Origin: a virus | Virus record (IMG/VR): IMGVR_UViG_3300025133_009446 | Location: 1-64,000 of that record | Length of the DNA: 64,000 nt | Strand: one strand, 5' to 3' | Part shown: positions 1 to 64,000 of the stretch, piece by piece | How positions within the stretch are numbered: the first letter of the stretch is position 1 | How the letters are laid out: every line of letters starts with the position of its first letter | Notes under the pieces: model-generated | Seen by the model: only the letters and a program-made list of their open reading frames with translations | What the model was told of the DNA's origin: nothing | The model's database searches: none | Translations under genes and position numbers: made by a program

Positions 1-284
1 GTTCTTGGAACTGAAATTAATTTAGACTTCATCATTGACGTGTTATTTGTGAAAGCTTCAAAAACTGGTGTTTGCAGAATTTCTAAATCGTAATAAGCAG
101 AGCCAGATGCGTGTGCACCTTCGGTGTGATTTGAGTTTCTAAAGCTTGCATAATTGATCTCGTCATCACCTAGTGCAAATTTTGCAATTTTAAAACTATT
201 GTCGCCTCTAGCTAGTCTAAGTCTACCTTCGTCTGTTAACACTGCATCAAGAATGATGTCTCCGGAATTGTCTAAGAATGCCAT
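1..284 (-). CDS. Conserved jumbo-phage virion (tail/baseplate-region) protein, N-terminal part; runs off the window edge
   Basis: Not in the ORF track. ATG at 284 is preceded by AAGGAG. Manual translation MAFLDNSGDIILDAVLTDEGRLRLARGDNSFKIAKFALGDDEINY... stays open to the edge and its N-terminus resembles that of ORF 6055-7200. Confidence 0.75.
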   Translation of the reverse strand, partial: MAFLDNSGDIILDAVLTDEGRLRLARGDNSFKIAKFALGDDEINYASFRNSNHTEGAHASGSAYYDLEILQTPVFEAFTNNTSMMKSKLISVPR

Positions 285-337
285 GCTTATCTCCTTTTCA
301 AATAAATAGTTACAGCATTTAAATAAATACCAATAAA

Positions 338-2611
338 CTACTTTTTCTTACCGTCGCCTTCACTTTCACCAACCAAGTGCTCATGTTTAAAATCAACATT
401 GAAATCTATCTTCTTCCCTGTTTGGCGAGAGCAAAATCTTATTTTAAATTTTCTACCAAAAATCTTATTGGCTTTTTGTCCTAATGAAATATTATCTTTA
501 TCTTGATCCGCTATCTCTACCAAGCCCTGTGCAAATGTTGGAGAAATAAAAATATATCTTTTCATTGGCTTTTGCAACAACCGCTTGTTTATTTGCCTTT
601 GTCTAATCTTCAACTCTTTTTCACTAAAGACGTTTATAATAGGATAAATAACTCCATCATTACTAACCATCTCTACCTCATATATATGCGTCGGATTAGA
701 AAAATTACCATGTGAATCAAAGACTCTAAAGGTATAATAATATTTTTTATTAGGCAAAATATCGTCAACATATGAAGATATCGGCTCATACACGGCGCCA
801 TGAAGTTTGTTTCTGAAGTCTTCATAACTTAATGGTATCGTTGGTAACCTATATATTTGGTATACATATGCATGATCGTCCCCACCATAAGAAAGCTTTC
901 TTTGCATTTTGGCAGCTTTGGGATCTTTTAGTGGATCTATATCTTGAGACATATAATAACCAGTTACTTTATATCTATCAGCTGATTCAATTATCTTTGG
1001 TACCAAATCCACTTCACCAACTTGATTAACTAAGCTGATTAAAATTTTGTTATCAACACCTTTATAGGGTGTCATGCTAACCTCTGGTGGTAATGGAGGT
1101 TTGTCTGATATCAGAATATCCTGTGATTCAGCATATGGAACCTCTACTAACCGTGGAGCCTTACCAAGAGCAAGAGGGTGTCCGAGAGCCTTGCCCGGCG
1201 AATCGCCTATAACTATTTGATATGCATATATTTTATATCGATACCCTTTAAAGTATTTAACTTGTGAATCAATTAGTTTAACCACATTAATCCTACTAGA
1301 ATTTGGAATCCAATAATTTTGAATTACATTATTTTTTGAATCTCTTTTTTCTATTCTATAAAATGCTGTTTCAGAATAACATGCAATACCATTCTGTGCT
1401 TGGCTAGTTGTTCTGGCTTTTGCTTTTAAAAGCTCTTCAGTCTTAGCCTTAAATATGAGCAAGTGCAATGCTTTTACTAAAGTGTCATTCATTAATGATG
1501 ATTCACCACCAAAACCAAGAAACACGGCGTCAGAAAAATTAGTAAAATCCTCACTTGGTTTTTCATATAGATCTTTTACGCTTGAAAACCACTCTGTAAT
1601 GTCCCAATGCCTAAGAAGTCTTTTTGTTACCTTTCCGCCGCCAAGATTGCCTGCAGGAGTGGCTACTTCAATATATGATTTTTGTGCAGCTGGTCCATTT
1701 GGTCCATATACCATTTGCATAAACATTCGACTTAATTTCGCTTCTTCTAAAATATCTGCGAACTCTGTTTTGATGTCGGTTGTGAACTCAATAGACACTG
1801 TATATGGATGCATCTCTTTAAAATTTGCTTTATCTGTCAACCATTTAACATTATTTATTGGCACTATTATGTTTTTAAATCTATTGGCTACTGATTTTGG
1901 GTTAGTCGACTCTCTTTTAAGAAACTCTTTAATCGCCTTAGTCCAAGAATCATAGTAGTCTTGATTTTTAATATACGTTTTATATGTAGATGCCTTTTTT
2001 TCTAAATAGCCATGATCAGATTTTTCATAATGAGTGATTGGAGAGGTTTCAGTTTTTATACCGAAGAAGTTAGTTGTCCCAACGGGTTGGAGGGCGGCAT
2101 GTTGCCATAGAATATTACGTAAAGCTGCGCTTGTTTTGTTTTCATCCACACCTCTAACCGATTCCAAAACATAAAGATTGGGCAAGATAGTCTCTGGTAT
2201 TGTACCTAGTGAAGACACTTCTTCATATTTTGGCATTGAAAAGTTATATTCTGGTATAAAATTAGCATATGAAAACTCTATAGAACCTTGCAAAGAAGCT
2301 CCAAGTATTCCACTGCTTAAAACGTCCATAGGCGTGAAGATCTTAAATTTATGTCGTTTTAGAACTGCTGCAGCTTCTGCTGCTTCAACTGCGAGTTGAT
2401 AGTCTGATTTTCCGGCAGCAGCCGGATCATCCATCGAACCTTTTTCTATCGTGGTTTTTGAATTATCAGTGGGATCGCTACCCCCCAACTCAGAAATCGT
2501 TTCTCCTGTGAGTTCTCCGTCACTAGCCACATCGCCCCCTAAAGGTGGAAGTTTCCCCGGCGGCTTTTCAGTGGTGAAGAATGGCACGCTTACTGCAATA
2601 AGTTTTGCCAC
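338..2611 (-). CDS. Putative virion structural protein with FN3-like beta domains
   Basis: 757-aa ORF. YYYTFRVFDSHGNFSNPT resembles an FN3 terminal strand. Lies in the tail module. Confidence 0.55.
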   Translation of the reverse strand: MAKLIAVSVPFFTTEKPPGKLPPLGGDVASDGELTGETISELGGSDPTDNSKTTIEKGSMDDPAAAGKSDYQLAVEAAEAAAVLKRHKFKIFTPMDVLSSGILGASLQGSIEFSYANFIPEYNFSMPKYEEVSSLGTIPETILPNLYVLESVRGVDENKTSAALRNILWQHAALQPVGTTNFFGIKTETSPITHYEKSDHGYLEKKASTYKTYIKNQDYYDSWTKAIKEFLKRESTNPKSVANRFKNIIVPINNVKWLTDKANFKEMHPYTVSIEFTTDIKTEFADILEEAKLSRMFMQMVYGPNGPAAQKSYIEVATPAGNLGGGKVTKRLLRHWDITEWFSSVKDLYEKPSEDFTNFSDAVFLGFGGESSLMNDTLVKALHLLIFKAKTEELLKAKARTTSQAQNGIACYSETAFYRIEKRDSKNNVIQNYWIPNSSRINVVKLIDSQVKYFKGYRYKIYAYQIVIGDSPGKALGHPLALGKAPRLVEVPYAESQDILISDKPPLPPEVSMTPYKGVDNKILISLVNQVGEVDLVPKIIESADRYKVTGYYMSQDIDPLKDPKAAKMQRKLSYGGDDHAYVYQIYRLPTIPLSYEDFRNKLHGAVYEPISSYVDDILPNKKYYYTFRVFDSHGNFSNPTHIYEVEMVSNDGVIYPIINVFSEKELKIRQRQINKRLLQKPMKRYIFISPTFAQGLVEIADQDKDNISLGQKANKIFGRKFKIRFCSRQTGKKIDFNVDFKHEHLVGESEGDGKKK

Positions 2612-2649
2612 TTAAACAACTTCCTTCGACTTCATAATTTCATTTTTTT

Positions 2650-5600
2650 TCATTTTTTCTTATATCCTTTACTTAACTTCTTCTTCTTATATCCTTTACT
2701 TAACTTCTTCTTTTTTTTTGCCTGTTTGAACAGTTTCACATTAGTGTAAATATACTCTGTTGGTATAATGCTCGATTGCATGTTCAGTGTTTTAATCATA
2801 GCTCCAACAATTTTTTTAACTCCAGAATCAGCTGATAACAAATATGGTACTTGTTTGGTTTGTTCGACATCAAGAATAAAATATTTATTATATATTTGTA
2901 AATTCATTCCAGTTTTTTTCACATTTAATTTAGAGTTTGTGTATGGAATCAATCTGCAAATAACGTTCCCTCCACCGCGATTTTTAATTATCTGCAAGGC
3001 TTCTGGGGTTAATAATTTAAATATCGGCTTACTAAGATCCGGAATAATTGGTGGTGGAGGTTGCGCGGGAAGCTGAACAACTGGAGTTGATTGATCATAA
3101 CTTTCTAAATATTCAACATTTACTAAAGAATTTTGTCTTAAAGACAATATTGCAGCGAAGTTCTCATTGCTTTTATAATTGCTTAAAGGGGCTATAGCTC
3201 CGACTGTGGCGCCTATAAATTCAGATTTTAATTGAATAGGTGTCGTATTTAAATTTATTTCATCTATATTGATTTGTGTGTCGCTTGGCGCGTGATTATT
3301 AGGATTAAAAGAGTTTGCAATTTCTGCAGAATTAAGCATTTTAGACATACCAAACACTTCAGATAAACTGTTTGTTTCCTTACCTAACAATGCTGGCTCT
3401 AGCAGCTTTTTGTACAAACCAGAAGCGTCAACCTTATCCATCTCCTTGGCATATTTTTGTTTCAAAGCTTCAACTTTTTTAGAATCTATATCCTCATTTT
3501 TATAAGCCCTTCCACTTATAGGGCTTCTTTTGTTTGATCTTTTTCCTCTTCCGCTTTTTTTCAACATCTGTTCTGCAATATCTTGTATATTCTCTGTAAG
3601 TGGGCTCTCCGCAGTAACATTTTTTTCTGCCATAATTTGTGATAAATTAAATCTCGTTCTTTGTTCACTTTTAGTTAGTCTGGATTTAAACGACGTTTTA
3701 TTTAATGGACCAAATAAAGGTATTTGTGGAGATTTTTTAAACTGATTGAGCATTAAAGCAGTTGCAACAGTTTCAGCGTACTTGCTAACATCATTCATCT
3801 CCGATTCAGATGAACCAAAACTAATCGGCTCAGTAGAAGGTAGCTGCACCATAGAGGGTGACAGTGTTGACAATGCCATTGTATTTGAAAATAGTTCTAA
3901 TGACGTTGTTCCTGTATCGCTGGCGTTAACAAATTTTGCCAAATCTGCGGCGATTACAGTTTTAAAACTATTTTCACTTATAAGATCGAGTCCGATACCA
4001 CCCTCAGTCATGGGCTTAGAGTTTTTCTTAGAAAAATAATCAAATCCAGCACCTTTTGGGGTGTCGCTATCAACCATCTCATTAAAATAAACAACCACCT
4101 TGTGTGTCAATGTGGGAGATTTACTAGTAACTGTTGTTGCTCGTGCGGGGGTATCTGCAGTGCGTCCAAGCACCATCTCTACTTTCACAAATTTAGCCAA
4201 TTGGCTTATCATGTCTTCTATCATCTTTAAAGCTACTGATATCCCATATGGACTGCCAGTTTTTGGGCTTGAAATATTAACTAAATATTCTACTAGAGCT
4301 GTGTATATGCTTGTTCTTGTTTTGTCTCGGACACCATCCCCTCCCGGCGTATTGCCCGAGTCTGCACTCTTTATTGTAATTAAATCAGCAGGCTTCATCA
4401 CACAATTCAAAACGTCCAAATAAACCTCAAATACCCCCTTCCAAGAATTATTTTTTAAAGATTGAAACTCTTGAGTAAATTTATTTGATGCAATATTCCA
4501 ATAAGGTTTTTTATCAATAGACGAATTTTTCATTGAATCCTGATAATATAGCTTAAATGTGTTAGCCACTTTTAAAAGATCTTTAAGTTTTTCTTTCAAA
4601 AACTGCATAGTGCCGTCTACAAAATCAATTTCAATCCCATATTGATAAAATCCAGCTGTTACTTCAGCTATTTGATTATCTGCAATTGTAAAAAATCTAA
4701 TGAAAGAGTTTGTTGGCAATGTCAAATGTGGCTGTATTTCTGTCACTGCACCAACTATAGTTACCCCTTTAACATCGCCACCTTTATTTACCGCATTGAT
4801 AATTATATCAGTCACCGGCTCTTCCTTGTCAAACACTGTATTTGATGATGATGGGGAGCCTAATGAATTATTAGAGAGGGTTGGTTTCATTCTCCTTCTA
4901 AAGGCTCTAAAAGATGTTATTTTTGAATAATTCATTAATTTTAAAAGATTGCTCGAATCAATCATGTCAAATAAAACTGGGAATTGACAATTTTCTTTAA
5001 CAAGCTTTTTGTAATCTAATGCAAAAAATGACTTTACTTTACCGCCAGGAGATCTAGAAATGAAAACATTGCTAAAAAAAGGATGCTTTTTTTCTATATC
5101 ATGATAAAAGCTTTTAGACTTCGCAACAGAGGAATACATTTGTTCTATCTCATTTGAAAAATCAAATTTCATTTGATTTATTTTTGAGGCTAATCGAAAG
5201 TCTTGCACCGTCAAGTTCGACACTTTTTGAAGAGTTAGATGTTCTGAAGCTTTGGTGTGTTTTTTACCTGTCATATATCCAACGTAATTAAGTGAACCAG
5301 GATTCCCAGCTGGATGATAGTGCCTTGCTCCCTTCCACAATGAACCATCTGCTCTCTTAAACACATATCCAGCAGTATTAACTTGCCCATTCCGTAAAAC
5401 AATTTCTTCTACAATATTGCCAACAATCTTTTTCTTGTGCGCCGGGACGGACCTCAAGCCTTCTATTTCAGTTAGATCCAAATAAGGTACCGCATATATG
5501 GCTAAAAATTCAGGTTCTTTTTCTAAGTCAAGTTTTTTATGAAAAGCAATATCATACGCGCCATCATTACCAACAGCATATTGAGTGATTTTAGAAAGAT

Positions 5601-6054
5601 GAGCTGTTACCTTTCGCCCTAAGGCATTAGGAACAGTGGTTGATGGACCAGAAGACTGTGGGATTTGGTGATCAGGATCACTGTAAAGGGCTGTCGCTCC
5701 AAGATCAGCATTCGAGACATTGCCATAATATTCTGCATATGCATCTGCCGTCAGATTCGGAACTTCTTTTATCGTGCCTCTTATCCACTTCAACATATAT
5801 GGTGAAAAGCCTTCTTTAGTTAAAGCATAAAAAGCAACCTTATAAACTTTTTGTATATCTTGATTGCCAAGCCATTTAGAAATAAGCCCAGGAGCAGACG
5901 TGTCCTTTAAAATACAAGAAAAATTTACGTTCAAACCACCAGTTCCGGCACTCTGAATCGAGCCATCATCTTTAAATTCGTGTGGGTTTTCTAAAACAAT
6001 GCTTTGAATGTACACATTCGGTACCAAAGTTCCAACTGGATTATTTGCTGCCAT
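2650..6054 (-). CDS. Large putative virion/baseplate-associated protein with a lysine-rich duplicated C-terminus
   Basis: 1134-aa ORF. His-rich motif WKGARHYH...YMTGKKHTKASEHL. C-terminal KKKKLSKGY x2. Confidence 0.55.
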   Translation of the reverse strand: MAANNPVGTLVPNVYIQSIVLENPHEFKDDGSIQSAGTGGLNVNFSCILKDTSAPGLISKWLGNQDIQKVYKVAFYALTKEGFSPYMLKWIRGTIKEVPNLTADAYAEYYGNVSNADLGATALYSDPDHQIPQSSGPSTTVPNALGRKVTAHLSKITQYAVGNDGAYDIAFHKKLDLEKEPEFLAIYAVPYLDLTEIEGLRSVPAHKKKIVGNIVEEIVLRNGQVNTAGYVFKRADGSLWKGARHYHPAGNPGSLNYVGYMTGKKHTKASEHLTLQKVSNLTVQDFRLASKINQMKFDFSNEIEQMYSSVAKSKSFYHDIEKKHPFFSNVFISRSPGGKVKSFFALDYKKLVKENCQFPVLFDMIDSSNLLKLMNYSKITSFRAFRRRMKPTLSNNSLGSPSSSNTVFDKEEPVTDIIINAVNKGGDVKGVTIVGAVTEIQPHLTLPTNSFIRFFTIADNQIAEVTAGFYQYGIEIDFVDGTMQFLKEKLKDLLKVANTFKLYYQDSMKNSSIDKKPYWNIASNKFTQEFQSLKNNSWKGVFEVYLDVLNCVMKPADLITIKSADSGNTPGGDGVRDKTRTSIYTALVEYLVNISSPKTGSPYGISVALKMIEDMISQLAKFVKVEMVLGRTADTPARATTVTSKSPTLTHKVVVYFNEMVDSDTPKGAGFDYFSKKNSKPMTEGGIGLDLISENSFKTVIAADLAKFVNASDTGTTSLELFSNTMALSTLSPSMVQLPSTEPISFGSSESEMNDVSKYAETVATALMLNQFKKSPQIPLFGPLNKTSFKSRLTKSEQRTRFNLSQIMAEKNVTAESPLTENIQDIAEQMLKKSGRGKRSNKRSPISGRAYKNEDIDSKKVEALKQKYAKEMDKVDASGLYKKLLEPALLGKETNSLSEVFGMSKMLNSAEIANSFNPNNHAPSDTQINIDEINLNTTPIQLKSEFIGATVGAIAPLSNYKSNENFAAILSLRQNSLVNVEYLESYDQSTPVVQLPAQPPPPIIPDLSKPIFKLLTPEALQIIKNRGGGNVICRLIPYTNSKLNVKKTGMNLQIYNKYFILDVEQTKQVPYLLSADSGVKKIVGAMIKTLNMQSSIIPTEYIYTNVKLFKQAKKKKKLSKGYKKKKLSKGYKKK
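2657..2710. repeat. 27-bp perfect tandem duplication (2 copies) encoding KKKLSKGYK
   Basis: ttcttatatcctttacttaacttcttc occurs twice in tandem. Confidence 0.9.
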
Positions 6055-7200
6055 TTAACACGTTTCCTCTGGATCTGACGTCGTTGCTGCTGTGGTGGTA
6101 CCAACGGTATCATATACATTAACAACGGCTGTTTTTTGCCCTCTTTTATATTGTCTACAGTTAAACTCTTTATCTAAGTATAAATCGTTTGGCGTGTTGG
6201 AAGCATTTGCACAAATAATGCTTGCTGGTATTTCATCATCTCTTAAAATCTTAATATAATAATCTGCAAATTCAGAGTTCATAGAATCCATTCCAAGCTC
6301 TAGTTCCTCTTCAGAAAACAATCCTAAATCAACAATATCTTCGTTTACATCTTTTTCTTTGCTAAGAAATAGAGAATTCAATTGCTCTTTTCCATCCTTG
6401 CCTTTAATAACTTCATATATTTCAATATCAAAATTTTCTTTAGTATAGGCTGCATTATTTTCCACTATCTCAAACAACAAGTAATCAGCATGTACATTTG
6501 GTATTAATTTGCCAAATTCCACCTCTTCAGGATCGTAGTTCAAAGCACCAAGATCGTCCATATCAGAACCAAACTCATCGCTTCCATCGCCATCTGTGGT
6601 TGTCATTAAAGGAAAATCTCGTTGTGGCACTTCCTCATCAGCAAAAAACGTTTTATATTTCAAATCAATGTCTAGTTGAGGAATTCTCACTGTTGGTTTA
6701 TAACCATCTTCAAATAAATCAGAGCCAGTTATTGCTGTAGTTGTTTTTTTAATTTTTCCATGTAAAAGAGTTACATCCCACGCTGGAGCATAATTCGACA
6801 TATAGTCTGATGTACCAAGAGGTTGCATCATAACATACTGATTATCAAATTGTCTTAAATTAAAAGTCTTTTGCATGCCTTCATCAAAAACATTATCAGC
6901 TTCAATAGGATCAAATCCTGACTGTCTGATTTGTTCACTAACAAATTCATTTAATTTTTTTATTTCATCTTCTACGCTACTGAATATATATTGCGACTTC
7001 AATCTTGGTGTTTCATTTTTAATTCTTGTAGGAACATCGCTCGCTGTTTCTTGATGATTCGCATAATCCACATCATAAAGAACATCATCATCAAAAAAAG
7101 CATAAAAGTGAGGCTTAAATATTCCTTTAGACAATTTATATTTGCCAAATTGAGTTAATTCAACATCAATAACTTCTTCCTTTTTATTAAAAAATTCCAT
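6055..7200 (-). CDS. Acidic putative virion protein sharing its N-terminal domain with the ORF at 1-284
   Basis: 381-aa ORF beginning MEFFNKKEEVIDVELTQFGKYKLSKGIFKPHFYAFFDDDVLY. Confidence 0.55.
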   Translation of the reverse strand: MEFFNKKEEVIDVELTQFGKYKLSKGIFKPHFYAFFDDDVLYDVDYANHQETASDVPTRIKNETPRLKSQYIFSSVEDEIKKLNEFVSEQIRQSGFDPIEADNVFDEGMQKTFNLRQFDNQYVMMQPLGTSDYMSNYAPAWDVTLLHGKIKKTTTAITGSDLFEDGYKPTVRIPQLDIDLKYKTFFADEEVPQRDFPLMTTTDGDGSDEFGSDMDDLGALNYDPEEVEFGKLIPNVHADYLLFEIVENNAAYTKENFDIEIYEVIKGKDGKEQLNSLFLSKEKDVNEDIVDLGLFSEEELELGMDSMNSEFADYYIKILRDDEIPASIICANASNTPNDLYLDKEFNCRQYKRGQKTAVVNVYDTVGTTTAATTSDPEETC

Positions 7201-7230
7201 CTATATAATTATCCTCAAAGTAAAAAATCA

Positions 7231-10200
7231 TTAACCATAACCTCCACCAGTTCCGCCTCCCCCTGGACCTTTATTAAACTGCCCTGCTTGTGAGGCAGCG
7301 CCTGCGGCGCTACCTGCAACCACATTAGTGGTTGCTTGATTTGTCGTTTGTATCAACGTACCAATGCCCGCTTGTGTGTTTTGCTGCATATTTGTCGTTA
7401 TAGGCGGAAGATTAGCTGGTGATGCGTCGGGTGCAGCAGTTGCCAGCGCTTGGGCTATTTCTAAGTCTTGTTGACTCAGTACGCCAAAGGCTTTTGTAAT
7501 TTGTTGTAAGTATCCTGCCGCTTGTGCCGCACCTACGCTGGATCCCACAGCGCCTTGTTGTGACGGCAGCCAAGTGATAAGTGGACCAATCGTTCCTTGT
7601 GCAGCATCTAGTGTTGGTGGCGGCGCTGCAAAGTCTGGATTGCCCATGATTAACGTACTGTCCAATTTAACCAACTCTACCAAGGAGCAAAAGTCAAAAG
7701 GCCAATTATAGTTGTAGTCTGGAACTGACTCTTTTTCTGCGCCACCATCCCCAACTTCAAAATTAAATTTAAATCTTTTATCATCTTTTGCATCAGCTGT
7801 CATAGTAAAATAATTCCAGGCGGCTTTTTGTTTAACTTTAAAAACCATCCACTGTATTTCAGAATCAAAAATATCTATTATTGCCTTTCCACTGTTGTTG
7901 TTCTGTTTAAATATGTCCACTGGTAAAGACGAATTTTTCTTAACATAACTTCTTCCAATGTCGGGCGGGAGATTCTGCCATATTTTTGATAAATCTTCTT
8001 GAGTTAAATTAACTTCAAACTCAAATATAAACATAGCAAAAGGATCTACTTCTCCGTTTTTATAAGTTGAAAAATCAAACTGCGGTGGAAATACGTACTT
8101 TTTCATCTTTTTAACCATATTTATTATATCTTTTGATGGACGCATATTTGGCTGCTGCCCCACAATTTTATTGTAAGTCCCTACTTGTTCAGCCAAGTAT
8201 AGTTCAGCCAAATCAATTGTAGTGCGAGATATGTTAAAAAATTGTTTTTCCTCTTTTCCTATATTAATAAACGGAATTGCAATAACCGCTTCAGACATTT
8301 TTCTAGATAAAGCTATTTCTCCTATTCTTTTTTCTGCCTTGCTAAATCCCACCAGATCTGAAAGTGATTTTTCATTAAAATCGCCATCTTGCATTTGCAA
8401 AAAGATCCCCTTGCCGGATGATGGCACTTGCCCATATTGATGCCACATACCCCTAGCAACAGAACCAGAACCACTTACTGGTAACGTTACATTACAATTT
8501 GAAAAATCTAAAACAGGAGTTTCAAATTTAGGTTGAATCACCCATTTACTATTTACTGCTTGTGATATCTCTTTAGGATTACCAAGGGCATCAAAAATCA
8601 CCTGTGGTACAGATGTCATTTGTTTATAGTTTACAGAAGCGGTTAATTGCATATTTGCGCACTGAGCAGCGCTCGAATCACCGACTGCGTTGGTGAGGTT
8701 GGTGCCCATTCTACGCACGCTAGCTGTCATTTCATTCATTATATCATTTAAACTATATTTCTCTGTTCTTGTTGGGGTAAATTCAAATTTGATTTCGCTA
8801 TATCCATCATAATATGGTGGTGTATAGGCACTATAAGAGGCGCTTGATGGGTGTGCGTAAAAGGCTTCATAAAGATCAGTGATCAATGAGCCGGGAGTAT
8901 ATGGTGGACCAAAACCAGAACCGTATACATCTTCGTCGGTTGTGAAATTTCGAAACGTGCCACCATTGGCTCTACCTCTTTTTTCGCTACCAAACTGCCA
9001 TGGCATCTTCCGCCCATATTTTGAATCATAGGGTCCACCGCGAGCTTCGCTTCCCAAGCGCTTGTACATCGTCACAGTGCTTGGATTATAGTTGAAACTA
9101 GCTGAATAATAATATGCCTCGTCGGCAATCAGACCTGGCGCAGCTTTGATTGTGATGATTTGATTAAGCGTTCTAAACTGTGCATGAGACATTACTAATT
9201 TTCCTACATATTCCGTTCCTTCGACAGCATTACCAAAATTAGGATCATTTTCAGGCAATGACGCTATCGTTGTGAGTGAGGAATCCTTCTTAAAAAAATC
9301 AACCGTAGATGCCAAAAAGTTATGCATAGCCATTTTATAGTTTGGAGCACCCGCACCAACAAGAGATGCAGTCACATTAAAACTAGATGAATAGTGGGGA
9401 TCGTCATCTGCTACCATAACCCCGCCTAAGTAAGCAGGATTTTCTGGTTCAACCAGCGATTCAAATGGCACTCGCTGATCAAACAACCCCCTATTTCTTG
9501 GAATTCCATTATCTGGAGTTAATATTGTTCCCGTAACATTGTGATCGCCCGTATAGATTGGATAATCAACAGCAACACCAGATTTAATTGTATTATACAA
9601 AATCCCAGGAGCAAACATGCATTGCCATAGCGGGCGAGCATCTCTTGGTGCGCCAGTAACTGCTCCAAGCGCTTGTCCAGAAACCATACTAATTGCGGCA
9701 TCATCGCCTTCTGTTAGAATATTGTCTTTATAAGAATCCCAGAATAATTTTACCAAATCCAATGTACGCTGAGCGGGGTAAAAGCCTTTATAGGGTAAAA
9801 ATTTAACAATTCCGTTGCACTCTAAAGTAAAAGACTGTACAGAGCGATTTAAAACACCTTGATAGTCTTCTTTAACCAAACCAGCAAGTTTCATGAAATC
9901 AGTCGAAGAATAGACAGTAAATCTATCAGACATTGGTAAGCGCCCAGCTACTGAGCCCGTCATATCCATAACCCCTGGTACCTCAAAAGCTCCAGTGTTA
10001 TCAGCCAAGAAATCCCCACCTTTTTGATTAACATAGTAATTCATATGTTCAGAAATTCTAAATTCAGGAATTAAACCATAATCTTTTCCTACTCTCTTAA
10101 TATCTTCAATGTAATCAGAATAAGAATTATAGAAAGGTTCTACGCCCGCTTGTTCGGCTGCTTCCCACTTTGTGTCGCCTGCATATATTCTTGTGCCGTC

Positions 10201-13200
10201 AGCCATCATCTCTTCAATTCTACGAGCATAAACTGGGGCTAATTGATTATCGGACATAGTGTCGTTAAACTGCATATGATCGTTTTGTAGGGTACCTTCA
10301 CCTAGTGCGCCGGGATCGTCCCACACAGCCGAACCAATCATAGCCTCGCCAGTTGAGTCTTCTGTTTTACTATAGCCGGTTTCAAAGTTGAGTCTTGCAT
10401 CCAATGCCCATATGCTTACGGCAGCGGGAGTCCCTTGATGTATTGCACTTCCCTGACTCCAACCCAAATTCTTTTCTGCTCCAAATCTAGCATCATTTCT
10501 ATCTGCCCTTGCCGACTTCCAATAACCTGGGAAGTTGGAGTTCTCAGCATTTAAGTCGCCACTACCTGCCTTTTTATAAGAATCTTCTTGCTCCCGTGTG
10601 ACTCTTTGTCGTATTTTGGCTAGATACGTATATTTCTGTTTCGGAAAGATCGTCTCTGTGGCTGTCACTGTCCTCAAGCCTTTAATTGGATTTTGACTTT
10701 GATCTGCTTTTTTAACAGTAGTTAATTCTGTCAAATTATCATAAAACTGTTGTCTTTCAACTGGTAAATCAAGTAAATTATTAAGCGTATCGCTGCTAAA
10801 AGCAATTAAATTATTGCCATATGAATGCTTGAGATCAATTCTGCTAATTTCACCATGACTCATCACATCCATTGAATGTACAATTGGTCTATGTTTTGAA
10901 GATATGGGGGGTTCTATAAAGCTAGAAAGCTTTCTTTCTGTTGTTATGATATCCGTATTATCACCTGGGGTAGAAATATTCTTTATAGCAGAGTGCCAAT
11001 CATAGCCGCGTGGTCTAATTTTGCCCTCTGATATAATAGAAATTCTATTGGTTTTCCTCATGTCCTTGACTAGGCGATGTTCAGAACCTCTAATTTGTTT
11101 CCAACTAGGCCAACCATATGGACCTTGACGATGAAGGATAATTGCGTTTAATACTGCTGCCCTACCTTCGGCAAACCCGGTCATCGGCTTATGAGTCCAA
11201 TTAAGTGTTTTATATACTATCGATGGATTAACATAATTTGATTCACCAAAATATGGAGTTGTTGGAACATAAGTCATTCTTGCAAACCCAAGAGTATTAG
11301 CATTATCACTAGAAGTGATTGGATCATATATGACGCTATTCATTCCAACAAAATCAACCGCTTCTACCATGGTTCTATCTACATGTAAGGGCAATATTTT
11401 TCTTGCAGCTCCATAATAAACATAGTCTGTTCCTGCGTGAGGCTTCAAGTATGCCACATGATCACTAGAACTTACAAATGTAAGATCTGTAGAAGCGCCC
11501 CCGGCGTGGGATCGATCTGGCTTCTCATACCCATACAATGCTGAACCTGTGTATCCCTCTATAATACTAGCTGTTATCCATGAATATTGAACATCTGTTT
11601 GTGGAATTGGGTGTTGGACGTACCAATTATCATGCACCAATGATGTTTCAACTGTTCCATATGCACCATTGTATTCATCAGTATATTTCAATTCCTTTCT
11701 TGAATTCCTGTGCGTTTGATGGAAAGACGCTGTTCCAGAATAACCTGAAGATGTAGCTTCGCTTTTGCCGCCAGGATAAGTTCCCCACTGATCGGCAGGA
11801 CCAGCTAACTCATATGCTTGAACTGTTTTATTATCACTATAAAATCCAAATTGATTTGTGTGGTTGGTATAAAACTCTTTTAAAGGTTCTCTTACTACTG
11901 TATTCCTCCAAGGCAATGCATTATAAACACTATATTCTGCCGCAACTTGGTCTAACAAGCCCTCACACATGGTGATAGGATCGCCAGGAGAAGAGAATCT
12001 ATTAACAATAATATTCTTATTCCTACCGGTTAAATCTCTTCTAGGTAAAGACCAATCGTGCACACCAGATACAGTTTGGGAGCCTACATTAGTTGTTGAA
12101 ATATCGCCTTCTGATTTTACAAAATAGCGATTATTACTAGTACGCCCTGTAGTCATGACAACTTCATAAGGATGAGTGTAGTTACCAATTATAGTACTTC
12201 TTATTGGGTGAATATATTGATCTTCAGTGTCTAATGCGCCAGTTGACTGCTGAATATTTGCAATATTTACAGGACGTTTTGCGATACCATCACGAAAATA
12301 AACTGATCTAAACGCATTGGGGTTAACAAGATCTAAACTTGTAGCAGATGATGAAATAACCCACCCTTCTATTCTTTCATCTTTTCCATCTGGCTCTTCA
12401 TTGTCGGGATTAAAGTTAGTAAACACATGCCTATAAGGACGCCCACCAACATATTTTTCTGTGAATGGACCTTGAAGTGGTTTGCTTTTATAGGGCTCAT
12501 ATGAATCATAGTGTATATTTGTAATATCTAAATTAGATTTAAATGAATCAATGGCACCTCTATAATCTTTCGCATCATCAGCGCTAATTGAAGAGCTATA
12601 TAAACTAAACGGATAAATCAAATCACCTTTATAGGTGTCGCCTGTGGCAGCGTCACCACCATCAATAACAGTCTCTACTGAAAATTTAAACTTTCTTTTG
12701 CCCTTCACTAAATCTAAATTATCGTCACAGTCTTTAAGATCTTCTATCGAGGTATTATCTGGCTCTATAACAATAACAGCACCGTCGGAAGCTCCAGGCG
12801 GGGCTGGGCGTTGCCTGATAGAATCCCAAAAGCCTATTTTCTTGTTTGGGTGTAAGTTGTCGCCGCCGCGCAACTGCGTTACTACGTTGGCTGCAAATTT
12901 GTGTGGTCTAGTAAACTTTCGTATTGCATATGTAGAGCCATCATATGTCGTAATCCCAGAGGTGCCGCTGGAAGCATACTCAGCTGCAGCATTATTGCTT
13001 AGTTTGTTTAAACTATCTAATATTGTTTGTTTGTTCGAATCTACCGCATCATCATCGGATGTGATCTTACCATCGTCTCTTTCAATTCTTTCTTTCCACC
13101 AAAGACAGTTATCGTCTTCTTCTTCGTTTATCGGAGCATGTCCATGCTTCCAATCATAAAGAAGCTCATTAATACCAAACAAGCTACCTTCTGGATCGCC

Positions 13201-16200
13201 TTGTTTCATTTCTAGTGTTGGAAATTTAGTCCAATATTTATTTCTTTCCAAGACATGGCTTTCAACAGTGTTTCTTAATCCTTTAGAATGTTCTGCGGAA
13301 GCAGGAACAAATTGTTCTAATATTGCTCCAAGAGAAGAGTCTATCCATTTGTAATATTCAACGAATTTATCGACATCAGGAGTGTTAGTAACTCTTTCAA
13401 AGAAAAGATGGCGAAGCTTTTCCATGCTTTTATAGCTTTGTCTATATCTGTTTACCGGCTCTCCAACGATATTATTAAAGTCAACAATAGTGGCAAACAT
13501 TTTCAACATCTCTTCTGATATGATTTGGTACATACTCTTTTCAAACATGTAATAATGTCGAATTTCTCTACTAGTCCTAGTGAATTTTTCTTCGTTTTGG
13601 TCTACTATTTGTGTTAAATTGCTACTGTTCATTATTTCTGGCAATTGCTGTTTTGCAATAGAAATATAATTTACATCTACAGCTTTATTGGTGTTAGCAT
13701 CAAATCCATAACCCCTTCCAGAGTGTTGTTTCTGAGCCGTTGTACCAATCAAACCATATTTATATTCCATCTCAGAAGAACCAGAACTAGCATCTAAAAC
13801 AGTAAAATAACCAGAAGCGTCTGATCCTGTTACCGTTTCAAAGTCCCAATTTAGCGCTAATGTTTCTATTTGCGGCACTTCTAAGTCAAAAGTGTCCTGA
13901 AAGAGGAAAGCGTTTCTATTGGGATGTAAAGAGCCCCAATTTGAAGAATCCTTAGCATGTGCCCTTACAACCTCTTTATCTAACGCATCCAGCCAATATC
14001 TACAAGAAGAAATTTTTGCATCTGTTTGTTGCAGTACGCTGCCGGTAAAGTTTGTTCTATGTGCACCAACATACACTCTTTTACTAGAACTTACAAAAGT
14101 AGCACCAGCTGTATATGGCATTGTACCTGATACAATAAATTCATTTTGTATCGTATCATAAGCAACGTTAACGCCATGAAGAACGACTGTATACGTATCT
14201 GGTCCCTCTGTAGTGGCATGCATTGTATTCACTTGAGGATAGTCCGTGGGTTTAACTGTAACTGAGAGAGTCCAGCGCTCATCATCATATACATCTCTAT
14301 AAACATCACTAACTAAGGTTGGGAAATCACCATCAGAACTAACTAACTTAAAGTGAACATCACCATCCCCCGAGTTCTTTCTAACGGCATAAACTTGAAA
14401 ATTTGCATTATCTTGATGTGTACCGGCGCCAGTCCAAGTTAAATTATTTTCAACTGTACTATTCGTTTTATGTACGCCAAACAAAGAAGAGGTGATCGCG
14501 TTATATATAGAAGAGGTGGCATATGTAGTATCTAAATATTTTGGAAATAGAACTTCTGCTTGCATTGTGTTTGCGAAACCAGAGGTTCCATCAGCAGCGC
14601 TCATGCCAGAAATATATGATAATTCATTGGAACCAGAACCGGCTGTCCACTGATGTATATTAGCGTTAAAGTGTCCCACTTTATAAAAGTTAGCATATTT
14701 CTTTTTATCAACGGATGCTCTAAAATTATCTTTTAATTCATAATCAACATTGTGTGCGTATAAATTAAATTTAACAAGCTCATCATCGACACCAAAGCAT
14801 CTTACTAAATTTCTAATCGCTTTCTCTGTGCCTTTTGATTTATAAAGATATGAAAGATTGTTGTAAATGTTTTCATAAATTAAGTTTTTAATATTATATA
14901 ATTTATCTTCAAATTCTAACTCTTCATTTCTAGAGTGTACAGATTCTAAAACCGTCGCATCGACAAAAATATCATCGACATCCATTCCTAAGTGCTGGAG
15001 TAGTTTTTTTGCATGTGGGCGCGGTTTGAAACTAGAACTTGTATATGTAATATTTTTTATTGTTGGTAGTGCCTCTATTTGCAACCACAATGTATCAAAA
15101 TAACTAGAAATAATTTGAGTTAAGTTCTTTAGATGCCCATTATGATCTGAGTCCTCGTCCAAGATCCATTGCGGCATAGAGTGATATAAAGCCGCATTAT
15201 TACTGTTATCCCATGTTTTACCTTTATTTTTCAGATTGGTGACATAATTATTAACAGCTGCATGATCCTTGTATAATATTGGATCTAAAAACTCTCTTGG
15301 TGCTGCGTTTGATATCACCATAGCAGAACCAACATTCCTAGAATCAGCGCTGTAACCAGTCCATGAACCGTTGCTTATTCTACCAGAGTAGTCAAGTACC
15401 GTGCTATCTGTTGTAGAATCGCCAACAATCCCTTCATTAAATTTATAATATACACCTAAATTTACACCATAATAAGACTCCAGATCAGTATTAGAACCTC
15501 CATTTACTTGAGTGAACCAATGTCTTCCAACTTGTGCTGGTGTTCTCTCAGTTTTCCAATATCTAAATTCATCAATTGAGGCAGAAATTTTACCCCAACC
15601 CCACCCGGTTGTTCGATCTGACGGTGTATTGTTTTCAGTTGGATAAAGAGATAAGGCGCCAATAGCAGCCACCATTGCACCACTTACATAATCAACAGTT
15701 GTACCTGCATTTTTAGTATGATTGCAAACACCATCAATATACAATCTACTTTGTATTACGCTGCCGGTGTTTTTAAATGAAATTGCATAATGATGCCACA
15801 AGCCATCAGCCATAGATACAGGAGTAATTTCATCACCAATTGATTGATTTACAATCCCACTTGTACCTGAAATATAACTTACTAAAAATGGACTATTTGA
15901 ACCAGCAGCGCCATTTAATGTAATCTGCATTCTAGCGTAATTAGTAGAACCAGAGTTGGCACCTGATAAATGCATGTCATACACAACCTCTCTTTGTGTG
16001 GTACTGGTGCTATTTAAAAATGCATCTTTTTTTAACCAGAATTCAACTGTATTTCCTCTTTCCCCATCCATCAAAAGGTTAGATTCTTGACTGTCTCCAA
16101 GAGCTAATATGTTAGCATACCCGTTTTTCCAATTGCCTCCTGTGTCTTCTATATCTCTATAAAACCTGCGAGTGCTTGTATTTGGTCCACCCTTAATGAA

Positions 16201-16596
16201 AATATATTCTTGTGTGCTTGGCTCGCCATACCCCCCTGTTACCGTGGTTTCTTGTGAGCCCCAACCTGTAGGGGAAAACAAAGCAAACCCGTTTGTTCTA
16301 GGGTACCCTTGTTCAAAAATATAATTTTCTAAAAAAGAAGCACTCCCATGCCATTGAGCCTTCTCATATGATGAACCATCGTAGGGGTAGTTTGAGTACA
16401 CCTTTTTAACAGCGTTTTCATAATATCTTTCAGCTGAACCAAATTTTGCAAAATTTTCAGGTTTAGAATAATCTACATGAGGTTCAAACCTGCTCTTCTC
16501 TTTATAATAAGAATCAACATAGTCTTGTGATTCTGCATCTGAAAAATTGTCTTTCTTTTGGAACCGCGCTTGTTCGAATAATTTTTTTATACTCAT
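7231..16596 (-). CDS. Giant baseplate wedge/tail protein (gp7/P2 gpI-like segment plus LamG/ConA-like domains)
   Basis: 3121 aa. LamG-type motifs TVEFWLKK, DGLWHHYAISF, LYIDG, IDEFRYWKTER. Wedge-type motif YLYKSKGTEKAIRNLVRCFG. Downstream of the gp25 and gp6 homologues. Confidence 0.7.
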   Translation of the reverse strand: MSIKKLFEQARFQKKDNFSDAESQDYVDSYYKEKSRFEPHVDYSKPENFAKFGSAERYYENAVKKVYSNYPYDGSSYEKAQWHGSASFLENYIFEQGYPRTNGFALFSPTGWGSQETTVTGGYGEPSTQEYIFIKGGPNTSTRRFYRDIEDTGGNWKNGYANILALGDSQESNLLMDGERGNTVEFWLKKDAFLNSTSTTQREVVYDMHLSGANSGSTNYARMQITLNGAAGSNSPFLVSYISGTSGIVNQSIGDEITPVSMADGLWHHYAISFKNTGSVIQSRLYIDGVCNHTKNAGTTVDYVSGAMVAAIGALSLYPTENNTPSDRTTGWGWGKISASIDEFRYWKTERTPAQVGRHWFTQVNGGSNTDLESYYGVNLGVYYKFNEGIVGDSTTDSTVLDYSGRISNGSWTGYSADSRNVGSAMVISNAAPREFLDPILYKDHAAVNNYVTNLKNKGKTWDNSNNAALYHSMPQWILDEDSDHNGHLKNLTQIISSYFDTLWLQIEALPTIKNITYTSSSFKPRPHAKKLLQHLGMDVDDIFVDATVLESVHSRNEELEFEDKLYNIKNLIYENIYNNLSYLYKSKGTEKAIRNLVRCFGVDDELVKFNLYAHNVDYELKDNFRASVDKKKYANFYKVGHFNANIHQWTAGSGSNELSYISGMSAADGTSGFANTMQAEVLFPKYLDTTYATSSIYNAITSSLFGVHKTNSTVENNLTWTGAGTHQDNANFQVYAVRKNSGDGDVHFKLVSSDGDFPTLVSDVYRDVYDDERWTLSVTVKPTDYPQVNTMHATTEGPDTYTVVLHGVNVAYDTIQNEFIVSGTMPYTAGATFVSSSKRVYVGAHRTNFTGSVLQQTDAKISSCRYWLDALDKEVVRAHAKDSSNWGSLHPNRNAFLFQDTFDLEVPQIETLALNWDFETVTGSDASGYFTVLDASSGSSEMEYKYGLIGTTAQKQHSGRGYGFDANTNKAVDVNYISIAKQQLPEIMNSSNLTQIVDQNEEKFTRTSREIRHYYMFEKSMYQIISEEMLKMFATIVDFNNIVGEPVNRYRQSYKSMEKLRHLFFERVTNTPDVDKFVEYYKWIDSSLGAILEQFVPASAEHSKGLRNTVESHVLERNKYWTKFPTLEMKQGDPEGSLFGINELLYDWKHGHAPINEEEDDNCLWWKERIERDDGKITSDDDAVDSNKQTILDSLNKLSNNAAAEYASSGTSGITTYDGSTYAIRKFTRPHKFAANVVTQLRGGDNLHPNKKIGFWDSIRQRPAPPGASDGAVIVIEPDNTSIEDLKDCDDNLDLVKGKRKFKFSVETVIDGGDAATGDTYKGDLIYPFSLYSSSISADDAKDYRGAIDSFKSNLDITNIHYDSYEPYKSKPLQGPFTEKYVGGRPYRHVFTNFNPDNEEPDGKDERIEGWVISSSATSLDLVNPNAFRSVYFRDGIAKRPVNIANIQQSTGALDTEDQYIHPIRSTIIGNYTHPYEVVMTTGRTSNNRYFVKSEGDISTTNVGSQTVSGVHDWSLPRRDLTGRNKNIIVNRFSSPGDPITMCEGLLDQVAAEYSVYNALPWRNTVVREPLKEFYTNHTNQFGFYSDNKTVQAYELAGPADQWGTYPGGKSEATSSGYSGTASFHQTHRNSRKELKYTDEYNGAYGTVETSLVHDNWYVQHPIPQTDVQYSWITASIIEGYTGSALYGYEKPDRSHAGGASTDLTFVSSSDHVAYLKPHAGTDYVYYGAARKILPLHVDRTMVEAVDFVGMNSVIYDPITSSDNANTLGFARMTYVPTTPYFGESNYVNPSIVYKTLNWTHKPMTGFAEGRAAVLNAIILHRQGPYGWPSWKQIRGSEHRLVKDMRKTNRISIISEGKIRPRGYDWHSAIKNISTPGDNTDIITTERKLSSFIEPPISSKHRPIVHSMDVMSHGEISRIDLKHSYGNNLIAFSSDTLNNLLDLPVERQQFYDNLTELTTVKKADQSQNPIKGLRTVTATETIFPKQKYTYLAKIRQRVTREQEDSYKKAGSGDLNAENSNFPGYWKSARADRNDARFGAEKNLGWSQGSAIHQGTPAAVSIWALDARLNFETGYSKTEDSTGEAMIGSAVWDDPGALGEGTLQNDHMQFNDTMSDNQLAPVYARRIEEMMADGTRIYAGDTKWEAAEQAGVEPFYNSYSDYIEDIKRVGKDYGLIPEFRISEHMNYYVNQKGGDFLADNTGAFEVPGVMDMTGSVAGRLPMSDRFTVYSSTDFMKLAGLVKEDYQGVLNRSVQSFTLECNGIVKFLPYKGFYPAQRTLDLVKLFWDSYKDNILTEGDDAAISMVSGQALGAVTGAPRDARPLWQCMFAPGILYNTIKSGVAVDYPIYTGDHNVTGTILTPDNGIPRNRGLFDQRVPFESLVEPENPAYLGGVMVADDDPHYSSSFNVTASLVGAGAPNYKMAMHNFLASTVDFFKKDSSLTTIASLPENDPNFGNAVEGTEYVGKLVMSHAQFRTLNQIITIKAAPGLIADEAYYYSASFNYNPSTVTMYKRLGSEARGGPYDSKYGRKMPWQFGSEKRGRANGGTFRNFTTDEDVYGSGFGPPYTPGSLITDLYEAFYAHPSSASYSAYTPPYYDGYSEIKFEFTPTRTEKYSLNDIMNEMTASVRRMGTNLTNAVGDSSAAQCANMQLTASVNYKQMTSVPQVIFDALGNPKEISQAVNSKWVIQPKFETPVLDFSNCNVTLPVSGSGSVARGMWHQYGQVPSSGKGIFLQMQDGDFNEKSLSDLVGFSKAEKRIGEIALSRKMSEAVIAIPFINIGKEEKQFFNISRTTIDLAELYLAEQVGTYNKIVGQQPNMRPSKDIINMVKKMKKYVFPPQFDFSTYKNGEVDPFAMFIFEFEVNLTQEDLSKIWQNLPPDIGRSYVKKNSSLPVDIFKQNNNSGKAIIDIFDSEIQWMVFKVKQKAAWNYFTMTADAKDDKRFKFNFEVGDGGAEKESVPDYNYNWPFDFCSLVELVKLDSTLIMGNPDFAAPPPTLDAAQGTIGPLITWLPSQQGAVGSSVGAAQAAGYLQQITKAFGVLSQQDLEIAQALATAAPDASPANLPPITTNMQQNTQAGIGTLIQTTNQATTNVVAGSAAGAASQAGQFNKGPGGGGTGGGYG

Positions 16597-16597
16597 A

Positions 16598-18079
16598 TTA
16601 TTCTACCCTAAATTTGAAAGTCTCAGGCTGTACAACATATTTTCCATTTGTATGATAGGCGAAATTCACACCATACATATATCCGCTTTGAAATAACGAC
16701 ATGTCTAAATCAAAGTAATTCCCAGAAACATCATGCGACAATCTTGTATATTTAATAGAGCCTGTACCGAAATCAACAACTTTTAAGTTGTCAACAACTC
16801 TAGAGATTTTATAATAAGCGTTGTCAATTATAGAATTTTCTATATCCAATGATGCCTTAGAATAAATGGAAGGATTCCAATCTTTTTCACGCACATATAG
16901 CCGATATCGCGCATTTTCATTTGGTGAATATGAATCTCTTAAATTGGTTATTTTTGTAATATATTTAGGATTCGGGTTAAACGTACCTCCAATAACACTT
17001 TTCGGTACGATCGCACCGGTAACATACTCAACACCACCACTATGCCAAACATCATAAACGGTTTTTAACGAAGTGCTTCCAGTGTATGCTAGTGAGCATG
17101 TGTATATGCCAGTAGAAATATATCCACCTGTTGCGTTTAAATCCCCAGCTGCTGCTACGTCTCCACCAACGCTAAGATTTAATTTTGAACCAGATGCTGT
17201 TGAGTCATTAGAAGAGCCTGAATATAAACTCACCAATATAGTTCCAGTATCAACGCCGGGAATGTTTTTTAATTGTCCTCTAATAATGTTATAGAGATAC
17301 AAAGTGTTTAAATTATCTGCTGCTGGTGCCAATGAGCTACTGTAATAAAAATTTCCTCGATCATCTTTTTCTGAGGAGTCCCACCTAGCTTCTATGACTG
17401 GTTGCTTATAAAAGAATTCAGTACCTCGACCAAAAAATCTTTTAGTATAATATGAGCTAGTATTACTTAATACAATATCTTCATGACTAGGAGACATTCT
17501 CACTAAAAGTCCATAATTTGATTTATTTCCAAGTACGTTGCCAGAAGAGTTGATCCATTGTTCAACCAATGTAGTTACATCCAATTCTATATTTTCCAAA
17601 CCAGAATCAAAGCTTGCCGAAAAAGAAGAAGACGTGTCACTATAAAAGTCCCCACCAGTGGTTGTCCACGAAGTGTCGGCAGAGGCTTTAGCCCAACTAG
17701 CTTCATCTATATCTAGATAATCCTCCATATCCATGCCGGTACCCTCTTCCCACGAGGTGCTTACAGCAGATAATGTCAACGTGTAGTTGCTTGGTGTAGT
17801 TTCGCTGTGTCTGGCGTTATACAATTTTAAGAAAAAATTAACACTTCCGGAGACAGGAATGTTGGTGTCGCTTCTATCACTAGAAATCACATCAGTAGGA
17901 AACTTAATTAAAATTCGCGCATATTCTGTACTAGCTGAACCTTCTTGTGCAAAAATAGAAAAAACTTCTAATATATCAGAAGCTCCCATATTAGAGCCCG
18001 TGGCTCTCTGAGTTAAATTGCTTTTATACGCATTTGTAATTGTTGTATCAGCACTAGCGCTATAACGTATTATTGCCAT
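16598..18079 (-). CDS. Baseplate-associated protein with a DNRLRE-like beta-sandwich domain
   Basis: 493 aa. ADTTI...ARILIKF...WEEGTG...W..GGDF...DVTTLVEQW...NYGLLV pattern; lies between wedge genes. Confidence 0.6.
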   Translation of the reverse strand: MAIIRYSASADTTITNAYKSNLTQRATGSNMGASDILEVFSIFAQEGSASTEYARILIKFPTDVISSDRSDTNIPVSGSVNFFLKLYNARHSETTPSNYTLTLSAVSTSWEEGTGMDMEDYLDIDEASWAKASADTSWTTTGGDFYSDTSSSFSASFDSGLENIELDVTTLVEQWINSSGNVLGNKSNYGLLVRMSPSHEDIVLSNTSSYYTKRFFGRGTEFFYKQPVIEARWDSSEKDDRGNFYYSSSLAPAADNLNTLYLYNIIRGQLKNIPGVDTGTILVSLYSGSSNDSTASGSKLNLSVGGDVAAAGDLNATGGYISTGIYTCSLAYTGSTSLKTVYDVWHSGGVEYVTGAIVPKSVIGGTFNPNPKYITKITNLRDSYSPNENARYRLYVREKDWNPSIYSKASLDIENSIIDNAYYKISRVVDNLKVVDFGTGSIKYTRLSHDVSGNYFDLDMSLFQSGYMYGVNFAYHTNGKYVVQPETFKFRVE

Positions 18080-19890
18080 TATTGCACAACCCCTTGTATG
18101 TCCGATGAACCAAATCTAATTTCAAAAATAGAATCATCTGGAATGGCAATGTACCTCCCAGAAGCATCAGTGTTCTCCTTAATATTAAATGGTATATCAG
18201 AGTACGTGACGCCAACTTTATGACTTACTCTAACATCCATGGTGTCTTCTACTCCTGTTGTCGCATTTAATATTTGATATATTTTAGCTATAGAAAACGG
18301 TTCCCCAAGTTCAAACGTAAACCTATATTGAGTTCTAAGACTTCTTAAACAATTTATTAATACTTCTTCTTTTGTATGCTCTAAAGAACCTTGCACGTAA
18401 AAATCAACTCCAATATTGATTATATTGGCATCTAATATATCAATTGTATCATTTATCATTTTATAATTATTTAACCACATTTTTAAATTTTCTTTTATAA
18501 CATTATTAGTTGCAACTAAATTTCCTGCGCTTCCCTCAGACACAACATATAGATTCAAGTTTCTTTTAAAAGAATCATGATCTTGTTTAATGCTACAGCG
18601 CTTAATAGCGCCAAATTGTGGTGGCATCATGTATACTATGGTTTGGTAATCTTGTTTTGTTACAGCTCTATTTTGTACAGCATATGTGTCTATCACTCTA
18701 CGCCGAACCTCTTCTGAAGACGGGTATGTGACGTCACCAACTATTGGTTCATCGTTCGTTACTTCAATGTTGTTTCTAACAATTGTGGTGTTTGAACCTT
18801 CAACTGCGGCACGTGGAAATTTTAAAAAAACTCGATCAACATTTGTAATTGCGCCCACGCCAGCATTAACAGAATCGCTTGTATTGAGTCTATATGTTAT
18901 CGTCAGTGTGGTGTTTGATGGAGCAATCCCAAATTTATCATTTTCCAACAATCGATTAGGATCAAATGATGCTTCTGTCACATAATTTCTAAAAGATCTG
19001 TTTAAAACAACATCGCTTGGATCAAACATGCTAGCATCAGTTATTTCATTATCAGAGCCATATCCAAATTGAAGAAAGGTTTTGAACCCCTCTTGCTCAA
19101 CAACAAACCTTCTAGCAACCGCTCTTGGCTTAAGCAACACCTCTGGTTCGCTAGAGCTTTGTTTAGCCAGGTTTAAAGTAGGGACATAAATAATATTTTG
19201 AGATAAATGCTCCACTTCGTGGTATTCGTGCCCTTCTTGATCGATGACAGATAATATTTCAGCAATATTATGAGAAGCTATTGTTGCTCTAAAAAATCTC
19301 TGGTAGTTTCCGACGCTCACAGTAGTCGCGAGTACTTTACCAGAAACAACTTGTCCGTATGCCCGAATAGCATAAGTCGTGGGTTTTCCAGTTTTATTAT
19401 CAACAGTGGCGACAACAACCTCATTGCTTGGATTTAAAAAATTCACATCCTCATTTAGTAAAAAAGCCGCACCAGTAGAACTTGAGAAAGAAGTGCCTCG
19501 CTTCATAGTAGGAACATAATCCACATTTACACCTATGCCATTCGAATTGGCTGGGACTACAACATAAATTGTTGCCGTACCATAAGAAGATGGACGTCCT
19601 TTAAATTTATAGCCAAGCTGTCTACCCAACCTAATAACGTTATTGAATTCAACAGCGGAATCAATAAAAGATTCATTGACTTGATAGTCTAAATAAAAAG
19701 AAAGCATATCCCCTATATATGCAACACTATCCAGCATTAAAGAACCAAAAGAGGCTTCATTAAAGTCTTTATAAGTGTCTGGGTAGTATCTTTGTGCGTG
19801 AGAAATTAATTCCTTTTTAATCGATGCAAAATCTCTGCTTGTATATTTTATTGGCACATTTTTAATTTGCCGGCTTTTTCTAGGTGACAT
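18079..19890 (-). CDS. Baseplate wedge subunit (T4 gp6 / baseplate J-like)
   Basis: 603 aa. YTSRDFASIK, DFNEASFG, YIGDMLSFYLDYQ, QNRAVTKQDY motifs; adjacent to the gp25-like gene. Confidence 0.88.
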   Translation of the reverse strand: MSPRKSRQIKNVPIKYTSRDFASIKKELISHAQRYYPDTYKDFNEASFGSLMLDSVAYIGDMLSFYLDYQVNESFIDSAVEFNNVIRLGRQLGYKFKGRPSSYGTATIYVVVPANSNGIGVNVDYVPTMKRGTSFSSSTGAAFLLNEDVNFLNPSNEVVVATVDNKTGKPTTYAIRAYGQVVSGKVLATTVSVGNYQRFFRATIASHNIAEILSVIDQEGHEYHEVEHLSQNIIYVPTLNLAKQSSSEPEVLLKPRAVARRFVVEQEGFKTFLQFGYGSDNEITDASMFDPSDVVLNRSFRNYVTEASFDPNRLLENDKFGIAPSNTTLTITYRLNTSDSVNAGVGAITNVDRVFLKFPRAAVEGSNTTIVRNNIEVTNDEPIVGDVTYPSSEEVRRRVIDTYAVQNRAVTKQDYQTIVYMMPPQFGAIKRCSIKQDHDSFKRNLNLYVVSEGSAGNLVATNNVIKENLKMWLNNYKMINDTIDILDANIINIGVDFYVQGSLEHTKEEVLINCLRSLRTQYRFTFELGEPFSIAKIYQILNATTGVEDTMDVRVSHKVGVTYSDIPFNIKENTDASGRYIAIPDDSIFEIRFGSSDIQGVVQ

Positions 19891-19917
19891 ATGTTTATTT
19901 CCTCACTTAATCATTAA

Positions 19918-19926
19918 AATAAATAG
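19918..19926 (-). promoter_or_regulatory. Candidate phage late-promoter motif CTATTTATT upstream of the gp6-like gene
   Basis: The same motif recurs just upstream of genes at 301-310, 59030-59037 and 62343-62350, with variants elsewhere. Confidence 0.45.
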
Positions 19927-19934
19927 ATTTAAGC

Positions 19935-20330
19935 CTAGAAAGGAGCCACACTTAAATCTAAAACATCTACATATCCTGCTGCGCGCACTCTATAGTGTAC
20001 AGACACTTTTATAAAATTTGTTTTCGAAGCGCCCGCCTCGGTGACTTCATCCGTTATTATTACATCAATTAGATCTACAAACGGCATGTGTTTACTAATT
20101 TGAGACTTTATCATACCTTGAATCTCTCCTTTAGCTTGGTTGGTGTTCTGCTCGAAAAGCCATCTTTTTAAGCCCACTCCAAAACTTGGCATCATGACTC
20201 TTTCACCTGGACAAGTTAAAATGAGCAGCTTTAAGTTTTGTTTCACATTCTCATTCAATCCTTTAGTTAAAGAGTGAGTCCCGTCGCCAGAATCGGGTGC
20301 CAAAGGTAATTTTGGTGCTATACCAGGCAT
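19935..20330 (-). CDS. Baseplate wedge protein, gp25/GPW family
   Basis: VKQNLKLLILTCPGERVMMPSFGVGLKRWLFE is a classic gp25 motif. Likely start is MPGIAPK at 20330 (track start 20348). Confidence 0.9.
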   Translation of the reverse strand: MPGIAPKLPLAPDSGDGTHSLTKGLNENVKQNLKLLILTCPGERVMMPSFGVGLKRWLFEQNTNQAKGEIQGMIKSQISKHMPFVDLIDVIITDEVTEAGASKTNFIKVSVHYRVRAAGYVDVLDLSVAPF

Positions 20331-20332
20331 AA

Positions 20333-23300
20333 TTAGTTGTTCCCCCATATGTCATCTTCTAGTTTTGGATCTTTTGGTCTAGGAATAAAAGAGAAAGCCT
20401 TATCTTTAAAAGTACCTGCCGCTCCACCTTTTGCCTCATAATCAACATCAGAATATTGATAATTCCCAGAATTTAATATCCCATTATAGATTGCTTTTAA
20501 ACTAGTTTCTGAGTCTTCCATCAAGTTATAAAAAGATTTATTAACATTGGCTGTAAAGCTCATCATAGTATAAATAGTTATTAGTGAAATCATTGATCTA
20601 GCTTTTTTCTCAAAAAGATGTTTATACTCTTTTCTTTTTATTAATCGAGACATTAAGACATCATATGGGTACGATTCTGGATTAAGAAAATCTTCACCAT
20701 TTAAGTTAACATATTTCAAATAAGCAGGATTTTTCGACGCTTGCGATATAACAGCATTCATAACACCCTGCATACCAAGAATTTGATCAAGAACATCTTT
20801 TGCTGCACCGAGAGGATCGTCTTCACCTTCTTCATCAGATTGTGTTTCTGGAAATTCAGGCACAGCATATGGTGCATTTGTAACCTCTATCTCTTCCTCT
20901 ATTAGGGGCACTGAAAATGTCATACCGGTGGCAGCCTCGACAGAGGGAGAATCAGGTGTGAGAAATTTATCACCCATTACAAAAGCGTTCTCTTTTAAAG
21001 CGTTTTTAATATTATCTTTTGAAAATGATTTTAAAATTTGTTTAAAACTGGTGGTGTCGTCGCCTTTGCCGGTACCGCCGAGCTGTACCTCGTTTAAGTG
21101 TGGGGCGCCTTGTACAACATCATAAGCCCTGGGTGCAATATAAGATAGCCTTAACCCATACTTCAAGCTCTTATAAAAGTTTTGATATGAAAGAGATTTC
21201 TGAGTTGCTTCAAAATCTAATGGACCAATTGGAATTAAATCATATTTTCCAAGAACCGTGTTACCAACATATTCCCCAGGAGGAATTTGTGATAGCCCAT
21301 GCGCTGTTTTCACCATTTCAAAAAATCTTTTTCTATTTTCTTTAGACCCACCTTCAATTGAAACAAAAAATTGATTTCTCACTTTTGCATGCCAGCCTCC
21401 ATTATATCCTGAAAATGACGTTGACTTCTCTGAATCATATCCATTAATGTTTTTTTTCATCCACCAGGGATCAAACACTCCTGCTAGCGAAGTGTCTGGT
21501 GCGACATCGAGTGCTGGGCGTATTCTATACATAAAACTAGCCATATTCCCACCAGACTTCGGAGGCGAATGAGTTGATACCCACTTCCAAAAACGGTTTC
21601 CAGTGCCAGTGGCAGCAGGAGATATCAAAAGTTGTCCATTGGCAGCTTGCCCAGAAAAACCCAGAGAAGAGCCAAGTTGAAATAATACATTTAACATCTG
21701 CTGGAAGTGGTACGGCACAGTGTCATCACCAAACAGCGGCTGTTTATTAGAGCCACTCTTTGGTTTTATAATAAACCCCATAGTGCCTTTTGGCATTGCC
21801 TCAAATGAACCAAAACCATCGTTAGCCAGCCACATATCTGGATCGGTGATGTTGTTTAAAAAGTTTATCATATTTCCTACGCTGTCTTGTTCTGACGAAG
21901 TAGTAACCCATGATTTAATATTCTTTTTAAAAAGGTTTATGTTGTTCACTCCATAAAGCATTGTTAATTGATGTTTCTCCAGGGGGACATGATCCCAGAA
22001 GTCACCTGGTACTGCTGCAGGATTTGTCCAATACTGCACTATATCAGCCATAGTATCAATTGGTAGCACTTCACCGCCAAAGGAAATGTTGTTGCCACCG
22101 TCTGCGCCTTGTCCTTGTGTTAGTCGATGAAAGGTGGGCAGAAAATCTTCACCAAACATTGCTTTTATTTCATCATCCGTTTTTGGTACTGCGCGCACAT
22201 ATTTTTCAAAAATTAAAGTTCCATTGCCATGATCATCAGCATCAAAGACTGTTCTAGTCGGGTAGTTGCCCCAGAGATCAAGCGGGTATTTCCCCCACAC
22301 ATCTAAAACTCCCCATTTCAGATCAGTTTTGCCGGTATGATCTTCTAATATTACCCTTAAAAGACTATCAGTAAAATCAATTTTATCAGCAAAAGCAGAA
22401 TATACATTTTTCAACATTGGTGCTAATCTATCTCTTTCCTCTTTTATCATTTCCAACATGGGAGTTCGATTGGTTGGAAATGTCTCGCCAGATAACATTC
22501 TTTCTTTAATGATCTTATCAGCATCAGCACTCATAAGTTCATATGTTGCCCCCCCTAGTCGTAATTTAATATTATTATGCACCACCTCATCAAATGATTT
22601 ATTTAAGGCATCATCAAAAGAAAATTCTGTTAAAACAAACATTGCCTGTATGGTTGCCTCTATTAAAGCCAACTGTACAACTGCGCGCACAACACCTTCT
22701 CTATTAGCCAAGTTAAAAGACTGATAAGGATCTTCACTATCTAATTGTTTCTTTCTCTTATAAACCATATCTTTTATTTCAGTCAAATCAAACAATTCTG
22801 CAGAATTATTAGAGTCGCTTTCCGTCGCCATCATAGCGCCGATACCGCCTTCATCATCTATGGCGGCACCATCTGGATTATCATTTGTTTTAAAATCTAA
22901 TTTAACTAACACCCCTGGACTAAACAGTTTTGATTTAGAAACAATTTTAGCAACTTTCTTTACTATCATAACATGTAATCTGTGATTCAAATCAAAAGGC
23001 AATAAAGATTGTAATTGTGTCACAAAACTACTATTTGGTTTGATCTTCTGCATTAATGACTCTGCAATTGCTTCTCTAAATTCTAGATTTTGATTTATTG
23101 CCATATTTTCTTCAGTATCATTCATCCCAGCATATCTAAAAAACTCTCTTCGATTTCCTGCAGAGATGCTGCCATGCTTGCCCGCAGCTGGTCTATATAA
23201 AGAATAAGGATAATCAAATCCTTCATTGGGAATTTTTATGTTTACTGCAGGACTACTCCCCCAAAAATCATAATTCATAATATCGATATTCTCATCATAA

Positions 23301-26300
23301 TACGTCACCGGTAATTTTTGAATATTTGCACGAATGCGCTCTAATATTGGATTAGTCCACGTAGAAGGATCTGCGGCAACCGATATATTTGTGTTGACTG
23401 TCAAAAGTGTCATTATTTCAGCTAGAGTTGCACTAAAAAACATTCTGGGACTGTCATAAATACCATCAATTATTTGTGATGCAGAAAAATCCATAGCAGG
23501 GCTAGTCATTGCTATTTGTGCTGCAGTTTTTGATAATTGCTTACTTAATTTTCCACTTTGCAGCTGCCTCTGGCTTGCTAAAACCGATGCCAAGGCTTTT
23601 AATCTTTGTTTTCTTCTCTGTCTTTTCTTTTCTACTTGATCTGCTATTATGTTTGAATCTGCCTTGGTGCTAAGCATCTTGTTCATTAAATCTTCTTCTG
23701 GGTGCGGAGCGCAAAGATCTAAATCAACAATATGCCCTAAATCTTTTATCCAACCTTCACCAGAAAGCATTCGCGCATTTCGTTTAACTTTTTCAATGTT
23801 TACCACTTTACCAAATTCAGAAAATATATCAATCATAACATTAGTTGGATTCTTACCTTTTTTTCTGTTGCTACCCTTTGATACTGTTTCTGCAAAAGAT
23901 AACCCCGCTGAGCCAGCTGCCGTTCTCATTTTTCTAGTAATGGCAACAGAATTAATGGCATCTTTCGTTTTTTTAGTCGGGCGCCCTTCTAATAGTTCAA
24001 TCATTTCTTTGCTGGATATATTATTCGAAATTTCATCAAAGATACCAGTAACCCCATTCATATCAAGACTTATATCACCACTAGCAAATTTCTTTACAGT
24101 CTTATTCACAAAAGCTTTAGCATCGTCTAATAGATCCGAACTCTCCAACAGCTCATTGATGTTTTGAGTGCCATAATCCATGCCGGCTTTCACAGTATCT
24201 TCCAACTCGCTCAGAGCGTCTGTACCAAAAGTAATAATTTTATCAATTGCTGCAGCCACCTCATCTAATACTATTTTTACTATTCCAATTATAATTTCAT
24301 CAATTATCATTTCTACAATTTTTTCAACTGCTTTAGAGATCATAGCCATATAATCAACTACCGGCAATAAATCATCTAAACGTGGTAACGTAAGTGCGTC
24401 AATGCTTGGCAAATCTTTCCAATTTGGTGGAAACGACTCCCCAAACGAATCAGATAATTGATTTAAATCTAAATTATTAACATAATCTCCCAATCCAAGA
24501 TCTGGAAGCCCCATACTACCAAGTGTGTCAGAAACAGTTTGAAGTAAATCTTTGGCATAATCTTCTGCTACGTCTACATGGCTTTCTATCAATTCAAGTA
24601 GCTGTTCTGTGGGAAGATGCTTATCAGGCAAGTTTAACAACAGTGTTTGTAACTCATTGGTTGACAAATCACTTAGTAAGTCTTGTACCGGCAACGCCTC
24701 CATTAAACTATCAAGCGGAAGCGAAGAAGCTAATTCTGTAAGCGAATTCGCGTCTGCCTCTTTCAAACCTTGCAAGACTTGAACCCCAGCAGAACTTAAA
24801 AACTTTCCTATATCAGCGTCATCTATCACTCTATCTAAAGTGGGATTTAAATCATTTGATACTTTTTTGAATTTATCAAAAAACCAATCATTTCTCATTT
24901 TAGATGTAAAAGTCGGTGCAATTGCGACATTACCACCTTCAGCAGGCTTACCCTCCAAGAGCACACTATAATCTATTTTACCAAAAGCATTTTTGCCAAA
25001 AATATTTTCTGGAGATATATCAATTGAAAACTGCTCTACAATTCTAGAAAAATTCCACTGAGTTGCTCCACCCAACAAACTTTCATATGGGGCAGGACTA
25101 CAAGAAATATTAAATATTTTACGTATAAACTTGTTACCAGTTGCAAATTCAGTAGCTTTTCCTGTTGTTGTGGAAATTTTATTTTTTGTATCTTCCCAAA
25201 AGTTTACATATTGATCATATAGCGTATCTAAAGTATCAGTCAATTGATTTATATTTGCCATTTCATTTGGCATGAAAGACATAAAATCATCTTTAATTAA
25301 TTGCGGCAAATCATAATAGTTTATGTTCTTAACAAGCTTTTTAACCAACCCCACATCATCAATAGGAGCTTGGCACAGTATCATTTCAATTACATCATCG
25401 GGAAGCCCATATTTATCTATCATATCAGAAATAAAATCTGTTGGTATTTGTATGTTACCAAATATTTTTTTCAGAATATATGGGGACGCCTGAGAAATCA
25501 TCCCCACCAAAAATTCGTCTGGCACTCTACCTTTCTTTATAAAATCAACAATATTATCTATAGGAAGGGTATCTATCTGTAATTCAAGAAGAATTTTATT
25601 CAATATGTCTGCCGGCAGTCTATTAATAATCAAACTCATTAATTCTTTACCAGAAAACGCCTGTAAGCCGCCAGCTAATAAAGCATCAACACTATCTGGT
25701 ATACCCAATTCTTCTGTTATAGAATCAATACCTATACTCATTAGAGTATCAATTCCAATCTTATTCAACACCACATCATAAAGCTTTTCGAAAGAAAGTC
25801 CATCTATTTGATCAGTTATTGTTCTTATTTGATCTAAAACTTCATCGCCAACAAATTCATTAACACTTTCTCTTGCGCCAGATATTTTCTCTTTAAACTC
25901 GTTTGTTATAGCCTTCGACTCGCGCTGTAGCTCTCGTGAAGTCTTCACTAGCCTATTATTAAATTCACCTTCTATAGATTTAACTTCATCTAAAAATCCT
26001 TTTTTCTGATCTGAAGGCTTGATCTCTGGTATCGGATATGTAAAGAATGAAACAAACTGAGTCCACGGCATATCTCTAGAGCGCGTCCCCAAAAGTTCTA
26101 ATATTTTCCAAGAATAAAATACAAAAGCATTAGTCCGAGGTCTATTGAAGGGATCAGAATCTTTAAATGCGTCAAATCCAACTCTTAACGGTTGTCCTCC
26201 AAATCCACGATCTACAACAATGTGTGTATAGTTAAACTCACCGTCAAATCCAAGTTCGACTATTCTATCAGATTCTGTTGCTGCTGAAATCTGTTCACTG

Positions 26301-27739
26301 GTAGTTGTAGATTGAGTTTCTGCCTCTTCAGTTGCTTCTGCATTGGTTGCTTCTGCATTGGCTGCTTCATCACCTGTTGCGTCAGCAGTTGGCGAATCAG
26401 GTGGAGTTGCTTGTTGTGCCGCAGCTTCAGCCGTAAAATCAGAAACTCCACTTGTTTTTGACGGCTCGCCTAGTTTAGCATAACTGTTTTTCACCAAAAA
26501 TTCATTAAAACCATTAATATATTTTTCCACTCTAGAAGATTCTTCTACTAAATCTAAACCCTCTATATTCACACCAGAATCGTTAATTGCTTCACCATAC
26601 ATTTTTATTTTATCGGCTGCCAAAGTAAGCATTTCTGCCATATCATTTGCTTTAAAAACAACACTTTTCTTAAAAAGTCCATCAAAAGCAAACCCTTCTC
26701 CCTTTTTTGGCATTATTTGTAAATGTTGTCCAGGCACTTTAACTAATATTAATAATTTACCTTCAGGTGCTGGACGTTCCTCTAAGTGCCAATCGGTTGC
26801 CGCCGAATGTTCCATTAGTTTTTCAACTATTTTGTTTATATCTAATTCACCTATGGTTAAAGATTCTTGCAGCAAATCTGTAACTGCTTCTGGAGGTGGT
26901 GGTGGTGGTGGAGGGAGTATTTCACCAGTTTGGCTGTGGACGCACATAGGATCTGGGATCCCTTCTTCAACAATTTTAGTATAACCAGCTGGGCATTGCA
27001 ACGTTTCAGCTGCAGCTGCTTTTGCTTCTGCTGCTTTTTCTCCTGGTGTTAGATCACCTTCACTTTCGTCTCCTACAGCTGGACCGGATCCGGAACCACC
27101 AGCTGGCGCCCCAGGGGGACCGATCCAATCACCTTGAACTCCTGTATTCACGCCATCAGTTGACTTATTGAAATCAGATTCTTTATATTCTCCAACGTCG
27201 GTATGGCTTGGCATCATTTTTAGCATTGCTTCTAAATGATTAAATTGTTCTTTATTTTTTGTCGCCACTCCTCCATGTTCACCAACCCCGTAATTCAATC
27301 GATTAATTGCATGCACATTAAGAGTGCGCTGCCACTTTTTAACTTTAGCACCTCGCTTGCCTCTTTTCAATATTATTTTTGTTGGTGGGTCACCCCCGCC
27401 TGAAGCATTACTTCTTCTGCGCCGCCCAGAACCTCCAGAGCCACTTGAAGCTGGAGACTCTGGCGGGCATTGTCCAAGAGGCGCTGTAGAACCATCAATA
27501 CACTGAACTTGATCTTCTGGTATGGACATGCCGCCCTCTTGTGACATGCCGCCCACCTCGGCAGCTGCGATCTGTTCCTCTAATTGGTGGATTTCTCTTT
27601 TAGTGTCGTCATAGAGTTGATATAACTGTTTGTACTGTTCATGTTCAATAAATTGATCCATACTCTGAAGATTGCTCTTGAGGCTCGCTTTCTTCCTCTT
27701 TAATTCTGCCAATTCCGCCATTAGATTTGCAATTGACAT
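20333..27739 (-). CDS. Giant (2468 aa) putative virion protein with an N-terminal coiled coil, half of a PG-binding motif, Pro/Gly linkers and a long helical region
   Basis: ORF length, position between the spike-like gene and gp25, and LKRGKRGAKVKKWQRTLN. Confidence 0.55.
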   Translation of the reverse strand: MSIANLMAELAELKRKKASLKSNLQSMDQFIEHEQYKQLYQLYDDTKREIHQLEEQIAAAEVGGMSQEGGMSIPEDQVQCIDGSTAPLGQCPPESPASSGSGGSGRRRRSNASGGGDPPTKIILKRGKRGAKVKKWQRTLNVHAINRLNYGVGEHGGVATKNKEQFNHLEAMLKMMPSHTDVGEYKESDFNKSTDGVNTGVQGDWIGPPGAPAGGSGSGPAVGDESEGDLTPGEKAAEAKAAAAETLQCPAGYTKIVEEGIPDPMCVHSQTGEILPPPPPPPPEAVTDLLQESLTIGELDINKIVEKLMEHSAATDWHLEERPAPEGKLLILVKVPGQHLQIMPKKGEGFAFDGLFKKSVVFKANDMAEMLTLAADKIKMYGEAINDSGVNIEGLDLVEESSRVEKYINGFNEFLVKNSYAKLGEPSKTSGVSDFTAEAAAQQATPPDSPTADATGDEAANAEATNAEATEEAETQSTTTSEQISAATESDRIVELGFDGEFNYTHIVVDRGFGGQPLRVGFDAFKDSDPFNRPRTNAFVFYSWKILELLGTRSRDMPWTQFVSFFTYPIPEIKPSDQKKGFLDEVKSIEGEFNNRLVKTSRELQRESKAITNEFKEKISGARESVNEFVGDEVLDQIRTITDQIDGLSFEKLYDVVLNKIGIDTLMSIGIDSITEELGIPDSVDALLAGGLQAFSGKELMSLIINRLPADILNKILLELQIDTLPIDNIVDFIKKGRVPDEFLVGMISQASPYILKKIFGNIQIPTDFISDMIDKYGLPDDVIEMILCQAPIDDVGLVKKLVKNINYYDLPQLIKDDFMSFMPNEMANINQLTDTLDTLYDQYVNFWEDTKNKISTTTGKATEFATGNKFIRKIFNISCSPAPYESLLGGATQWNFSRIVEQFSIDISPENIFGKNAFGKIDYSVLLEGKPAEGGNVAIAPTFTSKMRNDWFFDKFKKVSNDLNPTLDRVIDDADIGKFLSSAGVQVLQGLKEADANSLTELASSLPLDSLMEALPVQDLLSDLSTNELQTLLLNLPDKHLPTEQLLELIESHVDVAEDYAKDLLQTVSDTLGSMGLPDLGLGDYVNNLDLNQLSDSFGESFPPNWKDLPSIDALTLPRLDDLLPVVDYMAMISKAVEKIVEMIIDEIIIGIVKIVLDEVAAAIDKIITFGTDALSELEDTVKAGMDYGTQNINELLESSDLLDDAKAFVNKTVKKFASGDISLDMNGVTGIFDEISNNISSKEMIELLEGRPTKKTKDAINSVAITRKMRTAAGSAGLSFAETVSKGSNRKKGKNPTNVMIDIFSEFGKVVNIEKVKRNARMLSGEGWIKDLGHIVDLDLCAPHPEEDLMNKMLSTKADSNIIADQVEKKRQRRKQRLKALASVLASQRQLQSGKLSKQLSKTAAQIAMTSPAMDFSASQIIDGIYDSPRMFFSATLAEIMTLLTVNTNISVAADPSTWTNPILERIRANIQKLPVTYYDENIDIMNYDFWGSSPAVNIKIPNEGFDYPYSLYRPAAGKHGSISAGNRREFFRYAGMNDTEENMAINQNLEFREAIAESLMQKIKPNSSFVTQLQSLLPFDLNHRLHVMIVKKVAKIVSKSKLFSPGVLVKLDFKTNDNPDGAAIDDEGGIGAMMATESDSNNSAELFDLTEIKDMVYKRKKQLDSEDPYQSFNLANREGVVRAVVQLALIEATIQAMFVLTEFSFDDALNKSFDEVVHNNIKLRLGGATYELMSADADKIIKERMLSGETFPTNRTPMLEMIKEERDRLAPMLKNVYSAFADKIDFTDSLLRVILEDHTGKTDLKWGVLDVWGKYPLDLWGNYPTRTVFDADDHGNGTLIFEKYVRAVPKTDDEIKAMFGEDFLPTFHRLTQGQGADGGNNISFGGEVLPIDTMADIVQYWTNPAAVPGDFWDHVPLEKHQLTMLYGVNNINLFKKNIKSWVTTSSEQDSVGNMINFLNNITDPDMWLANDGFGSFEAMPKGTMGFIIKPKSGSNKQPLFGDDTVPYHFQQMLNVLFQLGSSLGFSGQAANGQLLISPAATGTGNRFWKWVSTHSPPKSGGNMASFMYRIRPALDVAPDTSLAGVFDPWWMKKNINGYDSEKSTSFSGYNGGWHAKVRNQFFVSIEGGSKENRKRFFEMVKTAHGLSQIPPGEYVGNTVLGKYDLIPIGPLDFEATQKSLSYQNFYKSLKYGLRLSYIAPRAYDVVQGAPHLNEVQLGGTGKGDDTTSFKQILKSFSKDNIKNALKENAFVMGDKFLTPDSPSVEAATGMTFSVPLIEEEIEVTNAPYAVPEFPETQSDEEGEDDPLGAAKDVLDQILGMQGVMNAVISQASKNPAYLKYVNLNGEDFLNPESYPYDVLMSRLIKRKEYKHLFEKKARSMISLITIYTMMSFTANVNKSFYNLMEDSETSLKAIYNGILNSGNYQYSDVDYEAKGGAAGTFKDKAFSFIPRPKDPKLEDDIWGNN
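26331..26368. repeat. 15-bp tandem repeat (2+ copies) encoding NAEAT in a low-complexity linker
   Basis: gttgcttctgcattg x2 plus a partial copy. Confidence 0.8.
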
Positions 27740-28611
27740 TATGCCTCTCCTCCAGCTATAATTTGAGAAATTTTATCTTTTGTATCTTTCTGTTGTGAAT
27801 CTAAATCACCATAGTTCACCACAGTAGACTCTATCTTCATTTGTTCCTCGCTAGAAGCTTCTAATAGATATGATGCCGAACCGGTTTGTTTATTATAATA
27901 TTCTAATATTTTAGTTAGTCCAGTTTTTTTTGCCTCTGTAATTATAGCTCCAAAATCAGCCGTAGTTTTTCCAACTAAGTTGCTGTGCTCTGTGCGTACA
28001 ACCACGTAATACTCATCGGCTTCGGAATCATAGAACGGTTCGGCTTCCTTTTGGGAAGGCCATTTTGCAAATTCTGTAGCTGATTTCGTATTCTTTTGTA
28101 AATCCACCAATTCGGGCGGTAGTGCTTCTTCAGCGGCTGCAGCTGCTTCACTCTCTGTAGAAGAGATTGCACCTGACACGTGGAGCGGTGTAAATGCGGT
28201 TTTAGTATATTCTTCATACTGCTGCAGTGTCACCTTTATATCATCAATCAACCTTTTAGTTGCTGCTTCTGTTTTTGGTCCATATATACCGTCTACTTTA
28301 ATTAAACCAGCTTGGGCTGAATTTTGACTATCTTCTACAGCCTGACTCAAGGCTGAACGCATTGGACGCTTAGCTGTTGGGCTTGGTGATTTTTCAGATG
28401 CAAGCGCTTCTGCTTCTGCTTCTTCTTGATAGTAAGCAATCTGTTCCTCTAATTGTTTGATTTCAGCTTTAGTTGCCTTTAATTCCTGCCCCAATGATAA
28501 ACGATAATCAACATCAGTCGTTTGATCATCATATCCTGACAAAATATGTTGAATTTCCCCTTTCTTTTGCTTTAATCCTGCCAATTCAGATTGTAAACTT
28601 TCTACTGACAT
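27739..28611 (-). CDS. Putative virion protein, N-terminal paralogue of the 2468-aa protein, carrying the C-terminal half of a PG-binding motif
   Basis: 290 aa. MSVESLQSELAGLKQKK...EIKQLEEQIA and VDGIYGPKTEAATKRL. AAGGAG RBS; TAATG coupling to the next gene. Confidence 0.6.
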   Translation of the reverse strand: MSVESLQSELAGLKQKKGEIQHILSGYDDQTTDVDYRLSLGQELKATKAEIKQLEEQIAYYQEEAEAEALASEKSPSPTAKRPMRSALSQAVEDSQNSAQAGLIKVDGIYGPKTEAATKRLIDDIKVTLQQYEEYTKTAFTPLHVSGAISSTESEAAAAAEEALPPELVDLQKNTKSATEFAKWPSQKEAEPFYDSEADEYYVVVRTEHSNLVGKTTADFGAIITEAKKTGLTKILEYYNKQTGSASYLLEASSEEQMKIESTVVNYGDLDSQQKDTKDKISQIIAGGEA

Positions 28612-28633
28612 TACGCTTCTCCTTTCCTAATAT

Positions 28634-29605
28634 TTAGTTTGTATTATTAAATCTACTATTTATATACTCACTACCAGCAACCATATAAAAATTCTTCTTA
28701 TACATAACCAAATTAGATTTAAAAGATGCAATCGACGATTTGACTTGAGTTAGTAAAGCAGGAATATTGGTTCCTCCAGACGTGGTTGCAGCGATGGATG
28801 GTTGAGTCATGGCAGTAACAACTGTTACAACAGGTCCACCGGCATTTCCACCGGTACCAGAACCAATAACATTATGAGTGTGGTTCATTACTGCAGTATT
28901 AAAACTGGTTTGATAAGTTAAAAATGCATCGACAATACCACTTAAAGCATCAACATGTTCTACCATCTTATTTAAAGCTTTGTTCAAGTTTTCACCTTTA
29001 ACCATTGGTTGCAAATCTTCATCATTGTTGCCAGCTATTAAATCAATACCAAGCACGCTACTTACGTCGGCACCTTGAGAATTTTTTATATCTGTTCTTG
29101 TTATTAATTTAATTCCTTCACGAGCTATGAATCTCAAAGCATCTGCCTTTATTGCAATTCCAGATTTAGCTTTAGACTCCCCTATTTTGCCGGGAGTTAA
29201 TCCAAAATTTGTATCAATATCAGTTTTTTGACTAATATATATTCTTGCAGCATCTTTTTGAAAGTGTGGATCCACATATATTGATTCGTTATTTACAGTA
29301 ACTGCAACAGTGTCAGCACCTAATCTTCCTGTTACAATATCTATCGAAGCGCATTGAGTATCCCCTTTCCCACCATAACCACTTAGCCTAGAAGCTGGGC
29401 GATCTCTACCTAATACTATCGAGGCACCATTTTGATTAGCAATTACTTTTTCAGATGGAGTTTCTATAAAGCCAGGAATCGCTTCCATTAGCTTATCCCC
29501 AGCAACTCCCAAAGAACTAGCTCTATCTGATTTAGCAACCTGCAAAGCCTGTTCAACACCTGGAATGGAGCCAGCAGTGTTAATGGCTTGTTTTAAAAAA
29601 TCCAT
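28634..29605 (-). CDS. Baseplate central spike-like protein (gp5 C-terminal/gpV-like)
   Basis: 323 aa. Beta-strand-rich IVLGRDRP...ARIYISQKTD...IAIKADALRFIAREGIKLIT, QPMVKGENL, and a C-proximal NHTH (HxH metal-binding tip motif). Confidence 0.6.
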   Translation of the reverse strand: MDFLKQAINTAGSIPGVEQALQVAKSDRASSLGVAGDKLMEAIPGFIETPSEKVIANQNGASIVLGRDRPASRLSGYGGKGDTQCASIDIVTGRLGADTVAVTVNNESIYVDPHFQKDAARIYISQKTDIDTNFGLTPGKIGESKAKSGIAIKADALRFIAREGIKLITRTDIKNSQGADVSSVLGIDLIAGNNDEDLQPMVKGENLNKALNKMVEHVDALSGIVDAFLTYQTSFNTAVMNHTHNVIGSGTGGNAGGPVVTVVTAMTQPSIAATTSGGTNIPALLTQVKSSIASFKSNLVMYKKNFYMVAGSEYINSRFNNTN

Positions 29606-29620
29606 AATATTAATTCCTTA

Positions 29621-32600
29621 TCATTCGTATTCGGGAAAAGCCGCCAGCTCGGGCAGGAACCCTTCATCACTAGAACCACCACCAGATTCTTGTGGCGGAT
29701 CAGCTGGTGGGGGAGAAGGTGTACCATCACCATCACTTGAAGACAGGCATTTACCACAAGATTCTGGACAACTCTGCGCGCAAGGATCACAACCATCACA
29801 TGGAGGTCCATCACCAACAGCCGCTGTTTCTTCAGGGGCGGGAGGAATTCCATCTGTTACCGGGGCACCTGTGATTGCAACAGAATCAGCGCATGCGTTC
29901 AAAGGTCTATTGCCCCACCACGATTTAGCTGCAGCCGACATCTCTGGACCGGGAAGGGGGCAAGTCCTATAACCACCTGGGCTTCTTATGCCATTAATAA
30001 CGTTTCCTCCACAAACTGCCATCATTAAAGCTGCCATTTTATAAGCATCGTGACTAGAAAAACCTTTTGTTCTAGCGAAACAATAATACTCTGCTGCACA
30101 TCCATCTGAATGTCTTGGCCAACGAGCATGTGCAACCACGCCTTGGTGATTTGGTTTTGTACAAGACGGGGTGCCCTTGCTGTTCTCGCCACTCCACCAA
30201 TAACCATTTGTGCCTGTTGCTTGTGCTGAGTTTGGATAGGGGCCGCTTTTATAAAACCCTTCAGATTCATTAATTGCTGGAAATTTTGCTGGTATTTGTA
30301 CAACATCCGTTGGGTTGGATATATACGATTGAATTAACTCCCACATTCTTCTCATTTGTATTTCTGCTGGCATGCAAAAGTGCCCATGCCATGCTGCAGC
30401 TTTTTTGGAAGTTTTAAGTCCTTTTACTGGATCTGCATGCGGACCAATAACAACAACGCCAATTGCTGCTTGTTTCTGAGCAGCTTGAGAATAGTTTCCA
30501 TCAACATAACCAAAACAAGGAACAACCATCTCACAACCAATACTACAGGCATTCGACCAATTAGCGTGTGGCGCCTTTATCTCCGGTGGTTGTGTCTGCA
30601 AAACATCACCATTTCTGGCTAGCCAAAACATAACGTTACAATAAGAACTCGGCTTTCTATTCTGATTTACAATACTATTATAACCAGGACAAGTCTTTCT
30701 AATCCCACTAGCAGTTTCATGAATGACAAACATTGTCACTTTGCGCCTTTTACTTGCTTTACTAAAGGTTCTGGATGATTTGCTCCAACGGTGTCCATCA
30801 CAAATATGACTAGTATTCACTATTTTCCCTCCAAAACCAGCCCTAGAAGCCTGGAAAGCAGTGCCACCGGTTGCACCAGTCCATGGTGTCGTTGCGCCTC
30901 CTCCTGCGGCGCCTGGGAGCGCGCCTGGACCACCCATAACACCACAGGCAACTGGTGAAGATGGAGAGGGTAGAGCGGGAACAGGAGGGGTTGGAGACGC
31001 TGCGTCGCCTGGAGTTGTTGCATCTGCATTAGCCGAGGAAGCGTTACTAGAGCCACCTTCGGGGGCTTGAGGTAATTGATCTGGATCTATTTTATTTTCT
31101 AAAGACTCTATTTCTGTGTCGATTATCTGCATATATACTTGTTTGGCTTCTTCCGCTAGTGCCCAAAAAGGTGCAATATCCGGATGTTCTTGCGGTGTTA
31201 CATATTGAGCATTCTCGGCAGGATCGAAAGCGGCAGCCTTGCTGGCATATGTTGCCCGAGCTTCGTCATATTTAAATAGCGCCGCTTTAAACTCCTCAGA
31301 AAGCCCCGCTTCAGTTATTTTTGTTTCTAAATTTACTGACTCTGTGGAGATTTGAGCAGCTAGTTCTGTGCTCTGTTGTGTTCTCAATTCTATGATTTTT
31401 GTAAGCTCTTCCACATAAGGTTGGAGCGCTGCTGTCTGAGTATCATTCAAAGAAGGATTAGAAGCCATGGCTAGAGATTCTTTTGCCTGCTCTTGTTTGA
31501 GTTGTGTTGCTTGCAATTGTAAATTTAAATCATCTAATTTATTTTTGATTACTTTGATTTCATTAAATATGCTTACAGATGGAGAACCCTTTGGATCGCC
31601 TGGTTGTGAGCCCGCAGCCTGGAGCGCATGCAAATCTTTATATAGTTCAGCAATCTTTGCTTTTAAGTCTTCTCTTTCAATCGCATCGTACAGGACGGAC
31701 AGCTCCTCTACCTTAGCCTCTGCTGCTTTTATCTGAGAGAGGAGATCTGCTTGCTTTGCAATAGATGTTCCTCCTCCTGGTGGGGGAGGTGTCGGGTTTG
31801 TTACATTTGGAGCAGGTTGGGCTGTTCCAGAAGCGGGCGGGCACTGCCCCATAAGAGCAGTACTTCCATCTTCACATTGCTGCTCCGCAGCGACACCAGA
31901 CATTGCCAAAGCATCACCTTCACTATTTCCTGCATTTCTAACAACATCCCACCGTTCAGGTCTTTTTTTAAGATTGTGATAAGACCACCAAGACACCGAA
32001 TTGTTTGGTATTGGACACATATTAAACTCTTCTTTCATCCTTTGAGGTGGCTTCGAAGTGGTTTCAGAACCGGCTGTTGGTGTACCAGCAACATATGTCC
32101 CTCCACCCCCACCAGGGTAATCATTATAAGATCTACCATAAGCTCCTAAAATAGGCATTACAGTTTCCGCACCAAATATATCACCATATGCTTGCACGTT
32201 TTTTGTCCAATAATCTGCGCGGGTGCGAGGGTTGGCTTGCGCCACGTGCCCTTTACCCCCATATAATTGTGGAAAACACATATCCACACCTTTAAAACCT
32301 GAATACCATGTAACTCTTTTATTTGGATTTTGTTGTAACAGATATGGCGGATCGTATACGGCGCCATAACTTGTAAACCCAGTTACCAATCCATTCTTTT
32401 GAGCTTCTGCTATAAAAAGCTGCCCACACGTTAAAGCTGCTGCATAGCCATCTTGTGGAGACATTTTTTCATAAGCTGCTTCTGGATCTGCAACAATGCC
32501 ACTAGCGCCTGCTTGTAAAGCTAAAGTTACCATGGTATTAACAAATTCCTCTTCTTTACCGGGCATTGGCCAACCCCAATGATAAACATATATCCCCTTT

Positions 32601-33565
32601 GCTAAAAAGACCTCTGCATATTTCTTCAATTTTTCCACAGGTGATATTTTTGAAGGAGTTGCTCCTTCTTTTTGAATAATACTAGATACTAAAATATAAT
32701 TTATGCCCGCTGCAGCACACTGAGCAGCTTTTGTTTCCACATTGCCACCATGAAACATCCACATTCCTTTTCCTATTGGCTTAACTCCGCGCACGCTATT
32801 CGGATCAATAGGATCGCGGCGTGGAGGCAATTCAAGCCCCGCATGCGTAAGAGGATAGTTTAACCCACCAGGACCAGTATTTGGCAGAGAACTACCTGGG
32901 GCTCCCGATGTCCCTGGTGTGCCCGCTCCGCAAGTGCCAAAAGCACCCGCTGCATTCACACCAGCTGCCTTGGGAAGGTAATCACCAGTAGGCTCTATAT
33001 AAATACCAGTGGTAAAATCACCCATGCGTTGGAAATTAACCCAAACTAAATCATATATTGCTGGTTCTGGAATCGATTCATTTTTGGCTGTATATGTCGG
33101 AAGAGATTCAATTATGTTAATCGCTTCTGGACTTGGATTGTCCAAGTCTCCAGGTGGACACCCCCAATAGTTTAATTCTGGAATGTAAGCCTTAATTTCA
33201 ACTAATTTAGGGGGCTTGGTATCGGGGGGATCGAGCATAGAAACTAATCTAGATGCTAATTGTAGAGGTTCTTTTTTGTCATCTGTTTTCTTTGATTTTA
33301 TTGCAACAACAATCGCCAAAAATGGACCTTGTACGGCAGAAGGTGCATCACCAGAATTAGAACTTCTCATAACATCACTTAATGCAGCCATGTTGCTGTG
33401 TCTTTGAGGATCGTGAGTTGCTGCAAATGGTGACTGTTTTTGAATAGAGGGGTTTAAAGCACCGGGTGGATATTGAGCGCAGATATCCCCACTATTTGCT
33501 ATTTGATCAATTGCTTGTTCTACAGAGGTCCCCGCTGCCGGTGGGGTTTGTTGCTCTCCAGCCAC
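29621..33565 (-). CDS. Multidomain tail-associated lysin / gp5-like hub protein: N-terminal OB-like domain, glycoside-hydrolase-like barrel, coiled coil, N-acetylmuramoyl-L-alanine amidase (Amidase_2)
   Basis: 1314 aa. IKAYIPEL...PAIYDLVWVNF (gp5-N-like). GIVADPE...PQLY...SWWSY (barrel with DxE). MFVIHETA, APHANWSNACSIGCEM, VVAH...SDG (Zn amidase). Confidence 0.65.
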   Translation of the reverse strand: MAGEQQTPPAAGTSVEQAIDQIANSGDICAQYPPGALNPSIQKQSPFAATHDPQRHSNMAALSDVMRSSNSGDAPSAVQGPFLAIVVAIKSKKTDDKKEPLQLASRLVSMLDPPDTKPPKLVEIKAYIPELNYWGCPPGDLDNPSPEAINIIESLPTYTAKNESIPEPAIYDLVWVNFQRMGDFTTGIYIEPTGDYLPKAAGVNAAGAFGTCGAGTPGTSGAPGSSLPNTGPGGLNYPLTHAGLELPPRRDPIDPNSVRGVKPIGKGMWMFHGGNVETKAAQCAAAGINYILVSSIIQKEGATPSKISPVEKLKKYAEVFLAKGIYVYHWGWPMPGKEEEFVNTMVTLALQAGASGIVADPEAAYEKMSPQDGYAAALTCGQLFIAEAQKNGLVTGFTSYGAVYDPPYLLQQNPNKRVTWYSGFKGVDMCFPQLYGGKGHVAQANPRTRADYWTKNVQAYGDIFGAETVMPILGAYGRSYNDYPGGGGGTYVAGTPTAGSETTSKPPQRMKEEFNMCPIPNNSVSWWSYHNLKKRPERWDVVRNAGNSEGDALAMSGVAAEQQCEDGSTALMGQCPPASGTAQPAPNVTNPTPPPPGGGTSIAKQADLLSQIKAAEAKVEELSVLYDAIEREDLKAKIAELYKDLHALQAAGSQPGDPKGSPSVSIFNEIKVIKNKLDDLNLQLQATQLKQEQAKESLAMASNPSLNDTQTAALQPYVEELTKIIELRTQQSTELAAQISTESVNLETKITEAGLSEEFKAALFKYDEARATYASKAAAFDPAENAQYVTPQEHPDIAPFWALAEEAKQVYMQIIDTEIESLENKIDPDQLPQAPEGGSSNASSANADATTPGDAASPTPPVPALPSPSSPVACGVMGGPGALPGAAGGGATTPWTGATGGTAFQASRAGFGGKIVNTSHICDGHRWSKSSRTFSKASKRRKVTMFVIHETASGIRKTCPGYNSIVNQNRKPSSYCNVMFWLARNGDVLQTQPPEIKAPHANWSNACSIGCEMVVPCFGYVDGNYSQAAQKQAAIGVVVIGPHADPVKGLKTSKKAAAWHGHFCMPAEIQMRRMWELIQSYISNPTDVVQIPAKFPAINESEGFYKSGPYPNSAQATGTNGYWWSGENSKGTPSCTKPNHQGVVAHARWPRHSDGCAAEYYCFARTKGFSSHDAYKMAALMMAVCGGNVINGIRSPGGYRTCPLPGPEMSAAAKSWWGNRPLNACADSVAITGAPVTDGIPPAPEETAAVGDGPPCDGCDPCAQSCPESCGKCLSSSDGDGTPSPPPADPPQESGGGSSDEGFLPELAAFPEYE

Positions 33566-33567
33566 GT

Positions 33568-33876
33568 TTAGCCAGCCCCTTGTAGTATATCAAATAGCTC
33601 ATTTTTGTCTTTTTCAGATAAAGACTCAGAACCAGAACCAATGTTTTTCTGCATCATTGACGTTAGTTTAACTAATTGTTCATTTGATCTTTGTAGGGTT
33701 TCTAAGTATTTGGCGGCAATTAATCCCAAATCTTTATGAGACTCATAAGTAGAGGTTGGCGCTTGAAGTTCTGACATCACATCAGAAAGTAGTGTCGTTG
33801 TCCTATCTCTATCATCTCTTATATTGTTTATTGCCTCATTAATATAATTTTCTAATTTTGTTCTCCGTTGTCCCAT
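33568..33876 (-). CDS. Conserved hypothetical helical protein
   Basis: 102-aa ORF coupled to the sigma-like gene; KYLETLQRSNEQLVKL. Confidence 0.6.
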   Translation of the reverse strand: MGQRRTKLENYINEAINNIRDDRDRTTTLLSDVMSELQAPTSTYESHKDLGLIAAKYLETLQRSNEQLVKLTSMMQKNIGSGSESLSEKDKNELFDILQGAG

Positions 33877-34556
33877 TTAATTTTAAAGTCCTTATATTTA
33901 GATCTTAGCTTTTGCAGGTTATTAACAACTTGCTTTGTGTTCAAGCCTGTTATTTCCCTCAAATATAGATAAATAGCTTTTTTATTAAAAATCTCTATTT
34001 CATCGCTACTTTCAAATAAGATCTTTACTGCTTGCATAACTTTACGTTCATTCTCCTTTAAATGTTCAGAATCCCATTCAGAAAATTCTTTCCAAAACTT
34101 TTGCCAAAATTCAAAATCAGCTCTGGCTTTTAGATAAGGGTTATATGTAACTAAATTCGCATTCTCAACCAGTGCGGCGTTGTTGCTGTATGTTGAACGA
34201 TATTCTTCATAATCAACTTCCCTTCTATTTCTAGTGGCATTGAGCTTAACCTTGTGAATAAACCAATTTTTTGTAATTACACTAAAATATGAAAAAGCTT
34301 TTGAACCTTTATTGGGATCATATTTATCTAATATTGTGGTTAACCACACTTTGCAATCTTCTTTTAAATAATCTATATTAGGCAAGCTAGTGAACTTATA
34401 GGTGTACACTATTTTATCAACCAATTCATCAAACGCAGGACCAATTAAAGCAATATATAATTCAGATCTTCTCTTTTTGTCTTCTGTGTTGGCATATTCT
34501 ACAATTGCTTTTTCATGAACAGAGGTAAAATAATAATTAGACTTCTTTTTCCGCAT
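33852..34556 (-). CDS. Phage RNA polymerase sigma-like factor (T4 gp55-like, probably late transcription)
   Basis: 234 aa. Region-2-like KYDPNKGSKAFSYFSVITKNWFI and a C-terminal HTH-like IYLYLREITGLNTKQVVNNL. Confidence 0.7.
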   Translation of the reverse strand: MRKKKSNYYFTSVHEKAIVEYANTEDKKRRSELYIALIGPAFDELVDKIVYTYKFTSLPNIDYLKEDCKVWLTTILDKYDPNKGSKAFSYFSVITKNWFIHKVKLNATRNRREVDYEEYRSTYSNNAALVENANLVTYNPYLKARADFEFWQKFWKEFSEWDSEHLKENERKVMQAVKILFESSDEIEIFNKKAIYLYLREITGLNTKQVVNNLQKLRSKYKDFKIKWDNGEQN

Positions 34557-34860
34557 CCATACGCTCCTCCTCTTCTATATCAGAAAGCAAAATCGGCGCC
34601 TCAAAATCATAAGATTTTCTAAATGATTCAATCTCATCTGCTACATGTTTTGAATACTCCAATAATTGTGCTATCATCTCATCTCCATAATACATTTCTA
34701 GTTCATGAAGATCTTCTACATATTTTGTATACCTTTCCAACATTTCGCTCACGTCTTCAATGTTTTCAGATACAAATATAAGTCTCTTCAAGCTTTGATA
34801 GAACGCATACCCAAGCAAGACATTAACTAATAATGATAGTACTAGCCAGATCCACATCAT
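34537..34860 (-). CDS. Small membrane-anchored hypothetical protein
   Basis: N-terminal hydrophobic helix WIWLVLSLLVNVLLGYAFY followed by an acidic coil. Confidence 0.6.
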   Translation of the reverse strand: MMWIWLVLSLLVNVLLGYAFYQSLKRLIFVSENIEDVSEMLERYTKYVEDLHELEMYYGDEMIAQLLEYSKHVADEIESFRKSYDFEAPILLSDIEEEERMDAEKEV

Positions 34861-35114
34861 TGAGTGTACTCCTTTTCTTTAAGCCTTTTTTTAGCCTCTT
34901 CCACCTCTCGTTTAGTTTCTTTTATGTAGGAATCAACTAATTCACCAGCTCTTTTTTTCGAAGGAGCTTTAAAAGGGATCCCCATCATTGAAGGTATTCT
35001 AACTAAAGAACCAACAGTTTCACATATCGTGCAATCAGTTAGTTTATCGTGTATAGAGTGTTTCTCTTTAAATTCTGTTTTGCATGTATCACAGTGATAT
35101 ACATAAATCGGCAT
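34857..35114 (-). CDS. FmdB-family zinc-ribbon protein
   Basis: MPIYVYHCDTC...CTIC...LVRIPS. Confidence 0.85.
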   Translation of the reverse strand: MPIYVYHCDTCKTEFKEKHSIHDKLTDCTICETVGSLVRIPSMMGIPFKAPSKKRAGELVDSYIKETKREVEEAKKRLKEKEYTQ

Positions 35115-35117
35115 ATA

Positions 35118-35357
35118 TTATTCCGATTGGGTGTCAACAGTGTCAAAATCAAATGATTGCTGTTGCAAATTCTCTTCAAACTCATCATTAAACTTAACCA
35201 ATGGCGGGTTCATAACTACCAGCCCCTGATCCGAGGTTCTAAATCTGAACTCTTTTAAAACAGGAACAATATCACTTTGCTCCATTAAGCTTTTCTGCAG
35301 AGCCATCATAACAGCCCCCACAGCCTGATCTGACATGTTTACTTCTCTATCGCTCAT
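35118..35357 (-). CDS. Conserved hypothetical protein
   Basis: Likely start MSDREV at 35357 after AAGGAG (track start 35393); SDQAVGAVMMALQKSLMEQSDIVPVLK. Confidence 0.6.
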   Translation of the reverse strand: MSDREVNMSDQAVGAVMMALQKSLMEQSDIVPVLKEFRFRTSDQGLVVMNPPLVKFNDEFEENLQQQSFDFDTVDTQSE

Positions 35358-36216
35358 TAATTTCTCCTTCTTTGCTAATGGCTCTACCTTCAAGCGCTTC
35401 CCAATCTCTTTCTGGGCGTACTTCCAAGTTTTTATTCCACGCAGCTTTTAATACCGCCGGATTTATATTTAGATTCTCTGCATATTTTATCATCGCATTT
35501 AAATCCTTTGGAAAGCACGAACCACCAAAACCAAACTTACCATCTGGACCTGGAACAGAAAAATGGGATCTACCTAAACGCTTGTCATATAAACCATATT
35601 CTACTATCTTATCATAGTCTACATTAATTTTTTCACATATTTGTTTGATTTCATTAGAAAAACTAACTTTGGTTGCAAGAAAACAATTGGTAAAATATTT
35701 CACCATCTCAGCTGTATTTGAACCAGTTTTCACCAATGTCGTTTCTGGAAATGCTTTTCTATAAAGATTTTTTACTTTTGTTGATGCTGGTCTAGGTCCA
35801 CCAATTATAATTCTTGTTTGATTTTTAAAATCTTCAACAAAATTTGCTTCAGTTAAAAATTCAGGATTAAAAATAACTTTCAAATTATTGCACTCTTGGT
35901 TAAACTTTTCAGTTGTCCCAGGAGGGACTGTAGATTTAATCACTGCAATATTGTCGTTATTATAACTATCCAACTTCATTATTGTGTCTGTTACAATAGA
36001 TAAATCACATACACCATTTCGCTTCATCGGTGTTGGAAGGCATATAAAAATTATACCAGCTTGTTGACTTAGTTGTTGCAAAGATGTACATGTTGATGCG
36101 CGTGCTTTGAACTTGTCATACGTATCAACATGTACACCACGGACACCCTTAAACCCTTCGTACACAGCTGTGCCAACAAAACCCTGTCCAACTATACCAA
36201 TATTAGTTTTTCTCAT
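35347..36216 (-). CDS. ugd: UDP-glucose/GDP-mannose dehydrogenase family protein (short form lacking the C-terminal domain)
   Basis: GQGFVG, ICLPTP, IKSTVPPGTT, FNPEFLTE, catalytic GFGGSCFPKD. Confidence 0.85.
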   Translation of the reverse strand: MRKTNIGIVGQGFVGTAVYEGFKGVRGVHVDTYDKFKARASTCTSLQQLSQQAGIIFICLPTPMKRNGVCDLSIVTDTIMKLDSYNNDNIAVIKSTVPPGTTEKFNQECNNLKVIFNPEFLTEANFVEDFKNQTRIIIGGPRPASTKVKNLYRKAFPETTLVKTGSNTAEMVKYFTNCFLATKVSFSNEIKQICEKINVDYDKIVEYGLYDKRLGRSHFSVPGPDGKFGFGGSCFPKDLNAMIKYAENLNINPAVLKAAWNKNLEVRPERDWEALEGRAISKEGEINER

Positions 36217-37101
36217 TTAAAATTCCCAAAACAACTTTTTAAAACATCTATCAACACCAGCTTCTGCACCGATTTCCGCCTTCCAACCTAAGTCTTGCAA
36301 AGGTAAAACATCTGCTAACGTTACCATGACATCGCCCTGTCTTTCTTCTATATACTCAAATGCAATATCGGTGAAGTATTTTTGAACAATATCCTTCACT
36401 TCATTTAAAGAAATATTGTCGCCAGTTCCAACATCAAAATGCGCTCCATTGAATTTATCGTCGCGCTCCATTGCAAATATGTTTGCACTGATAGCATCAG
36501 AAACGTGCAACATATCTCTTCGTTGTTCTCCGGTACCTGTAATAAAGGGAGTCTTGCCTTTTCGAATATATTTCATCCAATTCGCAATTGCAGTAGCATA
36601 TGGACCATCTGCTTCCTGATCTTCCGAATAAACATTAAAATAACGCAAACTAACAGTATCAATTCCATAAAGCTCTGAATAAAGCTTGCACTCCATTTCA
36701 CTAACTAGCTTTTGTAACCCATATGGGTTTGTTGGTCCATCTCCATCGCCAACAACTGATGAAGAACTAGAATATATTACACGCTTTGCGCCAACATGTT
36801 TTGCAAAATTAAGTATATTACTTGTACATAAAACATTATTTTCCATTGTTCGAACAGGGTTTTCCACACTATATGTTACCCTGGGAAAGCACGCTAAGTG
36901 AAAAATATATTCAGGCTTGAAATTAAAATAATGTGGGTGAAAATCTCCACGCATTGGTTCATTGTATTCGCGAAGATCTTTATTAATATCATGCCCCTCA
37001 AATAAATCAATTCCTTGCACTTCGTGTCCCAATTCTTGTAATGTTTCATACAAATGGGAACCAATGTATCCTCTATGTCCTGTTACTAAGCATCTAGCCA
37101 T
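36217..37101 (-). CDS. NAD-dependent epimerase/dehydratase (extended SDR)
   Basis: TGHRGYIGS, SSSS, YGLQK, LRYFNVY, GTGEQRRD. Confidence 0.9.
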   Translation of the reverse strand: MARCLVTGHRGYIGSHLYETLQELGHEVQGIDLFEGHDINKDLREYNEPMRGDFHPHYFNFKPEYIFHLACFPRVTYSVENPVRTMENNVLCTSNILNFAKHVGAKRVIYSSSSSVVGDGDGPTNPYGLQKLVSEMECKLYSELYGIDTVSLRYFNVYSEDQEADGPYATAIANWMKYIRKGKTPFITGTGEQRRDMLHVSDAISANIFAMERDDKFNGAHFDVGTGDNISLNEVKDIVQKYFTDIAFEYIEERQGDVMVTLADVLPLQDLGWKAEIGAEAGVDRCFKKLFWEF

Positions 37102-37934
37102 TTTTCTTCTCCTCCTTCAAAAAATTGTGGTGGCATATCCCAAAATTGTTTCGCGCTTTTAAGTCTGTTTTCTTGCAACACTACCTCATTGTTCAAAATA
37201 TATTTCTCATAATCTATAATTGGGTATACATCTAAGTAAGTTTTTAGCGATGCATTGTAAAACTTTGTATCTCTGCCTCTCTCTATGAAATTCTTTAATG
37301 CTAAAGAATGTACATTTCTCATCTGATGATTGATTTTATAAAGCTTTTCATGAGGAATATCTGCTCGATATGATTTGTCAAAATGATTTGGATCACTTTC
37401 GCTACCTCTATCGCCAGTCCAACCCAAATCTGCTCCAACAATCACAACCTCACTAAAACCCATGTGGTATGTTAATTGTAAAGCTAGATTCATTGTCGTG
37501 CCGGTTTTATCTATCCGTTCGACAATATCTGTAGAAAAACATGTTTCTGATATTCTACCATCCATGGGCGGTTTCCTCTCACTCATAGAATCAAACCAAT
37601 TAATATGCGGGTAATCATCATTTGAATCAATTGTGGGCTTAAACATTTTTGCAATAAAAGACGTCGTGTCTGATTCTTTCACAGCGTTACGAACAGAGCC
37701 TGTCCACGCCCTGCCCCACTCTGGGTGTCTAACATTAGTAGACGAAAACAAATAATACGTAGGCTTCCATTCTGGGTTTTTATCATATATAAGAGATATA
37801 CGATTCATAGCAATTGTATTTTCATTCTTAAGAAGGTTTAAATTCGTATTCGCCAAGCTTGGTCCATTGGCAATAAGAAATACTCTTTCGCCTTTATGTA
37901 AGTCCTTATACTTATCAAATACAGCATTTTTCAT
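37086..37934 (-). CDS. DUF115/Maf-like (GT42-related) candidate CMP-ulosonate transferase
   Basis: GERVFLIANGPSL, IAMNRI, ALQLTYHMGFSEVVIVGADL, DPNHFD. Likely start MKNAV at 37934 (track start 37961). Confidence 0.65.
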   Translation of the reverse strand: MKNAVFDKYKDLHKGERVFLIANGPSLANTNLNLLKNENTIAMNRISLIYDKNPEWKPTYYLFSSTNVRHPEWGRAWTGSVRNAVKESDTTSFIAKMFKPTIDSNDDYPHINWFDSMSERKPPMDGRISETCFSTDIVERIDKTGTTMNLALQLTYHMGFSEVVIVGADLGWTGDRGSESDPNHFDKSYRADIPHEKLYKINHQMRNVHSLALKNFIERGRDTKFYNASLKTYLDVYPIIDYEKYILNNEVVLQENRLKSAKQFWDMPPQFFEGGEEKWLDA

Positions 37935-37938
37935 GATA

Positions 37939-38625
37939 TTATTTTTCCCTTGAAGAAACAAGAATTGTTCTTTTATAATTTAAATGACTTTCATCATTAT
38001 AAAATGTATTGTTATTGAATCCTAATTCTTTCATTCTATTATTAACATATGTTTGTGTTGGAATTGAGTGAAGTTTATTATATTTATTAGATTTACTTTT
38101 ATGTCCCCCAGAGACACAAAGATCATCTAACGAATCGTATGTTTTAAACTCTAAGATTAATAAATTTGAAAGTTTAGACATTTTTTGTAAACATTGTAGC
38201 ACGTTTGGTATTCTATGTAATAATCCCAACCCTAAAATCATATCATAATTTTTGTTTTCTTTTAACTCATATAAATCCCCGACTTCAAATTGGACATTAT
38301 CAAGCTTAAATATTTGTTTTATGAAATTCGCCCTTTCGATTCTCAATGGATCTGGATCTATTCCAACAACTTGCATATCATAATCCATTGCGCATTTTAC
38401 AGAATAATAACCGTCGCTGCATCCAATGTCCAAAGCTTTTTTTCCTTTTAAATTTAACTTATCTATTATTGGATTTAATCTAGCCCATTTGTTGATATTG
38501 TACCCCGGACTATTAATATCGGTTTTTCTTGTTTTTATTAAACCTGGGAGATTATATTGATGATTCCAATCTTCCTTTTTGGATAAATCTGAGACTTTCT
38601 GTTGTATCCATTTATGATATTCCAT
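37939..38625 (-). CDS. Class I SAM-dependent methyltransferase (CmoB/DUF1698-like)
   Basis: LKGKKALDIGCSDGYYS, VVGIDPD, YDMILGLGLLHRI. Confidence 0.85.
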   Translation of the reverse strand: MEYHKWIQQKVSDLSKKEDWNHQYNLPGLIKTRKTDINSPGYNINKWARLNPIIDKLNLKGKKALDIGCSDGYYSVKCAMDYDMQVVGIDPDPLRIERANFIKQIFKLDNVQFEVGDLYELKENKNYDMILGLGLLHRIPNVLQCLQKMSKLSNLLILEFKTYDSLDDLCVSGGHKSKSNKYNKLHSIPTQTYVNNRMKELGFNNNTFYNDESHLNYKRTILVSSREK

Positions 38626-39283
38626 TTATATATCTCTCCATAATTTTTATAGCAACATACTCATCTAGAAAACCACTTGTAACAGATGGCCATTTATCAA
38701 CATTTTTAGAACTATATATTTTGCGCGGTGGTTCAATTCGGTTTTTTTTATCTCGCGGTTTCAAATGTTTCTGTTCCTCATAAACAACCGGTATGGGCAA
38801 ATCAGGAAATAAAGCAGACAATGTTGCCACACGATGATTGCCACTGACTACATAAAAATTTTTTCCTGTGTGATTCTCTAAAAAATATCCAGTAATATGA
38901 CCTTTTTTCCTATCTAAAAAAGCATCTGGCGTATACCCAAATTCTTTAATAGATAAGACAAGGTTTTTCATTTTATCTATTTGTGCATCAATAAATTTTT
39001 TATCTCGTCGCATAAAAGCAACATCCACAAACTCTGTGACGGGGCTTGTATGAATCCATGGAAGAAAAATAGATTTATAAGAATATCGCTTTAAATTTTC
39101 ACCAACGTTGTAAATGTCATATAGTGTCTTTAAATTAAAAGATTTATAATGATCATGCAAAACAGTATTCTCTAATGTTTGATTAGATTTTAGCAATTGC
39201 AACGCCGTTAAGTAACAAGGATTATCACCAATAGCAAATGGCAATCTACTTAAATTACATATTTCTTCTTTAAAAATCTTCAT
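38612..39283 (-). CDS. Hypothetical protein with a ParB/Srx-like motif
   Basis: LVLSIKEFGY...FYVVSGNHRVATL...IPV. Likely start MKIFKEE at 39283 (track start 39364). Confidence 0.5.
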   Translation of the reverse strand: MKIFKEEICNLSRLPFAIGDNPCYLTALQLLKSNQTLENTVLHDHYKSFNLKTLYDIYNVGENLKRYSYKSIFLPWIHTSPVTEFVDVAFMRRDKKFIDAQIDKMKNLVLSIKEFGYTPDAFLDRKKGHITGYFLENHTGKNFYVVSGNHRVATLSALFPDLPIPVVYEEQKHLKPRDKKNRIEPPRKIYSSKNVDKWPSVTSGFLDEYVAIKIMERYINGIS

Positions 39284-39722
39284 AGTTTTCAATATAATCG
39301 CTACATATCCCAACACATTGTTGAATATCTTCCTTTTTATATTGTGCGACTTCCGGAAGCACACAAATTGAACCTTTTAATATTCTCTTCTTAGGAAAAC
39401 CCCACATATATCCTTTAGATGTTAAAGTAACGTCATCTGTTTTGTGAAAAAAACAATGTATCTCTTGAGGTGGCCGAGGATTAATCAATTTCGCCAATGC
39501 TTCCGGATTTTTACAATGACACCACAGTTTATCGTTGTTTAAAAAAGAAATATTTATTTTATATTCAGGCTTGTCATGACCAAGATACAAGCAATTGTTT
39601 TTATACCAAACGTCTATCTCCACATTGTAGCCGGATTTCATAGCCTCTAAAATATAATCAGGAGAATTTTCTCTTTCTGGATTCTTGCCATTAACGTTGC
39701 CTCTGTGAGATATCAAAATCAC
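39270..39722 (-). CDS. Minimal glycerophosphodiester phosphodiesterase (PLC-like) domain protein
   Basis: ISHRGN, ENS, VEIDVW, LGHD, WCHCKN, GICSDY. Confidence 0.75.
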   Translation of the reverse strand: MILISHRGNVNGKNPERENSPDYILEAMKSGYNVEIDVWYKNNCLYLGHDKPEYKINISFLNNDKLWCHCKNPEALAKLINPRPPQEIHCFFHKTDDVTLTSKGYMWGFPKKRILKGSICVLPEVAQYKKEDIQQCVGICSDYIENYEDF

Positions 39723-40435
39723 TTATAGTTCTCCAAAAAAGATCTTAAATCTTCGGGAGTGCCAAGACCACACATCTTGTGCACATAAAATGGAATAAGA
39801 GTTTTGCCATCAGCTATTAACTCGTTATAAACTGGAGCTATATAAAACTCATTATTAACACGAATATCTTTTTCAATCATTTGTTCTGCATATTTTACAA
39901 AATCAGAACCATGGCGGTACCAATAAATCCCACATGTTGCAATATTGGATATTGGCTTTTTTTCGGCAACTTCTGTAATGAATCCTCTAGAGTTCGTTTT
40001 GACAAAAGACCATTTAGGGTGCACTGCATTAAAAGTAAATACCATTGCATCACAATTGGTTAAATTCTTCAATGATCTGAAGTTCTCTGACTCGTAATCA
40101 ACATATTGATCTGAATTAGCAATAAGTAAATCATCATCATTATTTATATATTCTCTAGCTAACAATGCGGTACATGCTGCACCCTCAGTTAATTTGTCAA
40201 CAACAAGATATTTAAAATTATTGTTTGTTATTTGTGAAAGTGTGCCCAACAAACCTTCATATTCTTCGACATGTTTTTTTCGAATCAAAAAAATATATTC
40301 ACAATCAAAATCTAAGTTTTCTACAACCTTTTGAATCATGGGCTTTCCATTAACATCAATAAGCGGCTTTGGGAAGGTGTAACCTTCCTTGACAAACCTA
40401 CTTCCTTCGCCAGCCATTGGAATCAATATTTTCAT
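39719..40435 (-). CDS. Sugar/polyol-phosphate nucleotidyltransferase (NTP_transferase, GT-A fold)
   Basis: IPMAGEGSRF, PKPLI, TEGAACT, NSDQ, VAEKKPIS, LGTPEDL. Confidence 0.88.
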   Translation of the reverse strand: MKILIPMAGEGSRFVKEGYTFPKPLIDVNGKPMIQKVVENLDFDCEYIFLIRKKHVEEYEGLLGTLSQITNNNFKYLVVDKLTEGAACTALLAREYINNDDDLLIANSDQYVDYESENFRSLKNLTNCDAMVFTFNAVHPKWSFVKTNSRGFITEVAEKKPISNIATCGIYWYRHGSDFVKYAEQMIEKDIRVNNEFYIAPVYNELIADGKTLIPFYVHKMCGLGTPEDLRSFLENYK

Positions 40436-41049
40436 TTTAAAACCTCTTTAAACAATTCAATTGTCACTTCATCAGCATTTTTAACAGAAATTACATGGCA
40501 TCCAGACTCTTTCGCTGCTTGTAAACCTTTGGGTGAATCTTCCACTATTATAGTGTTCTTGTTAGAAATATCAAGTTCTTTAAGTGTTTTTATATAACCC
40601 TCTGGATCTGGTTTAGGTTTTTCAACATCTTGATTGGTTAGTACCATGTCGAAATAATTCAAAATACCAGTTTTATCTAACATCATATATGCTGTTTCTC
40701 TAATGCTGTTTGTAAAACATGCGACTTTCAAATTTTTATCTTGAACCAACCATTCTAATAAATCAATTTTTTCTTGCCTAATTTTTGCATTGGATTCAAT
40801 AATTTCTTTCGTTTTTTCTTGTTTTAAATCATAAACATCTATATGCTCATCTTCACTTAATATATTTATCTCTGTGAGTGCTGCTAGTTTAACTTTTGTT
40901 GGAAGCCCATTATATTTGTTATAGTGGTCTTCTAAAGAAATTTCATAATTGCACACCTCTTTTAAAGCTTCGTTTAGAGCAACTCGATGCCACTCACATG
41001 CATCAACCAAGACACCATCTAAATCGAATATAACTAATTCAACACTCAT
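40432..41049 (-). CDS. HAD-family phosphatase (beta-PGM-like)
   Basis: FDLDGVLVD, TNS, KPKPDPEGY, VEDSPKG. Confidence 0.9.
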   Translation of the reverse strand: MSVELVIFDLDGVLVDACEWHRVALNEALKEVCNYEISLEDHYNKYNGLPTKVKLAALTEINILSEDEHIDVYDLKQEKTKEIIESNAKIRQEKIDLLEWLVQDKNLKVACFTNSIRETAYMMLDKTGILNYFDMVLTNQDVEKPKPDPEGYIKTLKELDISNKNTIIVEDSPKGLQAAKESGCHVISVKNADEVTIELFKEVLK

Positions 41050-41050
41050 A

Positions 41051-41944
41051 TTACACCAAATAATTTTTTAAATCTAGATTCTTTATATCCTTTTCGAAAT
41101 ACAGATATTTTATCACATTTTTAATGCGCGAGCTTCTTATATCCGGGGGATTGCTTATAAACTCGCCGCTCCAATTCTTTACCCAACCTTGCTTTGTGGG
41201 GTTAGATTTCCACGTTCCACTCCACTTTGTATAAAAATAGTTCCAAGAATATTCCTTATATATCCCACTTCGGGTTTTCCATATACTTTGATGCTCCGCG
41301 TCATCTGCTCTTCTTTTTAAAGTGTGATCACCAGCGAATCCAGGCTCTTCTATAAAATTCCTGTCGATAATGGTATCCAACTCTAACGCACTCTCATTGT
41401 TTAATTCTAAACCATGAAGCGTATCATTAATACATGATTTTTCCTTATTAAAAATAAGCGCCCTAATCCAGTAATCTGCTTCTTTATATTGCACACCAAA
41501 AAAGTTTTCATCCCACATGCCAATATTTTTAATAGCTTCAGGTGTATAGCTAACCAAATTGTCTCCATATTTTCCAACCACAAAATTAAACTTCTCATGC
41601 ATCTTCATCAGATTGCTATACCAATTAGGGTGCACCGATGTATCGTTCTGTAATGTAACCACATACTCACAATCAGGCTTATTAAGACTTTTAAAACCGT
41701 TGATTAAAGCTTGGTTCCAGTTTTCTGCTAGATTTCCATTTGACCAATCGGGGCGCAAAACATTGTGTAGTACGTTAACCTTGTTTTCATATTCTGGCTT
41801 TAAATAAAACTCAGAATGATTGTTAATAATATTAACCTCTGTATTTGGAATACTTGAAAAATCCGAAGCAAAAAGCTTCTCCAACGTATCATTTAGTATG
41901 TCAGAGCGCTTATAAGTCACAATATAGATTTTCATTTTTTTCAT
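41051..41944 (-). CDS. GT2-like glycosyltransferase
   Basis: IYIVTYKR, IINN, LQND, IGMWDENF...EADY. Likely start MKKMK at 41944 (track start 41962). Confidence 0.7.
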   Translation of the reverse strand: MKKMKIYIVTYKRSDILNDTLEKLFASDFSSIPNTEVNIINNHSEFYLKPEYENKVNVLHNVLRPDWSNGNLAENWNQALINGFKSLNKPDCEYVVTLQNDTSVHPNWYSNLMKMHEKFNFVVGKYGDNLVSYTPEAIKNIGMWDENFFGVQYKEADYWIRALIFNKEKSCINDTLHGLELNNESALELDTIIDRNFIEEPGFAGDHTLKRRADDAEHQSIWKTRSGIYKEYSWNYFYTKWSGTWKSNPTKQGWVKNWSGEFISNPPDIRSSRIKNVIKYLYFEKDIKNLDLKNYLV

Positions 41945-41945
41945 A

Positions 41946-42872
41946 TTATACAATCCCGGCAATTCTCAATTGCTCCATACAAGAATTCCAATTAGTAAAA
42001 CGGAACCCTTTATCATCAATATATGCCACCGCTCTTGGCTTTTCGGCTGTAACCTTTGTTACAAGCTTATCCATATCATATTTCTTAAGCCATTCCCACA
42101 CCAACTCTATACCAGTTTTACCATCTACCAAACCGCGATCAGGCTTTGCTTTACAGGTATACATGATAACATTGTATTTTTCAGACAACGCTTGCAAAGC
42201 CTCTCTAGAGCCAGGAACTGGTTCATCATAAATTGTTCCGTCATAGTACCCTTTTGAGCACTTATGAATCACACCGTCGAAGTCGATGCCGATTTGATAA
42301 GTTTCGTCATCATTAGAGTGAAGACGAGGGCTCGCGGGTTGTTCATTCGGAACGGTCTTTATCATTGGTGATTCGAACCCTGAAGCGTTCATTAATCGAT
42401 GAAAAAGCATGATGGTCAGCACTTCAGAAGAATAATAATGTGTTGCACCTGTTGATACTTCTATGCTACCCCATTCATTGTTGACCGATTGAGATGTAAT
42501 GTAACATGTATCACATCCGGTTGATGCTGCAAATATCAAGGCAGCATCAACATCGGGTGATGCTCCGGATGATGACACGCCGATGACTAACGGCATTTTA
42601 TTCGAATTAGAAAGTCGAGGTCTGAGCCATTCTATCAGCCACTTTTGATAATCAAAATCGCCATGCCAGATAGAAACTGTATCAGTATCTGGAGCACATA
42701 TTAATTTCTTGCCTCCAGTGAGCCTTGTAAGATCTGTAGCTATGTGTCGGCAAATCGACAAATTTCCGCCATGACATGCCAAGTATACTTCGCTGTGTCT
42801 TTCGAATAATTTTTCAATATCTTTCCACTCATCCGAGAGAATTGTTTTTTCATATAGATGTTCTACATTCAT
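41946..42872 (-). CDS. Fusion of a SIS (GmhA-like sugar-phosphate isomerase) domain and a capless HAD phosphatase domain
   Basis: VYLACHGGN...HIATDL, IGVSSSGASPDV (SIS). IGIDFDGVI...KP.AVAYIDDK (HAD). Confidence 0.75.
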   Translation of the reverse strand: MNVEHLYEKTILSDEWKDIEKLFERHSEVYLACHGGNLSICRHIATDLTRLTGGKKLICAPDTDTVSIWHGDFDYQKWLIEWLRPRLSNSNKMPLVIGVSSSGASPDVDAALIFAASTGCDTCYITSQSVNNEWGSIEVSTGATHYYSSEVLTIMLFHRLMNASGFESPMIKTVPNEQPASPRLHSNDDETYQIGIDFDGVIHKCSKGYYDGTIYDEPVPGSREALQALSEKYNVIMYTCKAKPDRGLVDGKTGIELVWEWLKKYDMDKLVTKVTAEKPRAVAYIDDKGFRFTNWNSCMEQLRIAGIV

Positions 42873-43762
42873 TGTTTGCTCTCTTTTCTCTTGTCGCTAA
42901 TCTCTCCTAGACAACCCACAAGACCAAGCCCAATATCAATATACTCTGATGCTAACATTTTTTTAGGAATATCTTCGCCATATTTATACGGAGTAGTTTG
43001 ATAATGTGAAGTAATCAGACTTTTATTTTTGCTTTGATTATATTTTATTTCCACATCTTTATTCATTATTTCAGATATAATTGTTAATATTCCTGATGTT
43101 CGAAACGATCGTTCGCCTGTAAGGATCATACAACGATTTTTATATTTAGAGCCTAAAGACTTTATAGTTAAGTCTGCTGCATCAGACGCATGAATATAAT
43201 CGCGGCGTTCGCACCCTGTCCCTTGATATGTTATTTTACCATCAAGGGCTTGATCTAAAAATCTATAAACACTGTTGTTTTTATCTGCGCCTGGACCGTA
43301 AATTGTTCCATATCTTAATATTGTATAGTTAAGATTATAATACTTCTTATAGTCTTTTGTAAGAGACTCACAGACATTTTTTGTAGAGCGATAAACTCCT
43401 CCTAAACCAGACTCAGAATAAACACTACTAGCCAAGACAAATCTATTTACTTTAGCTTTTGCACACTCATCTAAAATAATTGTGTTACCCAAAATATTTG
43501 TTTCTACTGCTTTAACTGGATCATCAATACATGCTTCAATATCTGCAATTGCTGCATAATTAAAAACTATATGCGCGTCTTTTACGATACTTCTAACATC
43601 TTCCCTGTTAAGAACATTTCCTACTATTGAATACTTCTTTTTTAGATCTGGTGAAGGAGCTTGATCAAATGAGTAGACAACATATTTGTTTTCCCTTATC
43701 AGTCTTCGTACTGTATATCTTCCAAGAAAGCCGGCGCCGCCAAATACAACTACTTTTTTCAT
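42869..43762 (-). CDS. NAD-dependent epimerase/dehydratase (extended SDR)
   Basis: GGAGFLG, ASS, YRSTK, LRYGTIYGP, RDYIHASD. Confidence 0.88.
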   Translation of the reverse strand: MKKVVVFGGAGFLGRYTVRRLIRENKYVVYSFDQAPSPDLKKKYSIVGNVLNREDVRSIVKDAHIVFNYAAIADIEACIDDPVKAVETNILGNTIILDECAKAKVNRFVLASSVYSESGLGGVYRSTKNVCESLTKDYKKYYNLNYTILRYGTIYGPGADKNNSVYRFLDQALDGKITYQGTGCERRDYIHASDAADLTIKSLGSKYKNRCMILTGERSFRTSGILTIISEIMNKDVEIKYNQSKNKSLITSHYQTTPYKYGEDIPKKMLASEYIDIGLGLVGCLGEISDKRKESKQ

Positions 43763-44757
43763 TATATAACCCTGTTAATCATATCTCTTGATTCAAGATA
43801 GTTGTTAACTGATTTTGCTGCGCCTACTTCCATTTCAAGCCTACTAATTTTTGAGCAACTCCCGAGATGAGGTGACATCAGAATATTATTAAGAGACAAT
43901 AGATTTCCATCATAGGGTTCTTTTTCAAAAACGTCAATTGATGCAGATGCGTCACTATTTTTTGTTAGCCAATCGTACAAAGCAGCTTCATCAACTATGC
44001 CGGCGCGAGACGTGTTAATTATGCATGCATTTTTCTTGAGCAATGATAGCTCTTTTGTTCCGATGTAACCTATGTTAGCTTCATTTAGTGGGATGTGCAA
44101 AGAGACGATATCGCACTCCGCTAAAATTCTATTTTTAGATGACCACTCGTATGAGGGAAATATTGCTCTAGATGAATCAGTGTCTGTGTACAATATTCTT
44201 TTTGGCTGTAGCGACTCCAGCTTTCTTAAGACTGATGTTCCTATTCTTCCAACCCCTATAATACCAATAGTACAGCTTGACAATTCTCTTCCGATAATTC
44301 GGGACCACCTGCCAGCCTTCATTTCAGAATCAACAATCCATGTTTTTCTTAGTAATGATATTATTTGCCCTATTGTTAACTCTGCGACTGCATTAGTAGG
44401 AGCATCTGGTGTATACGTTACACATATTCCTCTCTTTTTACATTCATCTAAATCAACAGAATCTAGACCAATTCCTACTCTGGATATCATCCTAAGATTT
44501 GGGCATGCGTCTAAAATGCTGACGTCATATTTTTCAGTTCCGGCAACAATAATTTCAGGCCGTTTATTCTGAAGTACTTGCAAAAGCTCTTCTCGCGAGT
44601 ATTTTCTTCCCGTTTCATTGTACGAGACTTTCATATTATTGTCTAGACACAGACGTTCCAACAATTCTCGGGGATCGCTATTTTTTGACCCATACGGAAA
44701 TGTCGTAACAACAATGTTTGACAATTTTTTGTCATCAATATTTTCAAAATCAAGCAT
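43762..44757 (-). CDS. D-2-hydroxyacid dehydrogenase (phosphoglycerate dehydrogenase-like)
   Basis: SRVGIGLDSVD, AVAE, GIIGVGRIG, INTSR, DVFEKEP, SPHLGS. Likely start MLDFEN at 44757 (track start 44781). No ACT domain. Confidence 0.88.
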   Translation of the reverse strand: MLDFENIDDKKLSNIVVTTFPYGSKNSDPRELLERLCLDNNMKVSYNETGRKYSREELLQVLQNKRPEIIVAGTEKYDVSILDACPNLRMISRVGIGLDSVDLDECKKRGICVTYTPDAPTNAVAELTIGQIISLLRKTWIVDSEMKAGRWSRIIGRELSSCTIGIIGVGRIGTSVLRKLESLQPKRILYTDTDSSRAIFPSYEWSSKNRILAECDIVSLHIPLNEANIGYIGTKELSLLKKNACIINTSRAGIVDEAALYDWLTKNSDASASIDVFEKEPYDGNLLSLNNILMSPHLGSCSKISRLEMEVGAAKSVNNYLESRDMINRVI

Positions 44758-45460
44758 TTTGCATTTCTTTATATGATTCAATTAAGGCAGTTGTATCCAT
44801 ACCCACTGCAATTATACCATAGTCATCATATTTTTTAATCTCTTTTTTAACATCTTTCGGAATGTGAACTGCCATTTTTTTGATTGATACCATATTTTTT
44901 ACCTTTTCTACCGCTTCTAGATACAAAGAGTTATTAAATTGTCCAGGTATACCAAGACTAGTAGACAAGTCATAAGGACCAATCATGTAAAAGTCAAAAC
45001 CCTTAATGTCGCCAATGTTTTCAACACCCCTTCTAGTTTCAATTTGAGCAACTATTATGGGCGGTTTTGCTATTAAAGCTTTATTATTTCCCCACTTGTT
45101 TTGTCTAACTAGTCCTAAGCCACGTCTACTAGAGGTTGCGTAACCTTCTTTACCATAAGCTACTGGGTATTTGCAATATTCATGAATTTGTTCGGCTTGT
45201 TTTCTAGTTTCTACTGTTGAAAAAATTAACCCAGTTGCCCCAGCATCTAAACAATATTTAACCATGTGTAGATCTAGATTTCCTAGTCGAACAAAGCACT
45301 GTTTATTGTTGGCTGTGACTATTTGTATACAGCTATATAACGTTTCATTATTAAAGCAACCGTGTTCAGTGTCGATTACAACACCATCTAATTTATTTTG
45401 ACAAAGTATATCAGATACAACAGTTGATGGTATTTGCTGCCATGCCAATCTCCTTACCAC
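44750..45460 (-). CDS. HpcH/HpaI class II pyruvate aldolase
   Basis: VIDTEHG, LDAGATG, YP...RRGLG, AQIET, IGPYDLS.SLG.PG. Confidence 0.88.
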   Translation of the reverse strand: MVRRLAWQQIPSTVVSDILCQNKLDGVVIDTEHGCFNNETLYSCIQIVTANNKQCFVRLGNLDLHMVKYCLDAGATGLIFSTVETRKQAEQIHEYCKYPVAYGKEGYATSSRRGLGLVRQNKWGNNKALIAKPPIIVAQIETRRGVENIGDIKGFDFYMIGPYDLSTSLGIPGQFNNSLYLEAVEKVKNMVSIKKMAVHIPKDVKKEIKKYDDYGIIAVGMDTTALIESYKEMQNA

Positions 45461-46146
45461 TATAAAAATCTCCTATATTTTTTTGTTTTGGTGCTGCTTT
45501 GTATTACGTTCACAAATTCCCAATCATCTTCAGTATCGATATCTAAGCTCTCCAAAAAACTTGTAGGATAAAAATATGGATTTTTACCAATTCTATTTCC
45601 ACTATTTAACACAATGTCGGAATAGAACATATAAAATAAAGAGTTCTCTTCATAATATACTGGTAGATCTTGTGTCTGTTGCAGAATCATTGGATTGTGA
45701 TTGACGGGGCACACACCGTATTCCTCTTTCCTCCAAAATCTTTTTTGAGTTGATATGCAAGAGGTGATAGAATCATATCCTTCATCAAACTTTTTCGCCG
45801 CTGCAGTTAGCGTTGCGACACCTAAAAACGGAGAAGTGACGTGAATCTGGCATATTATATCGTTTTCTACACTTTGTTGTTCATGAACAATGAAGTGTTT
45901 AATTAACTTACACACAGAAGTATTATGATCGACAAGCGCTGAGCTTCTTTTATAAGCAGTAACATGTGATAGGTTTTTATCTTTTTTTACTTCCTTGATG
46001 ATTTCTTCACTGTCTGTGTCAACATATACTTCAAAATCTTTTAGTTTATAAAGCGTATGTTTATATAACGGCAAATTTGCAAATAATCTAAAGTTCTTTT
46101 TTGGCACCCGTTGTGATTGCTCTTTTATTGGAATAAAAATTTTCAT
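45460..46146 (-). CDS. CMP-ulosonic acid synthetase (NeuA/KdsB cytidylyltransferase family)
   Basis: IPIKEQSQRVPKKN, VDTDS, HVTSPF, TQDLP, DIDTEDDW. Confidence 0.88.
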   Translation of the reverse strand: MKIFIPIKEQSQRVPKKNFRLFANLPLYKHTLYKLKDFEVYVDTDSEEIIKEVKKDKNLSHVTAYKRSSALVDHNTSVCKLIKHFIVHEQQSVENDIICQIHVTSPFLGVATLTAAAKKFDEGYDSITSCISTQKRFWRKEEYGVCPVNHNPMILQQTQDLPVYYEENSLFYMFYSDIVLNSGNRIGKNPYFYPTSFLESLDIDTEDDWEFVNVIQSSTKTKKYRRFL

Positions 46147-46892
46147 TTTATAGCATCACTAAAAAGCTTCTTGTCGAGCTTTTCTAAATTTAAAATCACA
46201 TCTAATACACTGTCTAATTTAACAGAAGGGTTGTCTCTCAAAGTATCTTTAGCATATTGCCATATGTTTTTTTGTACATGTCTCTTTGAGTTAAATGCCA
46301 TCGTAGCAAATTCATCTTCTGTTACGTTTTTTTCTTTTTCAACACCAGACTTACAGCCGGGTATAAAACCATCCAAATAAAAACTAAATCCATATATTGA
46401 CAACATGCTTGGATTAAAATTTAATAAGTCATATATTGCAAGAAATCCAGTATTTGGTCTACATTGAACCTTTTTTGCCAATTCTGTATGCATCTGATGA
46501 TCAACAATTCTAAGTGGTAATACTTTAATTATATGTTTAACAGTTTTCATATTAACCATCTCATGAAACGTTGTTCTTTGGGAGATCCCTTTATAATCAG
46601 ATTGTGGAGGGGCGCACACGAACTTAACACCATAATCATTTTTTAACTCAAGAACGTCTAACTTCCCAGCATTTTGTGCTGTTTCTATCAAACAAGAATA
46701 TAAAACATCGGTTTTTACCCCCACATCAGCTGAATATTGTTTAGTGGTTTCAATGCTTCTATTGATTCTAACAACCACGTCATGTTGATCAATTTCTTCA
46801 CCCAAACAAGAGCCAACCATATATTTTGCTGGACCGACCAAAGCAACTGTTTTTCCGTGTATAATGCTTTTAAAAAGAGAATTATCAATCAT
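46143..46892 (-). CDS. GT29 sialyltransferase-like glycosyltransferase
   Basis: Sialylmotif L: VALVG...LGEEIDQHDVVVRIN...DVGVKT. Sialylmotif S: PNTGFLAI...SIYGF. His near the VS position. Confidence 0.8.
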   Translation of the reverse strand: MIDNSLFKSIIHGKTVALVGPAKYMVGSCLGEEIDQHDVVVRINRSIETTKQYSADVGVKTDVLYSCLIETAQNAGKLDVLELKNDYGVKFVCAPPQSDYKGISQRTTFHEMVNMKTVKHIIKVLPLRIVDHQMHTELAKKVQCRPNTGFLAIYDLLNFNPSMLSIYGFSFYLDGFIPGCKSGVEKEKNVTEDEFATMAFNSKRHVQKNIWQYAKDTLRDNPSVKLDSVLDVILNLEKLDKKLFSDAIK

Positions 46893-47470
46893 TTTCTTTT
46901 TTTAAATATCCCAACCTTATTTTCAACAATGTTATAAAGATTCTCTTTGCCAAAAAAATGACTAGCATATTTCTCTTCAATAAGCCGACCCATATCATCA
47001 ACTACGCAAATACCATTATTCTTTAAAAGATAGTGTGCCGTATAAATGCTTTGCATCCTACCTGGACCTTTATATGGTCTAGGGGGGTTGTGTCCAAGAG
47101 GTCCGTCGACAAGAATCATATCCCACTCTATACTAGTAACTTCGTCTGGAAGCTTCATTTTAAGCTTCTCGATATCAAACCCAATATCAGCATGCTCTTG
47201 TGCTTTAGTATCGTACTTCACTGGATGTATTTTAATATTGACGTCTGGATCTTTAAATTTTTCAATCCATTCTAAATCATCCTCCAGAAACACAGTCTTG
47301 CCGCCAGCATTTATCTGCTCCCAAATATAAGAGTCCTCTCCTAATCCGAAAACTAAAAAATTACATGGAGACAATAAGTCCAAAACGTAACCAACATTCA
47401 TATATTGAGTCTGAGACATTAATCCCTTACCAGAAGCTTTCATATCTTTTATAAGCGTTTTAAAATTCAT
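46889..47470 (-). CDS. DUF579 polysaccharide O-methyltransferase (plant GXMT/IRX15-like)
   Basis: PCNFLVFGLG, GGKTVFLED, WDMILVDGP.G, PGRMQSIYTA match the hallmark blocks of plant glucuronoxylan methyltransferases. Confidence 0.8.
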   Translation of the reverse strand: MNFKTLIKDMKASGKGLMSQTQYMNVGYVLDLLSPCNFLVFGLGEDSYIWEQINAGGKTVFLEDDLEWIEKFKDPDVNIKIHPVKYDTKAQEHADIGFDIEKLKMKLPDEVTSIEWDMILVDGPLGHNPPRPYKGPGRMQSIYTAHYLLKNNGICVVDDMGRLIEEKYASHFFGKENLYNIVENKVGIFKKRK

Positions 47471-47471
47471 C

Positions 47472-48215
47472 CTAATATTCCATAAAGTTCTCTTTGCAAA
47501 TTTTTAACGCTTCATCAAGCGATTCAATTTCATATGTACCTTTGTTTATTCGTGGATCAGCATGCATGTGGTATATTCTTGGCGCAAGATGTTCTTCTCC
47601 AAACTCATGATGAAAAATATGTTGTTTTTCTCTATTCGCCTTACTTCTAATATTATATTCTACAGGGAAAACATAGAACTGTAACCCCTCTTGAATGGCT
47701 TTCCAAAGAGAAATTCTGAATGAAGCCTGATCCCAAGGACAATAATGCCGATAATGGTAAAAACACTCTCTCCAATCCTTAAAAAGCTTTAAGACTTTTT
47801 CGTTTTTCTTGAATACGAGCACGCCAGTATTAATTTCAGAAAACGCATAAGGAATATTTCTATACTCAGGCATGACAGTTGAATATTTCTTTCTTTTTCT
47901 CGCCAAATCATGAGTGCCGGCAAAATCAACGTTGTCTAGCAACTCAAACAGATCCTCTATGTTGCGATCAACTATAGTGTCTGTATCTAAAAACAACGTC
48001 TGCTCATAGGGAGTTAAAGCTATATAATCTATTTTAGGACGCAAATGAGCGACTTTAATTATCTTAACCTCATCAATATACTCAGACTCAATCTGTTTAT
48101 CTATAAACGCAGTTATGTGTAAGTCTGGATTATGTTTTTTAACAGACTCTGCAGAGAACAACATCTCTTTAATAAAATGCTTACCAAAAGCAATATACAA
48201 TACACCTTTATTCAT
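47472..48215 (-). CDS. GT-A glycosyltransferase (GT8/GT77-like)
   Basis: GVLYIAFG, TPYEQTLFLDTD, INTGV, DQASFR, EYN. Confidence 0.75.
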   Translation of the reverse strand: MNKGVLYIAFGKHFIKEMLFSAESVKKHNPDLHITAFIDKQIESEYIDEVKIIKVAHLRPKIDYIALTPYEQTLFLDTDTIVDRNIEDLFELLDNVDFAGTHDLARKRKKYSTVMPEYRNIPYAFSEINTGVLVFKKNEKVLKLFKDWRECFYHYRHYCPWDQASFRISLWKAIQEGLQFYVFPVEYNIRSKANREKQHIFHHEFGEEHLAPRIYHMHADPRINKGTYEIESLDEALKICKENFMEY

Positions 48216-49203
48216 AACTTATCCCCAATATGTCATTATACAATTTAGAAGCCCATGCATATGGACTATATAATTTATCAAATTCTCTCTTTGCGCGATC
48301 TGCCATTTTTTGCCTTAATCTAAAGTCTTGTAACTTTAATATACCTTTTTTCCAGCCTTCGTAGTTGTTTGCAATAATCCCGCATTCAGGATCACCCATA
48401 ATATGAAAATTACTAGGAGTAAAATCAGCAATCACAGGGATCCCCAATTGATGGAAAACAAAAGCCCTACCTGCATTAGATTTGTTTTTCATTCTCACTA
48501 TAAAATCCGTGTTATATAAACCAAGATCTGTAGAGGTTTTATGCTTGCTTAAGTCCAATGGTATATGAGTCACATTGGGAACAATACCAATATCGCAACT
48601 TAACAAATCTTGTTTTATGGTTTTAATGTTCCACGGTTTCATAATAATGTTTTCAATATTTGGTTTTCCAACCTTCCATTTAAATGATGTGTTGGACGTC
48701 ACAACAAACAATTCTATATCACACGCTTTGTTAACCTCTTCTATAGCTCTTTTAAGATTAGGCGCAAACTTGCTTAAATGCGGATAATGTCCATGAAAAC
48801 CTATCCTTAACCTAGATTTCTTAGAATGAGTTTTATAGTCATCGCCTTGATACATTTTTTCAATCAAAGGAAAAAGGAACACATTCTTATAATGAGATAA
48901 ACTATCCATCTCTTCTATGGAGCCAACAATTACAAAGTCTATTGGTAGGTTTCTAGCGTCGGCTGCCAAATTTATAACACCCACTTTCTTATTTGGATAT
49001 GCTTTCTTAATGCCAATGGCAGTTGCAACATCGTTTTTGCCGCAGATAACAACATCATAATCTAATACATCTGTCTTATTGGTTGCTATCTCAGATTGAT
49101 ATCCACAATCACGAAAATAATCATTTAAATCATTAACCCAAATTCTATAAGAACCAACGCTAATATCACGGTTGTTGGAAACAAACAAAACTTTCATAAT
49201 CAT
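48208..49203 (-). CDS. GT-B (GT4-like) glycosyltransferase
   Basis: GSYRI, IGFHG, DIGIVP, KSNAGR...LGIPVIAD. Confidence 0.7.
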   Translation of the reverse strand: MIMKVLFVSNNRDISVGSYRIWVNDLNDYFRDCGYQSEIATNKTDVLDYDVVICGKNDVATAIGIKKAYPNKKVGVINLAADARNLPIDFVIVGSIEEMDSLSHYKNVFLFPLIEKMYQGDDYKTHSKKSRLRIGFHGHYPHLSKFAPNLKRAIEEVNKACDIELFVVTSNTSFKWKVGKPNIENIIMKPWNIKTIKQDLLSCDIGIVPNVTHIPLDLSKHKTSTDLGLYNTDFIVRMKNKSNAGRAFVFHQLGIPVIADFTPSNFHIMGDPECGIIANNYEGWKKGILKLQDFRLRQKMADRAKREFDKLYSPYAWASKLYNDILGISYE

Positions 49204-49349
49204 AACTTTCCATAAATCACGACTTGATGATTCGGATTTCCACTAGCAGCATTTGGAACTATTAATTCATTAAGATTTAGAATAGCCTTTTCTTCTAAAG
49301 TAGAATGTTTTTCCCATTCAACCCATGATAATATTTCTGCATTATTCAT
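49200..49349 (-). CDS. 49-aa small ORF coupled to both neighbours (or a gene remnant)
   Basis: Not in the ORF track. MNNAEILSWVEWEKHSTLEEKAILNLNELIVPNAASGNPNHQVVIYGKL; overlaps the upstream stop and the downstream ATG. Confidence 0.5.
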   Translation of the reverse strand: MNNAEILSWVEWEKHSTLEEKAILNLNELIVPNAASGNPNHQVVIYGKL

Positions 49350-50256
49350 TAATTGTCTCTTTTATAAAGTTCCTGTACTTCTCTGCAACTGTTTTCATAT
49401 TATAATCTACTTCAATATTATTTTTCACCTTTTTATAAAAATCCATCTTAGGTGGTTTATATAACTCAACCGGCTCAAAATCCCACTCATCTTCTTCAAT
49501 TACAACCGCATCTAATCCAGCTATTTCTTTTGTTCCACCAGCAGAAGAACATATAATTTGGCACCCGCTAGCGCGTGCATCAACAACCACGTTAGGACAA
49601 TGATCGAGCCAAGCCAAATGGATAAAATAATCTGCGCGTTTATAGAGAGCGGTAAGATACCTTATGTTTAGTTCGCCAACATAAAAAAGATTAGGAGTTC
49701 TCGCAATTTTTGCTTGTTCAAGATATTCAAGGTTTCCTCCAGCAACAACCAAACAATCATTTTTCGAAGAATGCTTTAAAAAATATTTGATATTTTCATT
49801 CAACCTTTTGTGAGGACGCCAAGACGAAGCACAACACCAAACATGTTCGTAATTATCCAGCATCCCTCGCAAGGGCTTGATTGATTCAATATGCTCTACA
49901 TCAGCACCATTGTGTATGACAGTAGAATTCTTGTGTTCTCCAAAATATTTAGTTATAAGCTGTTTGTTGAACTCAGACTGAAATATAACCCCATCTGCAT
50001 TATCATAAGTTCTCTTTATATTTCTATTCTGCTTTTTATAGTCTTGTGCCTTATTAAAGTAGATTCCATCTAACCTCTGGAATAGCGGCACATCATCAAA
50101 CTGTCTTCTTTGAGATTCTATAAAACACAACCTAGCATCTGGCTTTTTAGAGCCATCGGTGTCCGCATCTATATATTTAATCAATTTAGAAGCGAAGTGG
50201 TTTGGTCCAGAGGTGCTCTGTGTGTTGACATTTTCAAAATGAATATTCATATTCAT
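49342..50256 (-). CDS. GT4 glycosyltransferase
   Basis: SGPNHF, QRLDG, IFQS, IHNG, WRPHKRL, DHCPNVVVDA. Likely start 50256 (ATGA overlap; track start 50280). Confidence 0.8.
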   Translation of the reverse strand: MNMNIHFENVNTQSTSGPNHFASKLIKYIDADTDGSKKPDARLCFIESQRRQFDDVPLFQRLDGIYFNKAQDYKKQNRNIKRTYDNADGVIFQSEFNKQLITKYFGEHKNSTVIHNGADVEHIESIKPLRGMLDNYEHVWCCASSWRPHKRLNENIKYFLKHSSKNDCLVVAGGNLEYLEQAKIARTPNLFYVGELNIRYLTALYKRADYFIHLAWLDHCPNVVVDARASGCQIICSSAGGTKEIAGLDAVVIEEDEWDFEPVELYKPPKMDFYKKVKNNIEVDYNMKTVAEKYRNFIKETINE

Positions 50257-51212
50257 CCTTTGTAGATTTTTAATGCCCAAAAGGCAGGATTTTCTATCTC
50301 TTTTTGCAGATCTGTTAATAACGCAGCGTGCAGCAATTCTCTATATTGTTCAGGATTAGAATTTCTTTTATCCCCCAAATTATCTAAATATATTGGCTTT
50401 GTAATGTAGTCAAAGTGCAATTTATTAGAAGCCTCTCCGCATATTTTATATAATTCTACATCACAATCACTAAACAAGTCAACTATTTTATTTATTGCAA
50501 AATCTCCATATTGTCTATATCCGTGCAAAAGGTATAAATCAAGAGAAGCTGGACCTGGGAAAAGGTGCACTTGTATACAAGGCTCGTCCTTTTGATACAT
50601 AAACTTCTTTAACTGCTTAAATGTACCTAAATCGTTTTTTATATGTTCAATCGCAGACTGAGACATGAGAAAGTTTATATTTGTTGGGATATCAAATATT
50701 GCATCACTATCTAGATTTGCCTGTTCGAAGCTTACATTAATATCCTTTTCCTTACCCCAGCTAATGTTGTCATGCCACTTAGGAGATTGATATATATCCA
50801 AGCCCTTATATGAAGTTATAATGCCATTAGACCAATTCTGCAGTTTCTTGCAATACCCACCGGTACCGCAACCAATATCCAATATATTGACTTCTCCTAA
50901 ATTTTTCTTTATATCACCCCAAGGCAAGTTCATCCAAAACATGTCACCCATAGCTCTGCTAGGTGATGGGGTACCCTTTATTTTGTTCCAAAAATTATTA
51001 AATTTTTCTTTTTCTAAAGTAAAGTCTGTGCTCAACAATTTATCTGTTAGCAATTTGTTGCTTATATGATTCCACAACAAATACAAAGTTTTTTCTGTTG
51101 AAGATAGTGAAGGACTATCTCCATTTATAGAGTGAATGGATGTCGACATGTCATCCTGTAGTCCGACACTATAATTTTCAATTAAAAAATTAAAATTGTT
51201 ATATTCTTTCAT
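50253..51212 (-). CDS. Class I SAM-dependent methyltransferase
   Basis: ILDIGCGTG, GLDI, SQSAIEHI. Confidence 0.8.
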   Translation of the reverse strand: MKEYNNFNFLIENYSVGLQDDMSTSIHSINGDSPSLSSTEKTLYLLWNHISNKLLTDKLLSTDFTLEKEKFNNFWNKIKGTPSPSRAMGDMFWMNLPWGDIKKNLGEVNILDIGCGTGGYCKKLQNWSNGIITSYKGLDIYQSPKWHDNISWGKEKDINVSFEQANLDSDAIFDIPTNINFLMSQSAIEHIKNDLGTFKQLKKFMYQKDEPCIQVHLFPGPASLDLYLLHGYRQYGDFAINKIVDLFSDCDVELYKICGEASNKLHFDYITKPIYLDNLGDKRNSNPEQYRELLHAALLTDLQKEIENPAFWALKIYKG

Positions 51213-52833
51213 ATGATTGCTTACCTCTAATTTCTTGTGCTAACTCAAACTGTTTTTTAGCTTTAATCTTGTCAACATTAAGAGGGTTTTCTTTGTTATA
51301 TACATGAAGCACCTCTGGAATAAATTTGGCGCGTTCTTGAGCCATTTCCAACAGTGGGAGCATTATGGCTTGATCATATGTCATCTCATAATAGTTTCCA
51401 GATGCATCTTTAAGATCTTCATGTTTGATTTGCCTCCACAGCTTGTGCTTAAACGTTCTTAGGTGAGAGGCTCTCCACTGATCTTTTCTATAAGCATTGT
51501 CTCTAATCACCCTTTCTGGGTATTGTGAGGGTTCTGGACCTCTTAAGCCTTCTGGACTAAGTACATAACTCCCATATGTCATCAATGTGTCACCCACATA
51601 CACATTACAAAGTTTAGTTAACGTTCTAGTAGACGCCAACCAATCATCACCATCCAACAAGATTATCACATCATCATCGTCGCAATTAGTCTGTTCGATC
51701 CCTAGCACGATATTGGCAAGAGCATACTTCTTTTCACTATTCTCTATCAAAGAAAATCGCGCATCTCCTTCTATACTACGTTTAACTACTTCAACAGATT
51801 TATCTGTTGAAATGTCATCAATTAAGACACAATCAAATTTCTCATATTTTTGTCTTTTAAGACTTCCTATGGTTTTAGATATCCACTCTTCACAGTTGTA
51901 AAATGGGATTATAAATTTAAATTTTGGAGGGTTGGGGTTTTCAACAGCTTCACAAACTGGTATATTTGTAGATTGCTGCGCCGTTTTTTCTATTTCATTC
52001 CAAAATCTTTTAGTACTCTTCCTTAGATATTTTATGGCGCTATGTTTGTTGGTGAACCAATCTTCATCTTTATGTTGTACATGCTCATTCAATATCATCT
52101 CACAGTCCAACAATTTAGCTTCAATCGTCATTCTTGGACATGTATCATCAGCGCGGGGAAAGAAGATGATACCTTTTGATTTTGCCAATTTTTCTAGAAG
52201 ATCAAAATGTTCAAGTCCCCAAACCAATTCATAATTTAAATTATTCTCTACAGCATACTCTACAGCGTCTTCAACGCCCTTAACCCATGATTTAGAATTC
52301 AATATCAACCACGTATCTTCTTTGTTAGAAGTGTCCAAAGACTCTATATAATCCAAAGTTTTATCTGCAAAAACAGAACTTAAAACTCTATTATTATCAT
52401 TTCTTAAAAAAGGATACTCTGATTGGTAGATCTCTAATTGTTTGTGAGACATCCACCATGTAATATCTGCATTATACAAAAACATAGAAATTAATTTTGC
52501 CATGGAGTGCGTAGAACAATCACATTCACCTTCTTCTGACTTGTGTTTCCCTGGAGATCTAAACCGGCAATATTTATAATCATATTCTAATACGCTATAG
52601 TTTAAATTCTTAGTTGCGTACATTAGACACTCAGCTGAAACTAGAGAAAAATTACCAAACACCCAAAATGCGTGTTTATATTCTTTCATAATAGATAACA
52701 ACTTTGGATTAAATGAATTGAGCCTGGTGAACCCACAAGGAAAGAGAGAGCTTTTAATTATAGCTCGCGTTGTTAGCTCGGCACCGCCTTTATTATACTG
52801 TTCTCCGAAAAGATCAGATACAAATATTATCAC
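51199..52833 (-). CDS. Bifunctional glycosyltransferase: N-terminal GT-B-like domain plus C-terminal GT2 domain
   Basis: GGAEL...KG...DTCPRMTIEAKL (GT-B); IIPFYN, IDDISTD, LDGDDW (GT2). Confidence 0.8.
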   Translation of the reverse strand: MIIFVSDLFGEQYNKGGAELTTRAIIKSSLFPCGFTRLNSFNPKLLSIMKEYKHAFWVFGNFSLVSAECLMYATKNLNYSVLEYDYKYCRFRSPGKHKSEEGECDCSTHSMAKLISMFLYNADITWWMSHKQLEIYQSEYPFLRNDNNRVLSSVFADKTLDYIESLDTSNKEDTWLILNSKSWVKGVEDAVEYAVENNLNYELVWGLEHFDLLEKLAKSKGIIFFPRADDTCPRMTIEAKLLDCEMILNEHVQHKDEDWFTNKHSAIKYLRKSTKRFWNEIEKTAQQSTNIPVCEAVENPNPPKFKFIIPFYNCEEWISKTIGSLKRQKYEKFDCVLIDDISTDKSVEVVKRSIEGDARFSLIENSEKKYALANIVLGIEQTNCDDDDVIILLDGDDWLASTRTLTKLCNVYVGDTLMTYGSYVLSPEGLRGPEPSQYPERVIRDNAYRKDQWRASHLRTFKHKLWRQIKHEDLKDASGNYYEMTYDQAIMLPLLEMAQERAKFIPEVLHVYNKENPLNVDKIKAKKQFELAQEIRGKQSYERI

Positions 52834-52835
52834 TT

Positions 52836-54119
52836 TTACTCACTCTTTTGTAATAATTCATCAAACATTGTATTTATCTCATCTTCAACAGATTCTTGAG
52901 AATCAAATATGTTTACAGAATCGATTGATTCTACAAATTTGCTATATTGTTTCTTTTCAGAGAAATTCTCTAATACCCACGATTGCAAGTCCTTGGCTTG
53001 TTTTTTAAATCTGCCAAAATCTTTATATACTTCGCGCAGTCTCATCTTATAGCTCCCTTGCTGCGGGTAGCACCACATTGAATCTTCCTCTAACACGCTT
53101 TTCCACACAGCCTCTTTCTGAATAGGCTTCAAATCGTATTCAACACGAACAAAGTGTGGCTTATTCTTAATTCTTCCTTTTTTGTCTTTTACAGGCATAG
53201 TAAGAAAATCTGTGTATCCACTCCATTCTGGAGCTATAACTGGTAATCCTGAATATGCAGCCTCAAAGTGCGGCAAGCCAAAACCCTCACCGTGACTTAA
53301 AGAAATAAAAGCCTTTATTTTAGGGTGCTTGTAAAGAGAATGCATTTCTTGTTCTTTCAAATCGCCATGTAATAAATAAATTTTACATTTTCTATCTTTA
53401 TATTTTTCTAAAATTGTTTGCAAAGAATTGGTTACTGACTTTCTGTCTAATACAGATCCTCCCTTCTTAAACGTCTTAACAACCAAACCAACTTCTGGAT
53501 TGTCAAAAAACTCCTCAACAAACCACTTAACAGTGTTCGGCATATTTTTTCTTGGTCCCCACTGTGCCACGGTTAAAAAGTTAAAAGGAGTGTCAAGTTT
53601 AAAATCTAAATCAATCTTTTTATATTTTTTAACTGGGTAATGCACAACATCGATTGGAACAGAGTTTTGTAGAAGCAGCTTTTCTCCTGTTTCGTTATTT
53701 ACTGCTTCATATGCTGTATTGTCAAATACATTTTTAGAATGGTTTGAAACCACAACCATTCTATCAACTTCATGAGTCTTCTGGATCCAATCAGGGGATA
53801 CTCTGGTTGTCTCTATACCCGCAGTAACTCCAATATTAACAGGAGCCATTTTTTGCCATTCATTTGGAATTGTCACTTGTATGCTAGCATCATAAGTACC
53901 ATTTTTATGTTGATAGAGTGCTGTCTTCTTTATTAAAGCGTCTAACCATTGTCTTTCCTCATTATCTTCCCAAATCCAATTGGACTTTCCCCAAGTTACA
54001 GGCATTACATAAATATCATATCTATCTTCTACCGTTCTCAAAGAGCGTAAAACAAATCTAGCATGCTCCCCATATCCAGTTCTAGTTAATACCGGTCCTC
54101 TAACTATTATTTTTTTCAT
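52836..54119 (-). CDS. GT4 glycosyltransferase
   Basis: TGYGEHAR, RKN, SHGEGFGLPHFEAAYSGLPVI. Confidence 0.88.
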   Translation of the reverse strand: MKKIIVRGPVLTRTGYGEHARFVLRSLRTVEDRYDIYVMPVTWGKSNWIWEDNEERQWLDALIKKTALYQHKNGTYDASIQVTIPNEWQKMAPVNIGVTAGIETTRVSPDWIQKTHEVDRMVVVSNHSKNVFDNTAYEAVNNETGEKLLLQNSVPIDVVHYPVKKYKKIDLDFKLDTPFNFLTVAQWGPRKNMPNTVKWFVEEFFDNPEVGLVVKTFKKGGSVLDRKSVTNSLQTILEKYKDRKCKIYLLHGDLKEQEMHSLYKHPKIKAFISLSHGEGFGLPHFEAAYSGLPVIAPEWSGYTDFLTMPVKDKKGRIKNKPHFVRVEYDLKPIQKEAVWKSVLEEDSMWCYPQQGSYKMRLREVYKDFGRFKKQAKDLQSWVLENFSEKKQYSKFVESIDSVNIFDSQESVEDEINTMFDELLQKSE

Positions 54120-55429
54120 TTAAGCTCCTCTAAATGCCAGTTAGCATAGCCCCGGCGAGTCTCCCACGAACCCAATTCAGTATGAAGGTTTGTAAGTAGT
54201 TCATCCCATGTTTTTACATATTTTGCAAAATTATAGTTTTCAACTACGTGTTGTCTTCCTTTTGCGCCAAGCTGCTCTCTTTCTTCGGACTTCATTTCAT
54301 ATATTTTTATCAGCGCATTAATGAAATCATCTTCATTAATTCTATCTTCTCTAATCCATGGAATTTCTTGTGAACCAATGATCGACTTTGAGGATGGTTC
54401 AATCCCAATACCAAACCAATTTTCTCCATCTGTCACTTGCTCTTGCAAACCGCCTGTCATATTAACAACAATAGGCACCTCACATGATAGAGATTCCAGA
54501 GTAGATAAACCAAACCCTTCAGCATCTGATATATTGATCGTGCAGTCGACTGCGTTATAAAATCCAGCTAGCTGTTCTGGTGGCATTTTTTGAGTTGAAA
54601 ACAGTACTTGTCCATCTTGTAGTTCCAAGTGTTCAACAATCTTAATAAGATCCTGTCCATGATGATCTTTGGGTTCTGTGTGCATTATTAACGTTGCTTT
54701 ATCATGTCCAACCTTATCTAAAAATTTCTTAAACCAAAATAATAAACTACCACTTTGTTTACGTCTGGCGTTTCTATTGTTCCAAAAGCAAATAAATTTG
54801 TTTTGTATGTCGTCTTCTTCTAGATCTGGAAAGATGCTATACATCTCTTTTCTTGCATTAGACTTAGAATAGTTTGAATCATTTTTTAAATTTCGAAATA
54901 TATCTGAATTTACAGCATGAGGCACGTATTGACTCATAACATTTGGAGCGACAGTTTTTACAATATCATCAGTAACTTTAGAGATTGCAGCAATAAAATC
55001 ATTTGACTCATAATATGCCTTATTATATGTGGGGTAAGGATAGTTGTCCCATACATGATAATAAACCATCGGCATAAGAGGACGGATTTCATTTTCCATT
55101 TCCCACAACCACCCCCAAAAGCGAGGATCTGTCATAAACCAAAGAATATCAGGCTTCTCATTACGAATCATAGATCTGACTATCTCTTGATTCCCATATC
55201 CTTCAACAGGAAATATTACCCAATCATCTTTGTACTCTTCCGTTTTGATGGGCTTATTATGAGGGTGCTTAATAGCTCCACCTAAGCTAATTACCTTATA
55301 TTTGCCGGTACGTAAAAGCCCCTCAATAACATACCTAGTTTGAGTGCCCACACCAGATGGAGACAACGGCATGTCGCTTATTGTCATTATTTTAATTTTT
55401 TTCAATGTACTTCTCCAATTTATGGACAA
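54116..55429 (-). CDS. GT4 glycosyltransferase
   Basis: SGVG, PHAV, RNARRK, EGFGLSTLESL...PIVV...GG. True start may be TTG at 55405 after GGAG. Confidence 0.88.
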   Translation of the reverse strand: MSINWRSTLKKIKIMTISDMPLSPSGVGTQTRYVIEGLLRTGKYKVISLGGAIKHPHNKPIKTEEYKDDWVIFPVEGYGNQEIVRSMIRNEKPDILWFMTDPRFWGWLWEMENEIRPLMPMVYYHVWDNYPYPTYNKAYYESNDFIAAISKVTDDIVKTVAPNVMSQYVPHAVNSDIFRNLKNDSNYSKSNARKEMYSIFPDLEEDDIQNKFICFWNNRNARRKQSGSLLFWFKKFLDKVGHDKATLIMHTEPKDHHGQDLIKIVEHLELQDGQVLFSTQKMPPEQLAGFYNAVDCTINISDAEGFGLSTLESLSCEVPIVVNMTGGLQEQVTDGENWFGIGIEPSSKSIIGSQEIPWIREDRINEDDFINALIKIYEMKSEEREQLGAKGRQHVVENYNFAKYVKTWDELLTNLHTELGSWETRRGYANWHLEELK

Positions 55430-56199
55430 TGTTTTGTTTTGTAAAATTCACAACCATAGCCTCTCGTACAAGAGAGCTTGTTCTTAATAAAGTTTTTACT
55501 TTTTATATTATACAAAGCTTTGTATAATAAATTAAGGGCATTTTTAATCTTTTTATTGCCACTAGTGACTCTAAAAATTTCAATATTGTTCTTTTTTGCC
55601 GTTCTCTTTAATAGGGCAAAATGAGTTTCAACAGTACTAGGATCTAAATTGTGTTTCTTGCAGAAAAAATGCTTATAAAAAGTTAACTGGTAGGTTGTCA
55701 TCCTTTCGGCTTTTCTTCTAGAATCCCAACCCCACGAACATGTCTTCCAATCTATAACGTGATATTTACCATCAGGAGTTTGTACAACCAAGTCCACAAA
55801 ACCTTTAAATTGATATTCAGATTCATTTTCTATGGGCTCATACAACTGCTCTTCTACGGAATAAACCTTATATGAACCAAAGTAGTCCTTAAGGGCTGGT
55901 AGTACATAATCAATTAATATACCGCCTTGATCCTTCATCTTCTTAATCAAGTCGATATTTAGAGCATTTTCATCTGGCAATTTCTTAAGATTATCTCTAA
56001 ACTCAGTTAAAAAATATATTTTTGCTTTCTCTTGAAATTTGGCTTCTGTAACCAGCCTTTCACACGTACTGTGCATGGCGGTGCCAAAAGCAGTATATTC
56101 ATTACCTTCAAAGCTTGTTACATTGTCTATATATGCTAATTTATGCTTCCAGGCACACTCATTCCATATTTTAAGCTCTGAAAACGAAACATGACTCAT
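55420..56199 (-). CDS. PD-(D/E)XK exonuclease, RecB/Cas4-like
   Basis: SFSEL...C, GTAMH, E...FKGFVD...IDWKT, QLTFY, and a C-terminal C..C..C cluster. Confidence 0.85.
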   Translation of the reverse strand: MSHVSFSELKIWNECAWKHKLAYIDNVTSFEGNEYTAFGTAMHSTCERLVTEAKFQEKAKIYFLTEFRDNLKKLPDENALNIDLIKKMKDQGGILIDYVLPALKDYFGSYKVYSVEEQLYEPIENESEYQFKGFVDLVVQTPDGKYHVIDWKTCSWGWDSRRKAERMTTYQLTFYKHFFCKKHNLDPSTVETHFALLKRTAKKNNIEIFRVTSGNKKIKNALNLLYKALYNIKSKNFIKNKLSCTRGYGCEFYKTKHCP

Positions 56200-56645
56200 T
56201 ATCCACCTTCTTGTGTATTAGTATTCTTTGGATCCAGTGTAACTGTTGTTTTTTCATTTGTCAATGTTTTTTTTGCGCTGGTGCGTGTGCGGGTTGCTAC
56301 AGTTTTTCTAGTGGCTTTTCTAGTGGTTTTTCTAGTGGTTTTTCTAGGAGCATTTACAGTGCGAGTTGTATTTTCATTGTGTCCTTTGGTTGTCCACACC
56401 CACTGCCCTGTTTGACTATTCGGTTGGTGGCTATTAACCTTGGAAGTGCCTGATATTAATCGTTCAGCTTCAATACCTGCACCTAAAAGCACCCTTCTGA
56501 CTGTTGATGCATCAATTTCTATTCGCTTGCTAGCGCTTTTAGCTCCATCATTATATTTAATATTAGCAGTAACCGTTACCGTGCCAGCTTTTTTATCCAC
56601 TGTCCATTTTAAATAACTATCATATTTTCCTTGTTTATAGCTCAT
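56199..56645 (-). CDS. Basic hypothetical protein with a histone-like RKTT repeat tail
   Basis: 148 aa; PRKTTRKTTRKATRKT. Confidence 0.55.
   Translation of the reverse strand: MSYKQGKYDSYLKWTVDKKAGTVTVTANIKYNDGAKSASKRIEIDASTVRRVLLGAGIEAERLISGTSKVNSHQPNSQTGQWVWTTKGHNENTTRTVNAPRKTTRKTTRKATRKTVATRTRTSAKKTLTNEKTTVTLDPKNTNTQEGG
56304..56347. repeat. 12-bp tandem repeat (about 3.5 copies)
   Basis: ttttctagtggY units encoding the RKTT/RKAT repeats. Confidence 0.85.
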
Positions 56646-57319
56646 GTAAGATCTCCTATATTTTCTAATTTATTATATACCGTGGGACTTAGCTTTTTCA
56701 CTAATTGTCTGTTATATAAGTAGTAATGTTCAAAGCAATTAGCAAAATACTCTCGCAAGCTAGTGGCGCCATATGGAGACACAAACAAACCAGAAGTAAA
56801 GCTTTGTAATATATTATACCCAATTTCACGATACAACAGCTCATCAAACTTTTCTGAATATTCAGTATTATAAAAGTCTGTCAAATTTACTTTATACCCT
56901 TCATAATCTAATATTTGATATAGTCTTTTTCTTTTCCCAAGAAATTCCAACTCTATAACGTTATCTCCATATAGATCTTCTCCATATATTTCTTCGGCTG
57001 AATGAGCGATTTCATGTACAATATCATTAACCATGTCATTCGCGTCATCTTGCGCGTTTGAAACATAAATTGCGCCATCTTTATAGGCAGCGTTGGTTTG
57101 ATTTTGAACAAATATATCAAAATGTCCGACATATATCGCATCTATTAAATAAAAGAAGTGCTTCGGTACCGTTTCTTCAATTTTTTTCAGCACTACTTCT
57201 ATATCAACAGTTTCCGGAAGATCGTCCTTAAGAAAAACTAATATGTTGTTAAATAAAAATTTTTCTTTCCTTTCTCTTAAAGCTTTAATAGCAGATTTTT
57301 TAATATAATCTATTCTCAT
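56642..57319 (-). CDS. Putative zinc metallopeptidase-like protein (HEXXH)
   Basis: IVHEIAH plus a distal YGATSLREYFANCF, a gluzincin/lethal-factor-like third-ligand motif. Confidence 0.6.
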   Translation of the reverse strand: MRIDYIKKSAIKALRERKEKFLFNNILVFLKDDLPETVDIEVVLKKIEETVPKHFFYLIDAIYVGHFDIFVQNQTNAAYKDGAIYVSNAQDDANDMVNDIVHEIAHSAEEIYGEDLYGDNVIELEFLGKRKRLYQILDYEGYKVNLTDFYNTEYSEKFDELLYREIGYNILQSFTSGLFVSPYGATSLREYFANCFEHYYLYNRQLVKKLSPTVYNKLENIGDLT

Positions 57320-57632
57320 TGTTTATTTGTAACGTTATTCCTCTTTCATCTAATTGCTTTTGCAAATTTTCCTGCCACTCTTTTTGCGCAATTTCCGCAT
57401 CATTTAACCCCTGCTTGTAGCCTCTAATAAAATTTTCTTCAGCAACAGGCAATAAGAATTCTGGAAATTCCTTAGCCATAACTTGAATTACCATTTCAAC
57501 ATTCACTTCATCATCTTCAGGTTGCAATTTTTCTCCCACATAATTAACCAACCACTTCTTCATCTCATTATCTAAACCAATTGGCTGTAAAATATCTGGT
57601 TTAAAATCTTCCTCTTTCAACGTATCAGTCAT
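57300..57632 (-). CDS. Conserved hypothetical protein
   Basis: 110 aa; AGGAG RBS; EFPEFLLPVAEENFIRGYKQGL. Confidence 0.65.
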   Translation of the reverse strand: MTDTLKEEDFKPDILQPIGLDNEMKKWLVNYVGEKLQPEDDEVNVEMVIQVMAKEFPEFLLPVAEENFIRGYKQGLNDAEIAQKEWQENLQKQLDERGITLQINNENRLY

Positions 57633-57675
57633 AACATTCTCCTGTTTTATATACTAAATTAGTTTCATTTTTAAT

Positions 57676-59001
57676 TTAAAGTATTTTTGCTGCTAACGTA
57701 GCTACTTTAGATCTTTCACCCTTAGTTAAGGTGATATGTCCTGCTAACTCATAATATTTAAATTTTTCAATTGCATAAGTTAGTCCATTAGAGGTTTCGT
57801 CAACATATGCATTATCGATTTGCTCGACGTCGCCTGTTAATATAATTTTAGTATTTTCCCCCACTCTCGTAATGATTGTTTTAAGTTCATGAGCAGACAA
57901 ATTTTGTGCCTCATCAATGATTATATAAGAATCTGCAAGAGAACGCCCCCTTATATAAGTTAAAGCTTCAATTTCGATCGTACCGTTCTCTGTATACATT
58001 TTAAGTGTTTCTTTATCATTCCCCATTAGAAATCGTAAATTGTCTTGTATTGGCATCAACCATGGGCTCATTTTTTCTTCCATGGAACCAGGCAAATAAC
58101 CAATATCTTTACCCATAGGCTGAATAGGTCTGGAAACTACCAATCTTTTATATCTAGCTGCTGTCGTCTCTTCAACAACTTGTTCTAATCCGGCAGCTAT
58201 AGCCATTAATGTTTTGCCGCTCCCAGCTTTTCCAACCAACGTCACCACATGCACATTGGGATCCATCAACAAATCTAATGCAAATGTCTGCTCTTTATTT
58301 CTTGCTCTAATTCCCCATATTTTTTTCTTAGAATTGATTCCATTCACTCTTTGTAATGGAGATGTATAATTTATAAATCTTGCCAGCGCAGTTTTTTTAT
58401 CATTAGAGTTTGACACCAACATCATATATTGATTAGGAAATAATTTAATATCCTCCTTTTCTAAGAAAATATCTTCCCCACTATAAAATTGATCAATTGT
58501 TTGATCATCTACCAAGTGAGTTACGTATCCATCATATATATGAGTTGTGTCCTTTACAACTTGATTGGTTATATAATCCTCGGTTAAGAGTCCCAAAGCA
58601 TCACACTTAACGCGCATGTTGATGTCGCGTGAAACTACAATTACCTTTCTATTTAAACTTAATCTTTTTTCCGCCATGGCGACACCAATGATTTCATTAT
58701 CTGGTATTTTATAATCAATATCTTCAGGTAAATTTGCAAACTTAAAATTTTTAACTGTTATTAAACCTTTACCTTTATCTATTCTCACTCCTTTGAATAA
58801 ACTTCCTTTTTCTCTGAGAGAGTCTAATTTACGAATAACATTTCTAGCATTAGATCCAACACTATCTTGTCTTTTTTTATGATTGTCTACTTCCTCTAAA
58901 ACTTTAAATGGAATTACAATATCGTTATTTCCATATGAGGTTAAAGAGTTCGCGTCAGTTAGATATACGCTGGTGTCGAGAACATATATTTTTTTAGCCA
59001 T
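57676..59001 (-). CDS. phoH: PIN-PhoH (PhoH2-type) RNase/ATPase
   Basis: PIN: VLDTSV, EEVD, DNEI, SRDINMRVK. PhoH: GKAGSGKT, IGYLPG, RGRS, DEAQN, GD..QID. Confidence 0.92.
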   Translation of the reverse strand: MAKKIYVLDTSVYLTDANSLTSYGNNDIVIPFKVLEEVDNHKKRQDSVGSNARNVIRKLDSLREKGSLFKGVRIDKGKGLITVKNFKFANLPEDIDYKIPDNEIIGVAMAEKRLSLNRKVIVVSRDINMRVKCDALGLLTEDYITNQVVKDTTHIYDGYVTHLVDDQTIDQFYSGEDIFLEKEDIKLFPNQYMMLVSNSNDKKTALARFINYTSPLQRVNGINSKKKIWGIRARNKEQTFALDLLMDPNVHVVTLVGKAGSGKTLMAIAAGLEQVVEETTAARYKRLVVSRPIQPMGKDIGYLPGSMEEKMSPWLMPIQDNLRFLMGNDKETLKMYTENGTIEIEALTYIRGRSLADSYIIIDEAQNLSAHELKTIITRVGENTKIILTGDVEQIDNAYVDETSNGLTYAIEKFKYYELAGHITLTKGERSKVATLAAKIL

Positions 59002-59084
59002 GTATTTCCCTTTGCGCAGGAATATTATTATAAATAGATAGATATTTCGAAATTCACCAGTATTGGGGGATCTGTTTTAAAACC

Positions 59085-59107
59085 GAACAGCTGCTTTTAA
59101 GCTGTTC
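59085..59107. promoter_or_regulatory. Inverted repeat between the divergent phoH and protease genes (hairpin or operator)
   Basis: GAACAGCT-gctttta-AGCTGTTC, an 8-bp perfect stem. Confidence 0.4.
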
Positions 59108-59136
59108 TATACTAGTTATTTTAGGAGGCGCATCGC

Positions 59137-59874
59137 ATGAAATACAAAAAAACAATGTTTCTATTAATAATTTTCATTTTTTCTCACATCAGCAGCTGTA
59201 GTAATCCTCCTTTTTCTCACCATGTTAGTCGCCATGATGAATATATGCAAAGCAATCTCCCAAGAGAAGCTTTTATAAAAATAAAATCTAAAATCACAAT
59301 TAAAAATTGTGTAGCTGGAATATGCTCTAGACGTACATTGTCATATGCAGGATCTGGTTTTATTGTTGGTGTTGGAGAAAGAGGATCCTTTGTCATGACT
59401 GCTGCACATGTATGCAGAGATCGTGATGAGGACGCTAACAGACTTTTAGAACATAAAATAGTCGATCTAGATGGTAACGAACATGTTGGAATAACACTGG
59501 CTTATGATATCCAAGCCGATATTTGCCTTATGTATGCAACTGGATTGACAAACAAAAGGGCATTAACAGTTTCCCCAAATGAACCAAAACCTGGAGATAG
59601 ATTATATAATCTAGCAGCGCCTGCAGGTATATTTGATATCAATATGATGCCAATATTAGAAGGTTTTTACAATGGAGTTAGTAGCGGTGCAGCTGTATAT
59701 AGCATTCCTGCTGCTGGTGGAAGTTCTGGATCTCCAGTATTAAACAGTCACATGCAAATAGTAGGATTGATCCACTCTGTACATGTAGCTTTTCCCATGA
59801 TTACAATTGGACCAACTTATGAAGAAATAAAGCACTTCATTGAAACTAATGTAGAAAAATATTCAAATTTATAG
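59137..59874 (+). CDS. Trypsin-like serine protease with a probable lipoprotein signal
   Basis: TAAHVC, DICL, GGSSGSP triad motifs. AGGAGG RBS. K-rich then hydrophobic N-terminus ending ISSC. Confidence 0.88.
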   Translation: MKYKKTMFLLIIFIFSHISSCSNPPFSHHVSRHDEYMQSNLPREAFIKIKSKITIKNCVAGICSRRTLSYAGSGFIVGVGERGSFVMTAAHVCRDRDEDANRLLEHKIVDLDGNEHVGITLAYDIQADICLMYATGLTNKRALTVSPNEPKPGDRLYNLAAPAGIFDINMMPILEGFYNGVSSGAAVYSIPAAGGSSGSPVLNSHMQIVGLIHSVHVAFPMITIGPTYEEIKHFIETNVEKYSNL

Positions 59875-60225
59875 CTACTTTTCCCAAATAATTGATCCCA
59901 ATGTGTTTTTCACTGCAGTTAACCTATCATAAAATTGCATGCCTTGTATCTCGTCATACAACACATAACTTTGAAATTCATCTCTATCATAATTCGAAAA
60001 GATGTTATACAACATGTGAGATAATTGATCGTCAAAATGTATACGTTTAGTTGGAAATTTCATCATGTCCTCGCATGTAAAAGACAAATTCTGATTTTCA
60101 TAAAAGGAAACATCAACATAATCTCCTTTATTATTCATACTAGGCACCTTATAGCACATTACAATACTGAACGTTTGAGGGTTACATACATAACGTACCT
60201 CATCTGCATATAATTTAGTATTCAT
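59875..60225 (-). CDS. Hypothetical protein
   Basis: 116-aa ORF, TAATG-coupled to the upstream gene. Confidence 0.6.
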   Translation of the reverse strand: MNTKLYADEVRYVCNPQTFSIVMCYKVPSMNNKGDYVDVSFYENQNLSFTCEDMMKFPTKRIHFDDQLSHMLYNIFSNYDRDEFQSYVLYDEIQGMQFYDRLTAVKNTLGSIIWEK

Positions 60226-60431
60226 TATATAGTGCTCACTTCTTTAGGAGATATAAATTGCAATTTACTAGTTTTATTTCTAGGATCAGTTAGTGTTAAA
60301 TACTGATTTGTGTTCCAACTTAAATAATCAATATCTTCAATAAGCCATGTTCTATTTCGAAACAACACTCTGCTTCCTACGTAAGCTTTTCTACCTCTTT
60401 TATCAATTGTGAATCTTCTTGTTGTTTTCAT
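60225..60431 (-). CDS. Small hypothetical protein (possible SH3/KOW-like fold)
   Basis: 68 aa; DKRGRKAYVGSRV. Confidence 0.5.
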   Translation of the reverse strand: MKTTRRFTIDKRGRKAYVGSRVLFRNRTWLIEDIDYLSWNTNQYLTLTDPRNKTSKLQFISPKEVSTI

Positions 60432-60660
60432 TTTTCTTTCCTCGGCTCTTTTTTTTATTAGATTTTGGTTTTTCTTCTGGTTTAACCCAGAGTTTTAATC
60501 TGAATATTTCTCTATTTGAAGATGTGCCTCTCTTAATCTTTAAATGAATGGTTTCTGCATCATCATCATAAGTCATAGCTGCATCTCTTGCCTCCTCGTA
60601 TGTATTAAACATACCAACGTTAACCCACTTTTTATTATTTGATTCATCAGATTTATTCAT
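60403..60660 (-). CDS. Small hypothetical protein
   Basis: 85 aa; AGGAG RBS; GMFNTYEEARDAA. Confidence 0.6.
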   Translation of the reverse strand: MNKSDESNNKKWVNVGMFNTYEEARDAAMTYDDDAETIHLKIKRGTSSNREIFRLKLWVKPEEKPKSNKKKSRGKKNENNKKIHN

Positions 60661-60677
60661 ATGATCTCCTATATCAG

Positions 60678-60991
60678 TGGAAGTGTCGGGAGTCGAACCC
60701 GAGTCCGAAAAACCTCAAAAACAACGTCATTCACAAGATTAGTCAGTTATTTGAACTCTGACAAACTCAAACCCTGCATGCGCGTACCACCAGTTTTGTG
60801 ACTTTCTTGAAAAACTGGAAAGCTGCCTAGCTTCCTTAATGGAGTGCTAGAAACTCCAAATTACGCAGCTAAGGCGTAATCAAGTTCAACATTATCGTTG
60901 GCTTTTATAAAAATTGAGTATTTTTACTGTGCTACCCACACAGCCTTGCACGTTTATTTTATCCATTCTCCGTCGAAACCTTTTCACCCCC
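60678..60991 (-). ncRNA. ssrA: tmRNA (one-piece); tag peptide ANDNVELDYALAA at 60902-60861
   Basis: 5' GGGGGUG-AAAAGGUUUCGAC. 3' CUCGGGUUCGACUCCCGA-CACUUCCA. 7-bp acceptor stem with G3:U and an A discriminator. Internal ORF ends YALAA-stop. CCA is not encoded. Confidence 0.95.
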
Positions 60992-61003
60992 ATTATTGCT
61001 ATT

Positions 61004-61032
61004 AGTATATACAATTGTATATAAGATGTTAA
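61004..61032 (-). promoter_or_regulatory. Sigma70-type promoter for the tmRNA, overlapped by an 18-bp palindrome
   Basis: TTAACA-17 bp-TATACT ends 12 nt upstream of the tmRNA 5' end; TATATACAATTGTATATA at 61006-61023. Confidence 0.65.
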
Positions 61033-61033
61033 G

Positions 61034-61384
61034 CTATTTTTCGAAATAATCTTCAACTTTAAATTTTCTTAAGAGTTTTCGCAATTCTCTTGGCGCTATT
61101 CCTAAGAATCTTGCTGCTTCTCTTTTGGATTTTGTCGCGCTTAGGGCATACTTTAATAATGCATCTTGTACAATTTCTTTTGCACTATACCATATTGGCA
61201 TGCCATATAATTTATTGCCAAATACTTTAGAAGCTAATTCAAGCTTGAGTGCAATTGCTTCCTCAAGTGTCAAAGAATTTAACATTACCTCAAATTCTTC
61301 GTTACTTTTCAGATCGTTGCGGAGTTTCTTTGCGATGCTATAATTTTTATTTTTCCCAGAGACTTTTCTTTTTTTCCAGACCAC
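61034..61384 (-). CDS. Fis-type HTH DNA-binding protein
   Basis: C-terminal LLKYALSATKSKREAARFLGIAPRELRKLLRKF (HTH_8 pattern). Confidence 0.75.
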   Translation of the reverse strand: MVWKKRKVSGKNKNYSIAKKLRNDLKSNEEFEVMLNSLTLEEAIALKLELASKVFGNKLYGMPIWYSAKEIVQDALLKYALSATKSKREAARFLGIAPRELRKLLRKFKVEDYFEK

Positions 61385-61525
61385 TTAAATTTTCTCTCTA
61401 GATATGATACAATAAATTCATAGTTTGATTAATTAATCAATCCAATCTATTATAATCTTTATTATATTTTATTCTTTATATTATTTAAATGAAATATTAG
61501 ATATGATGGATTGCAACAGTACTAG

Positions 61526-62320
61526 CTAGACTCCTTCTTCTTCTTCTACCTCTTCTGCACCAACAGGTACATCTAGATCGTCAGCTAGTTCTTGTTCAAA
61601 TTTTCTGAAATATAGCTTAAAGTTAGTAATAATATAATCGCGATATGCGTCTGCATCTTCTTCATCTTCTAGATCTTCATATGCGCTAATGATCTGTTTT
61701 TCAACTTTATTCCATGCCCTTTCTGCAAAGTTGCGTCCAGTTCTATTTGCTCCCGGCAGATCTTGAAACGTTTTTTCTTCTTTTTCTGCTTCTTCCTTTG
61801 CCTCTTCTTCATCTTGTGGGCGTGCGGGAATAAATTTCGCTTCTTCTGCCTCTTCCTCATCCACTTCAACACCAATTACTTCCATGATAGCTTCTTTTAT
61901 TCTATCTTCAATTGAAGCTTCCTCGTCTGTTTCTTTTCCACCCGGCGCAAATCGATTTGCATCAACAGGGGCTAAAGCTGCATCTAAAGTGGCAAGGAAG
62001 TGAGCGGCAAAAGAATCTCGTTGTTCTTTTTTGGTTGTTAAAGTCTTGTATTCCTCTTCCACTTGCACTATAGTAGCTTTAAGCACTTTATCTAATTCTA
62101 CAATACCGGTGTTTTTGTGTTGTACGCCGCTAGCAACACTCGTGCTAGCATCTTCAGAAATTAGCCTACGTATCATGTTTCTCAAAACAGTTTCTTCTAG
62201 ATATTCTTTTTTAGCTTGTTTTAATTTTTTTTCATATATTGCTTTAATTCCATAACGTACAAATTTTCGTACTGTCATCTCCTCTTGCATTTCTGATATA
62301 AATTCTTTTCTATCAATCAT
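61526..62320 (-). CDS. Acidic hypothetical protein, possibly head-associated
   Basis: 264 aa, Glu-rich; LRNMIRRLISE-type segments. Confidence 0.55.
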   Translation of the reverse strand: MIDRKEFISEMQEEMTVRKFVRYGIKAIYEKKLKQAKKEYLEETVLRNMIRRLISEDASTSVASGVQHKNTGIVELDKVLKATIVQVEEEYKTLTTKKEQRDSFAAHFLATLDAALAPVDANRFAPGGKETDEEASIEDRIKEAIMEVIGVEVDEEEAEEAKFIPARPQDEEEAKEEAEKEEKTFQDLPGANRTGRNFAERAWNKVEKQIISAYEDLEDEEDADAYRDYIITNFKLYFRKFEQELADDLDVPVGAEEVEEEEGV

Positions 62321-64000
62321 ATTGCGCGCCTCATTGTTTTAATTAAATAGTTATATACTTCATCAATAAACTGTTCTTCTAGCTTTGTTTTCTTTTTTTT
62401 CTTTTTCTTTCTTTTTATTTTTCTTCTACGTACCGGCTTAACCTCTGTGGTACCAAACCCGCCAGAAAAACCTGCAGCTGCCCCCCCGCCGCCGCTGGAC
62501 ATCTCTTCTAATGCTTCGCCTTTTTCTGCCACTGATGATTCGGCTTCTGCTTCCATAGCCGGTGCTTCTTCTTCTGCTGTGTCTTGAGCTTCTTCTTCTG
62601 CTGTGTCTTGAGCTTCTTCTTCTGCTGTGTCTTGAGTTTCTTCTGCTACTTTTCTAGCTTCTTCTTCTTGTTTAGCCTTAACAACGAAATCACTACTTAA
62701 GGCTTTAAACATTTCATCTCTGGCAGCTGCTTGATTAAAAAGATCTTTTGCTTGTTTTTGCAGCGCCTGAAGTGCGGCTATGCCTTTTGTTTCATTACCT
62801 GCTTGTTGTAGAAAATATTTAGCTTTATCTTGAGTCGTCATTTTTTCGAAATCCAAGCCCTCAGACAAAGTTCTATCAATTTCTTCTTCTATTAGCCTAA
62901 GAAATATTCCCACATGAAACTGGGAATCCTCCTTCAACTCAGCGTTTTTTAATTTATTAACAATCATATTATGTAATGTCTCATCATACCACCCCATTAT
63001 ATCTTTAAATCCCTTTGGATTGCCCTCAGTACCTTTTAGTGCAAGACGAATATTCGTACCAGACATCTCGCCAATACCTGGAATGTTAATTGAAATATGA
63101 GGAGCAATTGCTAAATAACCATTTTCTGAATATGTTTTAAGATCGTCTAAATGCCCTTCATAATATTGAAAATAAGTTGGTTTTCCTTTTTTTGTAGTGC
63201 CCACATTGAATCTAGGACTTTCTTGCATATCTTTTTTACCAACAAAAAAGACGACTGAGGTTGTTTCTGGATCAAAATCCTCTAATATCTCTTTTGCTAT
63301 ATATGGATTTTTAGTCATGACAATGTTATTTTCTGGGATCTCGTATCGAACCATAATGGCTTTCTTTTCTTCAAAATTGAATGGTGATTTAGGGACACCA
63401 CCTTTATCGCTCGCGTCTACTACTGGAGAAGTGGAGATAAAGGTGTTTTCCTCTCCAAATTTTTCTTGTATTATTTTAAACACTTCGGCGTGATGTGCAC
63501 CCATGGGTTGAAACCTTCCTGGGTATATAGCTATAACCCTATTAGTAACACCCTCTGGAACGCCCGTAAATGCCTCTTTAAGAGCGTTTAACGACATTGG
63601 AGGCATATGCCCCCTACCGTATCTAAAAAGCCCTAACAATTGATTTATAGGAGCAAAATTACCGGTAAATTTATACATTTGCCCTTTCCACTGAAAAACA
63701 AACCCTTCTACAACTGTATCGATATCGTCGTGAGTTTTAAGCTTGTCTAATTGTTTAGCTAATATTTCATGAGCCTCGTCTTTGTGAGGTCCATCATATT
63801 TATGAATAGAGTTGATAGCTTGTTCAACGTCTTTTTTAATTCTATCAAGCTCGGCGTCACTATCTAAGATATAAGCGCTTCTCAAACTTCTCAATAATTC
63901 GACAGCGAAATCATGTATTGCTAACTCAATTGGCCAAATTAATTTTTTTATTTCTGTATTAGAATTATCAACAAAGTCTTTTACAACCGGATACGACTCT
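62317..64000 (-). CDS. Multidomain protein with a cytidylyltransferase-like (HIGH superfamily) domain; 5' end lies outside the window
   Basis: The frame stays open from 63894 to the edge (ESYPVVKDFV...). IAIYPGRFQPMGAHH, KSPFNFEEK, MSGTNIR; N-part EGFVF...YKFTGNFAPINQLLG. Confidence 0.7.
   Translation of the reverse strand, partial: ESYPVVKDFVDNSNTEIKKLIWPIELAIHDFAVELLRSLRSAYILDSDAELDRIKKDVEQAINSIHKYDGPHKDEAHEILAKQLDKLKTHDDIDTVVEGFVFQWKGQMYKFTGNFAPINQLLGLFRYGRGHMPPMSLNALKEAFTGVPEGVTNRVIAIYPGRFQPMGAHHAEVFKIIQEKFGEENTFISTSPVVDASDKGGVPKSPFNFEEKKAIMVRYEIPENNIVMTKNPYIAKEILEDFDPETTSVVFFVGKKDMQESPRFNVGTTKKGKPTYFQYYEGHLDDLKTYSENGYLAIAPHISINIPGIGEMSGTNIRLALKGTEGNPKGFKDIMGWYDETLHNMIVNKLKNAELKEDSQFHVGIFLRLIEEEIDRTLSEGLDFEKMTTQDKAKYFLQQAGNETKGIAALQALQKQAKDLFNQAAARDEMFKALSSDFVVKAKQEEEARKVAEETQDTAEEEAQDTAEEEAQDTAEEEAPAMEAEAESSVAEKGEALEEMSSGGGGAAAGFSGGFGTTEVKPVRRRKIKRKKKKKKKTKLEEQFIDEVYNYLIKTMRRAI
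62564..62647. repeat. 24-bp tandem repeat (3 copies plus a partial) encoding QDTAEEEA
   Basis: gcttcttcttctgctgtgtcttga x3. Confidence 0.9.

Follow-up and report, generated by a model that had tools for sequence, protein, structure and literature searches.

A predicted aldolase-based route to a CMP-activated ulosonic acid in a glycan cassette of marine phages

In every described route to CMP-activated ulosonic acids known to us, NeuB or KdsA performs the carbon-carbon condensation, and the question raised by the locus presented here, from an uncultured marine phage, is what could perform that step in a cassette that carries activating and transferring enzymes and neither of these synthases. 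The window, that is the whole stretch of DNA analysed, comprises 64,000 nt (positions 1-64,000 of IMG/VR record IMGVR_UViG_3300025133_009446, which is 75.4 kb in all and ~42% complete according to CheckV). A preliminary description had placed seven overlapping, co-oriented genes at 41946-47470, and the open reading frame positions and Pfam searches confirm their coordinates and identities. These genes and the neighbours discussed with them are:

37086..37961, minus strand: MptE/DUF115 (Maf-like) protein (MptE-like 3.5e-9)
39270..39722, minus strand: GDPD-like 150-aa protein of a virus-only family, with motifs HRG, EN, EIDV and GHD
39719-40435, minus strand: sugar-1-phosphate nucleotidylyltransferase (PDB 4evw 1.4e-18, and RmlA matches)
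40432-41049, minus strand: beta-phosphoglucomutase / sugar-phosphatase-like HAD protein (HAD_2 1e-33; TM1254 phosphatase and beta-PGM matches)
41051..41962, minus strand: GT2-like glycosyltransferase (Glycos_transf_2 9e-5)
41946..42872, minus strand: SIS-HAD fusion, with a GmhA-like SIS domain (residues ~1-170) and a small HAD-like phosphatase domain (~190-308)
42869..43762, minus strand: extended SDR of the NAD epimerase/dehydratase/reductase type (Epimerase 1.6e-34)
43762..44781, minus strand: D-2-hydroxyacid dehydrogenase, PGDH / glyoxylate-hydroxypyruvate reductase-like (2-Hacid_dh_C 5e-44)
44750..45460, minus strand: HpcH/HpaI class II (metal-dependent) pyruvate aldolase (HpcH_HpaI 4e-18), the proposed condensing enzyme
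45460..46146, minus strand: NeuA/PseF-like cytidylyltransferase (CMP-ulosonate synthetase, clade A; CTP_transf_3 4.8e-14), hereafter CMP-transferase
46143..46892, minus strand: GT29-like (sialyltransferase-fold) glycosyltransferase (Glyco_transf_29 1.8e-12)
46889..47470, minus strand: soluble DUF579/GXM-type SAM methyltransferase of 193 aa (IRX15_IRX15L_GXM 2e-34)
47472-48215, minus strand: GT8/GT77-like transferase (Nucleotid_trans 6.7e-6, Glyco_transf_8 6e-5)
48208-49203, minus strand: unk331, an unannotated 331-aa protein

Genes of the cassette overlap by 1 to 4 bases (at 42869-42872, 43762, 45460, 46143-46146 and 46889-46892), with one longer junction, a 32-base overlap at 44750-44781 between the HpcH and 2-hydroxyacid dehydrogenase genes. 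Over 20 samples of marine metagenomes contain near-identical copies of this DNA, so the arrangement is no assembly artefact. The seven genes had been taken to form the whole unit; they are present, but the unit is larger, with the GDPD-like gene, the HAD and NDP-sugar pyrophosphorylase pair, the GT2-like gene (homologues 44-77% identical in most related loci) and the Maf/MptE-like transferase gene co-varying with them. The surrounding island also encodes a UDP-sugar dehydrogenase (UGDH), SDRs and an NDP-sugar pyrophosphorylase, together with several methyltransferases and some nine proteins resembling glycosyltransferases, and a hydrophobicity scan of the island found no transmembrane segment in any of its proteins.

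Judging from sequence and gene context, we propose, with a probability of roughly 0.6, that the product of the cassette is a 3-deoxy-2-ulosonic acid, from the class of Kdo and the sialic acids and activated with CMP, and that the HpcH protein is the condensing enzyme. The aldolase matches the HpaI TIGR model at 2.8e-25 and HpaI, YfaU and GarL in the PDB at 1e-18 to 1e-12, and His33, Arg58, Glu141 and Asp164, the presumed catalytic residues of class II aldolases, are invariant. More than 1000 homologues were found, for which the JGI label is 2-dehydro-3-deoxyglucarate aldolase; within the searches made, every contig that carried the subfamily was marine, viral or metagenomic, and no longer than 214 kb.

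The lack of NeuB and KdsA first seen in the cluster extends to the whole 75.4-kb record (itself ~42% complete), in which a profile search for NeuB (PF03102) and KdsA (PF00793) matched nothing, and NeuB, KdsA and NeuC are likewise missing from six roughly 100%-complete relatives; the lack is not peculiar to this fragment. KdsA was found in none of the 31 records searched for it and NeuC in none of 37. NeuB is present in one of 52 HpcH-bearing viral records versus 8 of 13 HpcH-free records with a distant CTP_transf_3 protein (Fisher p = 2e-6), although here, as in the co-occurrence counts below, related records share phylogeny and independent events are fewer than such statistics imply. The lone record with both (L070) has its NeuB beside a separate third CMP-transferase.

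Both later steps are represented by proteins with intact motifs. The clade A CMP-transferase scores 6e-22 against the PseF model versus 5e-5 against KdsB, has mouse CMP-Neu5Ac synthetase (CMAS; 1qwj, 1.8e-12) as its best PDB match, and has S11, R13, K17, N18 and D202-x-D204 as invariant positions. The GT29-like protein, which has no hydrophobic segment and no membrane anchor, matches ST3Gal1, ST6Gal1 and ST8Sia3 in a profile search of the PDB (1e-5 to 1e-3, sialylmotif L) and is presumed to be a CMP-ulosonate transferase. The MptE/DUF115 protein is a candidate second one; in loci without GT29 an MptE-like gene usually lies 2-3 genes from those of the CMP-transferase and HpcH.

Close homologues of the CMP-transferase (at least 43% identity to that of the window) occur in 46 viral loci, every one of which encodes HpcH within 10 kb, as does none of the 15 loci with a distant CTP_transf_3, while L022 pairs its HpcH with yet another CTP_transf_3 clade. 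The CMP-transferase gene directly adjoins HpcH in 22 of 57 unique HpcH contigs, and a single gene separates the two in 9; 45 of the 57 encode a transferase (GT29, GT29-like or Maf-like) close to HpcH, and minimal loci are reduced to a transferase, HpcH, the CMP-transferase and a few SDRs. This neighbourhood survey supports the core of the unit proposed earlier: aldolase, CMP-transferase and sialyltransferase-like transferase form a tightly co-inherited core.

The sugar could instead come from the host. Any Gram-negative host makes free Kdo, which a phage CMP-transferase could use, and in such a scavenging scheme the CMP-transferase and GT29-like protein would act on a host-made ulosonic acid, most simply the Kdo from KdsA and KdsC, leaving the aldolase, SIS-HAD protein and dehydrogenase to another branch of the island, where the aldolase might add pyruvate to an NDP-keto-sugar to give a branched sugar, or make a small acid substituent. 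In many related loci the genes on either side of HpcH are the GDPD-like one and the HAD/NDP-sugar pyrophosphorylase, with the CMP-transferase 5-8 genes off (5-6 in the L003-type arrangement, where HAD and pyrophosphorylase are fused), and the aldolase could therefore act in another branch of glycan synthesis. The other nucleotide-sugar enzymes of the island (UGDH, SDRs, NDP-sugar pyrophosphorylase), the lack of any universal aldehyde-supplying gene, and L021, the sole adequately flanked HpcH contig without any CTP_transf_3, point the same way. We nevertheless regard scavenging as rather unlikely, given the 46 of 46 association with a single CMP-transferase clade, adjacent or nearly so in 31 of 57 contigs, the make-up of the minimal loci, and the near mutual exclusion of HpcH and NeuB as CTP_transf_3 partners in phages; moreover, a need for CMP-Kdo alone would not call for a divergent NeuA/PseF-like enzyme.

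Class II pyruvate aldolases are known chiefly as reversible enzymes of catabolism, and the characterised relatives HpaI, GarL and RhmA/YfaU are catabolic lyases, which favours a role in which the phage aldolase, loosely linked to the glycosylation genes, cleaves a host ulosonic or keto-deoxy sugar acid, redirecting carbon or blocking host envelope synthesis, perhaps beside a GDPD-like hydrolase. We hold this to be highly improbable: translational overlap places the aldolase in a biosynthetic island, it is strictly co-inherited with the activating enzyme and transferases, and degradation would leave the near-absence of NeuB (1 of 52 records) and absence of KdsA beside an otherwise complete activate-and-transfer set unexplained.

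Returning to synthesis by the aldolase, the tightest neighbour of HpcH among its closest relatives is the SIS-HAD gene, found in 64 of the 80 closest metagenomic HpcH loci and in all 20 of the closest whose flanks reach 4 kb or more on each side; about half of the viral loci are without it. The Pfam SIS match is weak (0.007), but in the PDB the family profile matches nothing other than phosphoheptose isomerases (GmhA; 1e-7), Foldseek with an AF2 model (pLDDT 82) also leads to GmhA (TM 0.66-0.68), and conservation extends to the SSSGxS phosphate loop and to H43, D47 and R50. Of the fusion as first described, the SIS half is hence GmhA-like, and the HAD half is predicted from motifs (a DxD...T...K...DD pattern with invariant D197-x-D199, K278 and D286-D287; Hydrolase_6 E 0.038). 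In about half of the related loci the gene immediately upstream of HpcH is the GDPD-like one; its product has a GDPD match in the PDB at 0.0018, falls in virus-only Atlas clusters for which GDPD is the closest family with a name, and gave an AF2 model (pLDDT 94) with no clear fold match in a PDB search. It may be a phosphodiester or NDP-sugar hydrolase. Of 71 loci, 41 have both HpcH and the HAD and nucleotidylyltransferase pair, which in most relatives is a single fused gene (456 aa in L003).

The dehydrogenase, originally seen as one of the suppliers of the aldehyde, and the SDR prove to be a lineage-specific two-gene insert between HpcH and SIS-HAD. The former matches the PGDH model at 1.7e-59 and glyoxylate reductase at 2e-51, with GxGxxG and the Arg/Glu/His set in its sequence; the window, L022, L027 and L073 have such a dehydrogenase gene beside HpcH, and in L014, L015 and L018 it is fused to GT29. 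The SDR (GxxGxxG and YxxxK) has a single close homologue, 54% identical, in L027, the sole other viral locus with close homologues of both (54-57% identity). The two are candidate tailoring enzymes rather than core suppliers of the aldehyde.

The methyltransferase (9e-33 against TIGR01627) is optional, occurring solely in loci with the block of GT8-like, unk331 and GT29 genes, and in the co-occurrence tables GT8/GT77-like and unk331 always travel with GT29 and DUF579. To our knowledge, DUF579 substrates are limited to glucuronic acid residues, and with a UDP-sugar dehydrogenase in the island the methylated ulosonate suggested at first is no better than an even bet, a uronic acid being an equally good target.

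In the scheme that we favour, the GmhA-like SIS domain would convert a ketose phosphate to an aldose phosphate, HpcH would join pyruvate to the aldose or aldose phosphate to give a 4-hydroxy-2-keto acid, and the fused HAD domain would strip the phosphate before or after condensation. The NeuA/PseF-like enzyme would then form the CMP-sugar, which with dephosphorylation could pull the reversible aldol reaction forward, and the soluble GT29-like protein, perhaps with the Maf-like one, would move the sugar onto an intracellular acceptor. In this lineage the dehydrogenase and SDR may act as add-on tailoring enzymes, and DUF579 may methylate either the ulosonate or a uronic acid set by the neighbouring GT8-like enzyme. 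The acceptor is most likely a phage virion protein, as the island has no membrane proteins. Transfer of a glycan including the acidic sugar to phage DNA, as a base hypermodification, is a different use of the same products, with which the solubility of every island enzyme agrees; Kdo and heptose are among the sugars that phage glycosyltransferases can attach to 5-hydroxymethylcytosine, and base-glycosylation clusters can adjoin structural genes (bioRxiv 10.1101/2023.12.21.572611). We consider a DNA acceptor improbable, in that a search of five complete relatives turned up no thymidylate-synthase-type hydroxymethylase and the number of glycosyltransferase-like genes (about nine), with several methyltransferases besides, suggests a complex glycan over a base modification; a TET/JBP search was blank, but its control likewise matched nowhere.

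Of the original reading, the aldolase/CMP-transferase/transferase core and the missing NeuB/KdsA stand, whereas precursor supply by the dehydrogenase and methylation of the ulosonate are not supported. A literature search found no description of an aldolase-based route to a CMP-sugar acid, nor, as had been suspected, of a phage unit that makes, activates, transfers and methylates one. The cassette is a real, widespread, predicted variant of CMP-ulosonate pathways. HpaI, GarL and RhmA (YfaU) reversibly join pyruvate and an aldehyde into a 4-hydroxy-2-keto acid; the phage HpcH shares their fold and conserved positions but is only ~28-30% identical, belongs to a subfamily of its own, set off from general HpcH by a clear gap in scores and by particular invariant positions, and has a biosynthetic context instead of an aromatic-acid or sugar-acid degradation operon. 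The CMP-Kdo pathway runs from KdsD (arabinose-5-P isomerase) through KdsA (Kdo-8-P synthase), KdsC (HAD phosphatase) and KdsB to a Kdo transferase, and the phage scheme mirrors the logic of KdsD-KdsA-KdsC-KdsB, with the same order of chemistry, the SIS isomerase, HAD phosphatase and CTP_transf_3 folds in common (three of four soluble steps) and a product of the same class, a 3-deoxy-2-ulosonic acid. It differs in using an HpcH-type pyruvate aldolase in place of the PEP-dependent KdsA (PF00793 absent), a HAD-fused SIS that resembles GmhA rather than KdsD, a cytidylyltransferase that fits PseF/NeuA far better than KdsB, and a GT29-like transferase instead of WaaA (GT30). Nonulosonic acid pathways employ a NeuB/PseI/LegI synthase, NeuA/PseF/LegF, and sialyltransferases or Maf, with a HAD phosphatase in the Kdn-9-P route. 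The phage shares with them the NeuA/PseF-like enzyme, transferases of the GT29-like and Maf/DUF115-like kinds, and SDRs and methyltransferases encoded nearby for tailoring, but has neither a NeuB-family synthase nor a NeuC-type hydrolysing epimerase, and its proposed donor is pyruvate, not PEP, so that the condensation would be reversible and need pull from later steps. With plants the phage shares GT29, the acidic-sugar O-methyltransferase family DUF579 (GXM) and a GT8/GT77-like neighbour, although its proteins are small, soluble and without a Golgi anchor and DUF579 is optional; the plant GT29 RCKT1, a putative RG-II CMP-Kdo transferase, probably uses CMP-Kdo and not sialic acid (PMC11288761).

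The source record spans 75.4 kb, of which the window is the first 64 kb; CheckV puts the record's completeness at ~42%. It comes from a large myovirus-like phage with a baseplate wedge protein that shares ~30% identity with its counterparts in Microcystis phage Mel-JY01 and Flavobacterium phage immuto. The window has a GC content of ~35% and nearly all of its genes are carried on the minus strand, including the seven of the cassette, whose positions and families in the preliminary description were confirmed by ORF, Pfam and NCBIfam searches, the family match for the HAD half of the SIS-HAD protein being marginal (Hydrolase_6, E 0.038). Five of the cassette gene junctions overlap by 1–4 bases and one by 32 bases, and near-identical cassette DNA is found in more than 20 marine metagenome samples. 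The glycosylation island is wider than the cassette, with genes from 35347 to ~55429, and lies next to the tail genes.

Genes of the glycosylation island considered individually
35347–36216, minus strand, UDP-sugar dehydrogenase, short form of 289 aa without a match to the C-terminal UDP-binding domain
37086–37961, Maf/MptE-like protein
39270–39722, minus strand, GDPD-like protein of 150 aa with motifs HRG, EN, EIDV and GHD, from a virus-only family
41946–42872, minus strand, SIS-HAD fusion
42869–43762, minus strand, SDR
43762–44781, minus strand, dehydrogenase
44750–45460, minus strand, HpcH/HpaI aldolase
45460–46146, minus strand, CMP-transferase
46143–46892, minus strand, GT29
46889–47470, minus strand, DUF579 methyltransferase

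Other island genes encode a second SDR, methyltransferases, a sugar-1-phosphate nucleotidylyltransferase, a beta-phosphoglucomutase-like HAD protein, and GT2, GT4 and GT8/GT77-like transferases; short forms of the UDP-sugar dehydrogenase (262–284 aa) are kept in relatives as well. No hydrophobic segment was detected in any island protein, and no flippase, polymerase or polyprenyl-phosphate transferase was found in the island, so the glycan must be built on a cytoplasmic acceptor. Phage DNA may be that acceptor, as phage glycosyltransferases are able to attach Kdo and heptose to 5hmC (bioRxiv 10.1101/2023.12.21.572611), but this is made less likely by the absence of a thymidylate-synthase-type hydroxymethylase from five complete relatives; a search for TET had no working positive control and was uninformative. 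Just downstream of the island, a 234-aa protein (33852–34556, minus strand) without a Pfam match is conserved in many related phages, and in related loci small conserved ORFs and then structural genes come after it. A tmRNA gene (60677–60991, minus strand; tag ANDNVELDYALAA) was called by ARAGORN, and a tRNA-Tyr(ATA) call at 51098–51182 (plus strand), antisense within a methyltransferase gene, is probably spurious.

To our knowledge, no route to Kdo, sialic, legionaminic or pseudaminic acid has been described that dispenses with a PEP-dependent synthase. The lack of NeuB (PF03102) and KdsA (PF00793), first noted for the cluster, extends to the whole record, and because this record is a fragment the synthase searches were extended to relatives, with 28 viral loci gathered via the aldolase and 61 via the CMP-transferase. 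Among distinct aldolase-bearing viral records, NeuB was found in one of 52, KdsA in 0 of 31 and NeuC (PF02350) in 0 of 37, the last count leading us to reject a Neu5Ac- or Leg-type reading with ManNAc supplied by NeuC. Six relatives rated 100% complete (G007, G010, G016, G039, G046 and G047), of which G016 has terminal repeats, contain neither NeuB nor KdsA. The same NeuB search was positive in control genomes and in 8 of 13 aldolase-free phage records with a distant CTP_transf_3 gene; comparison of NeuB with and without the aldolase gives a Fisher's exact p of 2e-6, a value in which kinship among the records overstates their independence. In the single exception, locus L070, there are three CTP_transf_3 genes, the first of the window's clade and near the aldolase, the third directly followed by NeuB, an arrangement that suggests separate acidic-sugar modules side by side, each served by a condensing enzyme of its own. 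A 289-aa protein without a family match follows the second CTP_transf_3 gene (L070:1062–8475).

Profile searches for HpcH_HpaI, CTP_transf_3, GT29 and DUF579, suggested beforehand as a check, all returned matches. The aldolase matches PF03328 (4e-18) over residues 18–227, the whole barrel, and also TIGR02311 (2.8e-25), here below the equivalog cut-off. His33, Arg58, Glu141 and Asp164, which we take to be the catalytic set of a class II pyruvate aldolase (Arg, His and two acidic metal ligands), are shared with HpaI and YfaU and do not vary among 21 homologues. More than 1000 homologues occur in marine metagenomes, the best 120 at 56–99% identity; every contig examined was ≤214 kb. GenBank phage isolates contain no close homologue, only two Staphylococcus phage records at 28% identity. 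Two pattern scans of genome contigs, a low-sensitivity method, found no cellular relative of the subfamily; the Atlas contains Pseudomonadota clusters with features similar to the aldolase.

The CMP-transferase matches PF02348 (CTP_transf_3) at 4.8e-14, the PseF model at 6e-22 and KdsB only at 5e-5, and aligns with mouse CMAS across residues 10–211; S11, R13, K17 and N18 of the N-terminal CTP-binding motif and the C-terminal acidic metal motif D202-x-D204 are invariant. Assignment as a PseF equivalog (78 bits against a cut-off of 206) or a KdsB equivalog (22 bits against cut-offs of 193–255) was rejected, and the enzyme belongs to a separate clade of CTP_transf_3, with no close homologues among GenBank phage isolates. 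The GT29 protein matches PF00777 with 47.7 bits against a cut-off of 23 (E 1.8e-12) from position 56 of the profile, ending at position 215 of 272; in a profile search PDB sialyltransferases align with its residues 8–63, that is, of the sialylmotifs L, S, III and VS, with motif L only, and GenBank phage isolates gave only a partial match of 54 residues. GT29 sequences exist in bacteria (PMC5811610) and the plant GT29 protein RCKT1 is a putative CMP-Kdo transferase (PMC11288761), which together provide a precedent for a GT29 enzyme acting on a non-sialic ulosonate.

The Pfam SIS match of the SIS-HAD protein is weak. A profile built from ten homologues found only phosphoheptose isomerases (GmhA) in the PDB (1e-7), and an AF2 model (pLDDT 82) superposes on GmhA with a TM of 0.66–0.68 (Foldseek). 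The phosphate loop S100-S101-S102-G-x-S105 is invariant. With His, Glu, Gln and His presumably forming the full catalytic and zinc-ligand set of GmhA, the SIS domain conserves an equivalent of the first His (H43), an Asp replacing the Glu (D47) and an Arg (R50), and the C-terminal Gln/His pair has no clear alignment. Invariant DxD (197–199), K278 and DD (286–287) in the C-terminal third are typical of HAD phosphatases; this half has no match in a PDB sequence search.

Gene neighborhoods join these proteins. The aldolase lies within 10 kb in all 46 viral loci whose CMP-transferase shares at least 43% identity with that of the window, and in 0 of 15 loci where this identity is 34% or less. The neighborhood survey called for at the outset gave 57 unique aldolase contigs, with the CMP-transferase adjacent in 22 and one gene away in 9; contigs without it end next to the aldolase, except for L021 and for L022, where HpcH, a dehydrogenase and a CTP_transf_3 of another clade stand in a row. 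A GT29, longer GT29-like or Maf/MptE-like protein is encoded near the aldolase in 45 of the 57, and the smallest loci consist only of a transferase, the CMP-transferase, the aldolase and some SDRs. SIS-HAD accompanies 64 of the 80 closest metagenomic aldolase relatives, and where at least 4 kb of flank is available on both sides (n=20) none lacks it and 18 have the CMP-transferase. This co-inheritance is the pattern expected if the CMP-transferase acts on what the aldolase makes, and if SIS-HAD supplies or completes that step. Two rival readings are that the true substrate of the CMP-transferase may be host free Kdo, the aldolase serving another part of the island, and that the aldolase may be catabolic. 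In L021 (L021:8220–12599) the same aldolase subfamily occurs beside a TPP-dependent enzyme, a second HpcH-like gene, a 4Fe-4S protein and a DegT aminotransferase, with no cytidylyltransferase near the aldolase, a context that is a different use of the enzyme.

We conclude that the cassette is real and widespread and that it encodes a predicted variant of CMP-ulosonate biosynthesis. The isomerase would make an aldose phosphate, the aldolase would add pyruvate, the HAD domain would remove the phosphate, the NeuA/PseF-like enzyme would form the CMP-sugar, and GT29 or the Maf-like protein would transfer the sugar, with the reversible aldol step pulled by dephosphorylation and by pyrophosphate release. 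The product could be a Kdo-like (C8) or Kdn-like (C9) acid, a heptose-derived C10 acid or an ulosaric acid. In roughly half of the related phage loci, the gene immediately upstream of the aldolase is the GDPD-like one, and it co-varies with GT2 and with a HAD and an NDP-sugar pyrophosphorylase that are usually fused; the fold of the GDPD-like protein is confidently predicted (pLDDT 94), yet Foldseek gave no clear PDB match. By analogy with the logic of PseG/PseI or LegG/LegI, it is an attractive idea that these co-varying enzymes may make and tailor an NDP-sugar, from which the phosphodiesterase-like protein would free the aldose for extension by the aldolase.

The overall interpretation first advanced for the cassette is partly supported. 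Aldolase, CMP-transferase and a sialyltransferase-like transferase form a co-inherited core, with SIS-HAD at its side in the closest relatives; the dehydrogenase, cast as one of the aldehyde suppliers, and the SDR are not part of it. The dehydrogenase matches both of its family domains (PF02826, 5e-44; PF00389, 6e-22) and shows GIIGVGRIG, TSRAG, FEKEP and SPHLGS in translation, which include the NAD motif and the Arg-Glu-His triad; the SDR has an NAD epimerase-type match (1.6e-34). In the window both genes are inserted between the aldolase and SIS-HAD, which elsewhere are usually adjacent, and close homologues of both are found only in L027 (57% and 54% identity). Dehydrogenases of the same family adjoin the aldolase in the window, L022, L027 and L073, and are fused to GT29 in L014, L015 and L018, a phage lineage whose members include a complete genome (200.8 kb, terminal repeats). 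This proximity and fusion argue that the dehydrogenase acts on the aldolase pathway, but as an accessory, which could oxidise or reduce a hydroxy-acid end of the sugar or else provide hydroxypyruvate to replace the usual donor. The fusion protein is 532 aa long (L014:6831–8429; also L015 and L018).

The DUF579 protein matches PF21729 in two stretches with 119 bits against a cut-off of 27.8 (E 2e-34), and is found only in loci that also bear a GT8-like gene, a 331-aa protein and GT29. We know of no DUF579 substrates other than glucuronic acid residues, which undergo 4-O-methylation. A UDP-sugar dehydrogenase gene is present in the island, yet the complete relative G016 has DUF579 without UGDH. 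Of the methylation originally proposed, the family assignment holds, and the ulosonate is a possible target that is no likelier than a uronic acid.

That the sugar is new to CMP-pathways, is partly O-methylated and coats the phage's own virion proteins is a bolder reading, which we hold to be unlikely, at about one chance in five. Candidates under this bolder reading are a ten-carbon 3-deoxy-ulosonic acid from D-glycero-D-manno-heptose, which the GmhA-like isomerase would supply, a Dha-type ulosaric acid and, in dehydrogenase-bearing lineages, a 3-hydroxylated (Ko-like) acid from hydroxypyruvate. Were it true, the cassette would also provide the first candidate enzymes for the making of Dha in plants and in scaly green algae, with which it has the GT29 and DUF579 families in common.

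In the literature searched, of which our coverage is incomplete, we found no description of a natural aldolase-based route to a CMP-ulosonate. Such a route would be a non-orthologous replacement of the PEP-dependent synthase and would give glycoengineering a new supply of CMP-sugars, and the cassette provides a testable system of three or four enzymes. It is abundant in ocean phages, with hundreds of metagenomic homologues, and as a membrane-free island beside tail genes it could show that the particles of marine phages wear coats of acidic sugar, with implications for the host recognition, stickiness and decay of viruses at sea.

Two known systems invite comparison. The unannotated 331-aa protein, the GT8/GT77-like transferase, DUF579 and GT29 always travel together (46143–49203, minus strand), a block that recalls the plant wall families GUX/RGXT, GXM and RCKT1, with the difference that the four phage proteins are all soluble. 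The proposed mechanism of the cassette parallels the KdsD-KdsA-KdsC-KdsB order of the Kdo route, but an HpcH aldolase would stand in KdsA's place, the SIS domain is GmhA-like rather than KdsD-like, and the activating enzyme is PseF/NeuA-like rather than KdsB-like.
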